A stretch of 64,000 bases of DNA, from the sequence record ON184125. One strand, given 5' to 3'. A model generated the notes under the pieces. That model was not told the DNA's origin, did no database searches, and saw only the letters and a list, made by a program, of their open reading frames with translations. How positions within the stretch are numbered: the first letter of the stretch is position 1; each line of letters opens with the position of its first letter. The position numbers and the translations under genes were made by a program. This DNA is from Escherichia phage PC3. This document shows positions 1-64,000 of the stretch, one piece after another.

Positions 1-2
1 TC

Positions 3-2558
3 GCTCTCAATACTCCACCAACAATCGTGGACGTGTATGCTGATGGGAAACGTCTTTCGGAATCCAAATATTCACTAGATGGGAATGTAATCACTTTCAG
101 TCCTTCTTTGCCACCCAACACAGAACTCCAGGTGATTGAATATACTCCTATTCAATTGGGTAATGGCGGTGGTTCTAGTTCTTCTACGATTACTTGGGTC
201 TATAATGGGGGTTCAGCGATTGGCGGTGAAACCGAAATCACGTTGGACGTCGTTGTTGACGATGTTCCGGCCATTGATATAAACGGAAGTCGCCAGTATA
301 AAAATCTGGGATTCACATTCGATCCATTAACCAGTAAAATCACTCTTGCGCAAGAACTGGAACCAGAGGATGAAGTTGTTGTAATTATCAATGGAACACC
401 AAACATCTATAATCAAATTGATTATACTTTGCGGGAAGTGGCTCGTGTAACCAATGTTAAAGATACAGAGGTCGTTTATTTTAGTGTTGGTGCTGCGTTA
501 AGTGGGTATAAAGTTATTTATGACAAGGAGACGCAAAGGGCTTATCCCTTGCCTGCTGATATTGCCCCAGGTACTACTGCTATCAGTCTTAGTCCTTCCG
601 CTGTACTTGTGCATTCAGCGGGTTCTGTAGATCTCGGGGAATTGGCCGTATCTCGTGAGGAATACGTTACATTGTCTGGGTCATTTGATACCGGTGTAAC
701 AGTTAATACCAAGAATGAATTAGTTGTCTTTACAGATGGGAAGTATCGCTGGGATGGGGAATTGCCTAAAGAGGTTTCTGCTGGCTCAACCCCAGGGAGT
801 GCTGGTGGTACTGGTGCAGGAAAATGGTTAAGTGTTGGTGATGTAAGTTTAAGAAGTGACCTGGCTGATGATGACGGAGTTGATTTAGTTAACGGAGCAG
901 TCAAGGATAAAGATTTTGAGCTTTACAAAAGGCAATCAATTGCAAAAAATAGATTTAATTTCGCTTTTGGGAATAAATACTCAAGAAGCTTTAACAATAA
1001 TTTGCGCTTACAGTTGCAAACTTATGTGGAGAATGTATTTAACTTTGCACCAAAAGCGGTGTCACTTCCAAGTGGGCGGGTGGTATGTATCTACACAGTG
1101 AAGGATGGTGCTAATATTGACCCAGGACAGGACGGCACACCTATGCACATTGATTACCTAATATCTGATGATAACGGTGTGAACTGGACCACTGGAACTG
1201 TTGTTAACAAAGGGCCAGGATATGCCACTTCTGAAACGGTACTATTCCTAAATAATCTTGATGGGTATTTGTATTGTTTCTTTACATCAATGAAGGGGAT
1301 TACGGGGTGGGGGCATGCACAACAAGGAACTAACCCTGACACAACATCAACTATTGAATATGTCATATCAAAGGATGGTGGCAATACATGGAGCACCCCT
1401 GTTGATATTACGCCATTGGTTAAACCATCTGGTGCTTACTTCTCATCAATTGCACCTACACAAGTCGGGTACATAAATGGCAAGCCTGCAATTCCTTATT
1501 ATTATTTAACTCAACTATCTACCGGAATAGTTGAGGGGTATATCACAGTTGATGATAGCGGTAACTACACCTACGGTGAAGATGTCAGGAAAGACACGGA
1601 TACCGATACTCTCGGTACATCTGGCGGTGAAATTGGTTTCGGAAATTTTTATGACGGAACACCGTTTGCCATTGAGCGCGCAGCAGATACGACCACTAAG
1701 CCTTACAAAATAGCCATTCAAAAGCTATTGATGCAAGATTCTAGTGGAAAGTGGGTTGTAAAAGGACAGTTCCCTACCACTAACTGTATGGCGTCGTTCT
1801 TACGCGTTGGCCCTGATTATGGTTTTGATAAGGATTATCTCTTTGTTATCGCACCTGTTGGTCAATCAGGTAATTACGAAGGACGTGCAAACATTAGAGT
1901 ATTCGACTGCTCTGACGATTTTAGCAATCCTATTGATCGCGGCATGATAACAGACACAAATGCTTTGGAGGCAGGTTACAGTTCAACCGTGCTTCTATCT
2001 TCTGGTTCATTTATGAGTATGTGGAACGGTAGACAGTGGACGATCAGCAATTCAATTTACACTATTAACAGGCTTGCGGGTAACGTGATTATCCCTGTCC
2101 CGTTTTGCGGCACTATTAAAATTGTTGACATTAGAAAGACTTTTGCACCCGATTTAAGAATCAACGAGCGAGTGATTGGTCTTGCTGACGGCAAAGAATA
2201 TACATGGAACGGTTCATCATTTGTGCTTGGTATTTCGTCACCAACGAAAACGCTAACAACTGAAACAACTACATTAGATGCCAACTCTTGCGACGTATTT
2301 TATCTCGACGCTGGAAGTAATGGATCAGTGATAACGTCAATCACTGGTGGATATATCGGACAAAGGATATCAATACTTCCGTTATCCGGCAACACTGTTG
2401 TGACGCTTTCAAAACAAGCGTCCGGCGTCTCTGTCACCGACAGAATTATGTATAATACAGAAACCGGGAAGACAAAATACAAGACAAACGGGGAGATTGT
2501 AGAGTTAATAAAAACGAACTACGGATGGTATTTAAACAAATCAGCAAATGCATCATAA
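3..2558 (+). CDS. Tailspike protein 1 (5' partial; BNR/Asp-box sialidase-like domain)
   Basis: Open frame runs off the window start. Carries the ~110-aa module shared with the next tailspikes (VTNVKD...SAGSVDLGELAVSREEYV...NTKNELVVFTDGKYRWDG) and two Asp-box motifs (SDDNGVNW, SKDGGNTW). Confidence 0.75.
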   Translation, partial: ALNTPPTIVDVYADGKRLSESKYSLDGNVITFSPSLPPNTELQVIEYTPIQLGNGGGSSSSTITWVYNGGSAIGGETEITLDVVVDDVPAIDINGSRQYKNLGFTFDPLTSKITLAQELEPEDEVVVIINGTPNIYNQIDYTLREVARVTNVKDTEVVYFSVGAALSGYKVIYDKETQRAYPLPADIAPGTTAISLSPSAVLVHSAGSVDLGELAVSREEYVTLSGSFDTGVTVNTKNELVVFTDGKYRWDGELPKEVSAGSTPGSAGGTGAGKWLSVGDVSLRSDLADDDGVDLVNGAVKDKDFELYKRQSIAKNRFNFAFGNKYSRSFNNNLRLQLQTYVENVFNFAPKAVSLPSGRVVCIYTVKDGANIDPGQDGTPMHIDYLISDDNGVNWTTGTVVNKGPGYATSETVLFLNNLDGYLYCFFTSMKGITGWGHAQQGTNPDTTSTIEYVISKDGGNTWSTPVDITPLVKPSGAYFSSIAPTQVGYINGKPAIPYYYLTQLSTGIVEGYITVDDSGNYTYGEDVRKDTDTDTLGTSGGEIGFGNFYDGTPFAIERAADTTTKPYKIAIQKLLMQDSSGKWVVKGQFPTTNCMASFLRVGPDYGFDKDYLFVIAPVGQSGNYEGRANIRVFDCSDDFSNPIDRGMITDTNALEAGYSSTVLLSSGSFMSMWNGRQWTISNSIYTINRLAGNVIIPVPFCGTIKIVDIRKTFAPDLRINERVIGLADGKEYTWNGSSFVLGISSPTKTLTTETTTLDANSCDVFYLDAGSNGSVITSITGGYIGQRISILPLSGNTVVTLSKQASGVSVTDRIMYNTETGKTKYKTNGEIVELIKTNYGWYLNKSANAS

Positions 2559-2564
2559 CAATAA

Positions 2565-2589
2565 ACCCCGCTTCGGCGGGGTTCTTATT
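2565..2589 (+). terminator. Rho-independent terminator after TSP1
   Basis: ccccgc-ttcg-gcgggg stem-loop followed by TTCTTATT. Confidence 0.6.
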
Positions 2590-2620
2590 ATAACTTTGTT
2601 CATAAATTTATTAGTTCAGA

Positions 2621-2631
2621 CTAAATACCCC
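2621..2631 (+). promoter_or_regulatory. Putative late promoter (CTAAATAcccc)
   Basis: Motif ~27 nt upstream of the TSP2 ATG; recurs before late genes. Confidence 0.45.
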
Positions 2632-2657
2632 ATATTGGTCATCTTTGGGGTATTATC

Positions 2658-5207
2658 ATGATTTCTCAATTCAATCAACCACGCGGCTCCACTTCCATAG
2701 AAGTTAACAAACAATCTATCGCTCGAAATTTCGGTGTCAAAGAAGACGAAGTCATTTATTTCACTGCTGGTATTGATCTCAGTGGATTTAAAGTAATTTA
2801 TGATGAGTCTACCCAACGGGCTTATTCTCTTCCTTCAGGTATTGTTTCAGGAACGACTGCGATAAGTCTGAACGAACAAGCCATCCTCACTCATTCCGCT
2901 GGTTCTGTTGACCTTGGGGAATTAGCAGTAAGCCGCGAAGAGTATGTAACCTTACCTGGTTCATTTGATACCGGTGTAACTGTTAATACTAAGAATGAAT
3001 TAGTTGTATTTACTGATGGTAAGTACCGTTGGGATGGGGCATTACCTAAAGTAGTTCCTGCTGGCACAGACCCTACTCTTCCAGGGAGTGGTTATATTAG
3101 GTGCTCCAATCAGTTCACAAGCACACAGACCCGTGAGGCGTTGCGCCGTAGCTATGCAACAGCAGGCTATAATCTAGTAGATGGTAGCTTTGAGTCGGGC
3201 GGTACACTAGTGAACGCCAACGATGTGCTACTACAAGAACGCACTGGTAAGGCGTTCTCTGGTCCTGCTGGTATAGTTGTCGCTGGGACTAACCCGATAA
3301 CTGGTGGTTACAAAGTTGCTGGAATATACAAACATTTCTCCTCTTTTTACGAGATGATTGCGTCCACGGAGGCAGAGTTACCTGTAGATTCAGTATGCTC
3401 AACCGGCGGTACAATGTGGGTCAGGTCTGCTTCCCAGCCAGCATTAACATCATTTACCCCTATAAGTGCGATTTGCGGGGATGATTTCGGCATAACCGCT
3501 GGAGAGTCTGTCTCTGGCCAGACTATATCTGAATTCCTAACTGTAGCTTACACATCAGGGTGCCGTGGGTACTTCAAGTCAGTCGGTGAAGTTACTGTAA
3601 CCAGCAATATAGAACTATTGTCGATTGATAAAAACTTAGTTGTTGATTGGACTGGTATAAAGTTGTTCGGGGCATCTGATGGGGTGGAAATGCACTTGTC
3701 ATCAACCGAGATTCGGTCTTCACTTCTAGCTGATATGGTAAGTGGCTCCACAGTTGTGCAGGTGGATGGGGCTGTAGAAGGAGATTTGATTTATATAGAG
3801 GACAACAAGACGTATGAGACTCAGTGGAATTTTAACTCAAGGGAGTTGTTTATTGCAGAGCGTGAATCTGGTTCTAGTATGAAAGTTGATAGGCCAGCGC
3901 TATTCAATCATTTAGTAGCAAACAACGTTAAGGTCAACAGGTACAAACCGGTAAGGTTGATTTTCAATAACTTCAAGATGGAGCACTTCAACAATCGTGA
4001 TAACTCATCTTTTGTTAATATAGGCTCCGCATCATTCGGGGTTTCATCTTCATGGTTTCGTGGTTTTTATATGCCAGTCTTTTCTGGTGACGTGGAAACC
4101 AGTGGTGGTTCTTCGTACTTATTGATAGCCTGCTATATGCCAAGAATTGGCAATGTAGTTGCTAATAGGTGTCAGTATCCTATCAGCCCTGCGGCGGGTA
4201 CTTACGATACAGTTATTGATAGCATCACAGCATCATTCTGTCGACATGCTGCCTCCCCAACAACATGGTTCAACAAGTTCGAGGTTAAAAAGTGCTTCGG
4301 TTATAATAACTTCGCCACGATGGACTCGCACGCTGGTTTTGATGCTAAATGGCGTAACGTATTTGCCACCGAAGAATATGATATGCCAAATATAAGATGT
4401 CTTGGTGGTGAGCTGACAGATATCAATATAGTTGCCAGTTTGGGCACAACCCCAGCAGAAGACCCTCAGATAGGTATCGTCACATTTACTGGTGATGCTT
4501 CTATGCACCGAGACTGGATCGCTACTAATGTTGCTCTAAATTATAAAAACCGGACGGATGATATTTTCGCATTACCGTGGCAGGCTGATAATGTCTATTA
4601 CGAAAATATTAACTGCATGGGTGGTTTTATTAGATGTGTAAACACAGCATCAAAAATAAAAACAGTAACATTAACAAACATCAATGCCTGCGTGAGACTG
4701 GTAGGTGACTGCGGAAATCTGAAAACATTAATAAACAACAGGGTAATTCCAGATGATAGTCTCTACATGTATGAGAATGCACCGAACGGGAAGAAAACTA
4801 CATTATGGGAAGTTAACTGTGGGCATACTTCGGGGGCTTCTGCTAACAAAGTTTTAAAGATTTTTGATAACTATGGAACATTAGAATCGCAAAACCTACT
4901 AGTAAAAATTAAGTCGTGTTCTTCATATAATAACGGAGGATCCGTTGCTTATATTGAGAAGACGTACCTAGTAAATCATAAGCTCAGCGCGAATTCTTCC
5001 GCGTCGATATCAGGACCTGTGAATGAAACTCGCATAAACGGCGTGACAGATTCGGACATATCACTCAATGTAACATTAACTAATTCTGCGGGATACACAC
5101 AGTCACCAGATATAAACGCGCATTTCTTTGAGCTAACTATAGCTACAACCACAAGTAGACCGAATAACGTATTCGGTATAACTGTAGAGATATCAAAACT
5201 CAATTGA
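2658..5207 (+). CDS. Tailspike protein 2
   Basis: 849-aa ORF; the conserved module lies at residues ~15-130 and is ~90% identical at DNA level to the TSP1 copy; CTAAATA motif 27 nt upstream. Confidence 0.7.
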   Translation: MISQFNQPRGSTSIEVNKQSIARNFGVKEDEVIYFTAGIDLSGFKVIYDESTQRAYSLPSGIVSGTTAISLNEQAILTHSAGSVDLGELAVSREEYVTLPGSFDTGVTVNTKNELVVFTDGKYRWDGALPKVVPAGTDPTLPGSGYIRCSNQFTSTQTREALRRSYATAGYNLVDGSFESGGTLVNANDVLLQERTGKAFSGPAGIVVAGTNPITGGYKVAGIYKHFSSFYEMIASTEAELPVDSVCSTGGTMWVRSASQPALTSFTPISAICGDDFGITAGESVSGQTISEFLTVAYTSGCRGYFKSVGEVTVTSNIELLSIDKNLVVDWTGIKLFGASDGVEMHLSSTEIRSSLLADMVSGSTVVQVDGAVEGDLIYIEDNKTYETQWNFNSRELFIAERESGSSMKVDRPALFNHLVANNVKVNRYKPVRLIFNNFKMEHFNNRDNSSFVNIGSASFGVSSSWFRGFYMPVFSGDVETSGGSSYLLIACYMPRIGNVVANRCQYPISPAAGTYDTVIDSITASFCRHAASPTTWFNKFEVKKCFGYNNFATMDSHAGFDAKWRNVFATEEYDMPNIRCLGGELTDINIVASLGTTPAEDPQIGIVTFTGDASMHRDWIATNVALNYKNRTDDIFALPWQADNVYYENINCMGGFIRCVNTASKIKTVTLTNINACVRLVGDCGNLKTLINNRVIPDDSLYMYENAPNGKKTTLWEVNCGHTSGASANKVLKIFDNYGTLESQNLLVKIKSCSSYNNGGSVAYIEKTYLVNHKLSANSSASISGPVNETRINGVTDSDISLNVTLTNSAGYTQSPDINAHFFELTIATTTSRPNNVFGITVEISKLN

Positions 5208-5226
5208 CACACCACAAATAAAAACT

Positions 5227-5255
5227 AGCCCTGCTTTGGCGGGGCTCTTTTTGTT
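5227..5255 (+). terminator. Rho-independent terminator after TSP2
   Basis: agccctgc-tttg-gcggggct hairpin plus CTTTTTG. Confidence 0.55.
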
Positions 5256-5395
5256 GTACCACAAACAAACCATTATGTAGACTATTTCAGTCAATCCTGA
5301 CTTAACTAACCTGAGAAATCCCCTATGGTAAATGAACCAGATAACGTAACTCTAGCCAGACTCGAAGAGAGACTGAGAAACATTTTTGAAAACCA

Positions 5396-5423
5396 AAACC
5401 CCGCTTCGGCGGGGTTCTTATTA
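5396..5423 (+). terminator. Terminator hairpin (duplicate of 2565..2589)
   Basis: Same ccccgcttcggcggggttcttatta sequence. Confidence 0.55.
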
Positions 5424-5454
5424 TATCCATGTTCATAAATTTTATTAGTTCAGG

Positions 5455-5465
5455 CTAAATACCCC
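5455..5465 (+). promoter_or_regulatory. Putative late promoter (CTAAATAcccc)
   Basis: Identical copy upstream of TSP3. Confidence 0.45.
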
Positions 5466-5497
5466 ATATTGGCAAATCCTCTATGGGGTATCTTCAA

Positions 5498-7906
5498 ATG
5501 ACCAGAAACGTCGAGAGCATCTTTGGAGCGGTCGTAACAGCTCCGCACCAGATTCCATACACTTACACAGCAACGGGCGGAGAGAAGTTTATCTCCCTCC
5601 CTTTCTACCCTGTCACTGGTATAGTCACAATCAACGGTGGTATGCAAGTTCCGTTAGACAACTTTGAAATCGATGGAAATACGTTGAATCTCGGACGCGC
5701 ATTATCCAAAGGTGACGTTGTGTTCTGTCTGTTTGACAAGATTCTGTCTCCAGAAGATTATAAAACCGGGGTTCGAATCTATAAGTTTCAGGCTATAGGA
5801 GGTGAAACCGAGTTCACTCCTGATTACACATCTTATGGAGTCCAATCTCTTTATATCGGTGGTGAGTACAAAACACCCGAAATTGAATATTCCTATGACA
5901 GCACGACAGGGAAAGTGACTTTACAAACTGCGCTGACTGCAGGCGTTTGGGTAGTCGCTGAAATGTCTGTTAAACAACCGAATATCAGTCCGTTGTTTGA
6001 CCGAAGTATTCAAGAAATCGCTCGTGCTACTAACGTCAAGGATAGTGAAGTAATCCTCAGCACGGATACTACTCAGTCCCTCAATGGTAAGAAGGTTGTT
6101 TATTCTGTTAGTGAGCAGAAGGCATATGGGTTGCCTACATTGCCTACTAACGTATATATTTCTTCCGTTAATGGTGACCAACTAACATACAATCCTGGTG
6201 GGATTGTTGTTGACCTGCTCCCTGCACCCAATGATGTAACTCCAGTGGAGAATGAGTTGCAGGTATATAAAACGGCTATGGTTACTGATGGGGGAACATT
6301 AGTAAATTCTGGCTTATCTGGTGTTTCTTCTGCAATTAAGCGAACCATTGATAGCCATTTTAAAGACTACTATAACGTTAAAGATTTTGGTGCTGTTGGT
6401 GACGGAGCTACTGATGATACGGTAGCCATAAAAGCAGCTATAGCTTATGCTGGCACCACAAAAGGCGTGGTTTATTTCCCGGATGGTAACTATAAAATAA
6501 GCAGTACTCTTGCTCTACCATCGAATGTATCAGTAATAGGGAGAAGTCGTGAATCAGTTATTATAACGAAAACGACATCCACCACCGTTACAGTTCTGGT
6601 GACAGCGCCTGCACTATCTGGAGGGTATACCGGAACCCTGCCTACAGATATGAATGCGGTTATTTGTTTAGGGGATTCTAGTAGTTCAAGATGGTCCGGT
6701 GTCATCACAGGGGTTACTCTGTATGGGACAAAAACTACAACGGAAAACCACGCGGTAGAATTTGGTATCGTAAATGCAGGCGTGGTATCCGACGCCACGA
6801 TAGAAGACGTCTATATTTACGATTGCAAGTATGGGCTAATTCTCCCTGTTGTATTTGCGTCGCGAGTAGGAAACAACCGCGTTACCGCATGTCTCGGTGG
6901 GGTATTTATAAACAACGGCACTTCATGCGTAATATCTACTAACTATAGTAATAGTTGCCGTGATTATGGGCATTGCTATCGGGATCTTAAATACTCTGTT
7001 ATAGAGGCTAATGCCTGTGATCACACTAACAGGAACGACTATTATCCGGACAGGACAAGAGTGTGTTATGGCTATATATTACAGAACCTGCTAGGGGTAA
7101 CGGTAACTGGGAATGGTCAAGAAGGCACTCTGGGTATTAACTGGAGATTGGATAATTTCGACCATAGCTCATTCACCAATAACACCAGTATTAGACTTGG
7201 TTCTGATTACACAGGCCCGTCTAACATATCATGGCTAGAATTAAATGGAGTGGCGCGCAACAGCATCATTGAGAACAATGTATCTTATGAGTACAACTCT
7301 AATGGGATGTTGTTTGGTGGGGCCGTAGCTGGGCAACACCATAATATTTACATCTCCGATATTACGTTTTTTAACGCAATATTGCGTAACAACATTGTAA
7401 GGTCTACACGAAATGGGGTTCCGGTGGAGGCTGGTTGGCTCAACAATGTTACCAGAACGGTGGCGAATTCATCCGCCAAAATCAGGCCAGACCGTACTTT
7501 CTTAGCGAATGACCCCGGTTCGCCTGAAATTACAGTTCAATCAGGCACCAATGCGGTGATATCATACGGCGAGTATACCGTACATAACATAAATTATGTC
7601 GGAGATTTTGCTCATATATTCGGTGTGTTTGATGTGACAATTGAATGGAGTTCCGGCACCAGTCAGTTCATATCTGTGACAGGATTTCCTGTCGCGCGGG
7701 ATTACGCATACATAGCAGTAACAGGGGTGAACAACGGGGACATCGGTTTTACCTCTGGAAATATTCCAGCCAGCTTTCGAATGAACATCGGGAACACTGG
7801 AGGAGCGTTCTTTACTGAAGGTGAAAAAACGCTTCGCATTGATGCAGTTGTGTCCGGTAAACGTTTGTATATTAGCTACGACGGGTGGTATCGGGTTAGC
7901 CCTTAA
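5498..7906 (+). CDS. Tailspike protein 3 (pectate-lyase-like right-handed beta-helix)
   Basis: Motif NVKDFGAVGDGATDDTVAIKAAIAYAG...VVYFPDGNYKISS typical of beta-helix glycanases; divergent copy of the shared module; start chosen by alignment with the TSP2 leader (alternative ATG 5483). Confidence 0.7.
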   Translation: MTRNVESIFGAVVTAPHQIPYTYTATGGEKFISLPFYPVTGIVTINGGMQVPLDNFEIDGNTLNLGRALSKGDVVFCLFDKILSPEDYKTGVRIYKFQAIGGETEFTPDYTSYGVQSLYIGGEYKTPEIEYSYDSTTGKVTLQTALTAGVWVVAEMSVKQPNISPLFDRSIQEIARATNVKDSEVILSTDTTQSLNGKKVVYSVSEQKAYGLPTLPTNVYISSVNGDQLTYNPGGIVVDLLPAPNDVTPVENELQVYKTAMVTDGGTLVNSGLSGVSSAIKRTIDSHFKDYYNVKDFGAVGDGATDDTVAIKAAIAYAGTTKGVVYFPDGNYKISSTLALPSNVSVIGRSRESVIITKTTSTTVTVLVTAPALSGGYTGTLPTDMNAVICLGDSSSSRWSGVITGVTLYGTKTTTENHAVEFGIVNAGVVSDATIEDVYIYDCKYGLILPVVFASRVGNNRVTACLGGVFINNGTSCVISTNYSNSCRDYGHCYRDLKYSVIEANACDHTNRNDYYPDRTRVCYGYILQNLLGVTVTGNGQEGTLGINWRLDNFDHSSFTNNTSIRLGSDYTGPSNISWLELNGVARNSIIENNVSYEYNSNGMLFGGAVAGQHHNIYISDITFFNAILRNNIVRSTRNGVPVEAGWLNNVTRTVANSSAKIRPDRTFLANDPGSPEITVQSGTNAVISYGEYTVHNINYVGDFAHIFGVFDVTIEWSSGTSQFISVTGFPVARDYAYIAVTGVNNGDIGFTSGNIPASFRMNIGNTGGAFFTEGEKTLRIDAVVSGKRLYISYDGWYRVSP

Positions 7907-7915
7907 TTTTATTAT

Positions 7916-7940
7916 AAAGGTCCCATTCGGGACCTTTTCT
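7916..7940 (+). terminator. Rho-independent terminator after TSP3
   Basis: aaaggtccc-attc-gggaccttt plus T-run. Confidence 0.6.
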
Positions 7941-8224
7941 TATATAGAGTTTAGTGTCTGTTGTGTATGCAAGTATTGTTGGTAATAATGGTATTAAAGA
8001 AGCGTATACCTGAGTTCTACAGAAAGGATGGAAAGAATTTGTTACTCCTGCTGGTTCAAGGTGAGGTTTAATACCAGACCGATGTGCATGGTTAGAGGCT
8101 GCTTACCCGTCTAGAATCAATAAACAAATTCTAGGTTGGTTAGCTGAATTGAGAATCGGTAAATAACTTTACTTACATGCCTCCCCACGTTGGGAGGCTT
8201 ACTTAGAAAAACAAAGAGGTCATT

Positions 8225-10450
8225 ATGAACGAAATGTTCTCACAAGGCGGTAAAGGCTCTACTGGTATTCTTACCAATAAGCAAGCCATTGCTCGTAAGT
8301 TTGGTGTTAAGCAAAATGAAGTAGTCTACTTTGCTGTGGGAGTGGACTTGGGTGGCTACAAAGTAATCTATGACAAGTCTACCCAACGTGCTTACTCATT
8401 ACCTGTACTTCCAGTAGGAACCACTGCCGTAAGCCTCAATAAACATGCAGTCCTGGTTCATTCCGCAGGCACAGTTGATTTGGGGGAACTGGCTGCTACA
8501 CGTAGAGAGTTCGTGAACCTATCCGACTCGTTTGCTACTGGTTTAGTTGTGAATACTAGAAATGAATTACTATTTCATAATGGCATAGGTTACACCTACT
8601 TAGGTTCCTTACCTGTAACTATTGTCGCAGGAACTAACCCAGTTGGTAACGCTGACTGGAAGCCGCAGACAGATCCTAATTTACGGGACGTGCGTGCTTT
8701 TGGGGTTGTCGGTGATGGGTCTGATGAGGCATCTAGTTTACAGTTAGCCATTAACTCGGGGAATGTTTTTGTTCCTCCGGGCATGACAATTTCCCATTCA
8801 CAAGTCAACATACCAAAAGGTACGATTTTTACTTTCGGTCACGGTGCTGGGTTGACATCATTGACCGCTAATGCTCTTAATTTCGTCAGCGAGAGCCAAT
8901 TCAGCTTGCTTTCCCCTGCGGCTTCCGGAGCAACGTCCATCACATTAACATCTGAGGTGGCAGGAACTGGGTATACTCGGGCGTTGGTAATACGCACTGA
9001 GGACACAAGTGACGCTTGGTATATTGCCAACGCACAGAATCCGGATGTAACCGGATACCAAGGAGAATCTTTTTTAATATCGTCCATATCAGGTGCTACT
9101 GTAAATTTAGCAACGGCTTTACCGTGGGACCTAACTACCTCCAATTCGGTTATTTATCTTATAAAAGGCAACGCTACTAAGTTCATCGGGGGAATCTTAA
9201 AAAATTCTGCGTCAGGGTCTAGCTACATGTACCAATCTGTGGGGGCTTCGCTTATAGAGTTCCATGGTACTGTTTTTGATTATAATGGAAATGGCGGTTC
9301 AAGGCATGATAACGCGTACGGTGTGGTGTACCACAACACTACCCATACCGGGCGTGTCGGAAATGGTAATATATTTTTTGGTTACGGATCTACAGATTGT
9401 ACTGTTACAGGTACGACCCACATTGGAGGGACCGGTGGGGATGCGCAAATAATATCTTATGCTGGCTGCCGTAACATCCGTACATCCCATAACACCCTAA
9501 AACCTACGGCCAACAACGGAGGTATATATTTTGGTGCAAAATGCTTCGACTGCAACACCCATGCTGATTATATTAAAGGCGGAAAGTATGGGGTTATGGG
9601 GGCATTTGGTGCTCAGTGTATTGTTGTGGACTCGCTGGCGGCAGACGACCAAATATCAGGCGCTATCTTTATGGAGCAATGCCAGAACTTTACCATCACA
9701 AACCCGTCTATTAGATTCGTAAGGACTGGCGCTCAAACAACCGCTGCGATATTAATTAAGGACTGCGATTATGTGACAGTGGATGCAAATGTCCCTGTAA
9801 ATACAGGGGCGAACGGGTATATAGTCAGTATGTATAGCGCTCCTGCATACGCCCTAACAGTTAGAAAAAATATAAACATTACGGTAAAAGGTACTGGCAG
9901 TGTATACCTTACTAGCCCTATGACCAATTTCTCGATTAAAGACTGTTTAACATCCGGCGGTATGACAGTTTACTACGCCAATGGTACGTCTACTTACGGC
10001 AAGGTTACGCGTAATAGTTGCCGGTTTTTAGTAGCTCAAAGTTTCCAATATTGTGACATAGATAGTAACACCATTGCGGGGGATTCTGATTCTGAGGGTA
10101 TACGCCTTGGTGGTAACTGTAGATGGAACAACGTATATAGAAACAAGGTTAGTGGGGTTACTACGGCATTCTTCGTTAACTCAGCACCCGCAAATCTATA
10201 CACAAATGCGTTTCATGATGATAACGTAATAGATTACTCAACAGTAACCACCTTCGTATCATCTCAGACTGGAACCACCACACCAGTTACTGGAGTGTTA
10301 AACCCCGCTCCAGTGAGGAATTTCTTTCTCCCGGCAACAGGTTGGCAGGATAGCCCTACGGTAAAAAGAACTGTTAGTGGCTGGAGGCATAAAGGCACTA
10401 CAACAGGCACAGCGTCTGATTGGTTTACTATCCCCTCGTCAGAAGCGTGA
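8225..10450 (+). CDS. Tailspike protein 4 (beta-helix)
   Basis: Shared module at N-terminus (FGVKQNEVVYF...SAGTVDLGELA), then VRAFGVVGDGSDEASSLQLAINSG beta-helix signature; SD aaagagg upstream. Confidence 0.75.
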   Translation: MNEMFSQGGKGSTGILTNKQAIARKFGVKQNEVVYFAVGVDLGGYKVIYDKSTQRAYSLPVLPVGTTAVSLNKHAVLVHSAGTVDLGELAATRREFVNLSDSFATGLVVNTRNELLFHNGIGYTYLGSLPVTIVAGTNPVGNADWKPQTDPNLRDVRAFGVVGDGSDEASSLQLAINSGNVFVPPGMTISHSQVNIPKGTIFTFGHGAGLTSLTANALNFVSESQFSLLSPAASGATSITLTSEVAGTGYTRALVIRTEDTSDAWYIANAQNPDVTGYQGESFLISSISGATVNLATALPWDLTTSNSVIYLIKGNATKFIGGILKNSASGSSYMYQSVGASLIEFHGTVFDYNGNGGSRHDNAYGVVYHNTTHTGRVGNGNIFFGYGSTDCTVTGTTHIGGTGGDAQIISYAGCRNIRTSHNTLKPTANNGGIYFGAKCFDCNTHADYIKGGKYGVMGAFGAQCIVVDSLAADDQISGAIFMEQCQNFTITNPSIRFVRTGAQTTAAILIKDCDYVTVDANVPVNTGANGYIVSMYSAPAYALTVRKNINITVKGTGSVYLTSPMTNFSIKDCLTSGGMTVYYANGTSTYGKVTRNSCRFLVAQSFQYCDIDSNTIAGDSDSEGIRLGGNCRWNNVYRNKVSGVTTAFFVNSAPANLYTNAFHDDNVIDYSTVTTFVSSQTGTTTPVTGVLNPAPVRNFFLPATGWQDSPTVKRTVSGWRHKGTTTGTASDWFTIPSSEA

Positions 10451-10467
10451 CTTATAGCTGTAAAACT

Positions 10468-10492
10468 AAGGCCCCAAATGGGGCCTTTTCTT
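10468..10492 (+). terminator. Rho-independent terminator after TSP4
   Basis: aaggcccc-aaat-ggggcctt plus T-run; same downstream tail as the 7916 terminator. Confidence 0.6.
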
Positions 10493-10860
10493 ATATAGAA
10501 TTTACTGTTTGCATTACCCTAACCGATACTGCTGTTAAGGTTATTACTTGCCCAGAGATATTAAACATACCCAATTGAATACCTTCTACCATGAAAGGGT
10601 CTGTCGAACCAAGTTTGTAAGTGGCTAATACGTTATCTCTGTTGGCAATGTCTGTACCCTGTACCTTAACACTAGCATCTGAACCTACTACTGTGGTTCC
10701 ATTGGTTCGCCTTGTTTGCGTTCTCCATTCCCTGGCTGTACCAGCACCCCTGCAATAGTTCCTGAAGAATGCGGAGGTCTTGAATCCATGACCATAACCA
10801 CAGAAAGATAATCAAAGCCCCTTCGGGCTTATTTCTTTCTATTCCTCGGTTGGTTGTATA

Positions 10861-10868
10861 CTAAATAT
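10861..10868 (+). promoter_or_regulatory. Putative late promoter (CTAAATAT)
   Basis: ~35 nt upstream of the 1612-aa gene. Confidence 0.4.
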
Positions 10869-10901
10869 CTCTATAATGGCACCTATCGATGGAGCATCAA
10901 A

Positions 10902-13900
10902 ATGCAAGAAATGAACCTCAACCGCCGCCCATATTGGGATGACTGGAATCCAGAGAAGCGTTTTTCGCGCATCCTATTCCGTCCGGCACCTATCAAAGTT
11001 CAGACGCGTGAACTGAACCAGATGCAGACCATCTTCCAGGATCAACTGGAGAAACTTGGCAACCATCTGTTCAAAGACGGTTCAATGGTTATCCCCGGCG
11101 GCCTAACGATCACCAACACTGCTGTGTCCATGAAGTTCACTCTGGCTGGTGGTAGTGAGTTCACTGATCTGGAAGGTATCTCCGAACTCTATGTTCTGGG
11201 CAAGGACAACAATGCGAAAGCACGCGTCCTGTCCTTGGAACGTTATCCAGCTGAGCCAGATACAATGTATGCCATCTTAGAGATGACTGAAAGTGGTAGT
11301 TCAGACGGTTTCGAAGCTGGCGACAATCTATATTTCAACACCTATGACGTGAACGATAACTTCATCCGTGTCGGCTATGGTGTGGCCGATACTGTTGGTG
11401 GTTCGATTGTCGCTCGCATGACAAAGGGTGTTTATTTCGTTCGTGGTATGTTCCTGGATGTTGAACCAGCCACTCTGATCGTAGACAACGCATCGAACTC
11501 TACATCTCACCGCATTGGCTTCAAAGTTACAGAAACAATCGTGACCGAAGCAGAAGATGAAAGTCTGTTCTCCAATGCTCAGGGTACTCCGAACTCTAAA
11601 GCCCCTGGTGCGCATCGCCTGCGCGTCGACCTCGTGTTGTCTCGCTACGGTTATGATGAAGAAGTGGCCGACTTCGTCGAACTGGCGAAGGTGAAAGACG
11701 GTCGCATTCAGTCCATGGTCACCCAGTCAACGTACAACATCCTCGAAGACGCCATGGCTCAGCGTACCTATGAGACCAATGGTGACTACAACGTCTCTAC
11801 TCACCAGATCGACCTGCGTGAACATCTGAAACAGAACAACAACGGCGGCGTTTACACTCCGGCTGAAGGCGGTGATGAAAGCAAATTCGTGGCGGTTATG
11901 AAGCCAGGCATTTCCTACGTTCGTGGTCGTCGTATCGAAAACCTCGGCGAAGAGCTGGTCATAATTGACAAAGCCCGTGACACTGATATCCTGAACAACA
12001 ACCCTGTGGCTGTTTCGACTGGAAACTATCTGGTGTCCAAGAACTCCAAAGGGGTTCCGGTTGTCTCCCGCACAATCCGCTACAAGTTCCTGAACGCATC
12101 CAGCGATGTGCAGGCCACCGCCCTGTTGATTTCGGCAGAGCGCTCTGGTACTGAATTCCGTCTGTATATGCGCGACCTTGTTGTGACTGGGGACATGGGT
12201 ACGGTGACCAAAGTTGCATATGAAGAAAGCGGTACAACGATGTTCTCCTGCGAACTGGAGTCCAATCAGTTCAGTCAGAGTTCAGCAATTGACCTGATCT
12301 TCCCTCTGCCTGTATTTGGTGTGAAGACTCTAGCACCTACAGGCACCATCGACATCAACTACACCGTCCTGCGGTCAAACAAGATCACGTTGAACGCCGC
12401 TGGTGCAGGATCAATCTCTGCTCCTCTGGGTTACAGCTTCAGCCCTGAGTTTTCACTGTACTCCGCAGCGAAAGCAGACGGCACTGCAGCTCAGTTTGAT
12501 ATCTCTTCGGGACTGTCCCTGGCTGGTACTCCGGTTGGTTCAGCACTGCAGATTTCCCTGGGCGCGGGGTACGCCAACCAGTCTATCAACCTGTTGGCAT
12601 TGATGGTCCGCACCACAGCGACGATCAAGACCAAGACTGTTACTGAAGTCACCGAGACTGTGACGTTTACTGCGGCGGCCAGCGCACAACTTGGGAACCA
12701 TGATGGTTACAAGCTGATCAGTGTGAAGAACGCAAATGGCGCTGACGTCACTTCTAACTTCACTCTGGACGGCGGCCAGCGTGATGCTGCATACTACCTT
12801 TCTAACCTCATATCGTCCACAGGAGCCATTTCAGGGACGTTCACGGTGGTGTATCAGTATTTCGCTCACAGCTCTGGTGATTTCTTCACAGCGGACTCCT
12901 ATTCGTCCATCAACTACCCAGACATCCCGAACTATGTTTCATCCAGTTCTGGTACTGTGTATGGGTTGGCCGACAGTCTGGACTTCCGTCCCAAGATCAC
13001 CAGCGGAGCGTCTGACACGGACATGGTTCGCCCGAACACCGCGATCATCCTAGATGCAGAGTACTATCTACCTCGTATTGATGCTGTGTATCTGGCCGAC
13101 AACGGTGTGTTCAACGTTGCGCGTGGTGTGAGTTCCAACAACCTGGCTTCCCCTGCGATCCCAGACAACAGCATGCGCCTGTATGAATTGATGATCCCAC
13201 CATACACGGCCAACATTGACGACATCCAGATTCGTACTATCGACAACCGCCGCTACACGATGCGCGATATCGGTAAACTGGAGACCCGTATCTCCAATGT
13301 CGAATATTACACCTCACTGTCTCAGCTGGAATCCTCGGCGATGTCACAACAGGTGTTCGATCCAATTACTGGCAACCCGCGCTTCAAGAACGGTATCGCA
13401 GCAGACCCGTTCAAAGATTTCCGTCTGATCGACGATTTGTCTGCAGACTGGGTGGGTTCAATCGACACTGACAATGGTCGTCTGCGTCCGTTTGTTCAGC
13501 AGAACGCGATTGACCTGACGCCAGTCGGTTGGAACAACGTTCAGGATGGCATGGTTGTATGCAACTACACCCGTGAGATCTCTGTCCGACAGGACTATGC
13601 AACCACGACCATCAACGTGAACCCGTATGCGGTGTTCAACTGGGAAGGATTCCTGAAACTGAACCCAACTACTGATTACTGGTTTGAGAACTACTATGTT
13701 ACTCCACGTGTGATCAACGAAACGATCAACACCCGTGGTGCGATCAAAGAAGGTTCCGTGTATGGCACATGGCGTACTGTGTCCGTGTCTGAGCGTGTGT
13801 GGGAACCGCATGGTGCAGGTGGTGTATGGTGGGGCTATCGCTACCGCACGACTGTGTCTACCCGTGACGTCACCACGTACACGTACACCGACAAGACGAC

Positions 13901-15740
13901 CACTACCCTGACTGGCGAGCAGATCGTTGAAACGCAGGTAATCCCATACATGCGCAAAACGAACATCAACTTCGAAGCCACAGGTCTGCGTCCGTTCACT
14001 CGTGTGTATCCGTTCTTCTCTGGACGTGATGTGAGCGCGTACTGTACCCCAAACGGTGGTGTACTGGGCGGTGCGTTGAACACTGATGCCAACGGCAACA
14101 TCAAAGGTGTGTTTGCGGTTCCTCAGAACGAGACTATCAAGTTTAACACGGGTGACAACGTCTTCCGTCTGACTGACAGTCCTGTGGACAGTAAGTCTGC
14201 TGATGATACCCTGACCAATGCTGAGGCTGTTCATAAGTCCTTCGGCAAGAAACAGGGCATCCAGAAGACTTATGTCAACACCCGCGTCCTGGGATACACT
14301 GCAACCAAGTCTACGGAAAACAAAACAGAGACGGTTGAAGTCGCGAAGTGGAAAGATCCTATCGCCCAGTCCTTTATGGTTGCCACCAATATCGGCGGCG
14401 AATACATCGAAGGGATTGAAGTCTTCTTCTCTACCAAGTCCCGTGATATCCCGATCACTCTGGAAATCCGCGAGATGAGCAATGGTCTGCCAGCAACGAC
14501 TGTCGTCACTCGTAAGACTCTGAATCCATCAGAAGTTTCCACCTCCACAGACTCTTCTGTGCCGACGATGTTCAAGTTTGATTATCCTGTGTATCTGCAG
14601 GCGCAAACCGAGTTCGCGATTGTTCTCTTGGCCAACACTCAGGACTACAACGCATACATCGCAGAGATGGGTAAGAAGAACTTGCTGACCAACGAGTTCA
14701 TTGCCAAACAGCCGTACACTGGCGTGTTCTTCACATCTTCAAATGGTACGACCTGGACTCCAAACCAGACTGCCGATATGAAGTTCCGTGTATATCGCTG
14801 TAACTTCTCCGCTGGTTCAAACATCGTGACCTTCGATGCTAAAGTCGGTCCGAAGATCCGCCCTCTGGGTCTGAACACCGTGAAATGTGTCAACGGTTCT
14901 TCAACTGTTACTGTGTACGCTCCGGGGCATGGCCTGACTGCGGGCGAAAGTGTTACTCTGTCTGGGTTGACGGGTGGTTGCGGTTTCACTCCTGAGCAAC
15001 TGAACGCTCAACACACTGTGACTGATGCGACGTTCACGACGTTCAAATTCGTTCTGAGTTCCAACGCCGACTCCGACGGTCAGATTGGTGGTGAAGCGGC
15101 TTCTTTCCTAGGCAACTACTTGGTAGACATGTTCTACGCAAGCGTCACCAATTCAGCCCTAGAAGGATCTATGTTGAAACTGGAATACCGCTATCGCGAT
15201 GCGACCTCCAACTCATTCTCTGATTGGGTTGAGTTCGAATCCGATACGGACGTGTCTCTGCCGACGGAAGGTATCTATCGTCAGGTGGGCGACTTCCAGG
15301 TTCGTGCAACCATGACTCGCAACGAGAGTAATGTCTACACGGCTCCAATGATCGACGGTGATGATTTCACTATCATCTTCAACACCTACGGTGTGGATCC
15401 GTTTGAAGATGTGTTCAGCTATGTGACCAAGGATATCGGATTCGATAACCCTTGCACCACTCTGAAGCAATACTTCGGCGCGATGCTGCCTTCTCAGTCT
15501 TCAATGACTGTGCAAGTTAAACTGCTGCGCGCAGGCCAGGAGATGGATGATGTGGCATGGGAAACTGTGACACCGACATCCCCTCTGGTCAATGACGGTT
15601 CTACATTCTTCGAATATGAGTATGACAAGACTGTAGACAGCACCAATCCTTTCGTTGGCCTGAAGATCCGCCTGCTGGTCAGAGGCAACCGCACAGCACC
15701 GCCGTCATTCAAAGATTTCCGTTTGATTGCTCTGGCATAA
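10902..15740 (+). CDS. Large virion structural protein (1612 aa; putative tail fibre/baseplate-associated)
   Basis: Long ORF between the tailspikes and neck genes; CTAAATA motif at 10861 and GGAG 7 nt before the ATG; function inferred from position only. Confidence 0.5.
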   Translation: MQEMNLNRRPYWDDWNPEKRFSRILFRPAPIKVQTRELNQMQTIFQDQLEKLGNHLFKDGSMVIPGGLTITNTAVSMKFTLAGGSEFTDLEGISELYVLGKDNNAKARVLSLERYPAEPDTMYAILEMTESGSSDGFEAGDNLYFNTYDVNDNFIRVGYGVADTVGGSIVARMTKGVYFVRGMFLDVEPATLIVDNASNSTSHRIGFKVTETIVTEAEDESLFSNAQGTPNSKAPGAHRLRVDLVLSRYGYDEEVADFVELAKVKDGRIQSMVTQSTYNILEDAMAQRTYETNGDYNVSTHQIDLREHLKQNNNGGVYTPAEGGDESKFVAVMKPGISYVRGRRIENLGEELVIIDKARDTDILNNNPVAVSTGNYLVSKNSKGVPVVSRTIRYKFLNASSDVQATALLISAERSGTEFRLYMRDLVVTGDMGTVTKVAYEESGTTMFSCELESNQFSQSSAIDLIFPLPVFGVKTLAPTGTIDINYTVLRSNKITLNAAGAGSISAPLGYSFSPEFSLYSAAKADGTAAQFDISSGLSLAGTPVGSALQISLGAGYANQSINLLALMVRTTATIKTKTVTEVTETVTFTAAASAQLGNHDGYKLISVKNANGADVTSNFTLDGGQRDAAYYLSNLISSTGAISGTFTVVYQYFAHSSGDFFTADSYSSINYPDIPNYVSSSSGTVYGLADSLDFRPKITSGASDTDMVRPNTAIILDAEYYLPRIDAVYLADNGVFNVARGVSSNNLASPAIPDNSMRLYELMIPPYTANIDDIQIRTIDNRRYTMRDIGKLETRISNVEYYTSLSQLESSAMSQQVFDPITGNPRFKNGIAADPFKDFRLIDDLSADWVGSIDTDNGRLRPFVQQNAIDLTPVGWNNVQDGMVVCNYTREISVRQDYATTTINVNPYAVFNWEGFLKLNPTTDYWFENYYVTPRVINETINTRGAIKEGSVYGTWRTVSVSERVWEPHGAGGVWWGYRYRTTVSTRDVTTYTYTDKTTTTLTGEQIVETQVIPYMRKTNINFEATGLRPFTRVYPFFSGRDVSAYCTPNGGVLGGALNTDANGNIKGVFAVPQNETIKFNTGDNVFRLTDSPVDSKSADDTLTNAEAVHKSFGKKQGIQKTYVNTRVLGYTATKSTENKTETVEVAKWKDPIAQSFMVATNIGGEYIEGIEVFFSTKSRDIPITLEIREMSNGLPATTVVTRKTLNPSEVSTSTDSSVPTMFKFDYPVYLQAQTEFAIVLLANTQDYNAYIAEMGKKNLLTNEFIAKQPYTGVFFTSSNGTTWTPNQTADMKFRVYRCNFSAGSNIVTFDAKVGPKIRPLGLNTVKCVNGSSTVTVYAPGHGLTAGESVTLSGLTGGCGFTPEQLNAQHTVTDATFTTFKFVLSSNADSDGQIGGEAASFLGNYLVDMFYASVTNSALEGSMLKLEYRYRDATSNSFSDWVEFESDTDVSLPTEGIYRQVGDFQVRATMTRNESNVYTAPMIDGDDFTIIFNTYGVDPFEDVFSYVTKDIGFDNPCTTLKQYFGAMLPSQSSMTVQVKLLRAGQEMDDVAWETVTPTSPLVNDGSTFFEYEYDKTVDSTNPFVGLKIRLLVRGNRTAPPSFKDFRLIALA

Positions 15741-15789
15741 GTAGTATTAACAAGGCGGGGTTGCCCCGCCATTAACAGAGGATATTATC

Positions 15790-16038
15790 ATGCGTGGTGT
15801 AAAAGTACAAGGGCATGCATCGATGATGAGAAGCAGCTCTTGCCCTGGGGCTATCATCTGCACAGACAATGCTGCCGGTTTGGCAGCACTGAACGCTCGT
15901 CGAAATCAGGAAGAAAAGGACAAAACTATTGCAGCGCAGGCAGCGCAAATAGATCAACTGACAGCGATGGTACAACTCATGGCGGAACACCTCGGGATTG
16001 AACTCCCGTCAGGAGGCCAAGATGGCAACCCAAACTGA
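15790..16038 (+). CDS. Hypothetical protein (82 aa)
   Basis: ORF with gagga SD; overlaps next gene by 17 nt. Confidence 0.35.
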   Translation: MRGVKVQGHASMMRSSSCPGAIICTDNAAGLAALNARRNQEEKDKTIAAQAAQIDQLTAMVQLMAEHLGIELPSGGQDGNPN

Positions 16039-16360
16039 CACTGTGATCGATGTGAAAGCGATCCTCACCGGGGTGCTGACGGCGACGATAGTCTCTGTTG
16101 GCTCGGTTGTTTGGATGATGGGTAAATTTGAGAATCGCCTTGATGTGGTTGAGCGTGACTCCAACAAGGTCGACCTAATCCTCACCAAGGTGAACGATAT
16201 GAATGAGAAGATTGCTGTGTTAAACACAGACGTCAACTACGTCAAGCAGAACGTTGCTGAGTTGAAACTCAATAGCAACAGTCTATCCGACGACGTTCGC
16301 ACTTTACGTATCACCGTCGCTGATATCCAGAGCAACAAGGGGAATGGCAATGGCCGTTAA
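16022..16360 (+). CDS. Hypothetical membrane-anchored coiled-coil protein (112 aa)
   Basis: AGGAGG SD 5 nt upstream; hydrophobic segment ILTGVLTATIVSVGSVVWMM followed by heptad-like region. Confidence 0.45.
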   Translation: MATQTDTVIDVKAILTGVLTATIVSVGSVVWMMGKFENRLDVVERDSNKVDLILTKVNDMNEKIAVLNTDVNYVKQNVAELKLNSNSLSDDVRTLRITVADIQSNKGNGNGR

Positions 16361-17102
16361 TTCTATTGTTGATCGTAAAGGATTTATGAATTACATTCTC
16401 AAGAAATTGGGGGCACCTGTAATTCAGATCAACCTTGACCCAACGCAAGTTTCGGATGCTGTAGACGATGCTCTACAGAAGTTTTGGGAGTATCATCGTG
16501 ATGGCAGTCAGGACGCATTCTTTGTTCACCAGGTGACTGAAGAAACTATCACCAACGGTTACATCGAATTCCCCAAAGACATCGACGACGTGGTTGAAGT
16601 CATCGTTGGCCCTCCGATTGAATCGATCGGTAACTGGGCAACCCCTCAATGGCAGATGGCCCAAGCCATGTTGGTACCAAAGGCCGCCCTCGTTTCCATC
16701 CGCTTGGTCGACTATGTTTCAATGCAACAGCGTTTGTCTGACATCACCAGTGTGCTGAACGTGAAGCGCACCTTCGTTTACAAGAAATTCCAGCGCAAAC
16801 TCTACCCACAATTCGCCCTGATAAAGGACGAGGTGTTGGCGTTCAAATGCTTCCAGAACATCGACCCAGAGGTTGAGGGTAATGAAGAAGCATGGAATGA
16901 TATGTGGCTGAAGGCATATGCAACTGCGTTGGTTAAGCGCCGCTGGGCAGAAGTGCTCAAGAAGGCAAGAGGCATCCGTCTCCCTGGTGGTATCGAGCTG
17001 GATGGCGATAGTATGTTCAGTGAGGCTGAAGCGGAGATCGAGCGTTTAGAGGAAGAATTGCGTACTGGTCAGCAGTACCCTATCGACTTCTACATGGGAT
17101 AA
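16344..17102 (+). CDS. Neck protein (gp13-like)
   Basis: Assigned by synteny upstream of recognisable gp14/gp15; start may be the second ATG at 16350. Confidence 0.45.
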   Translation: MAMAVNSIVDRKGFMNYILKKLGAPVIQINLDPTQVSDAVDDALQKFWEYHRDGSQDAFFVHQVTEETITNGYIEFPKDIDDVVEVIVGPPIESIGNWATPQWQMAQAMLVPKAALVSIRLVDYVSMQQRLSDITSVLNVKRTFVYKKFQRKLYPQFALIKDEVLAFKCFQNIDPEVEGNEEAWNDMWLKAYATALVKRRWAEVLKKARGIRLPGGIELDGDSMFSEAEAEIERLEEELRTGQQYPIDFYMG

Positions 17103-17104
17103 GG

Positions 17105-17132
17105 AAAGGCGGGATTACCCGCCCTTCTTTTA
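17105..17132. terminator. Bidirectional terminator hairpin between gp13 and the minus-strand small gene
   Basis: ggcggg-atta-cccgcc with T-runs on both strands. Confidence 0.5.
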
Positions 17133-17342
17133 GATTTTCAAATCCAGGTTTCCGTCGCCACTACCACGCAGCAGACCGTCTTCTGTCTTGTCTTTGGAGT
17201 TCCACCACTCAATGAAGTCTGTGCCATCTACTTCTTTCACCAGACCGACGATGTCGTAATCACCACCTCCAATCTTGGCGTCCACACAGATGATTCGGAC
17301 GCGACGACCGCTGCGAACTTCTTTGATGTCTTCCACTTGCAT
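17130..17342 (-). CDS. Hypothetical protein (70 aa)
   Basis: Minus-strand ORF with gagga SD 7 nt upstream; shares a bidirectional hairpin with gp13. Confidence 0.4.
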   Translation of the reverse strand: MQVEDIKEVRSGRRVRIICVDAKIGGGDYDIVGLVKEVDGTDFIEWWNSKDKTEDGLLRGSGDGNLDLKI

Positions 17343-17371
17343 GAGCTATTCCTCAAAAGAATAAACTTCGA

Positions 17372-17378
17372 CTAAATA
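17372..17378 (+). promoter_or_regulatory. Putative late promoter (CTAAATA)
   Basis: 24 nt upstream of gp14. Confidence 0.45.
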
Positions 17379-17401
17379 CCTTCAAAATTGAGGGTATCGA
17401 T

Positions 17402-18052
17402 ATGGCCACTTCTAAATATTTCAACGCCACCAATCACCAAGGCACACAGAAGCTGATTGAAGATTTGGTACAGGAAATGATTGAGTTGCGCGGGATAGAC
17501 ATCAAGTATATACCCCGTTCCATCGTTGAAAAATTTCCTATCACCAACGATGCTAACCACAGATTCGATCAGGCGTTCGACATCGAAGCATACATGCAGG
17601 ATTATCAGGGCTTCAACACCCAGATGTGGGAGAAGTTTGGGGGTATCCAATTACAAGACGAAGTGACGTTCTCTATCTCGCGCCGCCGATTTGCCGAGGT
17701 GATAGGCAACGGTGTTGGGTTTGAACAACAACCTCAGGAAGGTGACCTGATCTATCTACCACTGGCGAACAAGATCTTCAAGGTCAACAACCCGAACAAC
17801 GATGAAGACTTCATGCAATTTGGTAAATGGTATACGTTCTCTCTGCCGTGCACGTTGTTCCAGTACGGCAACGAAAACTTCGATACGGGCGTTCCGGAGA
17901 TCGACGATATCGACAAACGTCTGTCCATCTTGGACGAAGAGAACGAACCGGACGTGTACAAGGATTCTTCTTTACAGACCGACAATGCTTTAGCAGATGT
18001 TCTTGAGAAGGGGCTTGCAACAGACAATATGAAGATCGACTTTGGAGAATAA
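17402..18052 (+). CDS. gp14: Neck protein gp14
   Basis: KFGGIQLQDEVTFSIS...PQEGDLIYLPLANKIFKV resembles T4 gp14 (KFGMQVQDEVTLSIN...PKEGDLIYFPMDNSLFEI); CTAAATA 24 nt upstream. Confidence 0.7.
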   Translation: MATSKYFNATNHQGTQKLIEDLVQEMIELRGIDIKYIPRSIVEKFPITNDANHRFDQAFDIEAYMQDYQGFNTQMWEKFGGIQLQDEVTFSISRRRFAEVIGNGVGFEQQPQEGDLIYLPLANKIFKVNNPNNDEDFMQFGKWYTFSLPCTLFQYGNENFDTGVPEIDDIDKRLSILDEENEPDVYKDSSLQTDNALADVLEKGLATDNMKIDFGE

Positions 18053-18054
18053 TC

Positions 18055-18750
18055 ATGGCCAGACCATTTGAAAATTACTTCTACCATGATTCATTGATGA
18101 AATACATCAATCTGTTTGCCACCATTATGTCAGATCTGAAGGTGAACACAGAGCGTGGTCTTATGGAAGTCCCATTACACATGGCCATCGGGAGACGCAA
18201 TGACCTCAACAGGAACGTGCCGTCCAACATGCTTCCATTTGCGACCTTCTCTTTTGGTCAGTTTGAGATCAACAAACAGGTGACGAAGACGTACCACAAT
18301 CGACAATCGACACCAACAGCAGGGGCGAAGCAGCGAATCCCCCTGATTATCGATTTTGAGTACAATATCCGAACCAAGAAATTGGTTGAGATGTTACAGG
18401 TGCTAGAGCAGGTTTATTCGGTATTCACTCCCTCTCTAGACTGTGGTATCAAGGACAACGATACACTACAGCAAGACCAGAAGATCAAGATCCAACTGAT
18501 CAGCCACCAGATGTCCGATAACTGGGAAGGGGATGCTTCTGATTCACCACACGTCGACTGCTCCTTCATGTTCCAGCTGAGCGGCTTCATCTACGGGTAT
18601 GACTATTGGGTGGACAACGAGGGAGGCGGGGATCCTAACGGGATCAAAGAGATAATTATCGAAATGTCTAATGATTTGAAAACACCGTGGACGGAACTGC
18701 CGGAGTGGTTCCGTGTTGATAAAGACGGTGTACATCATCCTGGAGATTGA
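18055..18750 (+). CDS. gp15: Tail sheath stabiliser/completion protein gp15
   Basis: N-terminus FENYFYHDSLMKYINLFATIMSDLKV parallels T4 gp15 (FYNSSFRRYATLMGDLFSNIQI); T4 synteny. Confidence 0.65.
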   Translation: MARPFENYFYHDSLMKYINLFATIMSDLKVNTERGLMEVPLHMAIGRRNDLNRNVPSNMLPFATFSFGQFEINKQVTKTYHNRQSTPTAGAKQRIPLIIDFEYNIRTKKLVEMLQVLEQVYSVFTPSLDCGIKDNDTLQQDQKIKIQLISHQMSDNWEGDASDSPHVDCSFMFQLSGFIYGYDYWVDNEGGGDPNGIKEIIIEMSNDLKTPWTELPEWFRVDKDGVHHPGD

Positions 18751-18752
18751 TT

Positions 18753-19445
18753 ATGAGTGCTATGTCAGAACGCCTATTATCCACCCTCAGTGCTATCCAA
18801 GCGCGGGATGAGGTCGCTCAAGAAGTCATGGAGAAGACCTCGCCTATGGCCGGAAAAGATTACGATCCGGATACAGGCGAGTGGTTGGGTGAAAAGCCTG
18901 CGGGGTATGAGCCTGTGGTGTTTCCTCCTTCATTGGACCCAGAAGAGCTGAAGCCCAAGGAGTCTAAGGTTCCAGACTTCGAAGATACTGATGCCACCAC
19001 CGACTACAAACGCATCCGTGACACGACTTATGCCATGCAGGAAGCCACGATGTTCATGATGGGACAGGCAGCCAAACTTGCGACGACGACTGAAGCACCC
19101 CGTGCCTTCACAGTCTTCAAAGAGTTGGGTGAACTCATGCGCGGCCTGAACAAAGACCTGATGGAGAACCAGAAAACTATCAAGGCGGTCACGGGCGACA
19201 GAGAGCCACCTCCTGGAGATGAAACAACCGTCGAGGTCACCACGTCCCCTGATGGCACAACCACGGTCAACGTCGGTAAACAGGCCAGGTCTTCCCGTGA
19301 TCTACTGAAGACCATCGAAGACGCCCGTAAACGTGCTGAAGAACGTGCTGCAGCGAAAGCTGCGTCCAAAGGACCTGATCCCGAAGAAGATGTAATCGAC
19401 GTTCAGGCAGAGCCGAATGGAGAAGGTGAAGACGATGGCGTATAA
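18753..19445 (+). CDS. gp16: Terminase small subunit gp16
   Basis: Lies immediately upstream of and overlapping gp17; central region resembles T4 gp16; acidic C-terminus. Confidence 0.6.
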   Translation: MSAMSERLLSTLSAIQARDEVAQEVMEKTSPMAGKDYDPDTGEWLGEKPAGYEPVVFPPSLDPEELKPKESKVPDFEDTDATTDYKRIRDTTYAMQEATMFMMGQAAKLATTTEAPRAFTVFKELGELMRGLNKDLMENQKTIKAVTGDREPPPGDETTVEVTTSPDGTTTVNVGKQARSSRDLLKTIEDARKRAEERAAAKAASKGPDPEEDVIDVQAEPNGEGEDDGV

Positions 19446-21642
19446 AAAAGAGATAGATTGGGCACCAGAGAAAACTGGTTTTAAAACACCAGACGTCAGA
19501 CTGCGTATGGACCAAACGTTCATGCGCAAGCCGTCTGTGCGCGCTCCTCGTGTGGAGTTGATGCTAACCGACGAACAAGAATCGGAGTTCGTCGAGTGCG
19601 CGATGGACGCCCATTACTTCGCCGCCAACTACTACAAGATCACGACCATCGATAAAGGCTTCATCCTCTTTGACATGCACGATTACCAGAAGCAGTTGTT
19701 CCATGACTTCCAGGACTATCGATTCAATGCGGTCGTCCAGGCTCGTCAGTCTGGGAAATGTGTAAAAGGTGACACGCTTGTCACAGTTTACGATACTCTC
19801 AGCCAAGAGCAGTTGCTCCTGACCATAGGGGAGCTTCACAGCCGCTTCGAGAACGTCAACCACGCTGTGCCGCTGAATACCATTGGCAACCACGACAAGT
19901 TCGTGGACAGCCGCTTCGGCAAGCGTTACTTTGTGCAATCCGATAGTGGCTGGGTTCCGGTTATCGCAGCGCATAAGACGAAGAAATATGCGGAATTCGT
20001 TATTGTGACTGTTACTGGGCGTCGAATTAACGTGGCCGACGAACATATATTCTTCACTCCGGAAATGAAGGAGATATTTGCCAAAGACCTGAATGCTGGG
20101 TCATACATCATGACGTCAGAAGGTCCAGAAGAAATCCGCGAGGTTTGGCAGACTGGTGAGACGCATCACATGTATGACCTACAGGTGAAATCTAGTGATC
20201 AGCGCTACTACACCAACGGCTTCCTCAGCCACAACACGACAGTCGTGGCAGCGTTCCTGCTCTGGTATGCGATGTTCCACTCCGACAAAGAGATCGCAGT
20301 ACTGGCGAACAAAGAGAAGCAGGCGATTGAAATCCTAGATCGTATTCGCAAAGCATATCAAGATTTGCCATTCTTCCTCCAACAGGGTTGTGAGAAGTTC
20401 GGTTCCACGCTGATCGAGTTCGAAAACGGATCAAAGATCTACGCCTATGCGACATCTTCCGACTCCATCCGTGGTCGATCCGTATCGCTCCTGTATGTGG
20501 ACGAAGTGGCGTTCATTGAAAACGACTTTGAATTCTGGGAGTCTACATTCCCGGCGATTGCATCTGCAGAGACTTCACGTTGTATTCTGACCAGTACGCC
20601 GAAAGGTCAGCGCGGGTTGTTCTACGACATCGTCACCAAGGCGAACCCAGAACATCCACAATACAACGACTTCAAACTCACAGAGGTCCCATGGTATCGT
20701 GTTCCAACGTACACCAAAGATCCAGACTGGGAATCCAAACAAAGGGCGAAGCTGGGTGATGCACGTTTCGATCAAGAATTTGGCATTAAGTTCCGTGGTT
20801 CTGTGGGATCACTGATACCTGCCAAGTGTCTGGACAAGATGACCTCGAAGCTGTATCAGGAGCCGAACGAGTTCACCAAGATTTATCACGACTACGATCC
20901 TAAGCGCATCTATATGGGTATCGCAGATACAGGCAAGGGTGTCGAAGGGGATTATTCTGTGCTGACCATTATCGACATCACAGACTATCCTCACAAGATC
21001 GCAGCCAAGTATCGAAATAACACGATACCTCCAATGATGTACGCGTACACAATCGCCGATATGGGTGAGAAGTATGGAACATGCCCGATGCTAGTCGAGA
21101 CCAACAACGACGTGGGTGGTCAGGTAATCACAATTCTATATCAGGAAATTGAATATCCCGAGATCATCTTCACCACAACAGATACCAAGGGTACAGGCAA
21201 GAGAATCGGTGGTCGCCGCCCTGAGCCTGGTATCAATACCAACAAGAAGGTGCGCACAAACGGCTGTGCCAACCTGAAAGCCTTGATTGAACGTGAAATG
21301 CTGGTGATAGATGACCAGGACACGATAGATGAACTCAGTACATTCGTATGGACTGGAACAAGGTATGAAGCCGATGATGGTTGTCATGATGACTGTGTAA
21401 TGCCCCTCGTGTTGTATGCATGGGCGGTGAAACAAGAATGGTTTAGTGATCTCACCAATTCAAATATCTCTGTGGACATGAGAGGACGGTTGTCTGCGAT
21501 GGAAGAATCTCAGATGCTACCATTTGGGGGTATGATGTCGACGCCAGATCCTCACTCTGTGGAGAACATCTCAGGGTTCGGTGGAATTCAGGTTTATGAT
21601 GAACGCTCTGGTATGTCTATGGAAGAATGGCTGAGACGGTGA
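19435..21642 (+). CDS. gp17: Terminase large subunit gp17, intein-containing
   Basis: Split Walker A (ARQSGK...TTVVAAFLLWYAMFH), Walker B LLYVDEVAF, strong colinearity with T4 gp17 once residues 115-273 are removed. Confidence 0.9.
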   Translation: MAYKKEIDWAPEKTGFKTPDVRLRMDQTFMRKPSVRAPRVELMLTDEQESEFVECAMDAHYFAANYYKITTIDKGFILFDMHDYQKQLFHDFQDYRFNAVVQARQSGKCVKGDTLVTVYDTLSQEQLLLTIGELHSRFENVNHAVPLNTIGNHDKFVDSRFGKRYFVQSDSGWVPVIAAHKTKKYAEFVIVTVTGRRINVADEHIFFTPEMKEIFAKDLNAGSYIMTSEGPEEIREVWQTGETHHMYDLQVKSSDQRYYTNGFLSHNTTVVAAFLLWYAMFHSDKEIAVLANKEKQAIEILDRIRKAYQDLPFFLQQGCEKFGSTLIEFENGSKIYAYATSSDSIRGRSVSLLYVDEVAFIENDFEFWESTFPAIASAETSRCILTSTPKGQRGLFYDIVTKANPEHPQYNDFKLTEVPWYRVPTYTKDPDWESKQRAKLGDARFDQEFGIKFRGSVGSLIPAKCLDKMTSKLYQEPNEFTKIYHDYDPKRIYMGIADTGKGVEGDYSVLTIIDITDYPHKIAAKYRNNTIPPMMYAYTIADMGEKYGTCPMLVETNNDVGGQVITILYQEIEYPEIIFTTTDTKGTGKRIGGRRPEPGINTNKKVRTNGCANLKALIEREMLVIDDQDTIDELSTFVWTGTRYEADDGCHDDCVMPLVLYAWAVKQEWFSDLTNSNISVDMRGRLSAMEESQMLPFGGMMSTPDPHSVENISGFGGIQVYDERSGMSMEEWLRR
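19759..20235 (+). mobile_element. Mini-intein (159 aa) inserted in the terminase Walker A P-loop
   Basis: Begins with Cys after SGK (CVKGDTLVTV), ends ...MYDLQVKSSDQRYYTNGFLSHN followed by Thr; excision recreates SGKT. Confidence 0.8.
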
Positions 21643-21645
21643 TCA

Positions 21646-21652
21646 CTAAATA
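21646..21652 (+). promoter_or_regulatory. Putative late promoter (CTAAATA)
   Basis: Upstream of gp18. Confidence 0.45.
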
Positions 21653-21694
21653 TCTTTCAAATTGAGCGAAACTCTACAGAGAAGGAATAAGATT

Positions 21695-23590
21695 ATGGCA
21701 ACTAAAAGCTTCAGCGTTGCGCCGTCCGTACAGTGGACTGAGCGTGATGCCACGCTTCAGACGTCTCCATCCGTTGTTGTTCAGGGTGCGACTGTCGGCA
21801 AATTCCAATGGGGTGAAGCAGAACTCCCTGTGTTGGTCACTGGTGGCGAAACTGGTCTGGTGAAGAAATTCTTCAAGCCAAACGATGCAACTGCCACCGA
21901 CTTCTTAGTGATTGCTGACTTCCTGTCTTACAGCTCTGTTGCATGGGTGACCCGTGTGGTCGGTCCGGCGGCACGCAACGCTGTAACCAAAGGTCAGACT
22001 GCAATCCTTATCCGCAACAAACTAGACTTCGAAACTGCGTCCCCGTCTGCGTCTATTACCTGGACAGGCCGCTATGCTGGCTCCCTGGGTAACGACATTG
22101 CTGTGAACATCTGTGATGCTGCGCTGTTCCCGACCTGGGAATTCCGTAACAACTTCGCATATGCTCCACAGGATGGCGAGTACCATATCGCCATCGTTGA
22201 CAAAGTAGGTCGCATCACCGACTCTTCTGGCGCTGTTAGTCAGGTTGATCGTATCTCTGTATCCGGTACTGCCACCGCTGCTGGTTCCATCTCTGTTGCT
22301 GGTGAAGCCGTGGCGTACACTGACGCTGACACCCCGGCGACTCTGGCGACAAAGATCGGAACCGCGCTGACGTCTCTGTCTGAAGTGTATTCTTCTGTTG
22401 TCGTGAAGTCCAACACCGTCACCGTCACTCACAAAGCAATCGGTCCTCAGGCTGCGACTGCGATTGTTCCAGACGCGAATGGCCTGACTGCTACCGCTGC
22501 CGTCACCACTGTTGGTGCTTCCGGTACGATCATCGAGAAGTATGAACTGGTGCAGACCGCTCAGGGTTCTAAGAAATCTGATGGATCCAATGCGTACTTC
22601 AAAGACGTGATCAACGGCACCTCAAATTGGGTGTACACCTTCGCCACTACCCTGGCTGCTGGTGTCATTGAACTCGAAGGTGGTGTAGACGATTACACTG
22701 GGAACCGTGTTGCGGCTATCCAGGCACTGAACAACGCCGAAGCGTATGATGCCAAGCCAGTGTTCGGTTTCTGTGAAGAACTGATTGAGCAGCAGGCACT
22801 GATCGACCTGTCCACCGAGCGTAAAGACACAGTGTCCTTCGTGTCTCCTCTTCGCGATACGGTCGTCGGAAACCGTGGCCGTGAGATGGATGATGTTGTG
22901 GCCTGGCGTGAAAGCCTTGTTCGCGACTCCTCCTACTTCTTCATGGATGACAACTGGGCGTATGTGTACGACAAGTACAACGACAAAATGCGTTGGATTC
23001 CGGCTTGTGGTGGCACCGCAGGTGTTTGGGCGCGAAGCATTGAAATCGCGGGTATCTACAAGTCTCCAGCGTTCCACAACCGTGGTAAATACAACAACTA
23101 TAATCGAATGGCGTGGTCTGCGTCTTCTGATGAGCGTGCTGTGCTGTATCGCAACCAGATCAACAGCATCGTCACCTTCTCCAACGAAGGCATCGTGTTG
23201 TACGGCGACAAGACTGGCCTGACCCGCCCATCTGCGTTCGACCGCATCAACGTTCGTGGTCTGTTCATTATGGCAGAACAGAACATCGCAGCCATCGCCA
23301 AATACTACCTTGGTGAGAACAATGATGCATTCACTCGTGGGTTGTTCAGCAACGCTGTCCGCCCATATATCCGTCAGTTGGCCAACATGGGCGCGATCTA
23401 TGACGGGATGGTGAAGTGTGACGAGGACAACAACACCGCTGATGTTATTGCAGCCAACACCATGGTCGCGGGCATTTGGCTGAAACCAGAGTACAGCATA
23501 AATTGGGTGTATCTTGATTTTGCTTCCGTGCGTCCAGACATGGAATTCAGTGAGATCGAATCCGGTGGTGGTATCGTAGCTGCGTCCTAA
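21695..23590 (+). CDS. gp18: Tail sheath protein gp18
   Basis: GKFQWGEA motif as in T4 gp18 (GKFQWGPA); size 631 aa; CTAAATA and gaagga SD upstream. Confidence 0.85.
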   Translation: MATKSFSVAPSVQWTERDATLQTSPSVVVQGATVGKFQWGEAELPVLVTGGETGLVKKFFKPNDATATDFLVIADFLSYSSVAWVTRVVGPAARNAVTKGQTAILIRNKLDFETASPSASITWTGRYAGSLGNDIAVNICDAALFPTWEFRNNFAYAPQDGEYHIAIVDKVGRITDSSGAVSQVDRISVSGTATAAGSISVAGEAVAYTDADTPATLATKIGTALTSLSEVYSSVVVKSNTVTVTHKAIGPQAATAIVPDANGLTATAAVTTVGASGTIIEKYELVQTAQGSKKSDGSNAYFKDVINGTSNWVYTFATTLAAGVIELEGGVDDYTGNRVAAIQALNNAEAYDAKPVFGFCEELIEQQALIDLSTERKDTVSFVSPLRDTVVGNRGREMDDVVAWRESLVRDSSYFFMDDNWAYVYDKYNDKMRWIPACGGTAGVWARSIEIAGIYKSPAFHNRGKYNNYNRMAWSASSDERAVLYRNQINSIVTFSNEGIVLYGDKTGLTRPSAFDRINVRGLFIMAEQNIAAIAKYYLGENNDAFTRGLFSNAVRPYIRQLANMGAIYDGMVKCDEDNNTADVIAANTMVAGIWLKPEYSINWVYLDFASVRPDMEFSEIESGGGIVAAS

Positions 23591-23594
23591 AAAT

Positions 23595-23625
23595 AAACCC
23601 CGCTTCGGCGGGGTTTTAAATTTTT
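23595..23625 (+). terminator. Rho-independent terminator after gp18
   Basis: ccccgc-ttcg-gcgggg plus TTTTAAATTTTT. Confidence 0.6.
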
Positions 23626-23646
23626 CCAGATTATTTTATTGAATTA

Positions 23647-23675
23647 CTTTACTTCTTCAATAACTCACGTATAAT
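23647..23675 (+). promoter_or_regulatory. Sigma70-like promoter (CTTTAC-17-TATAAT)
   Basis: Upstream of the 23724 gene; -10 context TATAATTCTA recurs at 31852 and 38245. Confidence 0.4.
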
Positions 23676-23723
23676 TCTAAACATAAGCAGTACGACACCA
23701 ACTTGAAACGAAGGAACTATATC

Positions 23724-24080
23724 ATGACCAAGACCGAAATTAACGCTATCCTGAAAGAAATCGGCCTCTGTAACCTGAAACGCCGCATCAATCCTTACCA
23801 GCCTGCAAAACCAGTACGCGACAGCCAGGGAAAGATGATAAAAGGGATCTACTGTGCAGATGTTGGTCCAATGACGGTGACCAGTCCACACATTGACAGA
23901 TTTAACGCTATTGTTGGGGAGTTTTGTGGTAAGGTTCTGGGTGAACTAGCTAATGATTTATGCTCCCCAGATACCAAAGTTGTAGCTTTCGGGAGCCACC
24001 TCGTCACCTTCCACCTCACCAGCTTCCGTGCCCACGGTGATTATTATGTGTATTATGCTCAGGTTAGCATTCGCAAATAG
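23724..24080 (+). CDS. Hypothetical protein (118 aa)
   Basis: ORF with aaggaa SD, preceded by a sigma70-like promoter (CTTTAC-17-TATAAT). Confidence 0.4.
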   Translation: MTKTEINAILKEIGLCNLKRRINPYQPAKPVRDSQGKMIKGIYCADVGPMTVTSPHIDRFNAIVGEFCGKVLGELANDLCSPDTKVVAFGSHLVTFHLTSFRAHGDYYVYYAQVSIRK

Positions 24081-24086
24081 TAGTTT

Positions 24087-24114
24087 ACCCCGCTGAGGCG
24101 GGGTTTTAGTTTTC
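24087..24114. terminator. Terminator hairpin between convergent genes
   Basis: accccgc-tgag-gcggggt plus TTTTAGTTTT. Confidence 0.5.
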
Positions 24115-25890
24115 CAGTTCATACCGGATAAGACCACACCCCCAGATACGCCCCAACCCGGCTTCTATCGCCAGCATATCCTCTGTTTTACCTTCTACAT
24201 TGTATCCAAGTTTAAGGAATTTCTCTTTCCTGAAATTGAATTTGTGTATACGTGAGCCATAGTCTGGAGTCACATATTTGTAATCAGGGGGAAGGATTTC
24301 CTTTTCAACAAATCCGTTATTCAGGTAAACATTTTTCAGACGACTGACAACACAACGATCACCAAAAGAATATACTGTCTCACCCCGATGTCGAGCGATA
24401 TAATATTTCAGTAAGCGTGAGAATGCGCCATGACAATTGTTAGAAGCAAATCTCACCAATTCAATACCATGCGTCCGTTTGGTAAACAACATCACCGCCT
24501 GGATATTCCCAGTTTTGTCTACAAGGTGTATATAATCTGTCGCCACCACACCACCTTGTATATGGAATCGGTCGAGAAAGTCCTTGGACGTCCTATAGGA
24601 GCCTTCTAAAATGATATGTTGGCGAGCGTATGACAATGGTTTCCCTATCCCCAATTTTGCTTTAAGGAGTGATTTAACCACTTCCCGTTTGTCACGCCAC
24701 TCATCTTCCCAGATATGGATTAATTGAATACCCTGGGCTTCACAGTACATGGTCTTTTCAAGATGGTAGTCTTTGTATCGATGTTTCTCTGTATGCCAGT
24801 ACAAGCCGTTAAATTCTATTGCCAACTTATGTTCTGGGCAGTATATGTCTATCTGGCGTGTGGTCACCCTTCCGTCGAACATTTTACCTCTGAGGACGGA
24901 GAAATTACCAGATTCGCATATAACACCCAATGAATCCAGGTATGAACATATTTCTATTTCTGGCTGCGTTTGGCTTTGGCTGCTGGGGTACGTGAAAGAG
25001 TTCCTATATTCTTCAGAAGAGAAATAGTGAGGTACGCCGTATTTTTCTTTTGAAATGATCCTGGTATTGACCTGGCTTCTATCCCATATAGCCTTTACCT
25101 TCAACGGATAATCAACCCCATATTTTAAGACGCATGTTTTCTTTCTCTTTTCTATAATGGAATTGAGGAACATTGGATGATCCACACCATAGATCTTCCT
25201 CCAAGTCTCAATCACCCTTTCCCTCACTTCTGGCATTTTCATGACGTGTGATACGCCATAGCGTTCCATGACGGAAGCAGCCACTCTGTCCTTTATAACA
25301 TCAGACTTCATAGGGTGGTCGACCCCATATTTCTTAAGGACAGTTTCCCGCGACTTTTGTTTTACTTCTTCCAGTTGGAATGTGTTGGCTACGCCATATT
25401 TCTCTGATATGGCGTTTTCTAGGTTGACCCGTTCTGAGCCTCCCGCCTTCATTGATTTTCGTTGGCATTCTTCGGAACAAAACTTTTTGTATCTGGGTGG
25501 TTGGGCTTCCATTTCTAAGCCAACGTCAGCACCGCAAGTGACACACTGCGACTTCGGAATATCGTACAGCCAAGCAGTTATCGCTTGTGGTTCTTCTAAT
25601 AGGTCGTTGTGTGACACCACGTATCCAACAACATCAACCCCAGTATGGGCCGTGAGTAGGGGATGAGAGATAAGTTTGTAGTTCAACGAACCATCTTTCT
25701 TCCTGAGTTTACTATCAACCCAAGAGCGGCATTCGGTTTCGGTCGTCGGGATGTTATCCAACAAACCCGGATTGCGTTTCATCGTTCCCAGCATGAATGA
25801 TTTACATTCGTCACTACAATACAACGCAGCCTTCCTGGTTGGGGTGAACGGTTTGTGGCAGCATGAACAATTTTTATCGGGGAATGGCAT
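24106..25890 (-). CDS. Homing-endonuclease-like protein 1: two zinc ribbons, KYGV repeats, PD-(D/E)XK (Vsr/DUF559-like) domain
   Basis: CxxC pairs, repeated KYGVxHP units, IDIYCPEHKLAIEFNGLYWH...IHIWEDEW nuclease-like motif; paralog of 31887..33875; inserted between gp18 and gp19 on the opposite strand. Confidence 0.55.
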   Translation of the reverse strand: MPFPDKNCSCCHKPFTPTRKAALYCSDECKSFMLGTMKRNPGLLDNIPTTETECRSWVDSKLRKKDGSLNYKLISHPLLTAHTGVDVVGYVVSHNDLLEEPQAITAWLYDIPKSQCVTCGADVGLEMEAQPPRYKKFCSEECQRKSMKAGGSERVNLENAISEKYGVANTFQLEEVKQKSRETVLKKYGVDHPMKSDVIKDRVAASVMERYGVSHVMKMPEVRERVIETWRKIYGVDHPMFLNSIIEKRKKTCVLKYGVDYPLKVKAIWDRSQVNTRIISKEKYGVPHYFSSEEYRNSFTYPSSQSQTQPEIEICSYLDSLGVICESGNFSVLRGKMFDGRVTTRQIDIYCPEHKLAIEFNGLYWHTEKHRYKDYHLEKTMYCEAQGIQLIHIWEDEWRDKREVVKSLLKAKLGIGKPLSYARQHIILEGSYRTSKDFLDRFHIQGGVVATDYIHLVDKTGNIQAVMLFTKRTHGIELVRFASNNCHGAFSRLLKYYIARHRGETVYSFGDRCVVSRLKNVYLNNGFVEKEILPPDYKYVTPDYGSRIHKFNFRKEKFLKLGYNVEGKTEDMLAIEAGLGRIWGCGLIRYELEN

Positions 25891-25938
25891 AATAAATATC
25901 CTCACTTTGGAGTATTTTAACCCCCATTTATTTCAAAA

Positions 25939-25945
25939 CTAAATA
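25939..25945 (+). promoter_or_regulatory. Putative late promoter (CTAAATA)
   Basis: 27 nt upstream of gp19. Confidence 0.45.
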
Positions 25946-25971
25946 TTTACACTATTCAGAGGAGAACGACC

Positions 25972-26505
25972 ATGGCTACAGTTAATGAATTCAGAGCAGC
26001 TATGTCACGCGGGGGCGGCGTTCAGCGCCAACACCGTTGGCGTGTGACTGTTAACTTCCCTTCCTTCGTGGCTGGAAGCGATACCATCCGTGATGTTTCG
26101 CTGTTGGCGGTGACAACAAATACCCCAACAGGCCAGCTCGGGGAAATACTCGTCCCATGGGGTGGTCGTGAACTTCCATTCCCAGGTGACCGCCGCTTCG
26201 AAGCGCTGCCTGTGACGTTCATCAACGTCGTGGACAACGCCCCGTACAACGCATTCGAAGTCTGGCAGCAGTATATCAACGGCAGCAACAACAACCGTGC
26301 GTCTGCTAACCCAGATGATTATTTCCGTGATGTAATCATGGAACTACTGGATGCGAATGACAACGTCACCAAGACCTGGACCCTTCAGGGTGCCTGGCCT
26401 CAGAACCTCGGTCAGCTGGAACTGGACATGTCTGCAATGGACTCTTATACTCAGTTCACTGTTGACCTGCGTTACTTCCAGGCCATTTCAGACAAGTCTC
26501 TCTAA
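25972..26505 (+). CDS. gp19: Tail tube protein gp19
   Basis: C-terminal LDMSAMDSYTQFTVDLRYFQ resembles T4 gp19 (LDWDSNNEIQTFEVTLALDYWE); CTAAATA and gaggag SD upstream. Confidence 0.8.
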   Translation: MATVNEFRAAMSRGGGVQRQHRWRVTVNFPSFVAGSDTIRDVSLLAVTTNTPTGQLGEILVPWGGRELPFPGDRRFEALPVTFINVVDNAPYNAFEVWQQYINGSNNNRASANPDDYFRDVIMELLDANDNVTKTWTLQGAWPQNLGQLELDMSAMDSYTQFTVDLRYFQAISDKSL

Positions 26506-26571
26506 TGTCCTCAGTGCTGGGGGATCTTTATTCCCCCTCACTAATTACAAGAAAATGTTGAGGACTTAATC

Positions 26572-28266
26572 ATGGCATTCGGTAATGGTGCATTCGGAAA
26601 TGGGTTCTTCGGCCTGTTCGGTAGAGGCGGTAAAGTAGAAGCGCCGATTGATACCGACAAGATGGTCACGAACCAAGAAGAGAAGTTGCTTTCAAAAGCG
26701 ACTGTTGTTGCTCTGGACGATTCTCAGGATGGTTCCATCATCCTCCAGGGCGGCGCGAACACATTCAATTTCGTTGGTGTTGAGAATGAGTTGCTCAACG
26801 TCAAACAGCTGGTCGAAGAGTACCAATCTATGGCTCAGCAGCCTGAGATTCGTAAGGCTGTGGATATCATTGTCAACGACGTCGTCACTTGTGAAGAGGA
26901 AGAGACTCCTGTAACCATAAACCTGGAAAAGGTAGATGGCATCACAAACGAAGTCAAAGAGAAGATCACTGACGCATTCAAAGAGATCATGCATCTCCTT
27001 GACTTTGACAACACGGCGTATCAGAAGATCCGCAAATGGTATATTGAAGGCCGTCAGGCATTCCACGTTGTGGTGGACCCGAAGAACAAGAAAGCGGGTA
27101 TCGCCAAACTCATCATGATGGACTCACGCTGTATCCGCCCAGTGTACATCGTTCAAAAGGCGATGCGCGACGGTATCGAAGTCATCAATGACGTAAAACT
27201 TCAATACTACTACAACCCGAACTACAACCGCAACCAATTCACTGGCCAGTCCGGTACGTCTCAGAACTTCCAACCGTCACAGCAAGAGCTGGTGTTTGAT
27301 GATGAGAGCATAGTGTATCTGGACAGTGGTGAAGAGCCTCTGGCGAATGGGGTTGTACCAAGCCTGCTGAACCCAGCTATCCGTCCCCTGAACAACCTTG
27401 TTACAACTGAAGATGCAACGGTGATCTATGCGATCACACGTGCTCCTGAGAAGCGAGCGTTCTATCTCGACGTGGGTACGCTGGGTAAGAAATCGGCCGA
27501 AGAATACATGCAAGCCATGATGGGCAAATTCAAGAACCGTCTGGCGTATGATCGCACCACTGGTAAGGTGGCTGGTAACACTCATTTGATGGGTATCGCT
27601 GAGGACTACTGGCTACCACGTCGCGAAGGGCAGAACGCAACCGAGATCTCCAACGTAGGCGGTGGCGACCAACTGGGTCAAATGGATCATGTGGTATACT
27701 TCCGCGAGAAACTCTACGAGGCTCTGATGATCCCTAAGAGCCGCCTGCAAGAGGAAGGTTCCATCAACATCGGTGGTTCCAATCTTGCTGAAATTACGCA
27801 GGAAGAATTGCGCTTCAACAAGTTCTGTGCGAGCCTGCGCCGTCGTTATTCTTCTGGTATCTTCCTGGAACTTCTGCGCCGTCAGCTGATATTGAAAGGC
27901 ATTACAGACCAGGCTGACTGGAATGAGAAGATCAAGCCGTTCGTCAAGTTCGAATTCACTTCTGACAGCTTCATCCGTGAACAACAAGAGAACGAAATCT
28001 TGTCGCAGCGTATGGCGGCTCTCGGTCAGATCGAACCATATATCGGCACTCTCTTCTCTATCGATTTTGCTCAACGCAATCTGCTGCGCATGTCCGATGA
28101 AGACATCAAAGACCAGCAAGAGAAGATCGCGAAAGAGAAGAAAGAAGGCAAATACCCTGAAGTACAGGCAGATGAGTCCGGCGGCTTCGGCAGCGGGGAA
28201 GTCAGTCCACTGAAATTCAGACCTAACGTCATCCCAGCGACTAACCCTCCTGGTGGTGAAGAATAA
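26572..28266 (+). CDS. gp20: Portal protein gp20
   Basis: Extended similarity to T4 gp20 (e.g. YAITRAPEKRAFYLDVGTL...EDYWLPRREGQ vs YRITRAPDRRVWYVDTGNM...EDYWLQRRDGK). Confidence 0.9.
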   Translation: MAFGNGAFGNGFFGLFGRGGKVEAPIDTDKMVTNQEEKLLSKATVVALDDSQDGSIILQGGANTFNFVGVENELLNVKQLVEEYQSMAQQPEIRKAVDIIVNDVVTCEEEETPVTINLEKVDGITNEVKEKITDAFKEIMHLLDFDNTAYQKIRKWYIEGRQAFHVVVDPKNKKAGIAKLIMMDSRCIRPVYIVQKAMRDGIEVINDVKLQYYYNPNYNRNQFTGQSGTSQNFQPSQQELVFDDESIVYLDSGEEPLANGVVPSLLNPAIRPLNNLVTTEDATVIYAITRAPEKRAFYLDVGTLGKKSAEEYMQAMMGKFKNRLAYDRTTGKVAGNTHLMGIAEDYWLPRREGQNATEISNVGGGDQLGQMDHVVYFREKLYEALMIPKSRLQEEGSINIGGSNLAEITQEELRFNKFCASLRRRYSSGIFLELLRRQLILKGITDQADWNEKIKPFVKFEFTSDSFIREQQENEILSQRMAALGQIEPYIGTLFSIDFAQRNLLRMSDEDIKDQQEKIAKEKKEGKYPEVQADESGGFGSGEVSPLKFRPNVIPATNPPGGEE

Positions 28267-28303
28267 TTCGACTAAGTATAGAAAACATTTAGAGGATATG
28301 AAC

Positions 28304-28474
28304 ATGGCCGCTATCGATCTGGTAAAAGCAATCATCGCTGGTGATACTGATGCCGCTGCTGCTGAATGCGAAATGGAGCTATCCGCTCGCGCCCAAGAAC
28401 TGGTCCAGCAGGGTACTGAATATGTCTTGAACTCCCTGAGCCAAGACATGGGTCCTTTCGGCGACGACCAGTAA
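28304..28474 (+). CDS. Prohead core protein (gp67-like)
   Basis: Small acidic protein between portal and protease; start chosen by SD spacing. Confidence 0.45.
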   Translation: MAAIDLVKAIIAGDTDAAAAECEMELSARAQELVQQGTEYVLNSLSQDMGPFGDDQ

Positions 28475-28486
28475 GAGGAATGTATC

Positions 28487-28792
28487 ATGGAAATCGAAGA
28501 AGTTGCAACGTTCGCTGATTTCCTGGCTTCCCGCATGGATGAGCAGAAAGTCATTGACAAGGTGAACGCAAAAGGCAAACGCCGTCGCCGTCTGCAGTGT
28601 GCTCCTGGTTTCAAACTGTCTGCGGATGGTTCCCGTTGTGAGGTGATGGTCGCCAGTGAGCGCCGTACCCGCAAGCTGGGCAACCGCAAGGCGATCCGAG
28701 CCAAGAAACGCATGGGTATGGGATACCAGCGCAAAATCGAGCGTCGTAAGAAAAAAGCAATGAAGTTCCGTCGTATGATGGGACTGAGTTAA
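28487..28792 (+). CDS. Prohead core protein (gp68-like), highly basic
   Basis: 101-aa Lys/Arg-rich protein in the T4 gp68 position. Confidence 0.45.
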   Translation: MEIEEVATFADFLASRMDEQKVIDKVNAKGKRRRRLQCAPGFKLSADGSRCEVMVASERRTRKLGNRKAIRAKKRMGMGYQRKIERRKKKAMKFRRMMGLS

Positions 28793-28799
28793 GGAGCGA

Positions 28800-29468
28800 A
28801 TGATGAAACTGTTGCGTGAGATCACTGCGATAGGGAAAGACCTTCAGATTGGCGAAGCGGCCACGGCTACTGGCGGCAAAGCCATGTACATCGAAGGTCC
28901 ATTCGTGATGTGTAACCAGGTGAACCGTAATGGTCGCAACTACGATCTCCAAAAGGTGGGTATCCCTGCTGTCGAAGCATACGACAAAGAGTATATCCAG
29001 GATCGTCGTGCAATCGGTGAACTCAAGCATCCGGATTATCCTTTCCCCGATATCGAACACGCTGCACTCAAAACCGAATCTTTGCGCTGGGAAGGCACCA
29101 ACGCTATCGGTCGAGCGCGGATCCTGAATACACCGAAAGGTCAGATCATTCGTGCTCTGGCTGAAGCAGACTTCAACCTGGCCGTGTCTACACGTGGCCT
29201 TGGTGAGACCAAGTCAGTGAACGGCTATGATGACGTTCAACCCGGCTTTATGCTCACTGCTGTTGATGCAGTCGACCGTCCTTCTGGACAAGTTTGTTAT
29301 GTAAAGGCTGTGAGCGAATCTGTGGAATGGCAGCTTGATGAATCTTCAGGAATTTGGGTTCCTAAGGACATTAAGGGGCATGTGGTCGATTCATTGGTGA
29401 AAACCAATATTCAGTTAGAAGACGACTTCCTGCGCCGCCTCGATATCGCATTGAAACATCTGGGCTGA
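28800..29468 (+). CDS. gp21: Prohead core protease gp21
   Basis: YIEGPFVMCNQVNRNGRNY, GELKHP, GRARILNTPKG, STRGLGE match T4 gp21 blocks. Confidence 0.85.
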   Translation: MMKLLREITAIGKDLQIGEAATATGGKAMYIEGPFVMCNQVNRNGRNYDLQKVGIPAVEAYDKEYIQDRRAIGELKHPDYPFPDIEHAALKTESLRWEGTNAIGRARILNTPKGQIIRALAEADFNLAVSTRGLGETKSVNGYDDVQPGFMLTAVDAVDRPSGQVCYVKAVSESVEWQLDESSGIWVPKDIKGHVVDSLVKTNIQLEDDFLRRLDIALKHLG

Positions 29469-29479
29469 ATTCAGCCTCA

Positions 29480-29486
29480 CTAAATA
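29480..29486 (+). promoter_or_regulatory. Putative late promoter (CTAAATA)
   Basis: 28 nt upstream of gp22. Confidence 0.45.
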
Positions 29487-29513
29487 CTGAAAATCGTTCA
29501 GAAGGAAACAATC

Positions 29514-30368
29514 ATGAAACCTGAATTGCAAAAACTGTTTGAGGGCGTTAACGGCCTCAGCACCGACTTCCTGGATAAAGTGTCTGGTCTGCTGGAATCT
29601 AAAGTAGAAGCCGCTCGCCTGACCGCTATTCAAGAAACCGAAAACGCTGCCAACATTGAGCGCCTGCGTCTGGTTGAAGCTCATCAGGCTGAGATTGCTC
29701 AGCTGAAAGAGTCTCACTTGATGGAAATCGCGACCAAAGTCGATGGCTTCCTGAATGCTGTTGTAGAAGAGTGGGCTAACAAGAACGCTCCTGCTATCGA
29801 CGCTCAGATCAAACGTGAAGCGGCTGAAAATCTGCTGACTGGCCTGACTGGTGTTCTGAAAGAAGCTGGTATTAACTTTGCCACCGACGAAAACGGCCAG
29901 ATCGCTGCGCTGACTGCCCGCCTGGCCGAAGCAGAACAACGTGCTGCGATTGCCGAAAGCGAAAACCGTCAAATCAAAGAAGCCGCGAATGCGACTCTGC
30001 GTGACTCTGTGATCGCCCGTGTCTGTGAAGGTATGGTCGACACCAAGAAAGCAACGGTTGTCAATCTGCTGGAAGCTGTGCAGTTCACCACCGAAAGCGA
30101 ATTCGCTTCCCGCGTACACACCTTCCGCAACCTGGTAGAAGGTAAGTCCGTGAAGAAAGAAGGCGATGACGATGACGATGACTTCCAAGACAAAGTCGGC
30201 GGAAAAGACGGCGATGACGACAACAAAGATGGTAAAGTCGAAGAAGGCAAAAAGTCTAAGAAAGAAGGCGATGAAGATGACGATGAAGATGAAACAGACA
30301 AAGAGCTGAAAGAATCTATCAAGCGTCAGTTGGCCGACTATAATCGTCGCTTCGGCATCAACGGCTAA
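29514..30368 (+). CDS. gp22: Prohead scaffold protein gp22
   Basis: Coiled-coil-like, acidic C-terminus rich in D/E/K; position between gp21 and gp23; CTAAATA upstream. Confidence 0.75.
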   Translation: MKPELQKLFEGVNGLSTDFLDKVSGLLESKVEAARLTAIQETENAANIERLRLVEAHQAEIAQLKESHLMEIATKVDGFLNAVVEEWANKNAPAIDAQIKREAAENLLTGLTGVLKEAGINFATDENGQIAALTARLAEAEQRAAIAESENRQIKEAANATLRDSVIARVCEGMVDTKKATVVNLLEAVQFTTESEFASRVHTFRNLVEGKSVKKEGDDDDDDFQDKVGGKDGDDDNKDGKVEEGKKSKKEGDEDDDEDETDKELKESIKRQLADYNRRFGING

Positions 30369-30450
30369 TTTTAGCAGCCACAGCCCTCGAAAGGGGGCTT
30401 GATTTTGAACTACTAAGTAATTTCAACTTAACTGAATATCAATGTAAGGA

Positions 30451-31782
30451 ATGACCATCATGGCTAAGAAACTTGTTACCGAACAAATGCGCGAGCAGTG
30501 GCTGCCAGTTCTTCAGAAAGAATCTGAAAGCATCCAGCCGCTTTCTGCCGAAAACGTTGCCGTCCGTCTGCTGCAAAACCAGGCTGAGTGGAACGCCAAA
30601 AACCTGGGCGAATCTGACGCTCCTGGCTCCGTGAACGCCTCTGTGGGCAAATGGCAGCCAGTCCTGATCGACATGGCCAAACGTCTGGCTCCGGTCAACA
30701 TCGCGATGGACTTCTTCGGCGTTCAGCCGCTGTCTGGTCCTGACGGTCAGATCTTCGCACTGCGTGCTCGCCAGGGCGTTGCAGACGGCTCCAACACTGC
30801 CCAGTCCCGCGCTGAGCTGTTCATGAACGAAGCCAACTCCGGTTACTCCGGTGACGATACTGCACAGGCTGGCGACCCATCTGGCTTCTCCCAGACTGAG
30901 ATCGAAGGTTCCGGCGCTGCTACCACCACCATCGGTAAAGGCATGTCAACTTCCGACGCTGAACTGCTGGGCACCACCACCAACCCATGGGCACGTGTTG
31001 GTATCACCGTTCAGAAAGCAACCGTGACTGCGAAGTCTCGCGGCCTGTACGCTGACTACAGCCATGAACTGCGCCAGGACATGATGGCGATCCACGGCGA
31101 AGACGTTGACAGCATCCTGTCCGACGTGATGGTAACTGAAATTCAGGCAGAGATGAACCGTGAGTTTATCCGCACCATGAACTTCAGCGCAGTACGCTTC
31201 AAAAAATTCGGCACCAACGGTATCGTAGACATCTCCACTGACATCTCCGGTCGTTGGGCGCTGGAAAAATGGAAGTACATGACTTTCATGCTGGAAGTTG
31301 AAGCGAACGGCATCGGTGTTGACACCCGTCGTGGTAAAGGCAACCGTGTTCTGTGCTCCCCGAACGTAGCATCCGCTCTGGCGATGTCCGGCATGCTGGA
31401 TTATGCTCCGGCGCTGCAGGAAAACACCAAGCTGTCGATTGATCCGACTGGTCAGACCTTCGCTGGTGTGCTGTCGAACGGTATGCGTGTATACATTGAC
31501 CCGTATGCAGTAGCAGAATACATCACCCTGGCATACAAAGGTGCAACCGCGCTGGATGCTGGTATCTTCTTCGCACCATACGTGCCGCTGGAAATGTACC
31601 GCACCCAGGGTGAAACCACCTTCGCACCACGCATGGCGTTTAAAACCCGCTACGGCATCTGTGCTAACCCATTCGTTCAGATCCCAGCGAACCAGGATCC
31701 ACAGGTCTATGTGACTGCGGATGGTATCGCCAAGGACACCAACGTGTATTTCCGTAAAGGGCTGATCAAAGGCCTGTTCTAA
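30451..31782 (+). CDS. gp23: Major capsid protein gp23
   Basis: GVQPLSGPDGQIFALRA and C-terminal KTRYGICANPFV blocks match T4 gp23; 443 aa. Confidence 0.92.
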   Translation: MTIMAKKLVTEQMREQWLPVLQKESESIQPLSAENVAVRLLQNQAEWNAKNLGESDAPGSVNASVGKWQPVLIDMAKRLAPVNIAMDFFGVQPLSGPDGQIFALRARQGVADGSNTAQSRAELFMNEANSGYSGDDTAQAGDPSGFSQTEIEGSGAATTTIGKGMSTSDAELLGTTTNPWARVGITVQKATVTAKSRGLYADYSHELRQDMMAIHGEDVDSILSDVMVTEIQAEMNREFIRTMNFSAVRFKKFGTNGIVDISTDISGRWALEKWKYMTFMLEVEANGIGVDTRRGKGNRVLCSPNVASALAMSGMLDYAPALQENTKLSIDPTGQTFAGVLSNGMRVYIDPYAVAEYITLAYKGATALDAGIFFAPYVPLEMYRTQGETTFAPRMAFKTRYGICANPFVQIPANQDPQVYVTADGIAKDTNVYFRKGLIKGLF

Positions 31783-31807
31783 TCGAACAGTTGTCCTTAA
31801 CCCTGAC

Positions 31808-31837
31808 AAACCCCGCCAACGTGCGGGGTTTTCTTTT
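31808..31837 (+). terminator. Rho-independent terminator after gp23
   Basis: aaaccccgc-caacgt-gcggggttt plus TTTTCTTTT. Confidence 0.65.
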
Positions 31838-31886
31838 GAAACAAACCAGCATATAATTCTAAAATAATAATAGGTAGGATTAGATC

Positions 31887-33875
31887 ATGATTCATATATG
31901 CCGGACATGCAAAACCTCATTCGTCAATGCCCAGTCAAAGGCCGTCTACTGTAGTGTTGATTGCAGAACCTTTTACCAAACAGTTGGTATCAAATTCTCC
32001 CCAGAGTTAATGTCGGACGCCAAATTTATTCAAACTGAAGATGACTACAAAGACTTCATCCGTGAATATTTCTATATGAAGAATGGCAACCTGAATTACC
32101 AACTACTATCTTCACCCCTGTTGTCATCTTACCTTGGCGTAGACCCCCTCAAATATGCCAACCAGCACAACTCTGAAGAATCCGTGAACACCCGTGTATT
32201 GGTCTGGTTACACGACGTCAAACCAACACCTTGTATCACCTGCGGTGCTAGAACTTCTGTCGAGATTAAGAAGTCTATCCCATCCTACCGGAAATATTGT
32301 TCGGAGGAATGCTATGCCCAATCAATGAAGTTGGGTGGTGAAGCCCGTAAAGTCTTGGACAAGACAATACTGGACAAATATGGCGTGGAAAACGTGTTCC
32401 AGGATGAATCCATAAAAGGGAAGGCACGGTTGACCATGCTGCAGCGTTTCGGCGTAGAACACATTATGCAGTCTGAAGAGGGGCGGCAGCTATTCAGAGA
32501 TTCCGTTATGGAAAAATATGGGGTTGAGCACCCGATGCAGTTGGAAGAGATCAAACGGCGCGCATGGGATACCCTCGGTGCTCGGTCTTGGTATGCTACT
32601 TCAGAAGGTAAAGCTGCGCGGGAGAAGGCATTTGGTGGATACCAAGGCGGTCATCCGATGCGTGACAGGGGTGTTATAGAGAAGATAATCTCAAACAATC
32701 TCAAGCGGTATGGTGTTGAATGGCCTGCTCAAGACCCTGTTATCAAAGCTAAAGTTGTAGACACCATGTTGGAAAAATATGGTGTGTCCCACCCATTACA
32801 AATACCAGAAGTGAAAGCCAGAGTCAAACAAAGTCACCAAACAAAGTACGGTAGATTCTATTTCAATAGACATGAGGTTATGTTATTGGCTTCGGAACGT
32901 TCTAAAGAGACATGTGTTAGAAAATATGGTGTACCATATGCGTTGCAGAACAAATCCATGTGGGAACACATTACGTCATCCCTTAATTCGAAATCAAAAC
33001 CAGAAATAGAAATATCTGATTGGCTCACTTCAATGGGGGTTGCCCACAAATGCTCCGACTTCACCCTCCTAAACAATATGAATTGCCAGGACGGTGGAAC
33101 TCGACGCCAGATAGACATCTATTGCCCAGAACACAAACTGGCAATAGAATTTAATGGCCTGTATTGGCACAGTGAGATACACAAATATCGCCGTTATCAT
33201 CTCGAAAAGACAGAGGCATGTGAAGCACAAGGCGTTCAGCTGATACACATCTGGGAAGATGAGTGGCATAACAACCCAGAGATCGTGAAAGGGTTGCTGG
33301 CTGCCAAACTCGGGATCAAGAAGCCATCCGGGTACGCCCGTCAGTGTTATGTAGAGGAAGGTAAGAAGTCGGATATTCTAGAACTCCTGGCCTCTCAACA
33401 CATACAGGGCACCATTCATTCGGCCACGCATTACCTTCTCCTCAGAGATAAGAGAGACAACCGGGTTCGGGCTGTCATGACCTTTATCAAACGTGTGGTG
33501 AAGGGGGAACAGTGTATGGAACTTACGAGGTTTGCCTCCGACGGCATTCACGGGGCGTTCTCTAAACTGCTGGCGTACTACAAGGAACATCTCTGGGATG
33601 GCGTGAAGACTTTCTCCTTTGGCGATAGGTGTGTTGTTAGTCGGTTGTCCAACATTTACCTTTCTCACGGGTTCGTCGAGGAAGAAATACAAGACCCGGA
33701 TTACAAATATCACAAACCAGGGACTCTCATGCGGGAGCACAAGTTTGGATTCAGAAAGGCAGACTTTGCTCAGATGGGCTATGACGTAGAAGGTAAGACA
33801 GAAGATCAGTTAGCAACCGAAGCCGGGCTGGTCAGGATTTGGAATTGTGGACTGATCAAATATGTCTTGAACTAA
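31887..33875 (+). CDS. Homing-endonuclease-like protein 2 (paralog of 24106..25890)
   Basis: Same architecture; stretches such as RQIDIYCPEHKLAIEFNGLYWH are identical in both proteins (~88% DNA identity there). Confidence 0.55.
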   Translation: MIHICRTCKTSFVNAQSKAVYCSVDCRTFYQTVGIKFSPELMSDAKFIQTEDDYKDFIREYFYMKNGNLNYQLLSSPLLSSYLGVDPLKYANQHNSEESVNTRVLVWLHDVKPTPCITCGARTSVEIKKSIPSYRKYCSEECYAQSMKLGGEARKVLDKTILDKYGVENVFQDESIKGKARLTMLQRFGVEHIMQSEEGRQLFRDSVMEKYGVEHPMQLEEIKRRAWDTLGARSWYATSEGKAAREKAFGGYQGGHPMRDRGVIEKIISNNLKRYGVEWPAQDPVIKAKVVDTMLEKYGVSHPLQIPEVKARVKQSHQTKYGRFYFNRHEVMLLASERSKETCVRKYGVPYALQNKSMWEHITSSLNSKSKPEIEISDWLTSMGVAHKCSDFTLLNNMNCQDGGTRRQIDIYCPEHKLAIEFNGLYWHSEIHKYRRYHLEKTEACEAQGVQLIHIWEDEWHNNPEIVKGLLAAKLGIKKPSGYARQCYVEEGKKSDILELLASQHIQGTIHSATHYLLLRDKRDNRVRAVMTFIKRVVKGEQCMELTRFASDGIHGAFSKLLAYYKEHLWDGVKTFSFGDRCVVSRLSNIYLSHGFVEEEIQDPDYKYHKPGTLMREHKFGFRKADFAQMGYDVEGKTEDQLATEAGLVRIWNCGLIKYVLN

Positions 33876-33879
33876 AAGA

Positions 33880-33938
33880 ACATTTCAATAACGGGGCGAG
33901 AGGTATTATTGCCCCGTCTATTAATCGAGGAAATCGCA
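33880..33938 (+). repeat. Copy 1 of a ~45-bp direct repeat with internal hairpin
   Basis: ttcaataacggggcgagaggtattattgccccgtctattaatcgagg; second copy 260 bp downstream. Confidence 0.6.
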
Positions 33939-34139
33939 ATGAGCCTGAAAGAAGATTCTGTAAACACCACAGTCGCCAACTCCACCTTCCGTGAGTGGCA
34001 CGACGTATTGTGTAAAGTCGCGAAAAGCCAGGGTGGTTCGGCCGCCGACGCCGACGCCTGGCGTGATGACTACGAAGCGGGCAAGACCCCGCGCCAGTCT
34101 TGGGAAGATGAATGGGGTTGGGAAGAACAAGAAGGATAA
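33939..34139 (+). CDS. Small acidic Trp-rich protein (66 aa)
   Basis: ATG with gagga SD; preceded by a ~45-bp repeat; C-terminus WEDEWGWEEQEG. Confidence 0.35.
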   Translation: MSLKEDSVNTTVANSTFREWHDVLCKVAKSQGGSAADADAWRDDYEAGKTPRQSWEDEWGWEEQEG

Positions 34140-34199
34140 CAGTTTTCAATAACGGGGTGAGAGGTATTATTGCCCCGTCTACTATCCGAGGGTTGTACC
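34140..34199 (+). repeat. Copy 2 of the ~45-bp direct repeat
   Basis: ttcaataacggggtgagaggtattattgccccgtctactatccgagg. Confidence 0.6.
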
Positions 34200-34424
34200 A
34201 TGTACTTGAAAAAGATCGTGAAGAAGCCGAAAGCCGGTGTTGCCGAGGTGTGCCTCATCGAGGTTTACGTTGATTCTTGTAACAATGAGCAGTGTTACTT
34301 CATGGTCGACACGATGGTGTATGTGCCAGCCTCTCACCTGAACCGTGATTTCATCACAACCGAGAACATCGTCCGCTGGGAGATTGCAACGCAGTCCGAT
34401 ATCGACGAACACAACATTCTTTGA
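34200..34424 (+). CDS. Hypothetical protein (74 aa)
   Basis: ATG with gaggg SD, preceded by the second copy of the repeat. Confidence 0.35.
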   Translation: MYLKKIVKKPKAGVAEVCLIEVYVDSCNNEQCYFMVDTMVYVPASHLNRDFITTENIVRWEIATQSDIDEHNIL

Positions 34425-34441
34425 AAGGAAGGATCTATATC

Positions 34442-34885
34442 ATGTCAAAAGAGAAATACATTTTCATCAGTCCTGCCACGAAGGAGTTCTTCATCTCTGA
34501 CGTGAAAGACCGTGTTGAGAAGTTCCGCTACATGCGCAGCTATGGTCTGGCGTCTGGTGAGATCGATTACCAGTCCCTGGATAATGATCGCCAGGATCTG
34601 ATTGATGACGGCTGGCGTTTGGTCCCATCCCCTCAGTATATCCATATCAAGCTGTACTACATGAAGGACAGCGGGAAGTATTATTCTGAAGGTGAACTCG
34701 TCCTCAATCGTGGAGAGGCTGAAGCTGAACCTGCTAAGTCCTGGATGGAGACTATGGATAAAATCCGCTATCTGCTTGACTCAGGCAATTTGCCTGGTTT
34801 GGTTAAAGGTGCCCGGTACGAGGTCTTCGTGACCGGAGAAGGGCATCCAGGTGGGTATCCGGCGGCATTCCGCGTTAACAACTGA
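34442..34885 (+). CDS. Hypothetical protein (147 aa)
   Basis: ORF with aaggaagga SD. Confidence 0.45.
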   Translation: MSKEKYIFISPATKEFFISDVKDRVEKFRYMRSYGLASGEIDYQSLDNDRQDLIDDGWRLVPSPQYIHIKLYYMKDSGKYYSEGELVLNRGEAEAEPAKSWMETMDKIRYLLDSGNLPGLVKGARYEVFVTGEGHPGGYPAAFRVNN

Positions 34886-34893
34886 GGTTAAAC

Positions 34894-35130
34894 ATGATTA
34901 TCAAAAAGATCGGCGCAAGTCCTCTCACTGGTACTATATTCCAGGGCAGGTTGAACACCAAAACCAGCATGTGGGTTGGTGAGAAGACCGACGTGACAGA
35001 TGACTGCGTAGCAGCTGTAGCTGAACACTTGCGTCACATCAAGAAAGACTATTGCTTCCCAACGACGGATGGTAAGTTTCTGGTGCTGAGCGCCGAGGTT
35101 CACGACACCCTTCCTGATCGCTTCAAATAA
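34894..35130 (+). CDS. Hypothetical protein (78 aa)
   Basis: ORF with gagg SD. Confidence 0.4.
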   Translation: MIIKKIGASPLTGTIFQGRLNTKTSMWVGEKTDVTDDCVAAVAEHLRHIKKDYCFPTTDGKFLVLSAEVHDTLPDRFK

Positions 35131-35155
35131 ATTTTAAATTTATTCAATAAACGGG

Positions 35156-35184
35156 GTTTAATTCTTCAATAAACCCCGTATACT
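35156..35184 (+). promoter_or_regulatory. Sigma70-like promoter (GTTTAA-17-TATACT)
   Basis: Followed by a leader homologous to the one after the 23647 promoter. Confidence 0.35.
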
Positions 35185-35331
35185 TCATTCCATAAGCAGC
35201 ACAACACTGACTTGAAATGAAGGAACTATCACCACTCTCGTTACAAAGTAACATTGCAGCAATTTGTTCTAAACCTTTGAACAGGGTGTGTTAACCACAT
35301 ACCCTATTCCCTACAAATAGAGGACTTTATC

Positions 35332-35652
35332 ATGGCTAACAGCATCCCGATTTTAGAAGCGGTCGTAAAAGAGAACCCTCGTGCGCGCAAATCACGTCGC
35401 CGCCTGACCACCAAACTGGATATTCTGAAACAGAAGTTCGGCGACCACAGCGTGTTCACTCGCATTCGCAATGCAATAAAGGAAGGGCGAACTGAGCTGG
35501 AGCTATATCGACCGAACGGTTCGACACGCGCGTATCAGACCACTGACGGCTTACTGGAACTGATCCGCCTGAGCGGGATGACGATCGAACCTCGTTCGTC
35601 AGGTACTCCTCTGTGCTCCCTGTACGTAATCGGCAATCTTGGGGCGCTGTGA
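35332..35652 (+). CDS. Hypothetical protein (106 aa)
   Basis: ORF with agagga SD; long leader downstream of a sigma70-like promoter. Confidence 0.4.
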   Translation: MANSIPILEAVVKENPRARKSRRRLTTKLDILKQKFGDHSVFTRIRNAIKEGRTELELYRPNGSTRAYQTTDGLLELIRLSGMTIEPRSSGTPLCSLYVIGNLGAL

Positions 35653-35656
35653 TTCT

Positions 35657-36079
35657 ATGAAGAAGTATATCGTTCTCATTACGGGTTCCCGCTCAATCAC
35701 CGAGCGGGATAAGGTATTCGCCAAGCTGGACGAACTCTTGGATCCTCGTGAGGTCTATACACTGATTGAGGGTGAAGCCTCTGGTGTAGACAAGATTTGC
35801 CGTGATTGGGCTGAAATCAATTATGTTCATATCACTCCTATGCCAATACCTCCGAGCTATTATGAAAAGTATGGGAAAGGGATGGGCAACAAACGCAATC
35901 AGGACATGTTAGACAAGGCATTGGATCTCGTCAGACAGACCAAGCTGGAAGTGTATCCGATTGCGATGTGGGATGGTTCGTCCACTGGCACCCTGGACAT
36001 GATCAACCGTTGCAAGAAAGCTGGCCTCCCTGTGGATATCACTCTAATGGGTAAGCCGAAGACCAAGCGCCTTTTGTAA
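35657..36079 (+). CDS. SLOG/DUF2493-like protein (T4 Gp30.3-like)
   Basis: LITGSRS...LIEGEASGVDKICRDWA pattern recalled for DUF2493; overlaps the previous stop. Confidence 0.4.
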   Translation: MKKYIVLITGSRSITERDKVFAKLDELLDPREVYTLIEGEASGVDKICRDWAEINYVHITPMPIPPSYYEKYGKGMGNKRNQDMLDKALDLVRQTKLEVYPIAMWDGSSTGTLDMINRCKKAGLPVDITLMGKPKTKRLL

Positions 36080-36293
36080 CATACCATAAATAATTGAATA
36101 CACACAGCGGAGATACATCATGTTTGTCGTCATCAATCTGTTCTGTTATATCTTCACGGCGTACTTCTTGGGCGCGGTAGGGATCGAGACCTACAATGAC
36201 CTGAAGGATGGGGAATACGCCAACCGAATGGTTTATGTCAAGAAGTTTGTTCGTAAGTTCTGGTCCAACTTCGTTTACAAACTACCATGATCC

Positions 36294-36304
36294 CTAAATA
36301 CCCC
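36294..36304 (+). promoter_or_regulatory. Putative late promoter (CTAAATAcccc)
   Basis: Upstream of the 36329 gene. Confidence 0.45.
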
Positions 36305-36328
36305 CATCATCCATGGGGGTATTTTCTT

Positions 36329-37057
36329 ATGAACGCACAGATCTATGACGCCCTATCACAGGGCAACGCCTTTACCAATCCTCTCCCGTCCCTCAGCAGC
36401 GCCTCACAGGGGTTAATCACCAGCGGTAAGGCGACTACAGAGTCACTGGCTAACACCGGAAATGCGCAGATTCAGGAAGCGCTGACGGCAGGTGGGTTGA
36501 CTACAGCCAAACTCAACGAATCTACAGCAATGTTCAACTCAGCCAACAACAGCATCACTACTTTGAACAACTATGGCGACCAGTCAGTGAAAGAGGCATA
36601 TTCCCGCATCGGTACATCTGTGTCGTATAAGTCCGCCCTGAAGTCTATAGGTCGAGAACCGAACAACTGTGATCTGATCAATAATGCATTTGGGGTTATT
36701 CAGAACCTCGGCAAACAGTGGATCAACACCATGCAAAGTGTTCTCACAACTATCACAAACAAGATGAATGAGCTGGCTGAGTTGGTAGCTCAGGGCGTCG
36801 GTGCTGGTCTTGATGCTATTCAGGCACTGGCTGCTGAAGTTACTCAGGCCATCGACACTGCTGTCGCATCAGTAGCCTCTATTGCTCAGGACATCACGAA
36901 CGGTATTGCAGCAGAGTTAGCCCATATCCAAGACATGGTTGGTAAGTGTCTTAACTTCTCTTTTGCCAACGTGATCTCAGAGTGGGCGAAAGATATCTGC
37001 GCCGGAGGTGTCATCAACAGCATTGGTTCCGATAATCTGAAGAACGCACTGAAGTAA
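36329..37057 (+). CDS. Hypothetical late protein (242 aa, Ala/Ser/Thr-rich, helical)
   Basis: CTAAATA motif at 36294 followed by a hairpin and the ATG. Confidence 0.5.
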   Translation: MNAQIYDALSQGNAFTNPLPSLSSASQGLITSGKATTESLANTGNAQIQEALTAGGLTTAKLNESTAMFNSANNSITTLNNYGDQSVKEAYSRIGTSVSYKSALKSIGREPNNCDLINNAFGVIQNLGKQWINTMQSVLTTITNKMNELAELVAQGVGAGLDAIQALAAEVTQAIDTAVASVASIAQDITNGIAAELAHIQDMVGKCLNFSFANVISEWAKDICAGGVINSIGSDNLKNALK

Positions 37058-37537
37058 TCAGTGCTCCCGCGCCGGAAGAACTCCCACTGGTTCGATGCCA
37101 TCCAACAGCAGGGAGTTCACACCCACATTACTCAGTCTGATCAAGATCGTTCCCCCTGGGTTAACTTCAAAGATACTCATCCCATTTCCAACCGCGTCGT
37201 TGTTAACGAACACGCCCTGAGTTGCGATTCGTACTGGTTTATCTGTGTCATTCATGATCTTGAACGTCACGATTATATCCGATGTTGTACCCAGTCGTCC
37301 AACCATGCGTTGCTTCAGCTTGGCGTAGAATGATGGATTAAAGGTGATAATGATGCTGTTGTTCTGAGAGTAATAAATACTTGCTGAAATGTATGGTATC
37401 TTCCCTTCATCGCCATGCCGCAGGAGAGGAATTGTGGTCTTCCAGTATGGCTTGAGGGTGCTCATGTTCTCATCAAAGCAACCTAAAGGTACGAGTTTCT
37501 GGAAGGGCTGGAACTCTTGCACGATGATGTCCAGCAT
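37058..37537 (-). CDS. Hypothetical protein (minus strand, ~160 aa)
   Basis: Protein-like C-terminal part of the 37058..37873 minus ORF; N-terminal extension looks like shadow of the + gene; start uncertain. Confidence 0.35.
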   Translation of the reverse strand: MLDIIVQEFQPFQKLVPLGCFDENMSTLKPYWKTTIPLLRHGDEGKIPYISASIYYSQNNSIIITFNPSFYAKLKQRMVGRLGTTSDIIVTFKIMNDTDKPVRIATQGVFVNNDAVGNGMSIFEVNPGGTILIRLSNVGVNSLLLDGIEPVGVLPAREH

Positions 37538-37736
37538 ACCCTTGTCACAAGTAGGAACGCTGGCCGACAACGTCACAGGTACAGTGCGCACTTCTGGGTT
37601 CCAGAATTCGGAAACAGAAATTATTGGCGTGACAAAGATGCGACAGCTCGTAAACAAGAGCATCGAGCATGCCAACAACAATCTACTGATCCCGCGCATC
37701 AGGGTCACAAAATATCTCCACAGCAAAGGTGCTATT

Positions 37737-38249
37737 ATGTCCAACGTACAATTCAAGAACGAAAACCCTAATTTCGCGGCGTCCGATAAGTGGCGTCTGA
37801 CTATCGGAGACCTTATACTCCTAACCCGTAACATACACGACTTCAGTATACCAGGAGTGTACTCCGAAGGCATCGATGGTCCGTCTCCTGGTGACGTGTT
37901 GGTTTCTATACCTTCAGAGCGTTTAACCTATGACCCCGTCGTATTTACTTTCGTTATAGACGAGGACTGGAAATCATGGTTACAGATCCACCAATGGATT
38001 ACCAGCAACGTCGGCAAGGATTTGCCTGTCAGCAAGGACATTACCATTGAATTGCTGGATAACCTCAACCGACCGATTGGCCTCACTCTCGTGCTGGAGG
38101 AAGCCCGCCCGACTGCTTTGGACAACGTACTGGTGGACGTAGACGCGGCTGTACCTCAGCTGGTGACGACAGTGACCTTCAAGTTCCAACAGCTGGTTCC
38201 ACTATCTGGTGGGAAGGCGATTGATTCTAATCCGCAAAATGCGGTATAA
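37737..38249 (+). CDS. Hypothetical protein (170 aa)
   Basis: Protein-like 3' part of the 37389..38249 ORF starting at MSNVQFKN; alternative start at MRQLV. Confidence 0.45.
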   Translation: MSNVQFKNENPNFAASDKWRLTIGDLILLTRNIHDFSIPGVYSEGIDGPSPGDVLVSIPSERLTYDPVVFTFVIDEDWKSWLQIHQWITSNVGKDLPVSKDITIELLDNLNRPIGLTLVLEEARPTALDNVLVDVDAAVPQLVTTVTFKFQQLVPLSGGKAIDSNPQNAV

Positions 38250-38250
38250 T
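38221..38250 (+). promoter_or_regulatory. Possible sigma70-like promoter (TTGATT-18-TATAAT)
   Basis: Upstream of the uvsY-like gene; overlaps the preceding gene end. Confidence 0.3.
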
Positions 38251-38279
38251 TCTATGACATTGACAAGCTGGGATATTTT

Positions 38280-38732
38280 ATGAAAGAACAACTACAGACA
38301 ATGGCTACCGAGGACATCATGAACGAACTGGAGCCGCTGATCACAGTGGACCCAGAAGACATGAACCTTGACCAGATCTCACTGAAAATCGGGCGCTCTT
38401 GGATGGCTGTGCAGCGGCATTATCTGCGCGAGGGACGTTATCTTGAATTTCTCAACGGGCGCTTCCGCCAAATCGATCTCTATCTGCGCCGCTACTATGC
38501 AGGGGAGTTACCCCCTAACATCTACGCAGATCGCCCCCTGAAGGTTCGCCCCCTGAAGTCTGACCTAGATACATGGGTCAAAGCAGACGATGACTATGTG
38601 GAGTTGTCTGTTCTGTTACAAGAACAAAAAGCAAAAGTCAAGTTCATAGAGACTTGTTTGGATCGCCTAAACAAACTGGGATACGAAGTGAAAAATGCTA
38701 TTGAGTGGAGAAAATATATTGATGGTGTATAA
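38280..38732 (+). CDS. UvsY-like recombination mediator (tentative)
   Basis: Size and C-terminal pattern loosely parallel T4 UvsY; adjacent to uvsW. Confidence 0.35.
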   Translation: MKEQLQTMATEDIMNELEPLITVDPEDMNLDQISLKIGRSWMAVQRHYLREGRYLEFLNGRFRQIDLYLRRYYAGELPPNIYADRPLKVRPLKSDLDTWVKADDDYVELSVLLQEQKAKVKFIETCLDRLNKLGYEVKNAIEWRKYIDGV

Positions 38733-38747
38733 CGAGGATCACACATA

Positions 38748-39494
38748 ATGGCATCTCTCCAGGATCTACGCAAGCTGAATGACTTCGAAAACCGTCATTA
38801 CACATTTCAGCAATACGAACTTCCTCATAAGGAACTGGAGTGTGTTACGACGGAGAATGGTCGTCATTACGTTTCACCGTCTGGTGTAAAACTGACATCC
38901 GTCACGACTATGCTGGGACGCACTGGAGATCATGAATGGCTTGAGTCTTGGAGGAAGAAGCTGGGCGCAGAGGCCGCTGATCTTGAGACCATGCGCTGTG
39001 CTGACCGAGGGGAGAAGCTGCACCTTGCGTGTGAACTGTATCTAAAGAACCGCCCAATGAAAGAAGTGTTGGAAGCGGCTGGCGAATACATGTTCATGTT
39101 CAAGCAGCTGTTCCCTTACCTGAACAAGATGACAAAGATCTATGCTCAGGAGATCCCATTATATAGCGAGGTGCTTGGTCTTGCAGGTCGTGTAGACCTT
39201 ATCGGGGTTTATGAGGGTAAACCTGCTGTCATCGACTTCAAGACATCGAACACCATGAAGACGCGGGGCATGATCGAGGATTACAGTATCCAGCTGTGCT
39301 TATATTCGGTCATGTTCCAGCAGATGTTCGGCGTCAAGATCACCCGCCTCATCAACGTTATTGCCAACGAGTCTTCCCCTCTACCAACCGTCATTGAGTT
39401 CAACCGTGATGACATTCTGACAAAGATGTTTGAGCGTGTTCGTCTGTATCATCGCATGGATAAAGAACAAAACGGAGTCTGGTCGGATCACTAA
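38748..39494 (+). CDS. Putative PD-(D/E)XK-family nuclease
   Basis: GRVDLIGVYEGKPAVIDFKTS resembles a D...ExK nuclease core. Confidence 0.4.
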   Translation: MASLQDLRKLNDFENRHYTFQQYELPHKELECVTTENGRHYVSPSGVKLTSVTTMLGRTGDHEWLESWRKKLGAEAADLETMRCADRGEKLHLACELYLKNRPMKEVLEAAGEYMFMFKQLFPYLNKMTKIYAQEIPLYSEVLGLAGRVDLIGVYEGKPAVIDFKTSNTMKTRGMIEDYSIQLCLYSVMFQQMFGVKITRLINVIANESSPLPTVIEFNRDDILTKMFERVRLYHRMDKEQNGVWSDH

Positions 39495-39501
39495 ATACCC
39501 C
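39491..39501 (+). promoter_or_regulatory. Putative late promoter (CTAAATAcccc)
   Basis: Upstream of uvsW. Confidence 0.45.
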
Positions 39502-39522
39502 ATAATCCTTGGGAGATTTTGT

Positions 39523-41031
39523 ATGGCAGACATTCAGATTGTTAAGGTTAACGAAGTCCGCATGCGTTGCATCGCAGATCTTTCTATCAGGGAAGAACTT
39601 AATGACTACTTCAAATTCGAAGACCCGAACTTCGTTCCCAACCCCTTCTCTAAATGGGACGGGGTTGTCCGCCTATTTACCAAGTCATCTGGTCTAATCG
39701 ATATCGGTCTGCTGTTTGAGGTATTTAAGTTCTGTAAGAACAACGGATACACCATTGAACTGGATCCGGCACTGAAGTACATTCAGGACATCCCAGATGA
39801 AGAAATCCGTGAATTCATCGACAGTCTGCATCCAAAGATCCGTACCGAAAATCACGAATATATCGATGCCGAGACTCGTGACTACCAGTACGACACCATC
39901 GCCAAGGCTATGCGTCAAACCAGATGCGTCTGTGAACTGGCTACGAGTGCCGGTAAGTCCTTTATTCTGTATGTCATGGCGCGGTACTACAGGCGGCGCA
40001 GAGAAGCTCTCGAAAGTCCTCTGAAGACGCTTATCGTGGTGCCGTCAATCCACCTAGTCACTCAGCTGTACGACAACTTCGAAGAGTATGCGCATGGCAG
40101 TGATTGGAAGCCCGTTGTTAACACCCAGCTGATTTTTGAGGGCGCGACAAAGGAGATCAGCAAACCAATCGTCATCAGCACATGGCAAGGCATTCAAGAC
40201 CAGCCGAAGGAATGGTTCCACCAGTTCGGTGATATCGTGGTGGATGAAGTGCACACCTCCAAGTCTGAGAAACTGTCTTACATCCTAAACAACTGCATCT
40301 ATGCCGACCAGCGCCTGGGGGTTACAGGTACGCTGGCGAATACCAAAGTTGCCGGGCTTCAGGTGGTGGCTCACTTCGGGGCGTACCATAAGATCATCAC
40401 GGCTCGCGATCTCATCAATCTCGGGTACGCCACTGACATCAAAGTGAAGATGATTCAGCTGAAGCACACTCCGGCGGATGCTGTTGGTCTGGACGGGGAT
40501 TATTCCAAGGAAATAGAATACCTCATTACACACCAGTCCCGCAACGAACTGATCGCCAAGATGGCACTGAATCTGAAAGGAAACGTGGCCATCATGTTCG
40601 AGCGTATTGATGGTCACATGATGGTCGTGTATGATATGCTGAGCGCAGTCAAGCCCAACGTGTTTGTCATCAACGGGGAAGTGAAGATCGAAGACCGCCG
40701 CCGCATACAGAAAGCGATGGAGGATGGAGAGGACATCACCCTGTTGGCATCATACGGGACAATGCAGCAGGGAGTGTCGATCAAGAAGCTACACCACCTT
40801 GTACTGGCACACCCGAGCAAGTCATATATCCGCGTCATACAGACATTGGGTCGTCTGATGCGTCAGCACTCCTCTAAGGACGTCGCGTGGATATGGGACT
40901 TAGTGGATGATGCATCGTACAACGCCAGCACGAACCACACTCTTAGGCACTCTCACGAGCGTTACAAGTTTTACCTGGCAGAGCGCCACCCCGTGGAGTT
41001 CATGAAGGTGGCGCTGGGTAATCACGATTAA
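39523..41031 (+). CDS. uvsW: UvsW-like SF2 DNA helicase
   Basis: ELATSAGKS Walker A, VVDEVH DExH box, helicase C-terminal motifs; CTAAATA upstream, consistent with late expression of T4 uvsW. Confidence 0.8.
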   Translation: MADIQIVKVNEVRMRCIADLSIREELNDYFKFEDPNFVPNPFSKWDGVVRLFTKSSGLIDIGLLFEVFKFCKNNGYTIELDPALKYIQDIPDEEIREFIDSLHPKIRTENHEYIDAETRDYQYDTIAKAMRQTRCVCELATSAGKSFILYVMARYYRRRREALESPLKTLIVVPSIHLVTQLYDNFEEYAHGSDWKPVVNTQLIFEGATKEISKPIVISTWQGIQDQPKEWFHQFGDIVVDEVHTSKSEKLSYILNNCIYADQRLGVTGTLANTKVAGLQVVAHFGAYHKIITARDLINLGYATDIKVKMIQLKHTPADAVGLDGDYSKEIEYLITHQSRNELIAKMALNLKGNVAIMFERIDGHMMVVYDMLSAVKPNVFVINGEVKIEDRRRIQKAMEDGEDITLLASYGTMQQGVSIKKLHHLVLAHPSKSYIRVIQTLGRLMRQHSSKDVAWIWDLVDDASYNASTNHTLRHSHERYKFYLAERHPVEFMKVALGNHD

Positions 41032-41399
41032 TCTTGATTCACATAGGCGGGGGTGGCCTCGCCTTCATCAGCTACTACACCGAACAATTTGTCCAGAGAA
41101 GCCAGACATTGTGCGTTCAGGTGTTCACTGATCGTATCCTTCAGCATTTGTTCGCTGTTCAATTGGAATGGCAGAACCTTCGCTTCGATGCCGTTTTCAA
41201 ACGTCACAACGCCAACATACAGACCAACTTTCAGACCTGTCATCAAGCCAAGGGGGACAAATCGCGGCTCCGATGGTAAGTGCTTGTCTGACGCCAGCTG
41301 TGTCAGATAAACTGGGGTGCCTGTGATAAATTGACCTGTGGTGAGGTTGGCGTCTGGCTTACTACACCCGACTGCGTATAATCCTACGAACTGTTTCAT
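41028..41399 (-). CDS. Hypothetical protein (123 aa)
   Basis: Minus-strand ORF convergent with uvsW. Confidence 0.4.
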   Translation of the reverse strand: MKQFVGLYAVGCSKPDANLTTGQFITGTPVYLTQLASDKHLPSEPRFVPLGLMTGLKVGLYVGVVTFENGIEAKVLPFQLNSEQMLKDTISEHLNAQCLASLDKLFGVVADEGEATPAYVNQD

Positions 41400-41531
41400 A
41401 TATTACTCTCGTGTGTTGGTTAACATGACATACATATTATTTCGCGTGCATGTTTAGACCAAATAAATTATTTTTGCTGTTGAATAAAAACTGCTTTCTT
41501 GTTGAACAATGGCGTGGTATTATACGAGTTG

Positions 41532-41574
41532 TGAGCGAAGCGAACAACGAGTATTTGTTTTATGAGCGAAGCGA
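41532..41574. repeat. Direct repeat gagcgaagcgaa (two copies)
   Basis: Two copies about 30 bp apart in the same intergenic region. Confidence 0.5.
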
Positions 41575-41581
41575 ATAGGAT

Positions 41582-41627
41582 TAATAAAGATTATTATCTT
41601 TAATAAAGGTTATTATCTTTAATAAAG
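41582..41627. repeat. Tandem ~19-bp AT-rich repeats (TAATAAAG-Rttattatctt), iteron-like
   Basis: TAATAAAG occurs three times at regular spacing in the 360-bp intergenic region upstream of gp45. Confidence 0.55.
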
Positions 41628-41759
41628 TCCATAAATGCCGAAGGCATTTATTAATAACGCGTAGCGCAATTTGCCACTTGTTCTATAAGCAAAACACAGC
41701 GATACTAGATTGCGTCAAACATGACTTGAACCCCCACTATATTTTGAGGATACATACAA

Positions 41760-42428
41760 ATGCAAGAGATCACTCTCTCCGAACGTACACTTCAGTTGCT
41801 GGCCAACTTTGAGACCATCAACCCATCTATCGTTCTGACACCGGGCAAGATGCTGCGCAGTATTAATGATTCTTCTACTGTGATCGCCGTGGCGCAGATC
41901 GAAGAAGACTTCCCGTTTGAGTTCCCGATTCTGGACCTGACCAAACTTCTGGCCATCCAGCGCCTACCTTCCTTCAAAGGTGCCAAAGCCGAATTCCATC
42001 AGGACTACATCCTGTTGAAAGGCGAAAGCTCTCAGCTGCAATTCTGGCGTTCTGCTAAAGAACTCACGGTTGTCCCGGCTGATACTATTGAACTGCCGTC
42101 TGTCGACTTTGAAGCGATCATCACTCCAGAGAAGATGAAAGAACTGACCCGCGCCTGTTCTACCCTCGGACACAAGACTGTGCGCCTGGTTGCTCAGGGT
42201 GGCAAAACTCGCCTGGTTGCAACCACCACTACCCTGGACAACTCCAACAACTACACTGTTGAGCTGGGCGAAACCGCGCTGCCGGACTTCGTAATGCCAC
42301 TGGATGTTGCCAACCTGAAAATGATCGAAGGCAACTACACTCTGCGTGCATGTGCTGATCTACAAATGGTGAACTTCCAATCATCCGACGCGACGATCAA
42401 TTACTTCGTCGGCGCGCAGATTGAGTAA
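41760..42428 (+). CDS. gp45: Sliding clamp gp45
   Basis: LLANFETINPSIVL matches T4 gp45 LLKNFATINSGIML; 222 aa; gagga SD. Confidence 0.85.
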   Translation: MQEITLSERTLQLLANFETINPSIVLTPGKMLRSINDSSTVIAVAQIEEDFPFEFPILDLTKLLAIQRLPSFKGAKAEFHQDYILLKGESSQLQFWRSAKELTVVPADTIELPSVDFEAIITPEKMKELTRACSTLGHKTVRLVAQGGKTRLVATTTTLDNSNNYTVELGETALPDFVMPLDVANLKMIEGNYTLRACADLQMVNFQSSDATINYFVGAQIE

Positions 42429-42509
42429 TCAATCTCCAGCCTGATGCTATAATGTGTGGGCGGGGGAGTTCCCCGCCTATTTGAAATGATTCTTCTACAC
42501 GAGGCTGAA

Positions 42510-43166
42510 ATGAGGAACCAACCGTTTGTATATCATTTGTTAGGGAAGGATGGTTCTTTCTATTTTGGTTCTAGAACGAAATTGGGTGCACATCCTTTAC
42601 AATTGTTCACTTCATATTTCACTTCTTCACAAACAGTCAAGGAAATCATATCTAAGAAAGGTTCTGATTTCTTTGATGTAGAATTCGTAGAACTGTTTGA
42701 CTCCCCAGAAGAAGCATATTGGAGAGAGCAGCAGTTGATTAGTGAGAACATTGATCACCCAAAATGTTTAAACAAATCATTTCAGCCACTGGGTTGTGGT
42801 ATCGCCAACGGTAGGTCAGCGGGACCCAAACATCACCGAGTTGGTGTCTCGAGTTGGTTGAAGGGTAAGTCTGGGAATCTTCATCCCATGCACGGAAGAA
42901 CTGGTAAAAGTCACCCCGCCGCAGGAATAAAACCTTGGGACACCGGGGCTGCGCTGCTACACAACACCAGACCGATGTGGTTAAAGGCTGGGGTAGTGTA
43001 TGATCACTGGGTTTCTACTGGTGATGGGTGCCATAGAATTGCCCGTTTGTTCTCTATCAAAGAGAACACCGTAACGAGTATGTTAAACAAATTCAAAGAG
43101 GGCTGGAACCCGTATGATGACGACGCTTGGGTTCTGTTCTGTAAACTATATCATGGAAATACATAA
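42510..43166 (+). CDS. GIY-YIG homing endonuclease (Seg-like) with NUMOD-like C-terminal repeats
   Basis: VYHLLGKDGSFYFGSRT...EEAYWREQQLI GIY-YIG core; inserted between gp45 and gp44. Confidence 0.75.
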   Translation: MRNQPFVYHLLGKDGSFYFGSRTKLGAHPLQLFTSYFTSSQTVKEIISKKGSDFFDVEFVELFDSPEEAYWREQQLISENIDHPKCLNKSFQPLGCGIANGRSAGPKHHRVGVSSWLKGKSGNLHPMHGRTGKSHPAAGIKPWDTGAALLHNTRPMWLKAGVVYDHWVSTGDGCHRIARLFSIKENTVTSMLNKFKEGWNPYDDDAWVLFCKLYHGNT

Positions 43167-44155
43167 TGTCTAATATCACGATTGTAAAAGACCAGTACGC
43201 CTGGGAGAACCGTTTCCGCCCTGACAACCTGGACGAGATTATCATCCCTCAAGACGTCCGCGCTAAAATCCATGGCTACATCACCAGCGGTAACGGCAAC
43301 ATCCCGTCTATGCTGTTTTACTCCCCTCAGCCTGGTACTGGCAAGACCACTTCTGCTTTGGCCGTGTGTAATGAAATCGGTTGTAAGCAACCACTGATGA
43401 TCAACGCATCCCTGGACAACAGCATCGACGTTATCCGTGACCGCGTGATTCAGTATTCTACTGGTGTGAGCGTATTCGGTGGCCGCAAAGTCGTTATCCT
43501 CGACGAAGTAGAGCGTCTGTCTATGGCGGCACAGGAGTCGCTGAAGGGTATTGTGGAGAAGGTCTCCAAGAACTGTTCATTCATCTTGACCACCAACGCC
43601 AAGCAACGTGTGAACGAACCTCTGCGCTCTCGTTGCCGTGAAATCGACTTTATCTGGAATGAGGCTGAGGCTGATGAGGTAAAACTTCAGTTCATGCGCC
43701 GCTGTGCTGAAATCCTTCGCAGCGAAGGTGTTGAGTATGACCCTCCTGTGTTGGCTGCTATTGTCAAGCGCCATTTCCCTGATAACCGCCGCATCATGGG
43801 TGTTCTACAGGATAACGTCACCACTTACGGCAAGATCGACGAACGTGCACTGGCTGTGTTAAAATCGGCCGATATGGGCATGTTGGTGAATATGTTGAAG
43901 GATAATGACTGGGCTGGGATGAAGCAGTGGGTGACCGACAACCAGAACTATATCACTGAAGACTTCTATTCCCGCTTCTTCCAGTTCTGTGTACCACAGG
44001 ATAAAGAGAAGCAAATGTTGGTTCAGAATGAGTCTATCCCTGATCTGGTGTGCGTATGTGGTCAGTCTCAGATTGAACACCGTCAAGTCGGCGATGTCTG
44101 GCTGCATGCTGTGTTTTTCCTGACCAATGTCATGCTCAACATCAAGTGGAAGTGA
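43166..44155 (+). CDS. gp44: Clamp loader large subunit gp44 (AAA+)
   Basis: Walker A PQPGTGKTT, ILDEVERL box, sensor motifs; start overlaps the seg stop. Confidence 0.9.
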   Translation: MSNITIVKDQYAWENRFRPDNLDEIIIPQDVRAKIHGYITSGNGNIPSMLFYSPQPGTGKTTSALAVCNEIGCKQPLMINASLDNSIDVIRDRVIQYSTGVSVFGGRKVVILDEVERLSMAAQESLKGIVEKVSKNCSFILTTNAKQRVNEPLRSRCREIDFIWNEAEADEVKLQFMRRCAEILRSEGVEYDPPVLAAIVKRHFPDNRRIMGVLQDNVTTYGKIDERALAVLKSADMGMLVNMLKDNDWAGMKQWVTDNQNYITEDFYSRFFQFCVPQDKEKQMLVQNESIPDLVCVCGQSQIEHRQVGDVWLHAVFFLTNVMLNIKWK

Positions 44156-44159
44156 TATT

Positions 44160-44582
44160 ATGGCCGCCCTTGGATTGTTCGATTACCTGGCTGCTCTGAA
44201 CAGCAGCAAAGAAAACCTTTTGCGGTCTGATGACCCAGAAGTGTTGAAAGGATTCGACCCGTTTATGACGCGGCGTGGTTTAGCTCAGAGCAAAGACACT
44301 CTAGTGGCTGCACAACAGATGAATAAGCTACATGCTGTCACTCCATGGATGCAATGGTCATATGCCTTTTACACCATTCCGGCTCGGAAACGCTACGACA
44401 AATGGTCTAAGAAAGGTCCGATTGATCCTGACGTGAAGTTACTCTCCCAGTACTTCTACATCAGCATGGAGAAGGCATCGGAGTACGTCCGTTTCTTGCC
44501 GAAGGAAGTCCTGGCCGAAATACGCGAGAAGATGAGACGCACTGAGCTGAACGCCAAAGCGAAACCGCGCAAGGCTAAGTAG
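44160..44582 (+). CDS. gp62: Clamp loader small subunit gp62
   Basis: ARKRYDKWSK matches T4 gp62 RGKRYGKWAK; follows gp44. Confidence 0.6.
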   Translation: MAALGLFDYLAALNSSKENLLRSDDPEVLKGFDPFMTRRGLAQSKDTLVAAQQMNKLHAVTPWMQWSYAFYTIPARKRYDKWSKKGPIDPDVKLLSQYFYISMEKASEYVRFLPKEVLAEIREKMRRTELNAKAKPRKAK

Positions 44583-44611
44583 TTCAAACTATTGTAAAAG
44601 GGGAATGAGTC

Positions 44612-45076
44612 ATGGCGCGTAATACGCTAGACATATTGAATATTTCAGCAGTCAACGATGAGGCCAGCATCGTTGATTGTATGGTTGAAGTTCAATTGAA
44701 CCAAGATCGGCCAGGTATATTCCTGGGGATCAAGGAAACACTGAGTCGAATTGGGGTAAACACGCGCCAAGAGCCGAATACTCTGTATCAGACTTGCCAT
44801 ATTCTTCATAAGTGTGGCAAGTATTATATCGTCCACTTTAAGCATCTATTTATGCTGGACGGGCATTACAACGGATTTAACCGCGAAGATGTCCTGAGGA
44901 TGAACCGAATCATCAAGCTGCTGGAGCAGTGGAACATGGTGAAGGTCATTCATCCTGAGCAGGTCACCGAAGCAGCCGATATGTCTCGCATTAAAGTGGT
45001 TAAACACGATCAGGTTCCTGAATGGAAACTGGTTCCAAAATACATCATCCGGCCTACGAAGGCAAAAAGCGAATAA
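44612..45076 (+). CDS. regA: Translational repressor RegA
   Basis: LYQTCHILHKCGKYYIVHFKHLFMLDG and EWKLVPKY match T4 RegA; start may be an internal Met. Confidence 0.85.
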   Translation: MARNTLDILNISAVNDEASIVDCMVEVQLNQDRPGIFLGIKETLSRIGVNTRQEPNTLYQTCHILHKCGKYYIVHFKHLFMLDGHYNGFNREDVLRMNRIIKLLEQWNMVKVIHPEQVTEAADMSRIKVVKHDQVPEWKLVPKYIIRPTKAKSE

Positions 45077-45092
45077 CTGGAGTCGCTAAATC

Positions 45093-45965
45093 ATGACAAC
45101 TACATTTTCCAAGAACGTGAATCTGAATCTGGCTTTCGGTAATGCAAAGGGCGACGTCACATCGCCCGACTTTGGTAAGATCCGCAATCAGGCGAAACTG
45201 GTGCTGGAAGAAACCCGTGAACTGCTGGAAGCGGCGTATTTCGACCACGAGGTGAAAATTGAGTTCACTGCATCTCCGCGAGTCCTGAAAGAACCCGTTG
45301 TTGTCGACATCAAAGACATTATGCGCCAGATCATGGATGCCCAGGGTGACATCACAACAGTCAACGACGGCGTGGCTCATATTGCTGGTTTCGACGGTGA
45401 CGAATGCCTACAGCGCGTGTATGCCTCTAACATGAGCAAGTTCATCCGTAATGAAGGTGAAGTTGTGCCAGCACTGGATTACTACTACAACAAAGGATTC
45501 CCACGCGAAAGTCTGCGCATCGAAGGGGAATTCCCTCAGGCGTGCATCAAAGTGGTAGACACCATCACCGTCGACGGCAAAGAGTACCCGGCTGGCAAGT
45601 TCCTGAAGAACATGGCAACCTTCAAAGAGCCGGACTTCTCTGATATGTTGACCGCCGAGCCTAAGCGCCAGATCACTGAAATCATTCTGACGGGTACGGC
45701 CATTCCAGGCCAGCTCGGTTCTAACGAACACGCTGGTGTTGCCTTCGCTCCGTTCGATTTTATTGACGAGATCATGGGATACACCAAGATGGGCTTCCAG
45801 GCGTTCTCTGGCGAAACAGTCGAGAGCTACATTCCCGTGTTTGTTTTCAATGAAGACAACTTCCCAACTCTACCGTTGATCTGGGGTGAATGGAAAGCCA
45901 ACGTCCGTATCTATGTGGCCAGCCCAGTGCAATCATCTATCACCCAACTGACCCGTATCGATTAA
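45093..45965 (+). CDS. Hypothetical protein (290 aa; N-terminus faintly MazG-like)
   Basis: LEETRELLEAAYF resembles a MazG helix; no further support. Confidence 0.4.
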   Translation: MTTTFSKNVNLNLAFGNAKGDVTSPDFGKIRNQAKLVLEETRELLEAAYFDHEVKIEFTASPRVLKEPVVVDIKDIMRQIMDAQGDITTVNDGVAHIAGFDGDECLQRVYASNMSKFIRNEGEVVPALDYYYNKGFPRESLRIEGEFPQACIKVVDTITVDGKEYPAGKFLKNMATFKEPDFSDMLTAEPKRQITEIILTGTAIPGQLGSNEHAGVAFAPFDFIDEIMGYTKMGFQAFSGETVESYIPVFVFNEDNFPTLPLIWGEWKANVRIYVASPVQSSITQLTRID

Positions 45966-45987
45966 GATATACAGTTATTCACTAAAC

Positions 45988-46020
45988 AACAGAGGCTATA
46001 ATGGCCTCTGTTTTCGTATT
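45988..46020 (+). terminator. Rho-independent terminator
   Basis: cagaggc-tataatg-gcctctg plus TTTTCG. Confidence 0.5.
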
Positions 46021-46033
46021 CTAAGAGGATACC

Positions 46034-47254
46034 ATGAAAGATAAAGCCCTGGACGTCCCGTACTGCGGTGTCCGTGAAGAAAAGATAAAGTCGGCCAAAC
46101 CGGTTCTCAGTCCGACCCATACCAGCCTGTCTTACGAATGGATGCGCGATCGTTATCAGATCCACGTCAAGAAGGACGTCCAGCGCCTTCCTGCTCCTTG
46201 GACTGATAATCCCATATTACGGCAGGTCAAGTTCTGTAACGTCCGGAGAGAGCACGACAGGCAGTCTCTCAACCTGATCAACAACATCGTCAACAACGAT
46301 GCTCTGGGTATGGCCGACAAGATGTTCAACTGCGTGATGTTTCGCATGTTCAACCTCTGGGATCCAATCCAGGCTATCGGCGGCGCGATGACGATCAAAG
46401 AATTCGCCGAGATCAACCTCGATGCAACCCGCGAACGACTTCAGAAGTTCGAGGCCGACGGCGGTAAGGTATTCACCAATGCCTTCAACACGGGCGGCCT
46501 GAAGCAATGCCTGGCTTTCCCTGAGATGGTTGTCAACCACAAGGAGCAGCGCTTCGGTGGGATGATGGTGAATCTGATCTGTAAAGATGGTTCAACCCAG
46601 AACATGGATTATAAAGAAGCCAAGGCGATAGCCGAAGCAGAACCGGACTTCTACACCATCGAAGGTTGGGAACCGTACATGCCAATGCGTGTCATCCGCT
46701 CCCTGAAGGCATTCGTCAACAAGTATCCAAATTATTTCCATGACCTGCTGCGCCTTGGTACTCCTTTGGAAGTATACCAGCGCATGTACGACGACATCGA
46801 AGGGCTTGGTCCATTCCTGGCCTATCAGATCTGGGTAGACTTCACTTACATTCCTGAATATCCTTTCAGTGAGAACCACTTCACGGTTGCTGGACCAGGC
46901 TGTCGCGCAGGGATCGACCTGATGTTCCAGGACAAAGATGGCATGACGCATGAAGAATGCATCTTCTGGTTGCGGGACAATCAGGACGCGGTTTATGGCC
47001 CTCTTGGGTATAACAGGGAAGAATTTTGGTCTGCGGAAGAGCCTTGGGATCGCCATTTAAATATAATGGCAGGAGAAAATATGTTTTGTGAACTTCAGAA
47101 ATATACCCGTTGTGTAGAGGCCATACAGCAAGGTAAAAAGCCGCGCGGGAAGGTTGGATATGACGGCGGTGGGGAATACAAAAAGCGCTGTGATGAAGTC
47201 GTGCTCAAACGTGGTTCCGTCAATTTGCTGGACCGTTTGAAGAAACCTGAATAA
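46034..47254 (+). CDS. Hypothetical protein (406 aa)
   Basis: Long ORF, no motif recognised. Confidence 0.5.
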   Translation: MKDKALDVPYCGVREEKIKSAKPVLSPTHTSLSYEWMRDRYQIHVKKDVQRLPAPWTDNPILRQVKFCNVRREHDRQSLNLINNIVNNDALGMADKMFNCVMFRMFNLWDPIQAIGGAMTIKEFAEINLDATRERLQKFEADGGKVFTNAFNTGGLKQCLAFPEMVVNHKEQRFGGMMVNLICKDGSTQNMDYKEAKAIAEAEPDFYTIEGWEPYMPMRVIRSLKAFVNKYPNYFHDLLRLGTPLEVYQRMYDDIEGLGPFLAYQIWVDFTYIPEYPFSENHFTVAGPGCRAGIDLMFQDKDGMTHEECIFWLRDNQDAVYGPLGYNREEFWSAEEPWDRHLNIMAGENMFCELQKYTRCVEAIQQGKKPRGKVGYDGGGEYKKRCDEVVLKRGSVNLLDRLKKPE

Positions 47255-47368
47255 AGATTCCCTTTACTTCGTTCTTCAATAACTCAATCCAGCGTATATT
47301 GACCTCACTTAAACGAAGCGCCCTGGCAAACGGGGCGCACATTTGAACTGAAACAGGAAGATTACATC

Positions 47369-49387
47369 ATGTCAGATTTTAAGCCCTTCGCAGTAGCTGT
47401 CAACAATAACGTGCTGGCCATGTCAGCAACTGGTCTGTTCATGACCAACATCGATAAAGATGCTCTGTGGGATCTGTATCTGTCTTCTTTCCCTGCTGGC
47501 ACTAACCCGCTTTATCGTGAGCGTACCGAGCACGACTGCACCTGCTGTAAACAATTCATCCGTAACATCGGCGGTGTGGTCACCATCGACTCCGACCTGA
47601 ACGTGATCTCTATCTGGGATAACATTCAGCTGGGTAACGAATACGACGTTGTCGCTGCGGCGCTGTCAGCATATGTTAAGCAGCACGCAATCGTCGACGT
47701 GTACTTCAACGACACCAAGAAAGTTGGTGTTGAGTCGAATCACGAAATGAAAGACGGTATTGTCCGCACCTACAACCACTTCCACACCGACCTGCTGGGT
47801 AGCTATGTTCTGCGGGCAGATACCATCGCTTCTAAGAAGGGTGAAATCCGCCAGGCGATTGAAGTGTTTGAGCGCGGCCTGCGTGAACTGTCTCTGGAAT
47901 CGGCTGAAATCGTTCTTGAATTGATTGACCAGAATTCTCTGTATCGCGGTGAAGAGCACAAAGCGGCAGTGCAGGCGTTCGTGGTGAACAAGACCCTGTA
48001 CGAACAAACTGCAGAAGAGAAACGCGCTCTGTGGGCTTGGCGCACTGGCTACCGTGCAAACGGTCATACCCCTCACGGCATTCGTAATACCGTGATTGGC
48101 TCTCTGCTGGTAGACCTCAATGAAGGTCGGGATCTGGAAACCGCCGTGAAGTCCTTTGAAGCCAAAGTCGCTCCGACGAACTACAAGCGCCCAACCGCGC
48201 TGGTCACGAAGTCGATGATTGAAAACGCGCAGAAAGAAGTCGAAGCACTGGGTCTGACTGATTCACTGGGTCGCCGTTATGCCGTGTATGACGATCTGAC
48301 CATCAACAACGTTCTGTTCGCCGACCTAGCAGCTCAGAAGAAGATGGACCCGTTTGCTCAGCTGGCGTCTGAAGTGAAGACTCCGACCAAGTCCCTGGAC
48401 AAGGTTGAAGAGATCACGATCGACGACTTCCTGACCAACGTGTTGCCAAAGGCGCATTCCCTGGAAGTGCTGGTCGAAAACTCTCACATTGGCAACCTGA
48501 TGTCCCTGATCGCTCCGGCCACCGCAGGCGCTCCTAACCTGTTCAAGTGGAACAACGGCTTCAGCTGGTCGTACAATGGCGAAGTGGCCGACTCCATCAA
48601 AGAGCGCGTGAAGACCGCAGGCGGCAATGTCGACAGCTTCCTCCGTGTGTCACTGGCTTGGCATAACAACGACGACCTGGATCTGAGCCTGAACGATCCT
48701 CTTCACAACCACGTGTATTATCACAACCGTCGTTCGACAACTGGCGCAACTCTAGACATCGACATGAACGGTATGGACGGCATTGATCCAAACCGCCGTC
48801 CGGTGGAGAACATCTTCTTCAGCGATGAACGCAAGCTGCGTGATGGTCTGTACGAGTTCTATGTCACTAACTTCAGCCAGCGTGAAACCTGTGATATGGG
48901 ATTCGAAATCGAAGTTGAATACAAAGGCCAGACCAAGCGTTTTTCGCATCCTGGCCTGAAGCACAAAGATCGCACTCTGGCTGTTGTGATTGATGTCCGC
49001 GCTGGACAAGTGGTAGACATCCGTTCTACCCTGAAAGACGACGCTCGCTCTCAGGAAATCTGGGGCATCAAGACCTCCGTCTTCCAGAAGGTACAGCTGG
49101 TTCTGAACTCACCAAACCATTGGGACGGCGAGCAGACTGGCAACAAGCACGTGTTCTTCATCCTGGAAGGTTGTGTTAACCCTGTCGGCACCCGTGGTTT
49201 CTATAACGAATATCTGAAGCCGGAACTTGATAAACACCGCAAGGTTTTTGAAATGTTAGGCAGTAAGATTAAAGTACAGCCAAGCACTGAGCAGCTGTCC
49301 GGTCTGGGCTTCTCTACCACCCAACGCAACCACGTGTTCGTGAAGGTGAGCGGTTCTTTCAACCGCACTGTGAAAGTTGTGTTCTAA
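47369..49387 (+). CDS. Hypothetical protein (672 aa)
   Basis: Long ORF, Cys cluster HDCTCCKQF, no polymerase or ATPase motif recognised. Confidence 0.5.
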   Translation: MSDFKPFAVAVNNNVLAMSATGLFMTNIDKDALWDLYLSSFPAGTNPLYRERTEHDCTCCKQFIRNIGGVVTIDSDLNVISIWDNIQLGNEYDVVAAALSAYVKQHAIVDVYFNDTKKVGVESNHEMKDGIVRTYNHFHTDLLGSYVLRADTIASKKGEIRQAIEVFERGLRELSLESAEIVLELIDQNSLYRGEEHKAAVQAFVVNKTLYEQTAEEKRALWAWRTGYRANGHTPHGIRNTVIGSLLVDLNEGRDLETAVKSFEAKVAPTNYKRPTALVTKSMIENAQKEVEALGLTDSLGRRYAVYDDLTINNVLFADLAAQKKMDPFAQLASEVKTPTKSLDKVEEITIDDFLTNVLPKAHSLEVLVENSHIGNLMSLIAPATAGAPNLFKWNNGFSWSYNGEVADSIKERVKTAGGNVDSFLRVSLAWHNNDDLDLSLNDPLHNHVYYHNRRSTTGATLDIDMNGMDGIDPNRRPVENIFFSDERKLRDGLYEFYVTNFSQRETCDMGFEIEVEYKGQTKRFSHPGLKHKDRTLAVVIDVRAGQVVDIRSTLKDDARSQEIWGIKTSVFQKVQLVLNSPNHWDGEQTGNKHVFFILEGCVNPVGTRGFYNEYLKPELDKHRKVFEMLGSKIKVQPSTEQLSGLGFSTTQRNHVFVKVSGSFNRTVKVVF

Positions 49388-49431
49388 ACCTGATTTGAAA
49401 TTGTAACCCATTCATCATTGAGGATAGTAAA

Positions 49432-49803
49432 ATGTTTGATAAAGCAACCCGTATGAAACTGCGCTTCGAGTCTAACAAAGGTCTGCTGTCTGTTGAGCAG
49501 GTCTGGGACCTGAGCCTGACTGCCCTGAACGAAATGGCGAAAGGTCTGAGCCGTCAGGTGAAAGCAGCAGAAACCGATGAAGAAGATTTCATTGGCACCA
49601 AAAGCAACGTTGACTCCGAACTGCAGCTGCGCTTCGACGTTGTCAAGCACATCATCGGCGTTAAGCTGAAAGAACGTGACGACAGCAGAGAAGCGGCAGA
49701 GCGTAAGGCGAACAACCAGGTTATCCTGGAGCTGATCCAACGTAAGAAACAGCAAGAGCTGGAAAGCAAATCTGTTGAAGAACTGGAAGCACTCCTGAAA
49801 TAA
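49432..49803 (+). CDS. Hypothetical protein (123 aa, charged/helical)
   Basis: ORF followed by a hairpin terminator. Confidence 0.45.
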   Translation: MFDKATRMKLRFESNKGLLSVEQVWDLSLTALNEMAKGLSRQVKAAETDEEDFIGTKSNVDSELQLRFDVVKHIIGVKLKERDDSREAAERKANNQVILELIQRKKQQELESKSVEELEALLK

Positions 49804-49825
49804 TCTGTCTGACCTCAGCCTGAGC

Positions 49826-49854
49826 AACCCCGCCATGTGCGGGGTTTCTTTTGG
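49826..49854 (+). terminator. Rho-independent terminator
   Basis: ccccgc-catgt-gcgggg plus TTTCTTTTGG. Confidence 0.55.
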
Positions 49855-49863
49855 ACAAAGAAT

Positions 49864-50238
49864 ATGAAACCTGTCATTTGTGATTACTGCGGCCTCCCAG
49901 CCGAATTCGTCGGTGGTGATGTTCTCTACCCTCATCGCCCTGACCTCCGCAATCTGAAGTTCTGGGTGTGCACTCCATGTGATGCCCGTGTCGGTTGCCA
50001 TACCCATGGCGACGGCAGACAACCTTTGGGAAGGATGGCGAATGCCGCTCTCCGTGCTGCTAAGCAGGAAGCCCATAGATCGTTTGACCCATTGTGGAAA
50101 AGCGGAGAGAGGAGCAGGAGCGACGCTTATAGTTGGCTGGCGCATAAGCTGGGGATAAAGAAGCGTGAGTGTCATATTGGCTTGTTCGATATCGACATGT
50201 GCCGTAAAGTAGTGGAGGTCTGTAAACAAATATCATAG
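49864..50238 (+). CDS. Zinc-ribbon protein (CxxC...CxxC; DUF3268-like)
   Basis: ICDYCG and CTPCD cysteine pairs. Confidence 0.45.
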   Translation: MKPVICDYCGLPAEFVGGDVLYPHRPDLRNLKFWVCTPCDARVGCHTHGDGRQPLGRMANAALRAAKQEAHRSFDPLWKSGERSRSDAYSWLAHKLGIKKRECHIGLFDIDMCRKVVEVCKQIS

Positions 50239-50246
50239 GATAACAC

Positions 50247-51119
50247 ATGACAAATCGTACTGGCATAAAACTCACTCCTGAAGTCCTGAAGTCACATATC
50301 GCTGAGGTGATTTACGAAGACCGCGAAGTCGGCGGTCACCGGGCTATCACTTGTCATTTCAAGATGGATAACGGCTTCGTCGTTCACGGCACCAAGCCCA
50401 GCACATCCATAGACCCGGCCAACTTTGATGAAGCCCTGGGCAAAGAGATTTCCTACAATAATACCTTCGACCAGCTGTGGCAGCTCGAGGCGTACCGGGC
50501 GCTTGTTGAACAAGATCTGTTGGCCAAAGCCACGGAAACGGCAGAGATCCGGATCGATAAATACGCTGTTGAACGTAGCGCCCTCTATCCGGCCTATCAC
50601 CTCGGCTTCAATGTGATGATTCAGGACGTGATGTTCAGAGCGGAAAATGGCGAGCGCTTCTTGGCGTCTTTCGTTTGTGGGCCGGATGACATGGAACTTG
50701 TTGTTGAATCTCACAACGCCAAATCTCGTAAGGCTGTTAGTGATTTCCTGCGCGCCAACTCCAAACTCGATCTCACTTATTCGCCATTGGTTCTGCGCAT
50801 CGCCAAGATTTGTCATGAAGCCAACCGCGCATACTGTAAGTCTGTTGGTGACGACTCTCAACTGCCTTGGGAACAATCTCCGGCCTGGCAACGTGAGAGC
50901 GCTTGCAAAGGTGTTATCTTCCATCTCACTGGTGATCGTAAGCCCAGCGAATCACATGAGAGATGGATGGCGGAGAAGGAGTCTGAGGGTTGGGTGTATG
51001 GCCCAGTCAAAGACCCTCAGACCAAACAACACCCTTGCATGGTTCCGTATGGAGAACTCCCGGTACAACAACGCTCCAAAGATTATATTTTCAAATCCAT
51101 TGTAGACTCCTTTAAATAA
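50247..51119 (+). CDS. Hypothetical protein with C-terminal RyR-like domain
   Basis: LPWEQSPAWQRESACKGVIFHLTGDRKPSE...GWVYGPVKDPQTKQHPCMVPYGELP recalls the RyR domain seen in phage proteins. Confidence 0.45.
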   Translation: MTNRTGIKLTPEVLKSHIAEVIYEDREVGGHRAITCHFKMDNGFVVHGTKPSTSIDPANFDEALGKEISYNNTFDQLWQLEAYRALVEQDLLAKATETAEIRIDKYAVERSALYPAYHLGFNVMIQDVMFRAENGERFLASFVCGPDDMELVVESHNAKSRKAVSDFLRANSKLDLTYSPLVLRIAKICHEANRAYCKSVGDDSQLPWEQSPAWQRESACKGVIFHLTGDRKPSESHERWMAEKESEGWVYGPVKDPQTKQHPCMVPYGELPVQQRSKDYIFKSIVDSFK

Positions 51120-51152
51120 GCTCTGAATAATATTTCAACCTGTCAATAATAT

Positions 51153-51188
51153 AATGCCCGGTTATATTCAATCGGGCATTTTTATTAT
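51153..51188 (+). terminator. Terminator hairpin preceding the early promoter
   Basis: aatgcccg-(12-nt loop)-cgggcatt plus TTTTATTAT. Confidence 0.5.
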
Positions 51189-51193
51189 ATTAA

Positions 51194-51224
51194 TTGACAT
51201 CAATACCGCCTGTCGTAATATAAT
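51194..51224 (+). promoter_or_regulatory. Sigma70-like early promoter (TTGACA-16-TAATAT / -19-TATAAT)
   Basis: Canonical -35 TTGACA with AT-rich -10 just after a terminator hairpin; drives the vWA operon. Confidence 0.55.
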
Positions 51225-51269
51225 AGTTCCATGTTGAAATAGTTGGGAAATATAACTCACGAGAGCCTG

Positions 51270-51446
51270 ATGACCGACAACAAATTAAAACGTGCCGGAC
51301 TTGATTGTCTTGACAAATCATTCCGCCCCAGTGATGTTCTGGTCGCCCAAATGGAAAACAACCGGGATTTCATTGAAACTATGCTGGAGAACGCCGACGC
51401 GAACTCCAAACACTCCAAAGCCCAAAAAGGTCAAAACGATGATTGA
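51270..51446 (+). CDS. Small hypothetical protein (58 aa), translationally coupled to the vWA gene
   Basis: ATG downstream of the sigma70-like promoter; stop overlaps the next start (ATGATTGA). Confidence 0.35.
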   Translation: MTDNKLKRAGLDCLDKSFRPSDVLVAQMENNRDFIETMLENADANSKHSKAQKGQNDD

Positions 51447-53640
51447 ATCATTAACATTTAAGAATGCGGTTGCGACCGTCGCGCCGTCTAACCATGTAAT
51501 CGTTGTGGATATCTCCGGTTCCATGTATCGTTCACTTCCAGAAGTCCGTAAGCATCTGAAGGAGAACATGCCTTCCCTGGTGAAACCCGAAGATACTGTG
51601 AGCATCCTTTACTTTTCATCTCGCGGTGATTTCGGAACGGTATTTGCCGGGCGTCAGATCGGTGCCGCATCTGACCTGAGCGAGCTGAACAAACTGATCG
51701 ATCGCTTCCTGCAACCGTCCGGATGTACTGGCTTTGTTGAGCCGTTGAAACTGGCAATGGACACTGCTCGTGGCCTGAAGAAGCCTGGCTATGTCAACAA
51801 CCTGGCGTTCATGACTGACGGGTATGACAACTGCTGGCGTACCAACGAAATTCTACTGGTTGCTGAGACCCTGCCATTTGCTTTCGATAACATTACATTT
51901 ATCGAATATGGCTGGTACTGTAACCGCGAACTGCTGGCGCAGATGGCCGAACGCTCTGGTGCTACTCACGTGTTTGCCGAAGGTCAGACCGAATACCAGA
52001 CCGAGCTGGAAAACGTGCTGAAGTCATCAGTGCCGAAGGTGGTTGTTGATGTGCCTCTGCTATACACCCACGCCATCTATGTTGAAAACGGCGTAGCAAC
52101 TGTTCTGGCGGTACAGCCGGATGAAGACCATCCTATCGGCCACGTGAGCATCCCTGAGAGCGTCGCCAAGCTGTGGGTTGTAAACCCTAACATGATCGAC
52201 CAGCTTGATGCGCTGGCGGATATCCAGGCGGCATACGTGCTGGCGTTCTACGGCGTACACATTATGGACGCGGACCTGGTGTGGGCTGCACTGAAGAAAA
52301 CGGGTGACGTTCGCTTCATCAAACAGTACAGCAACTGCTTCACCAAGCAGGACTACTCCAACATCAAAGTTGATCTGACCCAGGCCATCGTTGATGACCA
52401 GCTGCGCGGCGTTGACGGTATTGACTATGACCTGGTTCCGGCTGAAGATGCGACGACCGTCGTTGACGTGCTGACGTATCTGGCTGAAGCTGGCGTGTGT
52501 GTTGCTACCAAACATCCTATGTTCTCCTACAAGAGCATCGGGCGCGGTACTGTGCAGAAAACCGACGACACCGAAGACAAGCTGGCAGAACAGATCGCGA
52601 ATGCTCAGTCCAAAGAAGAGCGTAAAGCCCTGGCTCTCAAGCTGGCAGAGCACGAAGAGTGGAACCCGACGTTCGAACCTACCAACGACCTGGGTGTTGT
52701 GCCAATCAGCGATTTGGTCTATAACTCCGAGCGCCCGAACATCAGTGTGCGTACAATTCAACACGGTACTGTGGCTGTGCCTGAATTCGCACAGAAGAAG
52801 TTTGGCCTGCCTGAAGAACTGGATACTTTCCAGTGGCGCAACTACACCATCGTCAAAGACGGTATCATTAACGTGAAGACTCTGCCGTTCAAGGCTGATA
52901 TCGAAGTTGTACAGAAGCTGATCGAAATGGGTGTCCACGTGTTTGGTGGTCCGGAAGTGTTTGTCCTGAACCTGGAAAGCGTACCGCTGGTCAACCGCGC
53001 CATGGTCAAAAACATCAGTGCTGCTCAGTTCTTTGCGGATAATGTCCGTCTGGAAGCCCTGAAAGGCAAGCAGAAGGTGCTGAAGTTCTATCGAGACGCC
53101 CTGGTTGGTAAGGGTAACGCCAAAGGCCTGGCAGTACAGTACGGCGCTGAGGCGGCCGAGTTCCTGTCCTCCTACGGTATCCGCGATTACGGCTTCTCAC
53201 CGAAGACTGAGACCAAAGAGTCTACCGACTTCTACATGAGCCGTGAGCTGAACGTTAAGATCGCCGGGGCGTCTTCACTACCGAGCATCGCGGCAGTACA
53301 GAAGAAGATTGCCGAGAACAAGAAACTCAATGCTGGTGACTTGTTCATCGCTAATGCGCTGAAGGAGTACGAAGCATTCGTGAAGTCTCCTATGATCACT
53401 GCCGTGCCTGAATCCTTACAGAAATATCTGATCGAAAACTGGATCGACGCTGCTGCCAAGGCGGCCATCACCGAAGTCCGCGCCCTGAACAAGACACTGT
53501 CTAAAGTGGTTTATGGTATCGTTGCTGGTCATGGCTGGTTCACCGACCTCGACCTGGAAGAGTCCACCATGGAAGTTGAAGTGGATGGCGTGAAGTACAA
53601 GGTCACTGCCGAACTGACAGAGAAAGAAATCAAAATCTAA
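51439..53640 (+). CDS. von Willebrand factor A (vWA) domain protein (733 aa)
   Basis: MIDAS motif VVVDISGSM near the N-terminus; long C-terminal extension of unknown function. Confidence 0.65.
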   Translation: MIESLTFKNAVATVAPSNHVIVVDISGSMYRSLPEVRKHLKENMPSLVKPEDTVSILYFSSRGDFGTVFAGRQIGAASDLSELNKLIDRFLQPSGCTGFVEPLKLAMDTARGLKKPGYVNNLAFMTDGYDNCWRTNEILLVAETLPFAFDNITFIEYGWYCNRELLAQMAERSGATHVFAEGQTEYQTELENVLKSSVPKVVVDVPLLYTHAIYVENGVATVLAVQPDEDHPIGHVSIPESVAKLWVVNPNMIDQLDALADIQAAYVLAFYGVHIMDADLVWAALKKTGDVRFIKQYSNCFTKQDYSNIKVDLTQAIVDDQLRGVDGIDYDLVPAEDATTVVDVLTYLAEAGVCVATKHPMFSYKSIGRGTVQKTDDTEDKLAEQIANAQSKEERKALALKLAEHEEWNPTFEPTNDLGVVPISDLVYNSERPNISVRTIQHGTVAVPEFAQKKFGLPEELDTFQWRNYTIVKDGIINVKTLPFKADIEVVQKLIEMGVHVFGGPEVFVLNLESVPLVNRAMVKNISAAQFFADNVRLEALKGKQKVLKFYRDALVGKGNAKGLAVQYGAEAAEFLSSYGIRDYGFSPKTETKESTDFYMSRELNVKIAGASSLPSIAAVQKKIAENKKLNAGDLFIANALKEYEAFVKSPMITAVPESLQKYLIENWIDAAAKAAITEVRALNKTLSKVVYGIVAGHGWFTDLDLEESTMEVEVDGVKYKVTAELTEKEIKI

Positions 53641-53645
53641 TCCAA

Positions 53646-53670
53646 CGGGCGGGGCAACCCGCCTTTCTTT
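53646..53670 (+). terminator. Rho-independent terminator after the vWA gene
   Basis: ggcggg-gcaa-cccgcc plus TTTCTTT. Confidence 0.55.
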
Positions 53671-53681
53671 GGAGTAATAAC

Positions 53682-54005
53682 ATGAGCAGTAAACCAACAT
53701 ATGTTGAAGTCATGCGTCATCTGGCTCAGTACGCCACTGACAATCTGAATATGGATCTGTGGCGTGACGATGACAAGCGCAAATTGCTGGACGACGTGGC
53801 ATCTCAGAACGAGGACGCCCTGGACAAGCTGGCTGGTCTCCGTACCAAGAAAGACCTCGGCGGTGACGAACTGGATGCCATCGAAATCGTAATGGAACTA
53901 GAAGAAGAGTTTCAGGTCGAAATCGACGACGGGTGGCTAGGTAGTAAAGGCGATGACCCGACCATGGGTGAACTCGCTGAACTCGTGGTTGCCCTGCGCA
54001 AATAA
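53682..54005 (+). CDS. Acyl-carrier-protein-like protein, conserved Ser replaced by Glu
   Basis: KDLGGDELDAIEIVMELEEEFQVEI aligns with the ACP core [24 protein letters not shown]; Glu occupies the phosphopantetheine site. Confidence 0.6.
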   Translation: MSSKPTYVEVMRHLAQYATDNLNMDLWRDDDKRKLLDDVASQNEDALDKLAGLRTKKDLGGDELDAIEIVMELEEEFQVEIDDGWLGSKGDDPTMGELAELVVALRK

Positions 54006-54010
54006 CAGAA

Positions 54011-54042
54011 GTCCCCAACAAACGTTGGGGATTTTTACTTTT
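54011..54042 (+). terminator. Rho-independent terminator after the ACP-like gene
   Basis: tccccaac-aaac-gttgggga plus TTTTTACTTTT. Confidence 0.6.
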
Positions 54043-54046
54043 AGGG

Positions 54047-54076
54047 GTTTACTTCCTCTAAGGAATGTCCTATTAT
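54047..54076 (+). promoter_or_regulatory. Sigma70-like promoter (GTTTAC-18-TATTAT)
   Basis: Upstream of the 54128 gene, after a terminator. Confidence 0.4.
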
Positions 54077-54127
54077 TCAATAACTGGCGAACGATGGGTT
54101 CACCGGGTTGAAAGGTAAGATTATATC

Positions 54128-54367
54128 ATGAAGAACAAAATGGTCGAAACTTCAGTAGAGATTGATCGCAATTGGGGATTGCTCCGCGCTAAAGGGTTCC
54201 GTCGTGTGTATGCGACCAAAGAAGTCTACGCACAGCGCCGTGACGTTATCATCAGCAAGAAAGGCAAAGAGTGGGTTGCTGAAGAAGTTGATGTCGAGAC
54301 AGGCATCGTAGGAAAGGTAAAGGCCAAGGCCGTGATCCTCTTCGCTCTTCTGAAGCACATCAGTTAA
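54128..54367 (+). CDS. Hypothetical protein (79 aa)
   Basis: ORF downstream of a GTTTAC-18-TATTAT promoter-like element. Confidence 0.4.
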   Translation: MKNKMVETSVEIDRNWGLLRAKGFRRVYATKEVYAQRRDVIISKKGKEWVAEEVDVETGIVGKVKAKAVILFALLKHIS

Positions 54368-54426
54368 TTCTATAACTTTGGGCGGGGTATGATTACCCCG
54401 TCTATTTGAAACCAAGAGACTATATC

Positions 54427-54801
54427 ATGAAAAAGTTAATCCTCGCTGTTGCCCTGCTGGGCGCTTCCTTTGCTGCTGTTTCCGCCCCTCCTGTCATCAC
54501 CGGAGTGTCTACCAACGGTGTTTATGCTTTCAAGGCGTATGGCCAAGACCTCGTTCTGTATAAGAACGGGAAGATGATTGAGCGCTGCGTATCAGACGAC
54601 GTGAATCGTGGGATCGACAATCAGGGTAGCCCATACGTCCTGGACATCTATTCCTGCTCCAACGGGACGAAGTCCTTTGGCGTCAAGACCTTTGGCAACG
54701 TCGCCGACGGTGGCTGGGGCTTCATGTTCGAAACCCGCAACCACCACCCGGTCAAGACCATGCAAGAAGAGTTCTTGATCTCTGTCGGGGGTACGTTATG
54801 A
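54427..54801 (+). CDS. Predicted exported protein (signal peptide)
   Basis: MKKLILAVALLGASFAAVSA leader. Confidence 0.5.
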   Translation: MKKLILAVALLGASFAAVSAPPVITGVSTNGVYAFKAYGQDLVLYKNGKMIERCVSDDVNRGIDNQGSPYVLDIYSCSNGTKSFGVKTFGNVADGGWGFMFETRNHHPVKTMQEEFLISVGGTL

Positions 54802-55085
54802 CACCATCAGAGAGAAGTTCTATCAAGGAGATGATCAGAGACAAGGCGTGTGTTGGTCATACTCAGTCAGAGAACATCTTGCGCCTGATGGTAATAAAGA
54901 ACGATATCGACAACAGCCGATTCCAAACAGCGTTGTATGGCATGCTGGAGTTTATATCGCGGTCATCTGATCTTGGCACGGTCCGATATCTTGACGATCT
55001 TACCAAGCTGCTGAACACGGGCGGGGAAACTTTCGACACCGCTCGTATCCTGATTGACGGTAGACCTGAAGAAGACGAGGTATAA
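54798..55085 (+). CDS. Hypothetical protein (95 aa)
   Basis: ORF overlapping neighbours by 4 nt. Confidence 0.4.
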   Translation: MTPSERSSIKEMIRDKACVGHTQSENILRLMVIKNDIDNSRFQTALYGMLEFISRSSDLGTVRYLDDLTKLLNTGGETFDTARILIDGRPEEDEV

Positions 55086-55245
55086 TTTGGATAAAGAATT
55101 GGTTTGGGAAATTGTGAAGGGTGTCCTAGTAATAATCGCGGTGGTTTTCATCTTGGGTGGGAACTTCTTCTATTGGTTATTCCGATCCGACCAGAAACGT
55201 CGCGAACGCAAGGAGAAAGAGAGAAAGGATCGATGGATGCGCTAA
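55054..55245 (+). CDS. Small membrane protein (start uncertain)
   Basis: Hydrophobic helix VLVIIAVVFILGG then basic tail; start may be downstream. Confidence 0.3.
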   Translation: MTVDLKKTRYNLDKELVWEIVKGVLVIIAVVFILGGNFFYWLFRSDQKRRERKEKERKDRWMR

Positions 55246-55277
55246 CTAAGGGATAACCCTATATCCCGAGGTGTGTC

Positions 55278-55727
55278 ATGTTCCTTACATCCTTTATTGA
55301 CTGGTTGAACATCATTAACGGCCTGAGGATCCCTGTTGGGAACCTCGGGCTTTCGCGTTCTTCTATGCCACAAATCGATGCCGACAAACAAGAAGATTTT
55401 CACAAATATCTTGAAGACAACGGCGTGTCCATAGATGCTGTACAAGTGCCCATCAAAATGCTTCGTCTCACCCAGAACGAAATCAACAAGATGAAGGTCT
55501 GGAAGATCATGAAGAACATCAGAAATAAGAAACCTATGGGTCGAGTTTGGGTGTCTTCTGACAATTACGTTGTTGACGGTTCTCACCGATTTGTCGCTGC
55601 GTTGAACATGGACGGCAAACAGCGCATGAAGGTCTACAAAGTTGATTTGCCAGCGATGGAATTTGTTAAACTCGCTAAACAGTTTCAGGGTGTGCGATAC
55701 AGAACGGTCAGCGATACTCGTTTCTGA
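55278..55727 (+). CDS. ParB/sulfiredoxin-like nuclease-domain protein
   Basis: NYVVDGSHRFVAALNMDG resembles the ParB N-terminal DGHHR core. Confidence 0.5.
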   Translation: MFLTSFIDWLNIINGLRIPVGNLGLSRSSMPQIDADKQEDFHKYLEDNGVSIDAVQVPIKMLRLTQNEINKMKVWKIMKNIRNKKPMGRVWVSSDNYVVDGSHRFVAALNMDGKQRMKVYKVDLPAMEFVKLAKQFQGVRYRTVSDTRF

Positions 55728-55806
55728 ATACGATAGTTTATTGAATCCCTTTACTCATCATGGTGAGCCGCCTATCATTTCATCCAATGAAATAAGGAGA
55801 ATCACC

Positions 55807-56493
55807 ATGAAACGTTTAATCCTCGGGGTTGTGCTGGCTGGTCTGGCATTACCCGCCGCTACCAAGCTGAATTCCACAGGTGATAAACTGTGGTCTGACC
55901 TTTCCTATTGTGCTGGGTTCTCCCAGGCGGTTGCCATCGACAAGTCTGGTTCCATAGAGAACTTCGCTGAACTCTGGAACACAGGCAACGTCTCCACTGC
56001 TGTCATCAATGCCGGAATTGAGTTCAACCGTTACAAACAGGGAGCCTATAACCTCAAAGGCTACCTCAATGACGACGAATTTAACCGTGGAGGCATGGAG
56101 GCTGGCGATTTGATCATGACTGGGCGTATGGGCACCCAAGGCCGAATGACCGTAAGACAGTGCCGTTCGCTCCCTTCTCCGGCATTACAGAAGGGTGTGC
56201 AGGTTGGTCGCCGCCACCTGAACCTTATCAACGATGGCAACCAGTGCATCAAAGTATTCGAATACAGCGCTACGCAGACCTCTGATCGCGTCCTGAAGAA
56301 GGAATGGCGCACCCGCGCTCTTGGTCTCAGAGCCTGGCTGGTTGAGAACGATTATTACTTTGAAGACAGGGTTCAGAACGGTCTGAAAGACCTGGCCACG
56401 AATCTGAGCGTGAACCTTGATGATCCCCGCATGTCGCGCGAACTCCAGCAGACTCGTGTTGACTGCGACAATATGATGAAGGAGAACGAGTGA
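55807..56493 (+). CDS. Predicted exported protein (228 aa)
   Basis: MKRLILGVVLAGLALPAA leader; aaggaga SD. Confidence 0.5.
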   Translation: MKRLILGVVLAGLALPAATKLNSTGDKLWSDLSYCAGFSQAVAIDKSGSIENFAELWNTGNVSTAVINAGIEFNRYKQGAYNLKGYLNDDEFNRGGMEAGDLIMTGRMGTQGRMTVRQCRSLPSPALQKGVQVGRRHLNLINDGNQCIKVFEYSATQTSDRVLKKEWRTRALGLRAWLVENDYYFEDRVQNGLKDLATNLSVNLDDPRMSRELQQTRVDCDNMMKENE

Positions 56494-56819
56494 TGAAATG
56501 TAAAATCCTGCTCTTGTTGGTACTGATAGCCGGGTGTGTAAATGCCGCGCCACCGTCTAAACTGAACACATGTGTGGCATGGATGGAGACGTATCAGCAG
56601 TTCCACCCAGATGACAAAGACACATCTATCCTCCTGTCCGACTTCGAGGGGGAGCTGAAGCGCCTTGATCTGTTCAGTGTTGATCAGATAGAGAATGCGC
56701 TGGATCTTCCCATGATGCTGACTGCGGCTGATAACAGTCCACAAACGAAGAAAGACCTGATGTATTGCCGGGGAATTGCCCAGGACTTTGTCGGATTTCA
56801 AAATAAAGTTTCGGGTTAA
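56490..56819 (+). CDS. Predicted lipoprotein (lipobox LIAGC)
   Basis: MMKCKILLLLVLIAGCVNA leader; start overlaps the previous stop. Confidence 0.5.
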   Translation: MMKCKILLLLVLIAGCVNAAPPSKLNTCVAWMETYQQFHPDDKDTSILLSDFEGELKRLDLFSVDQIENALDLPMMLTAADNSPQTKKDLMYCRGIAQDFVGFQNKVSG

Positions 56820-56858
56820 AATTTAGCCCTACATTGTGAACTGAAGGAATACACTGTG

Positions 56859-57725
56859 ATGCTCCTGACCAAAACAATCGCTGCGGCGATTATCGAAAAG
56901 AATAAGGCTTTTGCCCCCAACGCAGCCAAAGTTATGTTGGTACACGAAGACGCTCGCGTGATCTTCGCCGAGAAGTTCGAGATGGGCGCGAAGTTCTGGT
57001 ATGCCGACAACTTACGTGAGAGCAAACTTCAGGGTATCATCCACAAACTGACTCTGGTCGCCAAGCGTAATGACCAGGGTGACTGGGTCGGCGTTTCTGA
57101 CTTCAGTACGAAGATCACCCCAAAGGCTCCGCTTTCTCGTCAAGAGCGCATTCTGGAAGCCCAGGAAAAGCTGCGTGCGGCTCGGAGTACCCCAAAGGCG
57201 AAACCAGATGCAAGCCCTGTCATCAAGCCAGCGGTTGTTCCTAAGTCCAAATACCTCCCGCCCGTGAGTCAAAAGGCTGTGGAGCAATTGGTCGAGAAGC
57301 GCAAGGGTGACGTTGTGATGAAGTCTGACTCTTCAGTGGAGTCGTTCAAGCCGGATCCAGCAGAAGTACAGGCGCTAGCAGAAAAGGTAAAGAATTCACA
57401 ATTCATTTCCCTGCGTGAACTTGAACCGCCTACTCGCCGTCGTGTCGCCAACGAGCTGTTTGTGTCGTTCAGGTCGGATGGCAAGATCGTCCTGTGCAAA
57501 GCCCTGCGCGATGCAATCCCTTGGACAACTCTGAACATGATGGTCACTCGCGACTTCAAGCGTTTTGGTATCATGCAAGGCAAGGACTACAACGTGAACC
57601 AGAGTGGGACTTATGTCAATCGCGCCATGTGCTCTAAGCTGTCATTCCCTGAAGATACCGGAACGATCCGTGTCGTTCTGAATTGGGATGACAATCTGAA
57701 CATGTATGTTGGCGATTTCCAATAA
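56859..57725 (+). CDS. Hypothetical protein (288 aa)
   Basis: ORF with gaaggaa SD. Confidence 0.45.
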   Translation: MLLTKTIAAAIIEKNKAFAPNAAKVMLVHEDARVIFAEKFEMGAKFWYADNLRESKLQGIIHKLTLVAKRNDQGDWVGVSDFSTKITPKAPLSRQERILEAQEKLRAARSTPKAKPDASPVIKPAVVPKSKYLPPVSQKAVEQLVEKRKGDVVMKSDSSVESFKPDPAEVQALAEKVKNSQFISLRELEPPTRRRVANELFVSFRSDGKIVLCKALRDAIPWTTLNMMVTRDFKRFGIMQGKDYNVNQSGTYVNRAMCSKLSFPEDTGTIRVVLNWDDNLNMYVGDFQ

Positions 57726-57781
57726 TCAATAACCTCGGGCGGCTTATCATAAAGCTGCCCTTTCATTTGAGTGACTATATC

Positions 57782-58444
57782 ATGGAAAAACTTTATTCTA
57801 TTATCGTCGGTCCTGATCCTGACGGATTATTCTTCGCCCCGTTGTCTTATATTGCCCACGCCCGTATCGGTAGCCATTACGCATATTGCACACGTGGCCA
57901 CGACGGTTCCAATATCCTCCATTATAGCCGCCTGAACGATTTCCTGGCACTTCAACCAGAAGATGTTGTGCTGGCGCGTCGCGTGTTCATCGACTTCAAC
58001 GCGATGCACAACAACGAAATCGACGCTCGCTATCATGCCATGCGTTCTATGGAAGGGGGAGACTGCATTTATCGTATCGACCATTTTAGTGAGTTTACCG
58101 AATGTATTGATTGGTTTATCTCTGATAAAGTGATGGGTGAAAGAATCGTCACAACTTCGTGGGTACATGCGGAACAACTTCGTGTGTCTACCGATGCATA
58201 CAAAGAAGTCGAAAATCTGTGCAACAAGTTCCGCATCTCGGTGGCCTGTAATCAAGACCTGGGCGAAGAGATACAATGGACAGCTGAGTCTCCTCATTTC
58301 AGTGGCCTGGTGATGACGGCCGAAACCCGTTCCCGTGCTGTTGTCCAGTTAGTACTCTGGGCGTTCTACCAGCGCACCCCGTTCTCATACATGGGACAGA
58401 AAGAGATTGATGAACTCCTGAAGTCTCACGCGGTGGAGGTGTGA
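57782..58444 (+). CDS. Hypothetical protein (220 aa)
   Basis: ORF. Confidence 0.45.
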   Translation: MEKLYSIIVGPDPDGLFFAPLSYIAHARIGSHYAYCTRGHDGSNILHYSRLNDFLALQPEDVVLARRVFIDFNAMHNNEIDARYHAMRSMEGGDCIYRIDHFSEFTECIDWFISDKVMGERIVTTSWVHAEQLRVSTDAYKEVENLCNKFRISVACNQDLGEEIQWTAESPHFSGLVMTAETRSRAVVQLVLWAFYQRTPFSYMGQKEIDELLKSHAVEV

Positions 58445-58445
58445 C

Positions 58446-58730
58446 ATGGCTGGCGTATGGTGTGATGTCTTGCTGGTTCGTTACAGCGTAAATGGGTGTG
58501 CCCAAGTGCGTTCCGCCTTCTATCCAGTACCGTTCTCCTCTGGTGGCCTGACGGTTCAGCGAGTTCTCGATATTGAGGCAGAACTGAACAAACGATCTTG
58601 GGGTGTGCGTGGTGTACAAGTCCTGGGGTACGATCTTCTGAACGAAATGTTGATCGATGAAGATCGTGTAGAAACGATTATTTCCCGGACAGACATGGAA
58701 TCATTCATCTCTAAAGGAAACACCCAATAA
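58446..58730 (+). CDS. Hypothetical protein (94 aa)
   Basis: ORF abutting the previous stop. Confidence 0.4.
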   Translation: MAGVWCDVLLVRYSVNGCAQVRSAFYPVPFSSGGLTVQRVLDIEAELNKRSWGVRGVQVLGYDLLNEMLIDEDRVETIISRTDMESFISKGNTQ

Positions 58731-58820
58731 TTTCGCTTTATTCAATATGTTTTGTTAGGTAAGATGTAGTCCTCTTGTAGTGAACATGAAAGTAAACATT
58801 AACCCAACGGAGAAATCCAG

Positions 58821-59099
58821 ATGAATCGTACTGAATTTGTTGCCCACATTGCTTCGACCCAGAATATCACCAAAGGCGAAGCGGAGAAAGTAGTGGCATC
58901 CTTTATCGACGGTGTTAAAACTGCAGTTGCTGCAGGCGCATCTGTACAGCTGGTTGGCTTCGGTGCGTTCGAAGTGAAACACCAAGAAGCGCGTGAAGGT
59001 CGCAACCCTCTGAACGGCCAGACCATTCAGATCGCGGCGAAAAACGTTGTGAAATTCAAAGTGGGCGAAGGTCTGAAGAACGCTGCCAACGGCAAGTAA
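58821..59099 (+). CDS. HU/IHF-family histone-like DNA-binding protein
   Basis: VQLVGFGAFEVKHQEAREGRNPLNGQTIQIAAKNV matches the HU core; followed by a hairpin terminator. Confidence 0.85.
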   Translation: MNRTEFVAHIASTQNITKGEAEKVVASFIDGVKTAVAAGASVQLVGFGAFEVKHQEAREGRNPLNGQTIQIAAKNVVKFKVGEGLKNAANGK

Positions 59100-59147
59100 T
59101 TCTATCTGACGCGCGGCCAGGCTCTGCAATCAGGGTATGGCAAAAGA

Positions 59148-59184
59148 GAAAGCCGGAGTACAATGCTCCGGCTTTTTCGTTCTT
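59148..59184 (+). terminator. Rho-independent terminator after the HU gene
   Basis: aaagccggag-tacaatg-ctccggcttt plus TTTTCGTTCTT. Confidence 0.65.
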
Positions 59185-59227
59185 GGGGATCGGGTAAACT
59201 ATAGGCGAATCCCATAGGAGGAAGAAA

Positions 59228-60946
59228 GTGACAGCATTCAACCAATATACCAAGGCGCTTGACGGCGTCGGACCAGTCAGCATAGACCGCATCAAGTCTC
59301 TTGCCACTGAGTTCTTCCCGTATGACACCGCCAACCCCGGCCAGATGGAATGCATCGTTGAAGCCATTGATGCCCTTGTGAATAAGAAATTCAAACACGT
59401 GATCATCGAGGCTCCGACTGGTGTAGGTAAATCCCTCATCGGCACTACCATCCATAACGTGCTTCGCCATTTGGTTCTTGAGCACAACCCGTATGGTCAG
59501 TTCCGCACGTCTATCACGACGCCGACCAAAGGTTTACAGGATCAGTATGCAGCAGAGAAAGCCGTGGCGATAGACATCCTGAAGGGCAAGAAGAACTATC
59601 GTTGCCACATCAGTCCCGACCTATACTACAACGCCATTCAGTGCCGTATGGCATGCCGTGATGGCCACTGTAGTAAGAATCGTTGCCCATATGTTCAGGC
59701 GCGTAGACAGTGGACCGACGTCTCCTCCCTGCGCTGCACCAACGCCGCCATGATGGTGGAGATGTGTACGACGATTTGTATGAAGCCGGAAAACCGTGCC
59801 GATATGCTGATCCTTGACGAGTGTCATAAGATGCCCTCTACGCTCCTAGAGCATACTATCATGGAATACAACATAAAGGCTGTGGAAGGGTTGCTTACGA
59901 TCCCCGAGGGAGTGCCTATCGTGGAGACCATCAAGGATATCATCATCCGCACAGAGAACTATGAATTGGGCAAGCTGTATTCCCTGTCTGGTGAGATGCA
60001 TGCGATATTTGATGAACTGCACGGCAAGGTTGAATCCCTGTTGGAAACTCTTGAGGAACTGGTAGAGGACGAGCGCCTGACTGAAGCCCAGGTGATGAAG
60101 CTGTCTGATATTATTGATACTCTTCACAACCTCAGCGACTACTGTGGTATCATGGGGCAGACCAACGCCAGCACTTTCATCGTGCAGGAGAAGGACAAGG
60201 GTATGATTCAGTTCAAGCCTGTCATCGCCTCTGATGTATCCCAGTTCGGCCTGTTCCGCAAGGGTGACTACCACGTTCACATGTCGGCTACCATTTGTGG
60301 GATTGACTCGTACGCCCGGTCACTGGGTATCCGCGAGGGTGAGTACCACAAGATACAGATCGGCAACCCTATCCCGATTGAGAACCGGAAAGTCAACTAC
60401 ATGCCCATCATGAAGATGACAGCGAACATGGGTGACTACGAGATGAAGAAGCTGGCTGAATACGTGGATGAAATTATCGCGTTCCACCCTGGGCAGTCTG
60501 GCATCATTCACACAGTCAGTTATGACCGCGCCCTGGCTCTACAAAAGTTCAGTAAGTACCGGAATATGATTCACGTTCCTCGTACTCGTAAGGCTCTGAT
60601 GGACATCATGGAACACGCGTTCAGGACGAAGACACCTTGTGTCATCGCCAGTCCGGCCATGGAAGAGGGGTATGACTTCAAAGGCGATTATAGTCGATTT
60701 CAGATCTTGATCAAGGTGCCATATGATTACCTTGGTGATCCTCTGGTGGCCCACGTCAACAGCGTGGACCCATCGGCGTACTTCAGGATGGCGGTACTGC
60801 GTATCGTTCAGATGTGTGGGCGTTCGGTCAGGGGTGTGAATGACTGGGCTGCGACGTACATCCTTGATTCTTCTTTTGAATCACTGATGATGCGCAACCC
60901 AGAGTTCTTCCCCGCTTGGTTCACTGATGCCGTGTTTGAGGTTTAG
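59228..60946 (+). CDS. DinG/XPD-like (Rad3-family) Fe-S helicase
   Basis: GTG start after AGGAGG; Walker A IEAPTGVGKS, DEAH-like LILDECH, cysteine cluster CHISPD...CRMACRDGHCSKNRCPY between them. Confidence 0.75.
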   Translation: MTAFNQYTKALDGVGPVSIDRIKSLATEFFPYDTANPGQMECIVEAIDALVNKKFKHVIIEAPTGVGKSLIGTTIHNVLRHLVLEHNPYGQFRTSITTPTKGLQDQYAAEKAVAIDILKGKKNYRCHISPDLYYNAIQCRMACRDGHCSKNRCPYVQARRQWTDVSSLRCTNAAMMVEMCTTICMKPENRADMLILDECHKMPSTLLEHTIMEYNIKAVEGLLTIPEGVPIVETIKDIIIRTENYELGKLYSLSGEMHAIFDELHGKVESLLETLEELVEDERLTEAQVMKLSDIIDTLHNLSDYCGIMGQTNASTFIVQEKDKGMIQFKPVIASDVSQFGLFRKGDYHVHMSATICGIDSYARSLGIREGEYHKIQIGNPIPIENRKVNYMPIMKMTANMGDYEMKKLAEYVDEIIAFHPGQSGIIHTVSYDRALALQKFSKYRNMIHVPRTRKALMDIMEHAFRTKTPCVIASPAMEEGYDFKGDYSRFQILIKVPYDYLGDPLVAHVNSVDPSAYFRMAVLRIVQMCGRSVRGVNDWAATYILDSSFESLMMRNPEFFPAWFTDAVFEV

Positions 60947-61710
60947 TAACCCGCAACGAAGGACAGATGGCACTTGACATTCGGTTCCAACGACGTCACA
61001 GAAACCGTCATATTGTCCGTATCTTGGCTGAAGTCAATGGTGGCGAGAGGTTTGGTCTGAATATGGTTGTAGACACTGTAGATCAGATCCTCGCCACGAT
61101 ACCCTACCTTCCCGTCGGTGTCTTGCCAATGACCCAGTGTCTCATCGTAGACATGCACTCTGAACTCGATCATATGGAAGAGTGCCTTGGGGATGTCCTT
61201 GAGTACGCTGGTGCCAACCACGGGAATTTCTATGCTGGAATTATTGGAGTTCCCTTCATAGACCGAAGCCCATGCAAAGGTAGGATCACCCCCAGCAACA
61301 GGGGTTCGCTTCCAGTATTGGAATTCTGGGTTGCCCGAAGCGTTCTTCTGAAGTAGAATGACCTCACCACCTTTGAAGTTCGAGGTATCGATGTCGCCTC
61401 GCTGAAGTTCATCTGCTGGAGATCCAATAAATTTCCAGCCTTCGCGATCCAGTAAAGACTTATAATAGTCGGTGAACACGTTGCTGTCTTCTGCATCGTT
61501 GATGGCATCTTTGAGACCTTGGCCTGTCACCATCTCGTTGAGCTTCAACCACATGTTCTTGACAGCAGAAGCTGCTGCGACTTGTCCAGCAGTCCCACCT
61601 GCAGCATAATCATAGATGATATCTTCTGACTTGATAGCATCATAGATAGAGAGGAGCAATTGCTCAATCTGCGGGGCGGTGAGACTGAAACGATATGCGC
61701 GGGGTGCCAT
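60943..61710 (-). CDS. Hypothetical protein (minus strand, 255 aa)
   Basis: AAGAGGA SD before the ATG at 61710; convergent with the helicase, divergent from RNase H. Confidence 0.5.
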   Translation of the reverse strand: MAPRAYRFSLTAPQIEQLLLSIYDAIKSEDIIYDYAAGGTAGQVAAASAVKNMWLKLNEMVTGQGLKDAINDAEDSNVFTDYYKSLLDREGWKFIGSPADELQRGDIDTSNFKGGEVILLQKNASGNPEFQYWKRTPVAGGDPTFAWASVYEGNSNNSSIEIPVVGTSVLKDIPKALFHMIEFRVHVYDETLGHWQDTDGKVGYRGEDLIYSVYNHIQTKPLATIDFSQDTDNMTVSVTSLEPNVKCHLSFVAGY

Positions 61711-61755
61711 AGTTTCATTCCTCTTTCTATAAAACCAGTTTGGGATATTTATATC

Positions 61756-62283
61756 ATGATAGAAATTTATTCTGACGGGGGTTCTAACCCGAAGACCAAC
61801 CAGGCCGCAGGATGGGCATTTGTCATCAGGCCAATAACGGGTATGCAATGGAAGGTGTTCTTCGGTCATCTACCTCCCCCGTCCACTAACAATATCGCCG
61901 AGTTGTTGGGTGTGACCAACGCATTGAAGCTACTGTGGGCATTCTCAGGAAAGGGTGAGCGCAGAATACCAAAGGCAACAATTTGGTCTGACAGCCAATA
62001 TGCTATCAAGAGCGTCACCGAATGGCGAGCGAAGTGGGAGTATCAGGGTTTCCCAGAAAAGAACGTTGAACTCATCAAAGATCTGTTCAGAATCTATGAT
62101 CTCGTTTGTTCAATTTGTGATGTTGAACTAAAATGGGTTAAGGGTCATGCGGGGCACGAAGGCAACGAACTTGCCGATGACTGGGCCACAGCAGCCAAAA
62201 ACGACAGCAACTTCCTGATTGAGAATGACAAGATCTCGGTGAAGAAGGTTGTTGGATCTTTTGATGAATTTATCGGTATCTGA
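61756..62283 (+). CDS. rnhA: Ribonuclease HI
   Basis: IEIYSDGGSNP, IWSDSQYAIKSV, WVKGHAGHEGNELADDWA match RNase HI catalytic blocks. Confidence 0.85.
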   Translation: MIEIYSDGGSNPKTNQAAGWAFVIRPITGMQWKVFFGHLPPPSTNNIAELLGVTNALKLLWAFSGKGERRIPKATIWSDSQYAIKSVTEWRAKWEYQGFPEKNVELIKDLFRIYDLVCSICDVELKWVKGHAGHEGNELADDWATAAKNDSNFLIENDKISVKKVVGSFDEFIGI

Positions 62284-62294
62284 GGGATTTCATA

Positions 62295-63086
62295 ATGGGA
62301 ATGAACTTCGTGGACAGAGGGGAGAATGTCGTCAAATATTTCACAGACGAAGATAACGAGCGTGTCATCAGTATCCTTCGTGATTGGATCCCTGCTCGTA
62401 AGAAGGCTCTGGCTGAAGGCACCAGGCTTCCAAAGATCCCCAACTATGTTGCTCTACAGGTCCAGCGCATCATCACCAAGATGAGCACCCGCTACAACTA
62501 TCGCGACTATCCCTTCCGTGAAGACATGGTCTCTGAAGCAATAGTCAACATCTTGCGCTACCTCCACACATTTGACGTCGAACACATTGGAAAGAAAGGG
62601 AAGATCAACTTCTTCTCTTGGGTGACCATGTGTGCTGATCGATCATTCGCTCGTAAACTGAATATCGAAGAAGAGCACACGTACATTAAATTGCGCTCAT
62701 TTGAAGAGGCGGGTGGGTTCGCAGGCCTGGCAGACGATCCCGACTTCCAACAAGAGGTCTTTGTTGATGCTACAGGAATTGGCATGGACTTCCGTGAACG
62801 TATCGGCAACTTTGAGAACAAAAAGGACGCTCAAAGGCAGAAGGAACGAGAGAAGGTGGAGGCAGCTCGTCTCGCAGAATCGAATAAAAAGATTGCGAAA
62901 GGCATACTTCAATACATGGCGCAGGCTAAGAATACGGTAACAGCGCAGGCCGAAGACAATTCAGATCAGGACTTCGGCAAAACCCAATTCAATCTGGAAG
63001 ATGATATCTGTGCGATGGAACCAGATTGGGAAGCCCTCAAACAAAGATTAGAAGAACGGGAGAAAAAGAACAATGGCGATTGCTAA
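62295..63086 (+). CDS. gp55: Late-transcription sigma factor gp55-like
   Basis: N-terminal half parallels T4 gp55 (ISILRDW vs IIDWK; NILRYLHTFD vs IKGLHNFD); next to gp47 as in T4. Confidence 0.6.
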   Translation: MGMNFVDRGENVVKYFTDEDNERVISILRDWIPARKKALAEGTRLPKIPNYVALQVQRIITKMSTRYNYRDYPFREDMVSEAIVNILRYLHTFDVEHIGKKGKINFFSWVTMCADRSFARKLNIEEEHTYIKLRSFEEAGGFAGLADDPDFQQEVFVDATGIGMDFRERIGNFENKKDAQRQKEREKVEAARLAESNKKIAKGILQYMAQAKNTVTAQAEDNSDQDFGKTQFNLEDDICAMEPDWEALKQRLEEREKKNNGDC

Positions 63087-64000
63087 AATTGGCGATCTGC
63101 ATATCGGGAGCCGTAATGGTTCTCGATACGTTCGCGACTTCATCAAGAACTATCTCATCAATTATTTCATTCCTGAACTTGCCGACTCTGATATCAAAGA
63201 GGTCTGGCAGTTCGGTGATATGTTTGATGTCCGCAAATTCATGTACGGTCGTGACAAAGACTGGCTGAAGGATGAACTCACCCCTGCATTGAAAGCGGCT
63301 GGTATCAAGTGGAATGGCATCGTGGGTAACCATGACATCACCCTGGAAGAGTCCAACCGCATCAACTGGCCATCCTACCTGAACGAACTCGACCCGGATG
63401 TGTACTGCTATTACAGCGAACCGACCGAAGTGATGATCGAGGGTGTCAAGACTCTGCTGCTGCCTTGGATCAACAAGGAGAACTATGATGCGTCTATTAA
63501 AGCGATACAAGATACAGACGCCGAGTACTGTTTTGCGCATCTGGAGCTGGCGGGGTTCAAAATGTACCAGTCTTCTACTTGTGATCACGGTCAGATCGAC
63601 GTTGCTCTGCTTTCCAAGTTTACCAGGGTCGACACGGGCCATTTCCATACCCGTTCGATGGAAGGTAACATTCAATATATTGGGACTCCATATCACCTGA
63701 ACTGGGAAGACTACAAAGACGGCACTAACCGTGGCTTCTATGTGGACGACATGCGTGGTGGTGAGATCTTTATCCCGAACGCCGAGCACCAGACGCTGTT
63801 CCGCTATGTGGAATATGATTACACCAAGTTGTCCTCTGATGAAGAAGGTAATTGGATCGACCCGGAATGGCTGAACACAGGCTTGGGTATTGAAGGGCAA
63901 ATTGTTAAGGTTATTGTACAGAACCGTGACAATGCTAAGCATTATGAAAAGTTCTGTGATGCGATGAAGCGATGCAAGTGTATTGACTACAACTTCATCG
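63073..64000 (+). CDS. gp47: Recombination endonuclease subunit gp47 (Mre11/SbcD-like), 3' partial
   Basis: GDLHIG, GDMFD, GNHD, HFHT phosphoesterase motifs colinear with T4 gp47; runs off the window end. Confidence 0.8.
   Translation, partial: MAIAKIGDLHIGSRNGSRYVRDFIKNYLINYFIPELADSDIKEVWQFGDMFDVRKFMYGRDKDWLKDELTPALKAAGIKWNGIVGNHDITLEESNRINWPSYLNELDPDVYCYYSEPTEVMIEGVKTLLLPWINKENYDASIKAIQDTDAEYCFAHLELAGFKMYQSSTCDHGQIDVALLSKFTRVDTGHFHTRSMEGNIQYIGTPYHLNWEDYKDGTNRGFYVDDMRGGEIFIPNAEHQTLFRYVEYDYTKLSSDEEGNWIDPEWLNTGLGIEGQIVKVIVQNRDNAKHYEKFCDAMKRCKCIDYNFI

Follow-up and report, generated by a model that had tools for sequence, protein, structure and literature searches.

Two Hef-like genes among the sheath, tube, and capsid genes

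The window, i.e., the whole stretch of 64,000 nucleotides that was analyzed, belongs to Escherichia phage PH4, a member of the Ackermannviridae. Two open reading frames (ORFs), described in a first-pass annotation as paralogous endonuclease-like genes, were found exactly where that annotation had placed them:

24106..25890, minus strand: gene A, Hef-like homing endonuclease of 594 amino acids (aa), orthologue of F-LimVIII of phage LIMEstone1
31887..33875, plus strand: gene B, Hef-like homing endonuclease of 662 aa, positional counterpart of F-LimVII of LIMEstone1 with an expanded repeat array

Their paralogy was confirmed by an end-to-end alignment (42% aa identity; E value, 3e-162), and no third copy was detected within the window. 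At the DNA level, only a 60-nt core (86.7%) bears out the proposed identity of about 88%, whereas the 159-nt nuclease block is 75.5% identical; BLASTN gave 76% identity across 171 nt. Both proteins match PHROG 3339, "homing endonuclease" (E values of 1e-192 to 9e-192 for gene A and 2.7e-151 for gene B), and relatives retrieved by tblastn carry the labels "Hef-like homing endonuclease," "hef," and "Hef73." The Hef-type gene family itself is of an already known, ordinary kind. As had been judged by eye, the GC content of the two genes (43.6% and 46.0%) is lower than that of the sheath, tube, and capsid genes (53 to 55%).

GenBank assigns shorter starts to both genes: the coding sequence of gene A begins at 25794, which leaves out the first zinc ribbon, and that of gene B begins at 32010. 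The longer starts are backed by (i) homologues of 594 aa and 662 aa, the latter including a protein with 99% identity to gene B (P0001), and (ii) the purifying selection (dN/dS of 0.10) that acts on codons 1 to 112 of gene A, which cover zinc ribbon 1 and the linker. Plausible ribosome-binding sites are GAGGA, upstream of the ATG at 25890 (minus strand), for gene A and AGGTAGGA, upstream of the ATG at 31887, for gene B.

Domain architecture

Both proteins share the order zinc ribbon, helical linker, zinc ribbon, 23-aa helical repeats, Vsr-like nuclease, and C-terminal GNAT domain:

25786..25890, minus strand: A zinc ribbon 1, aa 1-35 (C8, C11, C25, C29), from sequence and alignment with the B N terminus
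25555..25785, minus strand: A acidic helical linker, aa 36-112 (pI 5.8), from alignment to B
25444..25554, minus strand: A zinc ribbon 2, aa 113-149 (C116, C119, C138, C142)
24991..25443, minus strand: A six 23-aa helical repeats with a K-Y-G-V core (DUF7487), aa 150-300 (Pfam E value, 2.6e-25)
24649..24990, minus strand: A Vsr-like (EDxHD-type) nuclease, aa 301-414 (E311, D348, E359, N361, H366, H376, K379)
24109..24648, minus strand: A C-terminal Mom-like GNAT domain, aa 415-594 (H443, R480, S491, D511, Y522)
31887..31982, plus strand: B zinc ribbon 1, aa 1-32 (C5, C8, C22, C26)
31983..32222, plus strand: B acidic helical linker, aa 33-112 (pI 5.2)
32223..32333, plus strand: B zinc ribbon 2, aa 113-149 (C116, C119, C138, C142), from conservation and model
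32334..32981, plus strand: B eight 23-aa helical repeats (DUF7487), aa 150-365 (Pfam E value, 3.4e-31)
32982..33314, plus strand: B Vsr-like (EDxHD-type) nuclease, aa 366-476 (E373, D410, E421, N423, H428, H438, K441)
33315..33872, plus strand: B C-terminal Mom-like GNAT domain, aa 477-662 (H505, R548, S559, D580, Y591)

Two zinc ribbons per protein are present as previously noted, but their motif is CxxC...CxxxC and not CxxC...CxxC. Family-wide conservation is limited to the second ribbon, whose cysteines are 89 to 96% conserved in 70 homologues, whereas the first is not conserved across the family. In the structural model of B, ribbon 1 forms a beta-hairpin plus a helix (pLDDT of about 90), and the linker forms helices at positions 39 to 108 (pLDDT above 90). 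The KYGV repeats are also present, with a period of 23 aa instead of about 30 and with six units in A (aa 153 to 293) and eight in B (aa 152 to 356, modeled as an array of helix pairs); the repeat region has a pI of 9.5 in both. This module, which the first-pass annotation could not place, is Pfam DUF7487, an uncharacterized module that is standard in the Hef-like family and for which no structural relative was identified. Its position, its basic charge, and analogy suggest that it may bind DNA.

The proposed Vsr-like nuclease block indeed has a Vsr-like fold. The Foldseek search with the model of B returned 3r3p, the catalytic domain of I-Bth0305I (probability of 1.0, target TM of 0.78, 21% identity), as the only non-GNAT structure among the 50 matches listed, and HMMER gave a weak match between the same domain and 3r3p. 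This fold match was obtained with B; the domain of A was assigned by its motif residues and by matches to Pfam MTES_1575 and DUF559 below threshold, and neither nuclease domain reached the gathering thresholds of Pfam and NCBIfam. Across 70 sequences, residues D, E, H, H, and K do not vary, and 256 of 265 proteins have an intact nuclease core. I-Bth0305I is the prototype of the Vsr-like EDxHD family (Taylor et al. 2011), into which Hef-type enzymes were included in 2011 (PMC3239194). I-Bth0305I shares its catalytic fold and motif positions E, D, N, and H with A and B; however, it (i) is intron encoded and has 266 aa, (ii) binds DNA through NUMOD/HTH repeats in place of zinc ribbons and DUF7487, (iii) carries its nuclease domain at the C terminus without a GNAT domain, whereas in A and B the Mom-like domain follows the nuclease, and (iv) has an Asp at the fifth motif position, as does Vsr, where the Hef-like family has an invariant His.

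The conserved C-terminal domain, previously left unnamed, was identified as a Mom-like GNAT domain. Phage Mu Mom is a tRNA-Gly-dependent DNA adenine aminoacyltransferase (PDB 8bv8; PMC13219725, PMC7261163) and a stand-alone protein of 231/241 aa, whereas in A and B the Mom-like domain is the C terminus of a nuclease. The essential Mom residues H, R, and Y are present in 119 of 119 family members, D in 111, and S in 102. The position of Mom Y59 is occupied by I, L, or V throughout the Hef-like family, and the Arg corresponding to R151 is found at the aligned position in 49/119 sequences and one residue earlier in 60/119, PH4 included. The Pfam Mom model did not match the PH4 copies of the domain, and we found no paper that discusses the Mom resemblance of the Hef-like C-terminal domain. 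The domain is basic (pI 8.8 to 9.4), contains a helical insertion between its last strands that is topologically placed like the essential HTH-like insertion of Mom, and is fused C-terminally in nearly all of the best 150 of 20,657 matching clusters.

Insertion sites and occupancy among relatives

Comparison with P46FS4, in which the sheath/tube gap measures only 78 nt, delimited two inserts, and several signals were predicted in and around them:

23591..25971, no strand: insert 1, relative to P46FS4, whose sheath/tube junction is empty (BLASTN breakpoints 23588 and 25972)
31791..33901, no strand: insert 2, relative to P46FS4, 3' of the major capsid gene (BLASTN breakpoints 31790 and 33902)
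23595..23616, no strand: terminator-like hairpin that follows the sheath gene and scores on both strands
24087..24104, plus strand: terminator-like hairpin between ORF 23724..24080 and the 3' end of gene A, scored on the plus strand
31808..31865, plus strand: predicted hairpin and promoter-like site after the capsid gene and before gene B

Insert 1 brings along a terminator of its own as well as ORF 23724..24080 and gene A; the ORF and gene A are convergent, with hairpin 24087..24104 between them. Insert 2 contains gene B only, preceded by a terminator-like hairpin (31808-31831) and a promoter-like site (31836-31865). According to BLASTN and junction alignments, the inserts start a few bases from the sheath and capsid stop codons, and the end lies at the tube ATG. 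Both genes sit exactly in intergenic gaps, as is typical of homing endonucleases and as had been proposed; the pair does not bracket a sheath-to-capsid block, however, but the tube-to-capsid block, since gene A lies between sheath and tube. The hairpin type after the sheath gene (AAACCCCGC..GCGGGGTTT) is common to PH4 and LIMEstone1, and the other four aligned relatives have a different hairpin.

Adriaenssens et al. (2012; PMC3296691) assigned F-LimVIII and F-LimVII of Dickeya phage LIMEstone1 to the free-standing homing endonucleases of the Hef-like kind. F-LimVIII lies, like gene A, in the sheath/tube gap on the minus strand, has an identical start, and is 89% identical in nucleotide and amino acid sequence, a similarity at least as high as that of the essential flanking genes (81 to 89.5%). 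F-LimVII, like gene B, is a plus-strand gene that follows the major capsid gene, but it has 491 aa instead of 662, because gene B carries additional DUF7487 repeats and differs in its N-terminal half. Compared with LIMEstone1, insert 1 of PH4 has the additional small ORF 23724..24080, and the native upstream region of the tube gene is replaced; the first 200 nt of this gene are 94% identical, compared to 83% further in.

Most relatives lack the two genes. Gene A occupies the sheath/tube gap in only 25 of 320 related phage records, most others having one or two GIY-YIG endonucleases or nothing there, and the full-length gene B allele was found in only 2 records. In LHE287, a remnant of gene A retains both ends around an internal deletion of 1.46 kb. 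This patchy spread, the replacement by GIY-YIG genes, the remnant, and the allele mosaicism bear the mark of genes that are still being gained and lost. T4 Seg/Mob enzymes and the free-standing GIY-YIG endonucleases of Ackermannviridae share the lifestyle of A and B, and in most relatives it is a GIY-YIG gene that fills the sheath/tube gap, but their catalytic fold and DNA-binding modules are unrelated.

Hef from the T4-like phage U5 has been presented as a unique endonuclease that targets the nrdB gene. Our comparison was made with Hef-like genes of T4-related phages: in Acinetobacter phage 133, Yersinia JC221, Proteus Pm5461, Campylobacter phages, and Klebsiella RaK2, the nuclease and C-terminal core (B residues of about 290 to 660) can be aligned, with only 26 to 34% identity to gene B. 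The shared span runs from about query residue 229 to 330 to the end, i.e., from the C-terminal part of the repeats onward, and T4-like Hef versions therefore seem to lack the N-terminal zinc ribbons and linker.

Probable homing and possible roles of the Mom-like domain

Every testable element of the homing endonuclease reading was supported, namely, the PHROG 3339 match, the Vsr-like fold, the positions in gaps, and the patchy occupancy; neither a non-nuclease fold of the block nor presence of the genes at these positions in all relatives, the two outcomes named beforehand as speaking against it, was observed. We consider it likely that A and B are functional free-standing homing endonucleases of the Hef type, which is a subfamily within the Vsr-like "EDxHD" group. 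Cleavage and homing would proceed as follows. (i) The basic N-terminal part, with one or two CxxC...CxxxC ribbons and the 23-aa DUF7487 array, would hold the DNA and also provide target recognition. (ii) The Vsr-like domain (E, D, E-x-N, H, H, K) would cut a co-infecting relative that lacks the gene, in or near the neighboring conserved structural genes, as suggested by I-Bth0305I and by U5 Hef. (iii) Recombinational repair would place a copy of the endonuclease gene, along with flanking markers, in the gap, which the comparative pattern supports. (iv) The Mom-like GNAT domain would be an obligate, selected part of the endonuclease. Neither a target or cleavage site nor a homing event has been reported for A, B, or any Hef-like gene of the Ackermannviridae.

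The GNAT domain is most likely an active or substrate-binding nucleic acid module, for DNA adenine binding or modification, and not a passive linker. It is possible, though doubtful, that its fold and pocket are kept for binding only, as a noncatalytic module for dimerization and/or for DNA binding and base flipping in target recognition. I-Bth0305I needs dimerization for a double-strand break, Mom itself is a DNA-binding dimer, S and D are less strictly kept than the nuclease residues, and Y59 is lost; however, the invariant H, R, and Y line the Mom active site, R111 of Mom is required for catalysis and not for cofactor binding, and such invariance exceeds the usual needs of a scaffold. We regard it as rather unlikely that the domain confers self-immunity, whereby a catalytically active GNAT would modify adenine at or near its own recognition site by aminoacyl or acyl transfer (compare Mom with Gly-tRNA), so that the carrier is protected in vivo and unmodified co-infecting genomes are cut, as in a restriction-modification-like selfish enzyme. 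The retention of the Mom residues, the dN/dS of 0.13 in this domain, its basic charge, the placement of its helical insertion, and its recurrent C-terminal fusion would all fit. Sandegren et al. are reported to have observed in 2005 that Hef cleaves the DNA of its own phage in vitro, which would leave room for protection in vivo. Yet 60 of 265 proteins combine an intact nuclease core with a changed GNAT motif (S to G/N/T or D to N) and only 6 show the reverse, the opposite of what a nuclease in need of protection predicts. In addition, Y59 is replaced and R151 is variable, homing endonucleases do not normally need self-protection, and to our knowledge no modification other than the known thymidine hypermodification has been reported in these phages.

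It is extremely improbable that the two ORFs arose by chance or are pseudogenes in decay. The shorter GenBank starts and the decay at the gene A locus in LHE287 would be consistent with it, but ORFs of 594 and 662 aa are uninterrupted, every catalytic motif is intact, ribosome-binding sites are in place, and dN/dS is about 0.15; the ORFs, the motifs, and dN/dS had already ruled it out. Between gene A and F-LimVIII, dN/dS is 0.147 overall and 0.10 to 0.14 in the zinc ribbon, linker, nuclease, and GNAT segments (GNAT, 0.127). This purifying selection across all domains, together with the retention of the same two positions in the distant lineages of Dickeya and Escherichia phages, would also suit domesticated nucleases that are no longer mobile and act in marker exclusion, host DNA degradation, or counter-defense; a recent study indicates that a phage can put free-standing endonucleases to its own use (PMC13096335). 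The patchy distribution, the unrelated GIY-YIG genes in the gap of gene A, the deletion remnant, and the allele mosaicism make such domestication improbable. Domestication and homing are compatible and not mutually exclusive.

Two Hef-like genes in gaps between structural genes

The window matches the first 64 kb of Escherichia phage PH4 (ON184126.1; Ackermannviridae, Aglimvirinae) with 100% identity. Both open reading frames (ORFs) proposed in the first-pass annotation are present in PH4. They encode paralogues that align end to end with 42% identity (E = 3e-162). No third paralogue was found within the window, and a tblastn search of the PH4 record gave two matching places only. Salmonella phage P46FS4, with only 78 nt between its sheath and tube genes, served as the reference for the limits of the inserts that hold the two genes.

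Genes A and B and the inserts that hold them
24106..25890, minus strand: gene A, 594 aa
31887..33875, plus strand: gene B, 662 aa
23591..25971: insert 1 relative to P46FS4, holding gene A
31791..33901: insert 2 relative to P46FS4, holding gene B

The long starts of both genes are preceded by ribosome-binding sites (GAGGA for the ATG of A at 25890 and AGGTAGGA for the ATG of B at 31887), and homologues of identical length exist. The PH4 starts in GenBank (25794 for A and 32010 for B) seem late by comparison and cut off the first zinc ribbon. The GenBank coding sequence at 25793..25942 (plus strand) overlies the true 5' end of A and is probably spurious, and the tail tube gene is annotated from 26002, yet the start that five relatives have in common is the ATG at 25972. 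Whole-gene dN/dS of A is 0.147 (0.10 over the first 112 codons), so that purifying selection acts on A, which is no pseudogene; together with the uninterrupted ORFs and the intact nuclease motif residues, this value led us to reject pseudogene and chance-ORF readings. The lower GC content that had been claimed was confirmed, with 43.6% in A and 46.0% in B against 53 to 55% in the sheath, tube, and capsid genes. The identity of about 88% at the DNA level that had been put forward holds for a 60-nt core only (86.7%), whereas the whole nuclease block is about 75% identical. Because A lies between the sheath and tube genes, the pair brackets a tube-to-capsid block and not, as had been described, a sheath-to-capsid block.

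The inserts have their edges at the tube ATG and within a few bases of the stop codons of the sheath and capsid genes. A comparison of the insertion sites with related phages had been suggested, and it revealed an empty site in P46FS4. Coverage of at least 80% was taken to define a carrier of A, and A was present in 25 of the 320 phage records that matched the sheath/tube region; most of the remaining records match the flanks only, and their gap is either empty or occupied by a GIY-YIG endonuclease gene or a pair of such genes. The full-length B allele was found in two records only, PH4 and A221. A and B are free-standing genes in intergenic gaps, and their presence is polymorphic among close relatives. 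The sheath/tube gap is a hotspot in which Hef-like and GIY-YIG endonuclease genes swap between essential structural genes.

Both proteins match the PHROG 3339 family "homing endonuclease" over nearly the whole profile (E = 9e-192 and 3e-151). The core formed by the nuclease and C-terminal domains gave tblastn matches to genes annotated "Hef-like homing endonuclease," "hef," and "Hef73," and core relatives in two Acinetobacter phages are annotated "putative nuclease/acetyltransferase protein." The primary study of Hef is said to have found that the enzyme cuts the DNA of its own phage. Dickeya phage LIMEstone1 carries F-LimVIII and F-LimVII at the same two positions and on the same strands as A and B, respectively; A is 89% identical to F-LimVIII. 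These two genes were classed by Adriaenssens et al. as Hef-like free-standing homing endonucleases (PMC3296691), the "bacteriophage Hef type homing endonucleases" were already placed in the Vsr-like family by Taylor et al. (PMC3239194), and in a review U5 Hef, which cuts nrdB, is called a unique endonuclease (PMC2988022). The initial reading of A and B as homing endonucleases is supported by a Vsr-like fold match, by PHROG 3339, and by patchy intergenic occupancy, and the two genes add to a family that is known and has already been named. As homing endonuclease genes they are routine, being annotated as such in the GenBank source record and having near-identical or positional counterparts that were named in 2012. 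What is new is limited to the under-described architecture of the family, above all the Mom-like domain.

The family is very large, with more than 3,300 proteins matching B at an E value of at most 1e-5 in a 90%-clustered database. Distant members occur in jumbo-phage-like contigs, and one of 712 aa (positions 6001-8139 of the metagenomic contigs L008, L009, and L010) is encoded directly downstream of a recA-like gene, with a 29-nt overlap; recA is the target gene of the family prototype, I-Bth0305I. Part of the full-length model also matched Klosneuvirus, Marseillevirus, and iridovirus proteins in BFVD that are annotated as zinc-ribbon or restriction-endonuclease proteins. Going by these names, the giant-virus matches probably concern the zinc-ribbon/repeat/nuclease part, a module that may extend beyond phages.

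Repeat array and Vsr-like nuclease

The B protein was modelled with AlphaFold2 using 70 homologues (mean pLDDT of 87), and six parts were resolved.

Parts of the B protein in the AlphaFold2 model
aa 1-32: zinc ribbon 1
aa 33-112: acidic helical domain
aa 113-149: zinc ribbon 2, with four cysteines that are 89 to 96% conserved family-wide
aa 150-365: helix-pair array corresponding to Pfam DUF7487, pI 9.5
aa 366-476: alpha/beta nuclease domain
aa 477-662: C-terminal alpha/beta domain

The spacing in the zinc ribbons is CxxC...CxxxC and not, as had been described, CxxC...CxxC. The array, which matches DUF7487 with E values of 3e-31 (B) and 3e-25 (A), had been described as four to six repeats of about 30 aa; its actual period is 23 aa, and the copies number six in A and eight in B. 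A 490-aa gene at the B site of phage YX22 has one short DUF7487 stretch (aa 153-205), with room for about 2 repeats. The array matched no known DNA-binding fold in Foldseek searches with the full-length model, the lists of which are dominated by GNAT proteins or by full-length homologues, and no mention of DUF7487 was found in the literature searched. There was no Pfam match to NUMOD in A or B, in which zinc ribbons and DUF7487 repeats make up the N-terminal part; an N-terminal NUMOD/helix-turn-helix (HTH) is a feature of the prototype I-Bth0305I and not of the catalytic family. The basic part composed of the zinc ribbons and DUF7487 would bind and recognize DNA, and the difference in repeat number between alleles suggests a modular specificity element. 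With a copy number of about 2, 6, or 8 depending on the allele, the array is a candidate modular DNA-recognition unit.

The nuclease fold was assigned by structure prediction, as direct Pfam and NCBIfam scans gave sub-threshold nuclease matches only (Pfam MTES_1575, DUF559, and Vsr and NCBIfam vsr). In a Foldseek search of the B model against the Protein Data Bank (PDB), the catalytic domain of I-Bth0305I (3r3p) was matched with an E value of 6e-3, a probability of 1.0, a target TM score of 0.78, and 21% identity, and it was the only non-GNAT match among the 50 matches listed. An HMMER sequence search of the PDB weakly matched the same chain (E = 0.49). The residues D410, E421, H428, H438, and K441 of B are invariant in the 70 homologues, and E373 is 97% conserved. 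In a set of 265 relatives with both domains, the motif is E-D-E-(N/D)-H-H-K, and 256 of them have an intact core. The EDxHD motif has been defined for I-Bth0305I and Vsr (PMC3239194), and its first four positions are represented in B by the conserved residues E373, D410, N423, and H428. The final aspartate of the motif differs: H438, which aligns to D222 of I-Bth0305I and is followed by K441, is an invariant histidine in the family of A and B. In the mechanism that we envisage, the Vsr-like domain, probably acting as a dimer by analogy with I-Bth0305I, would cut gene-less genomes close to the locus, and the gene would then be copied by recombinational repair.

The Mom-like C-terminal domain

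The C-terminal domain of A and B has a GNAT fold. A profile of 30 such domains found GNAT acetyltransferases in the PDB (2fia, E = 0.0018), and the Pfam Mom family (PF25680), named after the DNA-modifying enzyme of phage Mu, matches 17 of the 30 domains taken singly (best E = 9.7e-10). The PH4 domains gave no match to PF25680 at an E value of at most 1, and their homology to Mom is based on profile-profile and fold comparison: hhalign gave 83.5% against Mu Mom alone and 96.2% (E = 2.3e-9) against an alignment of 28 Mom proteins, and a BFVD fold search returned a phage Mom (E = 9.6e-7). Judging from these sequences, the C-terminal domains of A and B appear to be a sister group of the Mom family rather than clear members.

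Functionally important residues of Mom have been established by mutagenesis (PMC7261163, PMC13219725). We mapped them via the alignment and counted their conservation in 119 family members.

Mom residues (numbered on the 241-aa protein), their equivalents in B, and conservation
H58: H505, 119/119
Y59: I506, I/L/V throughout
R111: R548, 119/119
S124: S559, 102/119
D149: D580, 111/119
R151: C582, Arg in 49/119, with the PH4 Arg one position earlier
Y159: Y591, 119/119

Both PH4 proteins have equivalents of H58, R111, S124, D149, and Y159. With a pI of 8.8 to 9.4 the domain is basic, and its dN/dS is 0.13. In the B model, three short helices form an insertion (aa 610-648, about 40 aa) ahead of the last two strands. 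It is a possible counterpart of the essential HTH-like insertion that Mom has at the same topological place; the hhalign alignment does not continue across it. A profile search of 1.84 billion cluster representatives resulted in 20,657 matches at an E value of at most 1e-3, 12,691 of them at an E value of at most 1e-30. Among the best 150 of the 20,657, the domain is almost always the C terminus of a protein of 430 to 1060 aa. Some best-scoring relatives (P0241 to P0245 and P0257; 829 to 1064 aa) contain two Mom-like stretches or have the domain in mid-protein, so other architectures exist.

Mom transfers glycine from Gly-tRNA to the N6 of adenine in double-stranded DNA, as reported in 2026 (PMC13219725); that article mentions no nuclease fusions, and the literature searched yielded nothing relevant on homing endonucleases with a Mom or GNAT domain. 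A generic small-molecule acetyltransferase is a less likely identity for the domain, given that Mom leads the Pfam matches by a wide margin (17 members, with Acetyltransf_7 at 2). A predicted function on nucleic acid, whether active or substrate binding, is more likely than a passive scaffold. A bolder proposal is that Hef-type homing endonucleases are bifunctional, the Mom-like GNAT domain, described there as universally conserved, being an active nucleic-acid (adenine) acyl- or aminoacyltransferase beside the Vsr-like nuclease that would, for example, mark or protect the target sites of the carrier; we consider this proposal improbable. Its specific self-protection form, in which the Mom-like domain shields the genome of the carrier, predicts that loss of the GNAT motif tracks loss of the nuclease motif. 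The 265 relatives run contrary to that prediction: the nuclease is intact but the S or D position is substituted in 60, and the reverse is seen in 6, a pattern that weakens the self-protection model.

The point of interest is that the nuclease is always followed by a Mom-like domain with most of the Mom catalytic residues retained. An active domain would change the view of how abundant selfish nucleases recognize DNA or spare their own genome, and would give enzymologists access to Mom-like enzymes in the thousands that carry DNA-targeting modules of their own. Were the bifunctional proposal true, a family whose clusters at 50% identity number above 12,000 would be a selfish system of the "modify-self, cut-rival" kind in one polypeptide chain, and also a large source of Mom-like DNA-modifying enzymes that has yet to be tapped.

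Exchange, decay, and flanking elements

Between A and F-LimVIII, the repeats (24991-25443) show a synonymous divergence of 0.05 and the nuclease (24649-24990) one of 0.21, against 0.64 to 0.85 in the N-terminal and GNAT parts; the low central values suggest a recent exchange of this segment between alleles. Gene B is a mosaic. Its 3' 800 nt (33077-33875) are 97% identical at the DNA level to positions 10033-10830 of phage fGh-Ecl02, in which the counterpart is a shorter gene of 508 aa, whereas identity is about 70% in the 5' half (32036-32351 against 9456-9771) and the repeat array of B is longer. Phage LHE287 retains both ends of A, and the 1.46 kb between them (24219..25680 in the window) is absent; its positions 2941-3560 correspond to 23597-24219, and those from 3550 onward correspond to 25680 onward. 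The LHE287 copy is a decaying remnant at the same site.

Over its first 200 nt (25972-26170), the tube gene is 94% identical between PH4 and LIMEstone1, compared with 83% further in and 81 to 89% for the two phages otherwise. This 5' end is nearly identical between PH4 and relatives that carry GIY-YIG genes, and P46FS4 differs at many synonymous positions. By these identities, the segment could be a co-conversion tract or a target region.

GC-rich terminator hairpins of one family (AAACCCCGC-loop-GCGGGGTTT) lie on the flanks of the endonuclease inserts and again elsewhere in the window.

Members of the terminator hairpin family
2560-2583: hairpin
5396-5429: hairpin
23595-23616: hairpin
24087-24104: hairpin
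31808-31831: hairpin

The presence of a hairpin of this type directly 3' of the sheath stop is common to PH4 and LIMEstone1, both of which carry a Hef-like gene, whereas another post-sheath hairpin (CATGCCCTC..GAGGGCAT) occurs in the four other relatives that were aligned. The ORF at 23724..24080 (118 aa) gave no Pfam match. Upstream of it is a 73-bp promoter- or leader-like segment (TTTACT-16-TATAAT, 23648-23720) that is repeated with 81% identity about 11.5 kb downstream, at 35157-35229. This segment resembles a mobile regulatory cassette, and its equivalent in LIMEstone1 is annotated as an early promoter.

Follow-up and report, generated by a model that had tools for sequence, protein, structure and literature searches.

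Two closely spaced repeats in the genome of Escherichia phage PH4 (ON184126.1; Ackermannviridae, Aglimvirinae) are probably composite cassettes of the promoter-early or promoter-middle stem-loop (PeSL/PmSL) type, each of which would combine a promoter, an RNA hairpin and a homology patch for recombination. Expression of a conserved small gene is most likely turned on by each repeat. The window analyzed here is a stretch of 64,000 nts that represents bases 1-64000 of the PH4 genome with the same coordinates, and the locus is situated directly past the homing-endonuclease gene that has been inserted behind the major head gene. The features of the locus, together with a third related cassette, are as follows.

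31887..33875, + strand: homing-endonuclease gene (annotation begins at 32010), inserted after the major head gene and before copy 1; marks the left edge of the rearranged segment
33883..33930, + strand: cassette copy 1 (putative promoter, hairpin and leader), between the homing-endonuclease gene and the 66-aa gene
33884..33891, + strand: TTCAATAA box of copy 1, at about -32 to -25 from the putative start
33892..33916, + strand: RNA hairpin of copy 1 (CGGGGCGA, 9-nt loop, UUGCCCCG); judged from the -10 box, transcription would start at ~33916-33917
33904..33909, + strand: -10 hexamer TATTAT of copy 1, 12 nts past the box, in the hairpin loop
33927..33930, + strand: Shine-Dalgarno sequence GAGG of the 66-aa gene, read from the sequence; the ATG follows 8 nts later, at 33939
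33939..34139, + strand: PH4_000026 (gp26), acidic Trp-rich protein of 66 aa, phrog_519, predicted four-helix bundle
34144..34191, + strand: cassette copy 2 (box 34145-34152, -10 box 34165-34170, hairpin 34153-34177)
34188-34192, + strand: Shine-Dalgarno sequence GAGGG of copy 2; the ATG of the next gene is at 34200
34200..34424, + strand: PH4_000027 (gp27), 74 aa, phrog_7113, conserved across four genera; the predicted fold is small and beta-rich
54367..54414, + strand: third cassette, upstream of PH4_000055 (box TTCTATAA 54368-54375, -10 hexamer TATGAT 54388-54393, hairpin 54379-54404)

The repeat pair and a genome-wide motif

The original prediction had described two elements of about 45 bp, each located before a small ORF, containing an internal hairpin and lying about 260 bp from the other, and this description was confirmed. 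The pattern TTCAATAACGGGGYGAGAGGTATTATTGCCCCGTCTA has two exact matches in the window (33884-33920 and 34145-34181), whereas none was expected from 100 dinucleotide-preserving shuffles. The repeat finder extended the copies to 48 nts (33883-33930 and 34144-34191) with 92% identity (44/48) and a spacing of 261 nts, and also returned the third, diverged copy (63% identity), which has CCCCGTCTA in common with copies 1 and 2. In copy 1, the order is TTCAATAA, a 12-nt spacer (CGGGGCGAGAGG), TATTAT, TGCCCCG, TCTATTAATC, GAGG, 8 nts and ATG. Both copies end 8 nts short of the ATG of a small annotated gene and include a GAGG Shine-Dalgarno sequence. The hairpin is present in both, with eight pairs and a 9-nt loop that, in copy 1, contains most of the TATTAT box. 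A C/T difference between the copies converts a C-G stem pair of copy 1 into U·G in copy 2.

A search of the full genome, proposed along with the original prediction, revealed that the repeat is not private to this pair. The whole PH4 genome was scanned for TTCAATAA (at most one mismatch) followed after 11-13 nts by a TATAAT/TATTAT-like hexamer (TA..AT), and 19 sites were detected, including both copies, compared with 1.7-2.2 in shuffled sequences. Similar enrichment was observed in Kuttervirus Se-D (21 sites versus 3.6 in shuffles) and Taipeivirus cp19 (21 versus 3.1), often at places orthologous to the PH4 sites. According to the gene tables, the PH4 sites are located between annotated genes in the non-structural part of the genome; one falls in the divergent region before PH4_000188, and another precedes the tRNA-gene region. 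A start codon was found downstream on the same strand at 16 of the 19 sites, mostly 28-40 nts past the -10 box. Since the sites are intergenic, are oriented with the next gene and mostly precede its start by 28-40 nts, they behave as promoters.

Further features are consistent with this reading. The T, the A and the final T of the -10 hexamer are invariant in all clear sites (16/16), and the hexamer follows the box at 12 nts (range 11-13). Against it, a canonical -35 hexamer is absent, TTCAAT being 14 nts from the -10 box; as a sigma-70 promoter, the site offers at best a weak TnTTCA and a spacer of 16 nts, and in this form copy 2 was called by the promoter scan. In Taipeiviruses Magnus and IME250, the promoters of gp26 retain TTCAATAA-N12-TATTAT/TATCAT and have no stem (-1.5 kcal/mol, z = +0.4). 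Because these stemless orthologues keep box, spacing and hexamer, conservation of the TATAAT box is not just a by-product of its place in the loop, and the hairpin, missing at the orthologous Taipeivirus site, is dispensable for the putative promoter. The TA...T hexamer at a fixed distance, the orientation, the position and the conservation across genera thus constitute a promoter signature, from which we infer activity and a start site. Two orthologous sites have been listed singly as tentative sigma-70 early promoters in Table S2 of the Ag3 paper; those of copies 1 and 2 were not among them.

Besides this motif, several other sequence elements were observed. In T4-early-like promoters (TTTACTTCTTCAATAAC-N5-TATAAT), the TTCAATAA box lies inside the spacer. 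A second promoter class, TTTA(C/A)TTCTTCAATAA(C/A)-N5-TATA(A/C)T, places the TTCAATAA box 6 nts nearer the -10 box; downstream of it comes a conserved leader, CATAAGCAG(Y)AC(R)ACAC...TTGAAA.GAAGGAACTAT. Its sites are at 35131-35185 and 23648-23720 in the window and at 68665 and 143520 in PH4. A stem (CGGGGTTT/AAACCCCG, 35141-35178) extends over the -35 box and spacer of the first of these, which is the classical PeSL layout, and the LIMEstone1 orthologue of this promoter has been annotated as a 'putative early promoter'. The sequence CTATATCATG occurs eight times on the + strand versus ~0.3 expected (23717, 34435, 43146, 54420 and 57775 in the window; 68735, 81146 and 143945 in PH4). In each case examined, this sequence makes up the context of a gene's start codon, one such gene being that which follows the locus (34442), and this suggests a common translation-initiation or leader motif. 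TAAATACCCC, found seven times in the genome versus 0.3 expected (in the window at 2622, 5456, 36295 and 39492 on the + strand and at 6908 on the - strand), is a candidate late-promoter motif; two of its copies come after almost identical terminator hairpins (AAACCCCGCTTCGGCGGGGTT at 2563 and 5396). In addition, a 182-nt direct repeat (612-793 and 2892-3073; 81% identity, 2280 nts apart) is located in or near the first large genes.

At 58821-59099, a protein of 92 aa annotated as 'transcription factor' belongs to the HU family (Pfam Bac_DNA_binding, E = 6e-30) and is a possible DNA-binding regulator. The protein is reminiscent of TF1 of the hydroxymethyluracil phage SPO1, and modified thymidine is also carried by Ackermannviridae.

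The two small proteins

The strongly acidic, Trp-rich nature ascribed to the 66-aa product was reproduced (pI 4.34, net charge of about -8, five Trp), and structure prediction, which had been recommended for this protein, gave a four-helix bundle. Much of its WEDEWGWEEQEG region, previously taken as a tail, forms the predicted fourth helix (residues 51-59), and just the last ~6 residues are of low confidence. Lack of conservation of the ORFs had been named as grounds for rejecting the idea; both are conserved instead. The codon differences of gp26 are nine synonymous and one non-synonymous versus PhiSH19 and five and zero versus Ag3, and gp27 is present in four genera. gp27 is far less constrained than gp26, with a synonymous to non-synonymous ratio of ~1:1, and the Trp and Arg of almost all homologues are replaced by Cys in PH4 gp27 (DSCNNEQC versus DSWNNEQR). 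gp26 and gp27 are real accessory proteins, whose type would be early or middle.

The acidic composition had also led to the proposal that the 66-aa product is a DNA mimic with an anti-restriction or anti-defence role. Such proteins (T7 Ocr, ArdA and T4 Arn) are likewise small and strongly acidic, 87% of the gp26 family members of ≤100 aa have a pI below 5, and the gene itself lies in a variable accessory region behind its own putative promoter, with homologues in many enterobacterial phages, Stx-converting phages among them. However, composition is the one property that speaks for mimicry, and comparison of gp26 with these three known mimics detected no similarity of sequence or structure. We therefore consider DNA mimicry an unlikely function of gp26, and its anti-restriction reading is unsupported.

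The hairpin and its alternative readings

For the related sites, the spacer plus 16 nts past the hexamer were folded and compared with shuffles in which the hexamer was held fixed. A hairpin with z < -1.5 and the hexamer in or at its loop was found at 13 of the 19 PH4 sites, and about half of the sites in Se-D and cp19 likewise fold with a hairpin round the hexamer. The hairpins of the pair taken alone were compared with dinucleotide shuffles: that of copy 1 is modestly more stable (-16.9 kcal/mol, z = -2.2), and that of copy 2 (-14.9 kcal/mol, z = -0.8) is no better than the shuffles. Stem sequences vary by site (for instance, CAGAGGC/GCCTCTG, GGGGGA/TCCCCC and AGGGGAATGGG/CCCGTTCCCCT). Sense RNA is more stable than antisense at 25 of 27 strong hairpin sites from the three genomes (Wilcoxon p = 1.7e-5, a value to be read with the inclusion of orthologues, which are not independent), and 36 G·U pairs occur in the sense stems of these hairpins versus 2 in the antisense stems. 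The varying stems and the bias of the G·U pairs to the sense strand point to a function of the hairpin in coding-sense RNA and not as a DNA cruciform or palindromic operator.

This sense bias is also compatible with a site of RNA processing or translational control, at which RNase III, RNase E or a RegB-like nuclease would cut the hairpin or a repressor would bind it, so as to uncouple or tune the two small genes inside a longer transcript. The hairpin lies 10 nts before the Shine-Dalgarno sequence, and a translation repressor is annotated in PH4. Nevertheless, the strongest conservation is found outside the stem, in the TTCAATAA box, the TA...T hexamer and their fixed spacing; the stemless orthologous sites retain box and hexamer, no Rfam family was matched, and a common protein-recognition sequence is absent because stem sequences differ between sites. 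RNA control of this kind fits the hairpin part of our preferred explanation and leaves the element as a whole unexplained, and we regard it as doubtful. Of the shared regulatory or processing site envisaged in the original prediction, the regulatory reading holds in kind, and processing does not suffice for the whole element.

It is quite improbable that the inverted repeat works at the level of double-stranded DNA, be it as the operator of a dimeric regulator or as a cruciform favouring promoter opening or site-specific recombination. The arms vary in sequence by site and therefore provide no shared operator, and the 36 G·T pairs on the sense strand versus 2 on the antisense would leave the complementary strand with A·C mismatches, which argues against a cruciform or strict palindrome. 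In favour of this reading, the -10 box lies at the centre of the inverted repeat, and in the PeSL studies it was speculated that a recombination protein might bind GGGG...CCCC stems.

A plain Rho-independent terminator duplicated with its neighbouring sequence, the outcome that had been said to refute the original prediction, is highly improbable: despite a GC-rich stem past the stop codon and T-rich, true-terminator-like tails after about half of the related hairpins, copies 1 and 2 have a 9-nt loop (3-8 nts in intrinsic terminators) and tails with 4 T in 8 nts each (TCTATTAA and TCTACTAT) in place of a U-tract right after the stem, neither was called by the terminator consensus scan, the repeat is longer than the hairpin, taking in the box on one side and the Shine-Dalgarno sequence on the other, and the box and hexamer also occur at hairpin-less sites. 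Owing to these T-poor tails and the silent scan, it is more cautious to ascribe attenuation or 3'-end protection to the hairpins of copies 1 and 2.

If each repeat is a PeSL/PmSL-type cassette, as we prefer, its promoter part would consist of the TTCAATAA box, the 12-nt spacer and TATTAT, with transcription starting ~7 nts past the -10 box. The cassette's own transcript would then have a leader of ~22 nts that carries the GAGG ribosome-binding site for the next small gene. The G-rich/C-rich inverted repeat brackets the -10 box and would lie upstream of this start. With the -10 box in the loop, the start of this transcript would fall within or past the 3' arm, so that the hairpin should form only in RNA arriving from upstream, which it may terminate or attenuate, or whose 3' end it may shield. 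In this way, the small gene could be insulated from the late capsid/homing-endonuclease transcript. Moreover, the ~35-48 nts that recur before neighbouring genes would serve as homology patches, between which genes could be inserted, deleted or swapped.

Rearrangements in relatives and comparison with known systems

The arrangement of the locus differs among relatives. In Ag3 and PhiSH19, the head gene is followed by two small genes, a cassette designated 1*, gp26, cassette 2 and gp27. Cassette 1* is unlike cassette 2, having a degenerate box and the stem GAGGGTA/TACCCTC in Ag3 or GAGGG/CCCTC in PhiSH19. gp26 is missing and one cassette precedes gp27 in LHE287, ChubbyThor, EspM4VN, RC-2014 and two IMG/VR contigs. 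Among them, ChubbyThor, LHE287 and one IMG/VR contig have the homing endonuclease before the single cassette, EspM4VN and RC-2014 have different upstream genes, and the cassette was called hybrid in all four named phages. In Kuttervirus Sa157lw and the Taipeiviruses, gp26 and gp27 overlap by 20 nts and a single promoter lies upstream of gp26.

Copy 1 of PH4 is, by sequence, a chimera of both Ag3-type cassettes. Its left part, from the box to GCCCCG and including the C variant, equals Ag3 cassette 2, its right part (TCTATTAATCGAGGAAATC...) equals Ag3 cassette 1*, and the crossover lies within the shared GGTATTATT..CCC stretch. This explains why the PH4 copies are 92% identical while the Ag3 cassettes are not. 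Such a structure of copy 1 would be expected if a ChubbyThor-like genome had been crossed with an Ag3-like one. The chimeric copy 1, together with several one-cassette relatives without the acidic gene, indicates recombination inside the element, most probably of recent date. On the homing-endonuclease left flank as in PH4, the variable stem position of the single cassette is T in LHE287 and C in ChubbyThor and contig L013, which could reflect differing crossover points or plain polymorphism.

The break that set off these events may have come from the neighbouring homing endonuclease; this enzyme could also have driven the rearrangement itself, with the cassette merely the nearest homology. 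Its ORF encodes 662 aa from the first ATG and has many internal repeats of the KYGVEHP(M/L)Q type. A 35-nt DNA repeat inside this ORF also has a spacing of 261 nts, and the match with the cassette spacing is probably a coincidence.

In RC-2014, the gene upstream of the cassette (L005, 897-1211) has the same last codons and stop (aagaaggataacag) as PH4 gp26, and its homologue in PhiSH19 (L006, 845-1177) ends differently. The common end suggests a putative second crossover point just within the coding region. This RC-2014 gene has its own TTCAATA(C/T)-N12-TATG(G/C)T site, and an overlapping stem of ~14 bp reaches the Shine-Dalgarno sequence.

Early and middle promoters could not be identified in the CBA120 paper (PMC3184105), and promoters were not mentioned in a 2024 review of Ackermannviridae. 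In the literature on this family, we found no paper describing such cassettes or the TTCAATAA motif. With ~20 sites per genome and conservation in four genera, the motif is a concrete candidate for the early/middle promoters of ViI-like phages. The locus offers a clean natural example of promoter-hairpin cassettes as crossover points beyond the T4-like phages proper, and such crossovers would help to account for the mobility of accessory genes in this phage family, which is in wide use for biocontrol. ViI-like phages have been reported to lack MotA and AsiA (PMC3184105). As a tentative suggestion, TTCAATAA-N12-TATAAT might represent the missing pre-replicative promoter class of Ackermannviridae, read with a phage factor that replaces MotA/AsiA and not by sigma-70 alone. 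Such a factor could turn T4-early-like promoters off and these promoters on, and the cassettes might be mobile promoter-terminator modules that shuffle accessory genes like gp26, possibly with anti-defence roles.

The known systems nearest to the PH4 cassettes differ in how much of the element they match. Intrinsic terminators share a GC-rich RNA hairpin after the stop codon, and many sister sites are T-rich-tailed; they differ from copies 1 and 2 in that the long loop of the latter holds the -10 box. T4 MotA-dependent middle promoters and the PmSLs of Vibrio phage nt-1 have a box ~12 nts upstream of TAnnnT (TATTAT in the nt-1 PmSLs) and no -35 hexamer at 17 nts, and the PmSLs combine the promoter with a stem-loop. 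In PH4, TAnnnT likewise lies 11-13 nts past the box without a -35 hexamer. The box itself is different, being (T)TGCTT in PmSLs and T4 middle promoters versus TTCAATAA in PH4, and the PH4 sites do not have the MotA box, (a/t)(a/t)TGCTT(t/c)A with its centre at -30.

PeSL cassettes have been described in the T4-like phages RB49/phi1, T4/PST and KVP40/nt-1 (Arbiol et al. 2010, PMC2839356; Comeau et al. 2014, PMC4122927). These cassettes cluster in variable regions, where they mediate the insertion, deletion and exchange of small genes through recombination, and their promoter activity, terminator activity and mini-circles have been demonstrated by experiment (PMC2839356, PMC4122927), while the PH4 cassettes were recognized by sequence. 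The two also differ in phage group (T4-like phages versus Ackermannviridae), in the upstream element (a sigma-70 -35 hexamer at 17 nts in PeSLs versus TTCAATAA at 12 nts from the -10 box in PH4) and in the hairpins of copies 1 and 2, which have no clear U-tract. On the other hand, in both cases a promoter module is repeated in intergenic regions, a G-run/C-run stem-loop with G·T pairs either separates the upstream box from the -10 box or overlaps the latter, and the module ends in a Shine-Dalgarno sequence and a start codon. Both flank small genes of variable regions, and through recombination within the module, the gene lying between two copies is gained or lost. All sequence-level features of PeSLs/PmSLs, namely a promoter repeat, a stem round the -10 box, a Shine-Dalgarno sequence with start codon, and junctions of gene gain and loss, are found at the PH4 locus.

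Follow-up and report, generated by a model that had tools for sequence, protein, structure and literature searches.

The spacer upstream of gp45 and its conservation

The window analysed here, 64,000 nucleotides of Escherichia phage PC3 (ON184125), is identical in sequence to ON184126.1 (Escherichia phage PH4, Ackermannviridae), with the same coordinates, and we use the name PH4 throughout. Within it, a 360-bp spacer (41400-41759) separates a minus-strand gene without assigned function (41028-41399; phrog_4255, 123-aa product) from the sliding-clamp gene gp45 (41760-42428), which lies 3' of the spacer. The neighbours are UvsW helicase, the 123-aa protein, gp45, a homing endonuclease and gp44/62, with a RegA homologue encoded at 44612-45076. 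GC content is 33.6% in the spacer versus 48.2% in the whole window, and 24% in an AT-rich tract at 41578-41660. A preliminary description had called the spacer the longest non-coding stretch of the window, which holds by greedy ORF tiling but not by the GenBank annotation, because the annotated gap at 10451-10901 spans 451 bp. We dropped the left gene as a functional clue, as its product has no Pfam match and belongs to a PHROG of unassigned function, no PDB fold matches its AlphaFold model (pLDDT 79), and the gene has no paralogous relation to the one left of a second copy of the cassette (locus B; the gp45 spacer is locus A).

Comparison of PH4 with Salmonella phage Vi01 revealed identities of 78.7% over the spacer, 76.4% over gp45 DNA and 58.5% over the left gene, and the spacer is, judged from these alignments, about as conserved as gp45 coding DNA. 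It is matched in 273 phage records, and locus B in 270. Two small ORFs in the spacer (41450-41578, 42 aa; 41678-41812, 44 aa) were rejected because 1-nt indels separate close relatives, and for the same reason we read the spacer as non-coding; its conservation argues that it is a real, selected, functional element. Retrieval of loci by gp45 gave no relatives between 79% and 27% identity, scans of metagenomes and viral contigs for distant homologues returned mostly chance matches, and hairpin H1 (below) was absent from the Vibrio Ackermannviridae-like phages examined. Neither locus holds a tRNA, the nearest being 2.3 kb from locus B. Our search of the Ackermannviridae literature found no transcriptome and no origin mapping, and the family review and genome papers searched contain in-silico promoter predictions only, with no mapped origin and no non-coding RNA.

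Covarying hairpins at two loci and a variable tandem repeat

The repeats and the hairpin listed in the preliminary description are all present where it placed them, far above chance. Its two copies of gagcgaagcgaa correspond to an exact 12-mer, GAGCGAAGCGA, with just two occurrences in the window, at 41533 and 41564; each forms the apical part of one of two covarying hairpins, which speaks against their use as duplex binding sites. The first copy (41533-41544) lies in H1 (41522-41554, plus strand; AUAC-GA-GUUGU-GA-GC-GAA-GC-GA-ACAAC-GA-GUAU), which consists of three stems split by two tandem G·A internal loops. A single-sequence fold returns exactly the drawn structure, at -10.7 kcal/mol (z = -3.55) on the plus strand and only -7.0 on the minus strand; with DNA parameters, which omit mini-hairpin and G·A bonuses, H1 reaches -4.4 kcal/mol (z = -1.8). 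Among 17 distinct H1 sequences all 187 cells are paired (100%), compared with 24-63% in partner-slid controls, and the hairpin covaries: 4 of its 11 pairs have changed on both sides, and one further pair alternates between U-A and U·G, a wobble that pairs on the plus strand only. Miltonvirus H1 carries 3 extra nt on each arm of the middle stem.

The second 12-mer (41564-41575) lies in H2 (41557-41581, plus strand; GUUUUAU-GA-GC-GAA-GC-GA-AUAGGAU), whose core, Y-GA-GC-GNA-GC-GA-R, follows the same plan as the H1 tip. This core is invariant save for the loop (GAA or GUA), and the pair beside the G·A motif is U-A in the PH4 group and C-G in other genera; the lower stem is poorly conserved, the fold of H2 reaches -4.2 kcal/mol (z = -1.9), and RNAalifold did not call it. 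The whole stretch from H1 to H4 folds at -35.3 kcal/mol (z = -4.16). G·A is present on both arms in every genome, which fits a hairpin requirement and not the need of a duplex palindrome. H3 and the locus B hairpins likewise contain G·U variants that pair on the plus strand only. The hairpin module, as far as these substitutions can tell, makes sense only if it functions on the plus strand. Both tips read GCGAAGC in PH4 and GCGTTAGC, GCGGAGC or GCGTAGC in relatives; at the level of heptamer/octamer sequence PH4 H1 and H2 match the DNA mini-hairpin motif GCGNAGC/GCGNNAGC, and the H1 tip of Kuttervirus and Taipeivirus, GCTTTGC, falls outside it.

A covariance model (R1) found exactly two H1 copies in the 155.9-kb PH4 genome, and a dispersed repeat was rejected, as the 11-mer, the 19-mer and H1 are limited to the spacer and locus B. 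Rfam 15 gave nothing near threshold at locus A (best MIR2617, 17.9 bits versus 46.5; GA-cis, 13.9 versus 34.7) or at locus B (best anti-hemB, 14.6 bits versus a gathering threshold of 49.5). An identical 27-nt H1 core also occurs in repeats of uncultured Alphaproteobacteria, and these look-alikes likewise came nowhere near an Rfam threshold.

Locus B is a paralogous cassette at 151.1 kb of the PH4 genome, on the same strand as locus A, at a major gene-orientation switch. The gene it precedes belongs to the baseplate and not to replication, and the earlier argument from a position at the head of a replication-gene cluster therefore falls. H1 is 13 nt further from the promoter-like element here than in locus A, with the predicted start 5 nt before it; at the H2 tip (Kuttervirus, PH4) a longer GC stem has been substituted while the G·A frame is retained. 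Additional hairpins rich in GC, showing C-G to U-A and G·U changes, are present, along with an AT tract of only about 20 bp, and a late gene with its own CTAAATA late promoter comes after. A 26-codon ORF in locus B was set aside, being indel-broken and having lost its ATG in Taipeivirus.

Downstream of H2 in locus A, the 2.5 tandem copies of a 19-bp unit noted earlier were recovered by Tandem Repeats Finder at 41581-41627 (period 19, 96% matches, score 87), and each unit forms the AT-only plus-strand hairpin H3 (AAAGAU-UAUU-AUCUUU). With up to 3 mismatches allowed, the unit occurs in the spacer only across the 64 kb, compared with 0.01 occurrences expected. The proposed conservation check went against the array, which varies from 1.5 to 3.5 copies among near-identical phages and is missing from Kuttervirus, Taipeivirus and Miltonvirus: Ag3, LIMEstone1, AV101 and fGh-Ecl02 have 1.5 copies (Ag3, LIMEstone1 and fGh-Ecl02 being more distant than the set that is 97-98% identical), PH4 and RPN242 have 2.5, and A221 has 3.5. 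At the same place Kuttervirus has another AT hairpin (UAAUAAA..UUUAUUA), Taipeivirus KpS110 and May have a gap, Taipeivirus IME250 has other AT-rich sequence, and Miltonvirus has unrelated AT-rich sequence. The array is, by this distribution, a lineage-specific slippage duplication of an AT-only hairpin.

The strong hairpin of the preliminary description, ATAAATGCC-GAA-GGCATTTAT at 41631-41651, is our H4 (AUAAAUGCC-GAA-GGCAUUUAU), a terminator-like element of 9 pairs, 3 of them G-C, to which we assign no strand. Its RNA fold reaches -8.8 kcal/mol (z = -3.95) on the plus strand and -9.3 kcal/mol on the minus strand; its 3' tail reads UAAUAA on the plus strand (tail UAAUAACG), where the U-tract is weak, and GGACUUUAUU on the minus strand, where a scan flagged it as terminator-like because 5 of the 8 following bases are T. 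Aglimvirinae and Kuttervirus have the same stem, the loop changing from GAA to UCA plus a flanking G, and because the stem never varies it shows no covariation; Taipeivirus has another AT palindrome in its place, and H4 is not conserved in Miltonvirus either.

Candidate promoters and a possible structured RNA

A candidate leftward sigma-70-type promoter for the 41028-41399 gene can be read on the minus strand at 41434-41462, with -35 TTGGTC (41462->41457), a 17-nt spacer and -10 TAATAT (41439->41434); a consensus scan missed it because its -35 matches at only 3 of 6 positions. The sequence GTTTAGACCAA is invariant in 10 genomes from five family lineages, the -10 remains TAnnAT-like in other genera, and a block ATGTTTA..GACCAA is common to this region and locus B.

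The candidate rightward promoter (41483-41523, plus strand) consists of an A-tract/UP-like box, AATAAAAACTGCTTTCT (41483-41499), exactly 32 nt upstream of TATTAT (41518-41523), with an 11-bp palindrome, TTGTTGAACAA (41499-41509), within the intervening sequence. The box and its 32-nt distance to TAnnnT are kept in Aglimvirinae, Kuttervirus, Taipeivirus, Miltonvirus and locus B (TATCCT there). Miltonvirus has TTGGAC at the -35 position, where the TTTCTT of PH4 is a poor match. Since the minus strand of this hexamer is itself a perfect TATAAT, we infer the rightward direction from the upstream box. In locus A the -10-like hexamer overlaps stem a of H1 and the predicted start falls inside H1; initiation some 7 nt downstream (near 41530) would remove the 5' arm, despite the covariation of the full hairpin. 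The transcript must begin further upstream or at G41528, or else H1 must act as DNA.

Three other candidates fell away: a promoter class TTGAAC-N10-TAnnAT (9 matches versus 4.6 expected, 6 of 100 shuffles equal), TTGAAC being missing from locus B; a T4-like late promoter in the spacer, from which the enriched family late motif CTAAATA(C) is absent, though present downstream of locus B; and a closing helix formed by the 5' end with the ACGCGCG block, as conservation of this helix fails in Taipeivirus and Agtrevirus. No other convincing gp45 promoter was seen between H4 and the start codon. The gp45 leader and translation-initiation region (41652-41759, plus strand) aligns in near-invariant columns, with blocks ACGCG..TTT (41657-41672), CACTTGTTCTATAAG (41675-41689) and GCGATACTAGATTGCGTCAAACATGACTTGAACCCCCACTATATTTTGAGGATAC (41699-41754), a Shine-Dalgarno sequence GAGG at 41746-41749 and the ATG at 41760; the ACGCGCG..TTT block is common to locus B. 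A RegA operator over the gp45 start codon is possible by analogy with T4 biology, because PH4 encodes the RegA homologue mentioned above.

Repeated combinations of promoter and stem-loop in intergenic regions are also a feature of T4 relatives, the PeSL (promoter-early stem-loop) cassettes of T4-type phages reportedly having been described by Arbiol, Comeau and Krisch in 2010. The cassettes in the 155.9-kb PH4 genome are of another kind: PeSLs are numerous, border variable ORFs and have their stem-loop ahead of the promoter, whereas the H1/H2 cassettes number exactly two, place their hairpins downstream of the promoter-like element and flank core genes.

Our preferred reading, to which we give somewhat less than an even chance, is that the spacer is a family-wide divergent control region whose rightward promoter drives a short structured RNA spanning H1 to H4. 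From left to right the layout would be leftward promoter, rightward element, H1, H2, H3, H4, and the gp45 leader with its ribosome-binding site. Host RNA polymerase would start rightward from the conserved promoter and produce an almost fully folded non-coding transcript of about 125-135 nt, which would either end at H4 as a small RNA or, by read-through, give the 5' leader of the clamp/clamp-loader operon. Function would reside in the G·A-framed hairpins, which might serve a polymerase, a nuclease or a phage protein as an element for binding or stability; locus B would make a sister RNA ahead of the baseplate genes. Against an RNA stands the fact that the tips GCGAAGC, GCGTTAGC and GCGGAGC belong to the classic DNA mini-hairpins, whose stability is far greater in DNA than in RNA (PMC13037366).

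Alternative readings of the hairpin module

The preliminary description had taken the locus as suggestive of a replication origin or a regulator-binding array; a functional non-coding element is upheld, the iteron argument is not, and origins of other kinds remain a live rival. Foremost among these, and in our judgement an unlikely if serious explanation, is an R-loop or hairpin-type origin with the logic of T4 oriF/oriG or of primase-dependent single-strand initiation sites, the two cassettes being two origins. Rightward transcription would leave a persistent RNA-DNA hybrid, the displaced plus strand would fold into H1 and H2, sheared-G·A mini-hairpins would hold the bubble open beside the AT tract, and the phage helicase and primase would load. 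Y-GA-R contexts favour sheared G·A pairs in DNA, and every G·A step at these loci has that context. The tips GCGAAGC, GCGTTAGC, GCGGAGC and GCGTAGC fit the mini-hairpins reported at the G4/St-1 complementary-strand origins, RSF1010 ssiA and the N4 hairpin promoters, GCGTTAGC being the St-1/alpha3 sequence and GCGGAGC the N4 sequence (Hirao review, PMC13037366). A DNA hairpin would also remove the problem of H1 overlapping the -10 and the start in locus A. Yet the tip here caps a longer stem that covaries and carries tandem G·A loops, unlike the known mini-hairpins, and the Kuttervirus and Taipeivirus tip is no mini-hairpin sequence. The G4/St-1/alpha3, ssiA and N4 systems, moreover, work on single-stranded templates or through a virion RNA polymerase, an enzyme that this double-stranded T4-like phage is not known to possess.

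The resemblance to T4 oriF (uvsY) and oriG (gene 34) would lie in a promoter-like element followed by an easily unwound AT-rich tract, and lies in a T4-type replisome with UvsW, and more than one such site per genome is plausible here. A promoter-like element is followed by an AT-rich tract at both loci, and in locus A the order to set beside the T4 pattern of a promoter leading into an unwinding element is promoter-like element (a candidate only), H1, H2 and then the 24% GC tract. The UvsW gene lies next door, and UvsW unwinds origin R-loops in T4; locus B, for its part, sits at the orientation switch. T4 origins, however, are served by MotA-dependent middle promoters and lack conserved G·A hairpins, and the MotA-box arrangement (TGCTT 11-13 bp upstream of -10) is not seen in PH4, where TGCTTTC lies 19 nt upstream of TATTAT and TGCTT is not retained in Kuttervirus or Taipeivirus. 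Cumulative GC skew was discarded as an origin signal, as it only tracks gene orientation, with no inflection at 41.5 kb, and the literature searched holds no mapped origin for Ackermannviridae. The short AT tract of locus B, the low DNA-parameter fold of H1 (from which, as stated, the mini-hairpin and G·A bonuses are omitted), and the RNA-like appearance of the conserved G·U (G·T) pairs and of the GC-rich multi-hairpin insert of locus B also count against an origin.

Less probable still, and in our view quite unlikely, is a site for processive antitermination or RNA protection with the logic of lambda nut or HK022 put, in which the module would alter RNA polymerase, by itself or together with a phage factor, or else keep RNase E away from the 5' end, and transcription would then pass H4 and reach gp45, gp44 and gp62. 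Lambda nutL/nutR and HK022 putL/putR are promoter-proximal RNA hairpin modules with terminators downstream. The cassettes, two paralogous copies per genome, would be modules of this kind, each copy lying 3' of a promoter-like element and 5' of terminator-like hairpins. RNA hairpins of put have conserved internal loops, and both H1 and H2 share this trait with the two hairpins of HK022 put. The 5 nt between H1 and the predicted 5' end in locus B is the geometry of a 5' stabiliser, and the lack of a convincing gp45 promoter between H4 and the start codon also fits. Unlike nut and put, though, the two copies lie on the same strand and show no sequence similarity to them; no boxA-like element is conserved in both loci and no N-like protein was identified. 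The gene that follows one of the copies is a late one with a CTAAATA promoter of its own, for which early read-through is not obviously wanted, and the predicted locus A start would truncate H1.

We think it very improbable that a dimeric DNA-binding regulator of the divergent promoters uses H1 and the palindromes as duplex operators, with TTGTTGAACAA and ATACGAGTTGTGAGC..GCGAACAACGAGTAT as sites. The inverted repeats do overlap the -10 and +1 of the candidate rightward promoter, and TTGTTGAACAA is invariant in 4 of 5 lineages sampled (Agtrevirus, Limestonevirus, Kuttervirus, Taipeivirus), but the H1 arms, taken as half-sites, differ at the same 4 positions (GA versus TC) in every genome, the changes that occur are pairwise compensatory, H1 is displaced by 13 nt relative to the promoter in locus B, and TTGTTGAACAA is missing from locus B, its other genomic matches lying at scattered positions.

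That the 19-bp units and the 12-mers are duplex initiator or regulator sites, forming an iteron origin or operator array, has next to no chance in our estimation: the roughly 19-bp direct repeats adjoin an AT-rich tract in PH4 much as in the iteron origins of plasmids and lambda ori, and the 12-mers are spaced 31 bp apart, roughly three helical turns, but the copy number ranges from 1.5 to 3.5 among phages 97-98% identical over the 1.6-kb locus, three genera that retain the rest of the spacer lack the array, the repeats themselves form hairpins, and the G·A asymmetry of the hairpin arms is strictly retained. Iteron origins are marked by a conserved repeat number and phasing, typically with at least 3 repeats of 17-22 bp, and by a cognate Rep gene adjoining them; the PH4 array has no such constancy, and no Rep-like initiator gene was annotated or detected among the neighbours examined. 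The first 12-mer, further, varies to GAGCTTTGCGAG, GAGTGTTAACGA or GAGCGTTAGCGA with compensatory and length changes, and this pattern fits a hairpin tip, not a duplex site recognised by a protein. Tempting as it is, the iteron reading of the locus is almost certainly wrong, and the hypervariable tandem repeat could serve for strain typing, not as a functional array.

A broader reading, which we hold as possible but doubtful, is that H1 and H2 together form an undescribed, family-universal, two-copy, strand-specific single-stranded module that opens two early transcription units, acting either as the primer or displaced-strand hairpin of an R-loop origin or, in RNA form, to reprogram or protect the transcription machinery of the host. 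If this were true, the H1 core seen in Alphaproteobacteria would point to a widely conserved bacterial enzyme as its recogniser. Phage therapy and biocontrol make wide use of Ackermannviridae (ViI, CBA120, LIMEstone, Agtrevirus), and for these phages the module offers a testable handle on the early transcription start of the replication genes, or on the site where replication starts.

Conservation and setting of the spacer

A two-copy hairpin cassette is present family-wide in Ackermannviridae, with one copy (locus A) in the 360-bp spacer upstream of the sliding clamp gene gp45 (41400-41759, in coordinates shared with Escherichia phage PH4 of the Aglimvirinae, ON184126.1, which the window matches at every base). 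The spacer aligned over its full length in 273 phage records from Agtrevirus, Limestonevirus, Kuttervirus and Taipeivirus, with only about one-third of it aligned in Miltonvirus (Serratia phage Kevin) in that search. Identity between PH4 and Salmonella phage Vi01 was 78.7% for the spacer, 76.4% for gp45 DNA and 58.5% for the left gene, the corresponding values for Klebsiella phage KpS110 being 69.6%, 74.7% and 56.8%. Single-base indels among close relatives exclude a coding role and, taken with these identities, show that the spacer is selected as nucleic acid. Its GC content is 33.6% versus 48.2% for the window, with an AT-rich tract of 24% GC at 41578-41660. By the deposited annotation it is not the longest non-coding gap in the window, contrary to the preliminary description, the one at 10451-10901 being longer.

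On the left the spacer is bounded by a minus-strand phrog_4255 gene of unknown function (41028-41399, 123 aa) that overlaps the 3' end of a UvsW-type helicase gene, and on the right by gp45 (41760-42428), which in PH4 is followed by a PH4-specific homing endonuclease, gp44, gp62 and RegA. The homing-endonuclease gene (42486-43166; PHROG homing-endonuclease families, weak SegE GIY-YIG match) sits between gp45 and gp44, and gp44 lies directly 3' of gp45 in Ag3, Vi01, KpS110 and others. In LIMEstone1 (L002 1-1132) the uvsW helicase gene beside the spacer is interrupted by an HNH endonuclease gene (I-LimI). In the phrog_4255 protein the C-terminal region is invariant (..D.LFG...DEGEATPAYVNQD), and we take its LDKLFG stretch to resemble the clamp-binding tails of T4 gp43, gp33 and gp55. 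The AlphaFold model of the protein (pLDDT 79) had no fold match in the PDB; one homologue bears the UniRef name 'clamp loader subunit'.

Hairpins and the AT-rich repeat

The sequence GAGCGAAGCGA occurs in exact copies at 41533 and 41564 and nowhere else in the window, and the two gagcgaagcgaa copies form the tips of two hairpins, H1 and H2. H1 (41522-41554; AUAC-GA-GUUGU-GA-GC-GAA-GC-GA-ACAAC-GA-GUAU) has three stems with two tandem G·A internal loops between them, and the PH4 sequence folded by itself adopts precisely this shape (-10.7 kcal/mol, z = -3.55); on the minus strand the region folds at only -7.0 kcal/mol. Across 17 distinct sequences all 187 of 187 pair cells were standard, against 24-63% of cells paired in a slid-partner control, and 4 of the 11 pairs carried two-sided changes (A-U/C-G, A-U/U-A and, twice, C-G/U-A). 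One pair varies between U-A and U·G, the latter a mismatch on the opposite strand. The middle stem has three more nt on each arm in Miltonvirus, and the loop varies (GAA, GGA, GUUA, GUCA, GAUA, UUU) with the G·A steps invariant. H2 (41557-41581) repeats this plan as Y-GA-GC-GNA-GC-GA-R; its flanking pair is U-A or C-G depending on genus, the lower stem shows little conservation, and H2 was not called by RNAalifold.

The 19-bp tandem repeat was confirmed (41581-41627, 2.5 copies, 96% matches; chance expectation 0.01 matches), as was the 9-bp hairpin at 41631-41651 (H4). The repeat has 1.5 copies in Ag3, LIMEstone1, AV101 and fGh-Ecl02, 2.5 in PH4 and RPN242, and 3.5 in A221, and its position holds another AT-only hairpin in Kuttervirus, a gap in Taipeivirus KpS110 and May, and other AT-rich sequence in IME250 and Miltonvirus. 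The ancestral 1.5-copy form already folds as a hairpin (AAAGAU-UAUU-AUCUUU; H3), and the PH4 array is a slippage duplication of it.

Look-alikes that keep the stems and G·A steps of the H1 core while the tip varies (consensus CGAGTTGTGAGCG-N-AGCGAACAACGAG) were seen in metagenome loci L089, L103, L120, L141 and L169 and in an uncultured Alphaproteobacteria MAG (L211 2006-2033). In these environmental bacteria they sit within inverted-repeat elements rich in GC (ccctctcccc..ggggagaggg); they were matched only once among 185,579 reference genomes, and may reflect homology, transfer or convergence. The distant, Ackermannviridae-like Vibrio phage D532 carries two small GNA-loop hairpins, TTGCGAAGCAA and GAGCGGAGCG, upstream of gp45 (L058 1300-1345), where the H1 model had no match; these may be a remote analogue of the cassette.

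The second copy

Scanning viral contigs for the pattern revealed an additional match within the same genomes, and an H1 covariance model run on the 155.9-kb PH4 genome found exactly two sites, locus A and a locus B (ON184126.1 151,065-151,417; L210 4066-4418) that lies outside the window between a minus-strand unknown gene and a gp6-like baseplate wedge gene. The order of parts is common to both spacers: first the left block ATGTTTA..GACCAA, next the A-tract box TAAAAACTRCTTTYCT with a TAnnnT hexamer at a distance of exactly 32 nt, then H1 and H2, and finally an AT-rich stretch and an ACGCGCG..TTT block. At locus B some 48 additional nt between H1 and H2 fold as a pair of GC-rich hairpins in which C-G/U-A and G·U changes occur, and the H2 tip in Kuttervirus and PH4 is enlarged to a GC stem with the G·A frame unchanged. 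Locus B hardly varies from genus to genus, and 270 phage records contain it. Because it precedes a late structural gene with its own CTAAATA late promoter, the earlier argument from a position at the head of a replication cluster falls.

Across the PH4 genome the regions upstream of structural genes are enriched in CTAAATA(C) (for example at 2621, 5455, 17372, 25939 and 29480 of the window), the probable late-promoter motif of Ackermannviridae. At locus B, PH4 shares 94-95% identity with Kuttervirus (Salmonella phages) but only ~78% with Agtrevirus and Limestonevirus, the gp45 locus showing the reverse pattern, which hints at mosaicism by recombination around the genes for baseplate and tail spike. 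In a 3-kb stretch lacking annotated features (ON184126.1 147480-150494; L210 481-3495), ARAGORN placed tRNA-Ser(GCT) and tRNA-Met(CAT), both on the minus strand.

Candidate promoters and readings of the cassette

A leftward candidate promoter, TTGGTC-17-TAATAT (41462-41434), lies within an invariant block and is well positioned for the left gene, and a rightward candidate has the hexamer TATTAT (41518-41523; TATAAT on the other strand). The distance of 32 nt from A-tract box to hexamer is fixed in all four genera and at locus B, a geometry consistent with a weak -35 promoter (TTTCTT at that position; TTGGAC in Miltonvirus) that has a UP-like element in the proximal position. The locus A hexamer overlaps stem a of H1, and a start ~7 nt downstream (near 41530) would remove the 5' arm of H1, in conflict with the clearly selected pairing; locus B is free of this conflict because its predicted start (near 151220) falls 5 nt before H1. 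No transcript data turned up in the searchable literature. Across the PH4 genome, GTATAATTCT recurs as a sigma-70-like -10, often with TTCAATAA ~12-14 nt upstream, and the box occurs a third time, as AAACTACTTTT, on the minus strand in the PH4_000109/PH4_000110 spacer (ON184126.1 ~92040-92120), followed by GACCAAGCGGAGCGCGAA and without H1.

We tentatively favor a short rightward RNA, nearly all folded, because H1 to H4 lie downstream of the conserved promoter-like element, G·U wobbles recur with pairing on the plus strand only, the multi-hairpin architecture of locus B is RNA-like, and the 3' structures are terminator-like. The H1-H4 stretch folds at -35.3 kcal/mol (z = -4.16). The predicted H1-H2-H3-H4 transcript would end or pause at H4, would upon read-through serve as leader to the gp45 operon, and would present its G·A-framed hairpins as the functional surface.

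The main rival, which we consider unlikely, retains the origin idea of the preliminary description in a different form: the spacer would be a replication origin resembling T4 oriF/oriG in its logic, with a promoter, then stable hairpins on the displaced DNA strand and an AT-rich tract. All G·A steps stand in a Y-GA-R context, which favors sheared G·A pairs in DNA, and a DNA-hairpin origin would account for the possible overlap of H1 with the start site. The H1 and H2 tips (GCGAAGC, GCGTTAGC, GCGGAGC, GCGTAGC) are classic DNA mini-hairpin sequences; these have been reported at primase-dependent origins (G4, St-1 and alpha3), at RSF1010 ssiA and in N4 hairpin promoters, and their stability as DNA far exceeds that as RNA (PMC13037366). 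However, the H1 tip is GCTTTGC in Kuttervirus and Taipeivirus, skew gave no signal at the spacer position, and the AT tract of locus B is short. An antitermination or 5'-protection site of put/nut type seems more doubtful still. A duplex operator is very improbable, as GA stands on both arms of one strand in every genome, which calls for a hairpin and for which a duplex-binding palindrome offers no reason. Least credible are classical iterons, which for the 19-bp array are refuted by the preliminary description's own yardstick of repeats in relatives, since copy number runs from 1.5 to 3.5 and other genera lack the array; the preliminary interpretation is borne out in part, in that the element is functional and conserved.

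The cassette did not pass the tests that define iteron origins, MotA-type T4 origin promoters or PeSL cassettes, no Rfam family matched it, and the one definition it answers to, the DNA mini-hairpin sequence motif, applies in some genera only. For these reasons we place it outside all named families, among the conserved structured promoter-proximal elements of phages.

Follow-up and report, generated by a model that had tools for sequence, protein, structure and literature searches.

Free-standing seg and mob endonuclease genes have been described as promoter-less cassettes that are associated with co-conversion and marker exclusion (PMC2988022), and none of the 12 free-standing endonuclease genes of T4 is located between genes 45 and 44 (Table 1, PMC2988022). 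The gene described here, which separates the analogues of these two genes in an Ackermannviridae phage, shares with T4 Seg (SegA-G) a GIY-YIG domain at the N-terminus that belongs to the SegE-type Pfam family. As is the case for seg genes, it is a promoter-less cassette between conserved essential genes that is distributed sporadically and is accompanied by linked flanking markers. The hosts differ, being T-even phages (Tevenvirinae) for Seg and Ackermannviridae here, as does the distance over which the enzymes appear to act: the cleavage sites described for T4 Seg enzymes are hundreds to thousands of base pairs away, whereas the linked tract at our locus is only ~50 nt long, suggesting that cleavage occurs near the insertion point. 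I-TevI, the endonuclease of the T4 td intron, is intron-encoded, unlike the gene studied here; its sequence similarity to our protein is marginal, and no zinc finger is evident in the linker of the latter.

Within the same phage family, 14 homing endonucleases have been reported for Dickeya phage LIMEstone1; one of them, the I-TevI-like F-LimVI, shares 36% identity with our 218-aa protein. F-LimVI and the GIY-YIG genes of PhiSH19/'barely'-type Kuttervirus are the closest annotated paralogues (36-41% identity over ~95% of the length); they are likewise free-standing and I-TevI-like, but are found elsewhere (ORF114, some genes downstream from regA) and presumably recognise another target. Orthologues at the same insertion site, with 81-94% protein identity, are present in Salmonella phages allotria (NC_049501), rabagast (NC_049499) and KE31 and in Yersinia phage CAU_YEP3, where the label 'homing endonuclease' stems from automated, PHROG-style annotation only. 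In the records of PH4, YX22, SP-9-14 and SW16-7 the gene is called 'hypothetical protein', a label that can now be upgraded in these and other genomes, and the papers that we found do not discuss the gp45-gp44 endonuclease locus. While the gene is another member of a well-known class of mobile elements and changes no concept of the field, it is mildly interesting for its apparent capture of the start of an essential gene, its very short linked tract and a full series of alleles from invasion to decay.

The window that we analysed, 64,000 nucleotides long, is identical to the first 64 kb of the genome of Escherichia phage PH4 (ON184126.1) and is numbered as in that record. The original prediction placed a Seg-like GIY-YIG gene at 42510-43166 between the genes for the sliding clamp (gp45) and the clamp loader (gp44), and the ORF as well as both of its neighbours were recovered by sequence, PHROG and Pfam analyses. 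As to the gene names, the clamp and clamp-loader identities hold (PHROG 223 and PHROG 168). Since the phage belongs to the Ackermannviridae (Aglimvirinae) and is ViI-like with a T4-like replication module rather than T4-type, gp45 and gp44 denote analogues by T4 nomenclature. The features of the locus are as follows.

41760-42428, + strand: sliding clamp gene (gp45 analogue), upstream neighbour; 222 aa; PHROG 223, E=1e-64.
42456-42480, + strand: G+C-rich hairpin (GGGCGGGGG/CCCCGCC) and then TTTG; RNA fold with a 10-bp stem.
42501-42504, + strand: GAGG Shine-Dalgarno sequence, 5 nt upstream of the ATG at 42510.
42510-43166, + strand: free-standing GIY-YIG endonuclease gene; ATG at 42510, 218 codons, TAA at 43164-43166.
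43164-43168, + strand: stop/start overlap TAATG, in which the endonuclease TAA shares one A with the gp44 ATG (43166-43168).
43166-44155, + strand: clamp-loader large subunit gene (gp44 analogue), downstream neighbour and candidate target; 329 aa; PHROG 168, E=1.5e-104; Pfam AAA and Gp44_lid.
44612-45076, + strand: homologue of the RegA translational repressor; Pfam Translat_reg, E=2e-34.

The Pfam gp45-slide_C match of the sliding clamp is weak, and record ON184126 annotates the gene as sliding clamp; downstream of the gp44 analogue lie a small clamp-loader subunit gene (gp62-like) and then the RegA gene. The TAATG overlap, which had also been predicted correctly and in which the shared A is at 43166, is the same in 14/14 genomes that carry the endonuclease gene. 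Since only a weak GGA precedes the gp44 ATG and this ATG overlaps the endonuclease stop codon, translation of gp44 is probably coupled to that of the endonuclease ORF.

As judged from the junction alignments, GAGG 42501-42504 serves gp44 in phages without the endonuclease gene and the endonuclease gene here. We prefer the start at 42510 to that at 42486 because GAGG lies 5 nt upstream of it and because the 657-nt CDS is annotated in five other deposited genomes. Both the start at 42486 (the GenBank choice for PH4, with the product name hypothetical protein) and a GTG at 42456 were rejected: they are without a Shine-Dalgarno sequence, overlap the hairpin and fall in a stretch that is native spacer in phages lacking the gene. 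The hairpin itself is found in phages with and without the endonuclease gene, being conserved in A221, Ag3 and AV101, and by this comparison is native spacer outside the insert. A consensus scan detected no promoter or terminator specific to the cassette.

That the gene is an insertion, as originally proposed, is borne out by the junctions in relatives, where an exact insert stands against an empty spacer of 81 nt.

42513-43168, + strand: insert relative to relatives without the endonuclease gene, 656 nt; its ends are ambiguous by the 4 nt AATG (42509-42512, 43165-43168).

The gp45-gp44 spacer measures 81 nt in A221 and Ag3 versus 737 nt in PH4. At the left junction, ...GAGGCTGAAATG is followed by TCTAAT (gp44) in phages without the gene and by AGGAAC (the endonuclease gene) in PH4. 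Across the whole site, empty alleles read ...CACGAGGCTGAAATG and then directly TCTAATATC, the ATG being the gp44 start, whereas in PH4 ...CACGAGGCTGAAATG is separated from TCTAATATC by AGGAACC...CATAATG. Aligned in this way, the cassette sits exactly after the native gp44 ATG. It follows from the exact 656-nt insertion that the endonuclease ORF starts at the former gp44 ATG and uses the gp44 Shine-Dalgarno sequence, and that the 3' end of the cassette provides the present start codon (ATG) of gp44. The position is intergenic, between conserved genes and outside any intron or intein, with the 81-nt spacer as the empty site.

The 218-aa protein matches PHROG 314 ('homing endonuclease') over its full length (E=4e-16), and three more 'homing endonuclease' PHROGs match its C-terminal 80 residues. 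In single-sequence Pfam searches it remains below the curated cut-offs, with 18 bits for SegE_GIY-YIG (PF19835; cut-off 25) and 14.5 bits, E=0.044, for GIY-YIG (PF01541; cut-off 22.6), and there is a weak HTH match near the C-terminus. An NCBIfam search with the protein gave no match, and PDB sequence searches with either the single protein or a 61-sequence profile gave nothing relevant. Exhaustive HMMER searching of 1.8 billion representative proteins, which was needed since a word-indexed protein search returned 2 close homologues only, yielded 770 homologues at E<=1e-3. SegE_GIY-YIG (PF19835) is matched at E<=1e-3 by 43/61 aligned homologues, and NUMOD3 by 22/61.

In the 61-sequence alignment all homologues share Y36, E73 and N88, Y8, Y18 and G20 are each found in 60/61, and residue 22 is R in 50/61 and K in 9. 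The GIY-YIG motif residues, i.e. the GIY Tyr, the YIG Tyr-x-Gly, the conserved Arg, the catalytic Glu and the Asn, are all present in our protein. We take their spacing to parallel that of Y6/Y17/E75/N90 in I-TevI; the spacing of I-TevI R27 is not matched by Arg22, so that the catalytic arrangement is only partly mapped, and an hhalign comparison of the family profile with I-TevI, to which we give no weight, reached a probability of just 36% and mis-aligned the catalytic Glu. An AlphaFold model built from the alignment (mean pLDDT 82, both terminal domains 88 or above) predicts a three-stranded sheet flanked by helices, i.e. the GIY-YIG fold. The protein can be divided into three parts.

42510-42794, + strand: N-terminal GIY-YIG nuclease domain, aa 1-95 (FVY8...FY18FG20SR22...Y36FTSS...E73...N88).
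42795-42959, + strand: linker with two NUMOD3-like repeats (SGNLHPMHG, TGKSHPAAG); low confidence, pLDDT 46-63.
42960-43163, + strand: predicted C-terminal helical helix-turn-helix DNA-binding domain, aa ~151-218.

The NUMOD3-like repeats were read from the sequence and from the homologues, 22/61 of which have their Pfam NUMOD3 match in the linker region. I-TevI and the T4 Seg enzymes have the same modular layout, in which a nuclease domain is joined to a separate domain, here a putative one, that binds DNA and confers site specificity. The reading of the gene as a GIY-YIG homing endonuclease thus agrees with the original prediction, with PHROG 314, the Pfam matches of the homologues, the conserved motif residues and the modelled fold all pointing to it. 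We put the probability that the ORF product is a free-standing ('intronless') homing endonuclease, with proposed homing at gp44, at roughly 85%; judging from its sequence, the protein is presumably a nuclease.

The gene is not universal at this position, being carried by 15/264 Ackermannviridae records with the allotria gene as query and by 15/217 records with that of PH4. The 15 carrier records represent 13 distinct isolates, two of which have duplicate RefSeq copies. The closest relatives, namely A221 (98.4%), AV101, RPN242, Ag3, SKML-39 and ~140 Kuttervirus genomes, lack the gene and have the 81-nt spacer instead. IMG/VR holds 14 relevant contigs, mostly of the same isolates, and a single metagenome scan gave 2 contigs. 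At the nucleotide level, the gene copies of PH4 (Aglimvirinae) and allotria (Cvivirinae, Kuttervirus) are 94.5% identical, and their flanks much less so, with 76% (gp45), 68% (spacer), 74-81% (gp44) and 71% (gp62). On these sequence comparisons, the gene has been transferred across subfamilies.

Position and orientation are the same in every carrier, as would also be expected if the gene, instead of having been inserted, were an old accessory component of the replication module that most lineages have since lost. Such a history would, however, need very many independent base-perfect deletions, each restoring the GAGGCTGAAATG-TCT junction, and the one loss that can be observed, in LIMEstone1, is imprecise and left a scar. 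Moreover, the gene tree conflicts with the flanks (94.5% versus 68-81% identity), and the 5' half of the gene, encoding the N-terminal nuclease domain, is deviant in composition (38-40% G+C versus ~50-53% in the flanks). We find ancestral presence barely credible, and the distribution led us to reject a core replication accessory gene.

The ORF is intact in 14/14 carrier genomes and dN/dS is 0.12-0.19 in six pairwise comparisons, including one with a divergent variant at dS ~1; together with the 770 homologues, this argues that the ORF is more than a chance reading frame. Purifying selection (dN/dS about 0.14) also means that the protein is useful to something, and a domesticated, non-mobile GIY-YIG nuclease or DNA-binding protein could serve the phage without homing any longer, for instance through control of the clamp-loader operon or through the breakdown or exclusion of DNA from the host or a competitor. 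Use of the strong gp44 ribosome-binding site and the location in the replication operon next to regA would suit such a role, and possible host benefits of free-standing endonucleases have been discussed (PMC2988022). Yet the gene is missing in ~94% of related genomes, some of which are as much as 98-99% identical, it has crossed subfamilies with a short linked gp44 block, and it has decayed in one lineage, which is the pattern expected of a self-spreading element; marker exclusion and homing are, besides, the same molecular act. We consider domestication unlikely and retain the homing endonuclease as the preferred reading. The gene copies of rabagast and S115 appear to be recombinant, being mostly of the PH4/allotria type with a 3' end (C-terminal residues from about 162) that matches the divergent YEP3/LIMEstone-remnant type.

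In LIMEstone1 and in metagenome contig ERZ1027019 only the last 48 nt of the gene are left, directly upstream of gp44.

LIMEstone1 segment 3729-3832 and ERZ1027019 289-336: 48-nt endonuclease scar.

The deletion joins two AATGA microhomologies and has removed the original gp44 Shine-Dalgarno sequence as well. If start-codon capture is read correctly, clean loss of the cassette would be hard, and the LIMEstone remnant keeps just the 48 nt. That this remnant is exactly the 3' end adjoining gp44 would also fit a catalytically dead relic, kept because gp44, which is essential, would lose its ribosome-binding site and its translational coupling if the cassette were deleted: the cassette carries gp44 translation signals, which constrains clean loss, and the nuclease-domain Pfam scores are sub-threshold. 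A relic would not be expected to stay intact in 14/14 carriers with dN/dS of 0.12-0.19 even at dS ~1, nor to retain all of the family-conserved residues (Y8, Y18, G20, R22, Y36, E73, N88), and the recent cross-subfamily spread (94.5% versus ~75% identity) favours recent activity. We regard a dead gene as very unlikely, and an active homing endonuclease remains our reading. On that reading, the locus would be a clear natural record of every stage in the life of a free-standing endonuclease gene, which invades, spreads between subfamilies, is accompanied by linked changes that confer immunity and finally decays, leaving a scar. The LIMEstone1 annotators placed a 'putative middle promoter' on the scar stretch.

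The start of gp44 travels with the endonuclease gene.

43166-43215, + strand: first ~50 nt of gp44, candidate co-conversion tract.

PH4, YX22, SP-9-14, SW16-7 and pSal-SNUABM-02, Aglimvirinae carriers of different backgrounds, are identical from the gene through 43215 (gp44 nt 50). By 43231 these same five carriers are back to their own backgrounds, and on the left side background variants reach up to 42500. Linked flanking markers of this kind would be the co-conversion sign of a Seg-like endonuclease, seen here in comparative evidence rather than in crosses. Across 38 genomes, position 43207 (gp44 codon 14) is G (GAG) in 14/14 carriers and A (GAA) in 22/22 empty and 2/2 remnant alleles, an association that is confounded by shared ancestry, comprises ~three independent clade contrasts, and may, at least partly, reflect hitch-hiking rather than immunity. 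The patch at 43201-43215, GCC TGG GAG AAC CGT TTC (N-R-F), is common to 12/14 carriers; most empty alleles read GCA/GCG TGG GAA AAC AAG/AAA TAC/TAT (N-K-Y). From these alleles we infer that the patch is the recognition/cleavage region and that carriers are immune.

Several alleles complicate this picture. The ~30 nt that separate the gene from the shared patch are native in Kuttervirus carriers, a poor fit to a single simple conversion tract, and the YEP3-type variant (77% nucleotide identity) keeps AAG TAC at codons 16-17. CGC TTC is found without the endonuclease gene in A221, RPN242 and LIMEstone-type genomes. Over gp44 codons 5-17, the endonuclease-free A221 and RPN242 have the carrier-typical K8/R16/F17 allele, except that codon 14 is GAA and codon 16 is CGC; such a carrier-like allele may be left over from an earlier occupation of the site or may be resistant by nature.

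A mechanism that would account for these features can be proposed. The promoter-less cassette would be transcribed with the gp44-gp62-regA unit, the endonuclease would be translated from the Shine-Dalgarno sequence and start codon of gp44 itself, and gp44 would be re-initiated at the TAATG overlap from the 3' end of the cassette. Upon co-infection by a carrier and a non-carrier, the enzyme would cut the allele that lacks the insert, the likeliest site being in the first ~50 bp of gp44, near codons 12-18 (GCA TGG GAA AAC AAG TAC CGC), and phage recombination would repair the break on the carrier template, copying the gene and with it the next ~50 nt, at the start of gp44. In carriers the altered stretch, with GAG at codon 14 and, mostly, CGT TTC at codons 16-17, would prevent self-cleavage. 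Both the cut position and the homing event are what we infer from comparing alleles, and the comparative data yield a concrete, testable target-site prediction in gp44 codons 12-18.

It is tempting to see a distinctive integration strategy in this arrangement, in which the element lands exactly on a start codon, appropriates that ATG and the associated ribosome-binding site from an essential replication gene and ties gp44 translation to its own 3' end, in which the cut falls within ~50 bp of the insertion point, unlike T4 Seg, and in which a single synonymous G/A at gp44 codon 14 is a main immunity determinant; we put this forward tentatively and find it doubtful as a whole. T4 RegA represses translation of gene 44. 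Since the endonuclease gene owns the former gp44 initiation region, capture of that region might possibly put the endonuclease under RegA translational repression. Just downstream of regA lie, at 46034-47254 (+) and 45093-45965 (+), the gene for a 5-hmdU DNA kinase (Pfam HMUDK_hel, E=2.5e-79) and its neighbour, which encodes a MazG-like pyrophosphatase. From its gene content, the phage DNA probably carries hypermodified thymidine, so that any homing endonuclease here would have to cut modified DNA.

Ackermannviridae phages are widely used in biocontrol against Salmonella, E. coli and Dickeya. Elements of this type drive local mosaicism of the replication module, which affects phylogenies based on gp44 or gp45. 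A second presence/absence polymorphism of a selfish element is found ~2 kb from the endonuclease locus: uvsW is split in LIMEstone1 by the annotated I-LimI element (segment 1123-2022) and is uninterrupted in PH4 (39523-41031). Elsewhere in the window, the large terminase subunit (19417-21642, +; 741 aa) has a Pfam Intein_splicing match at aa 134-234, upstream of its Terminase_6N and 6C domains, which at 28.3 bits is below the cut-off of 35.8 and is consistent with the mini-intein of the original prediction. Two genes of 561 and 621 aa (24106-25794, -, and 32010-33875, +) have DUF7487 matches and weak DUF559/MTES_1575 (Vsr-like PD-(D/E)XK) matches and are both labelled 'homing endonuclease' in GenBank; they adjoin the tail-tube gene and follow the major-head gene, respectively, like the Hef-like F-Lim genes of LIMEstone1.
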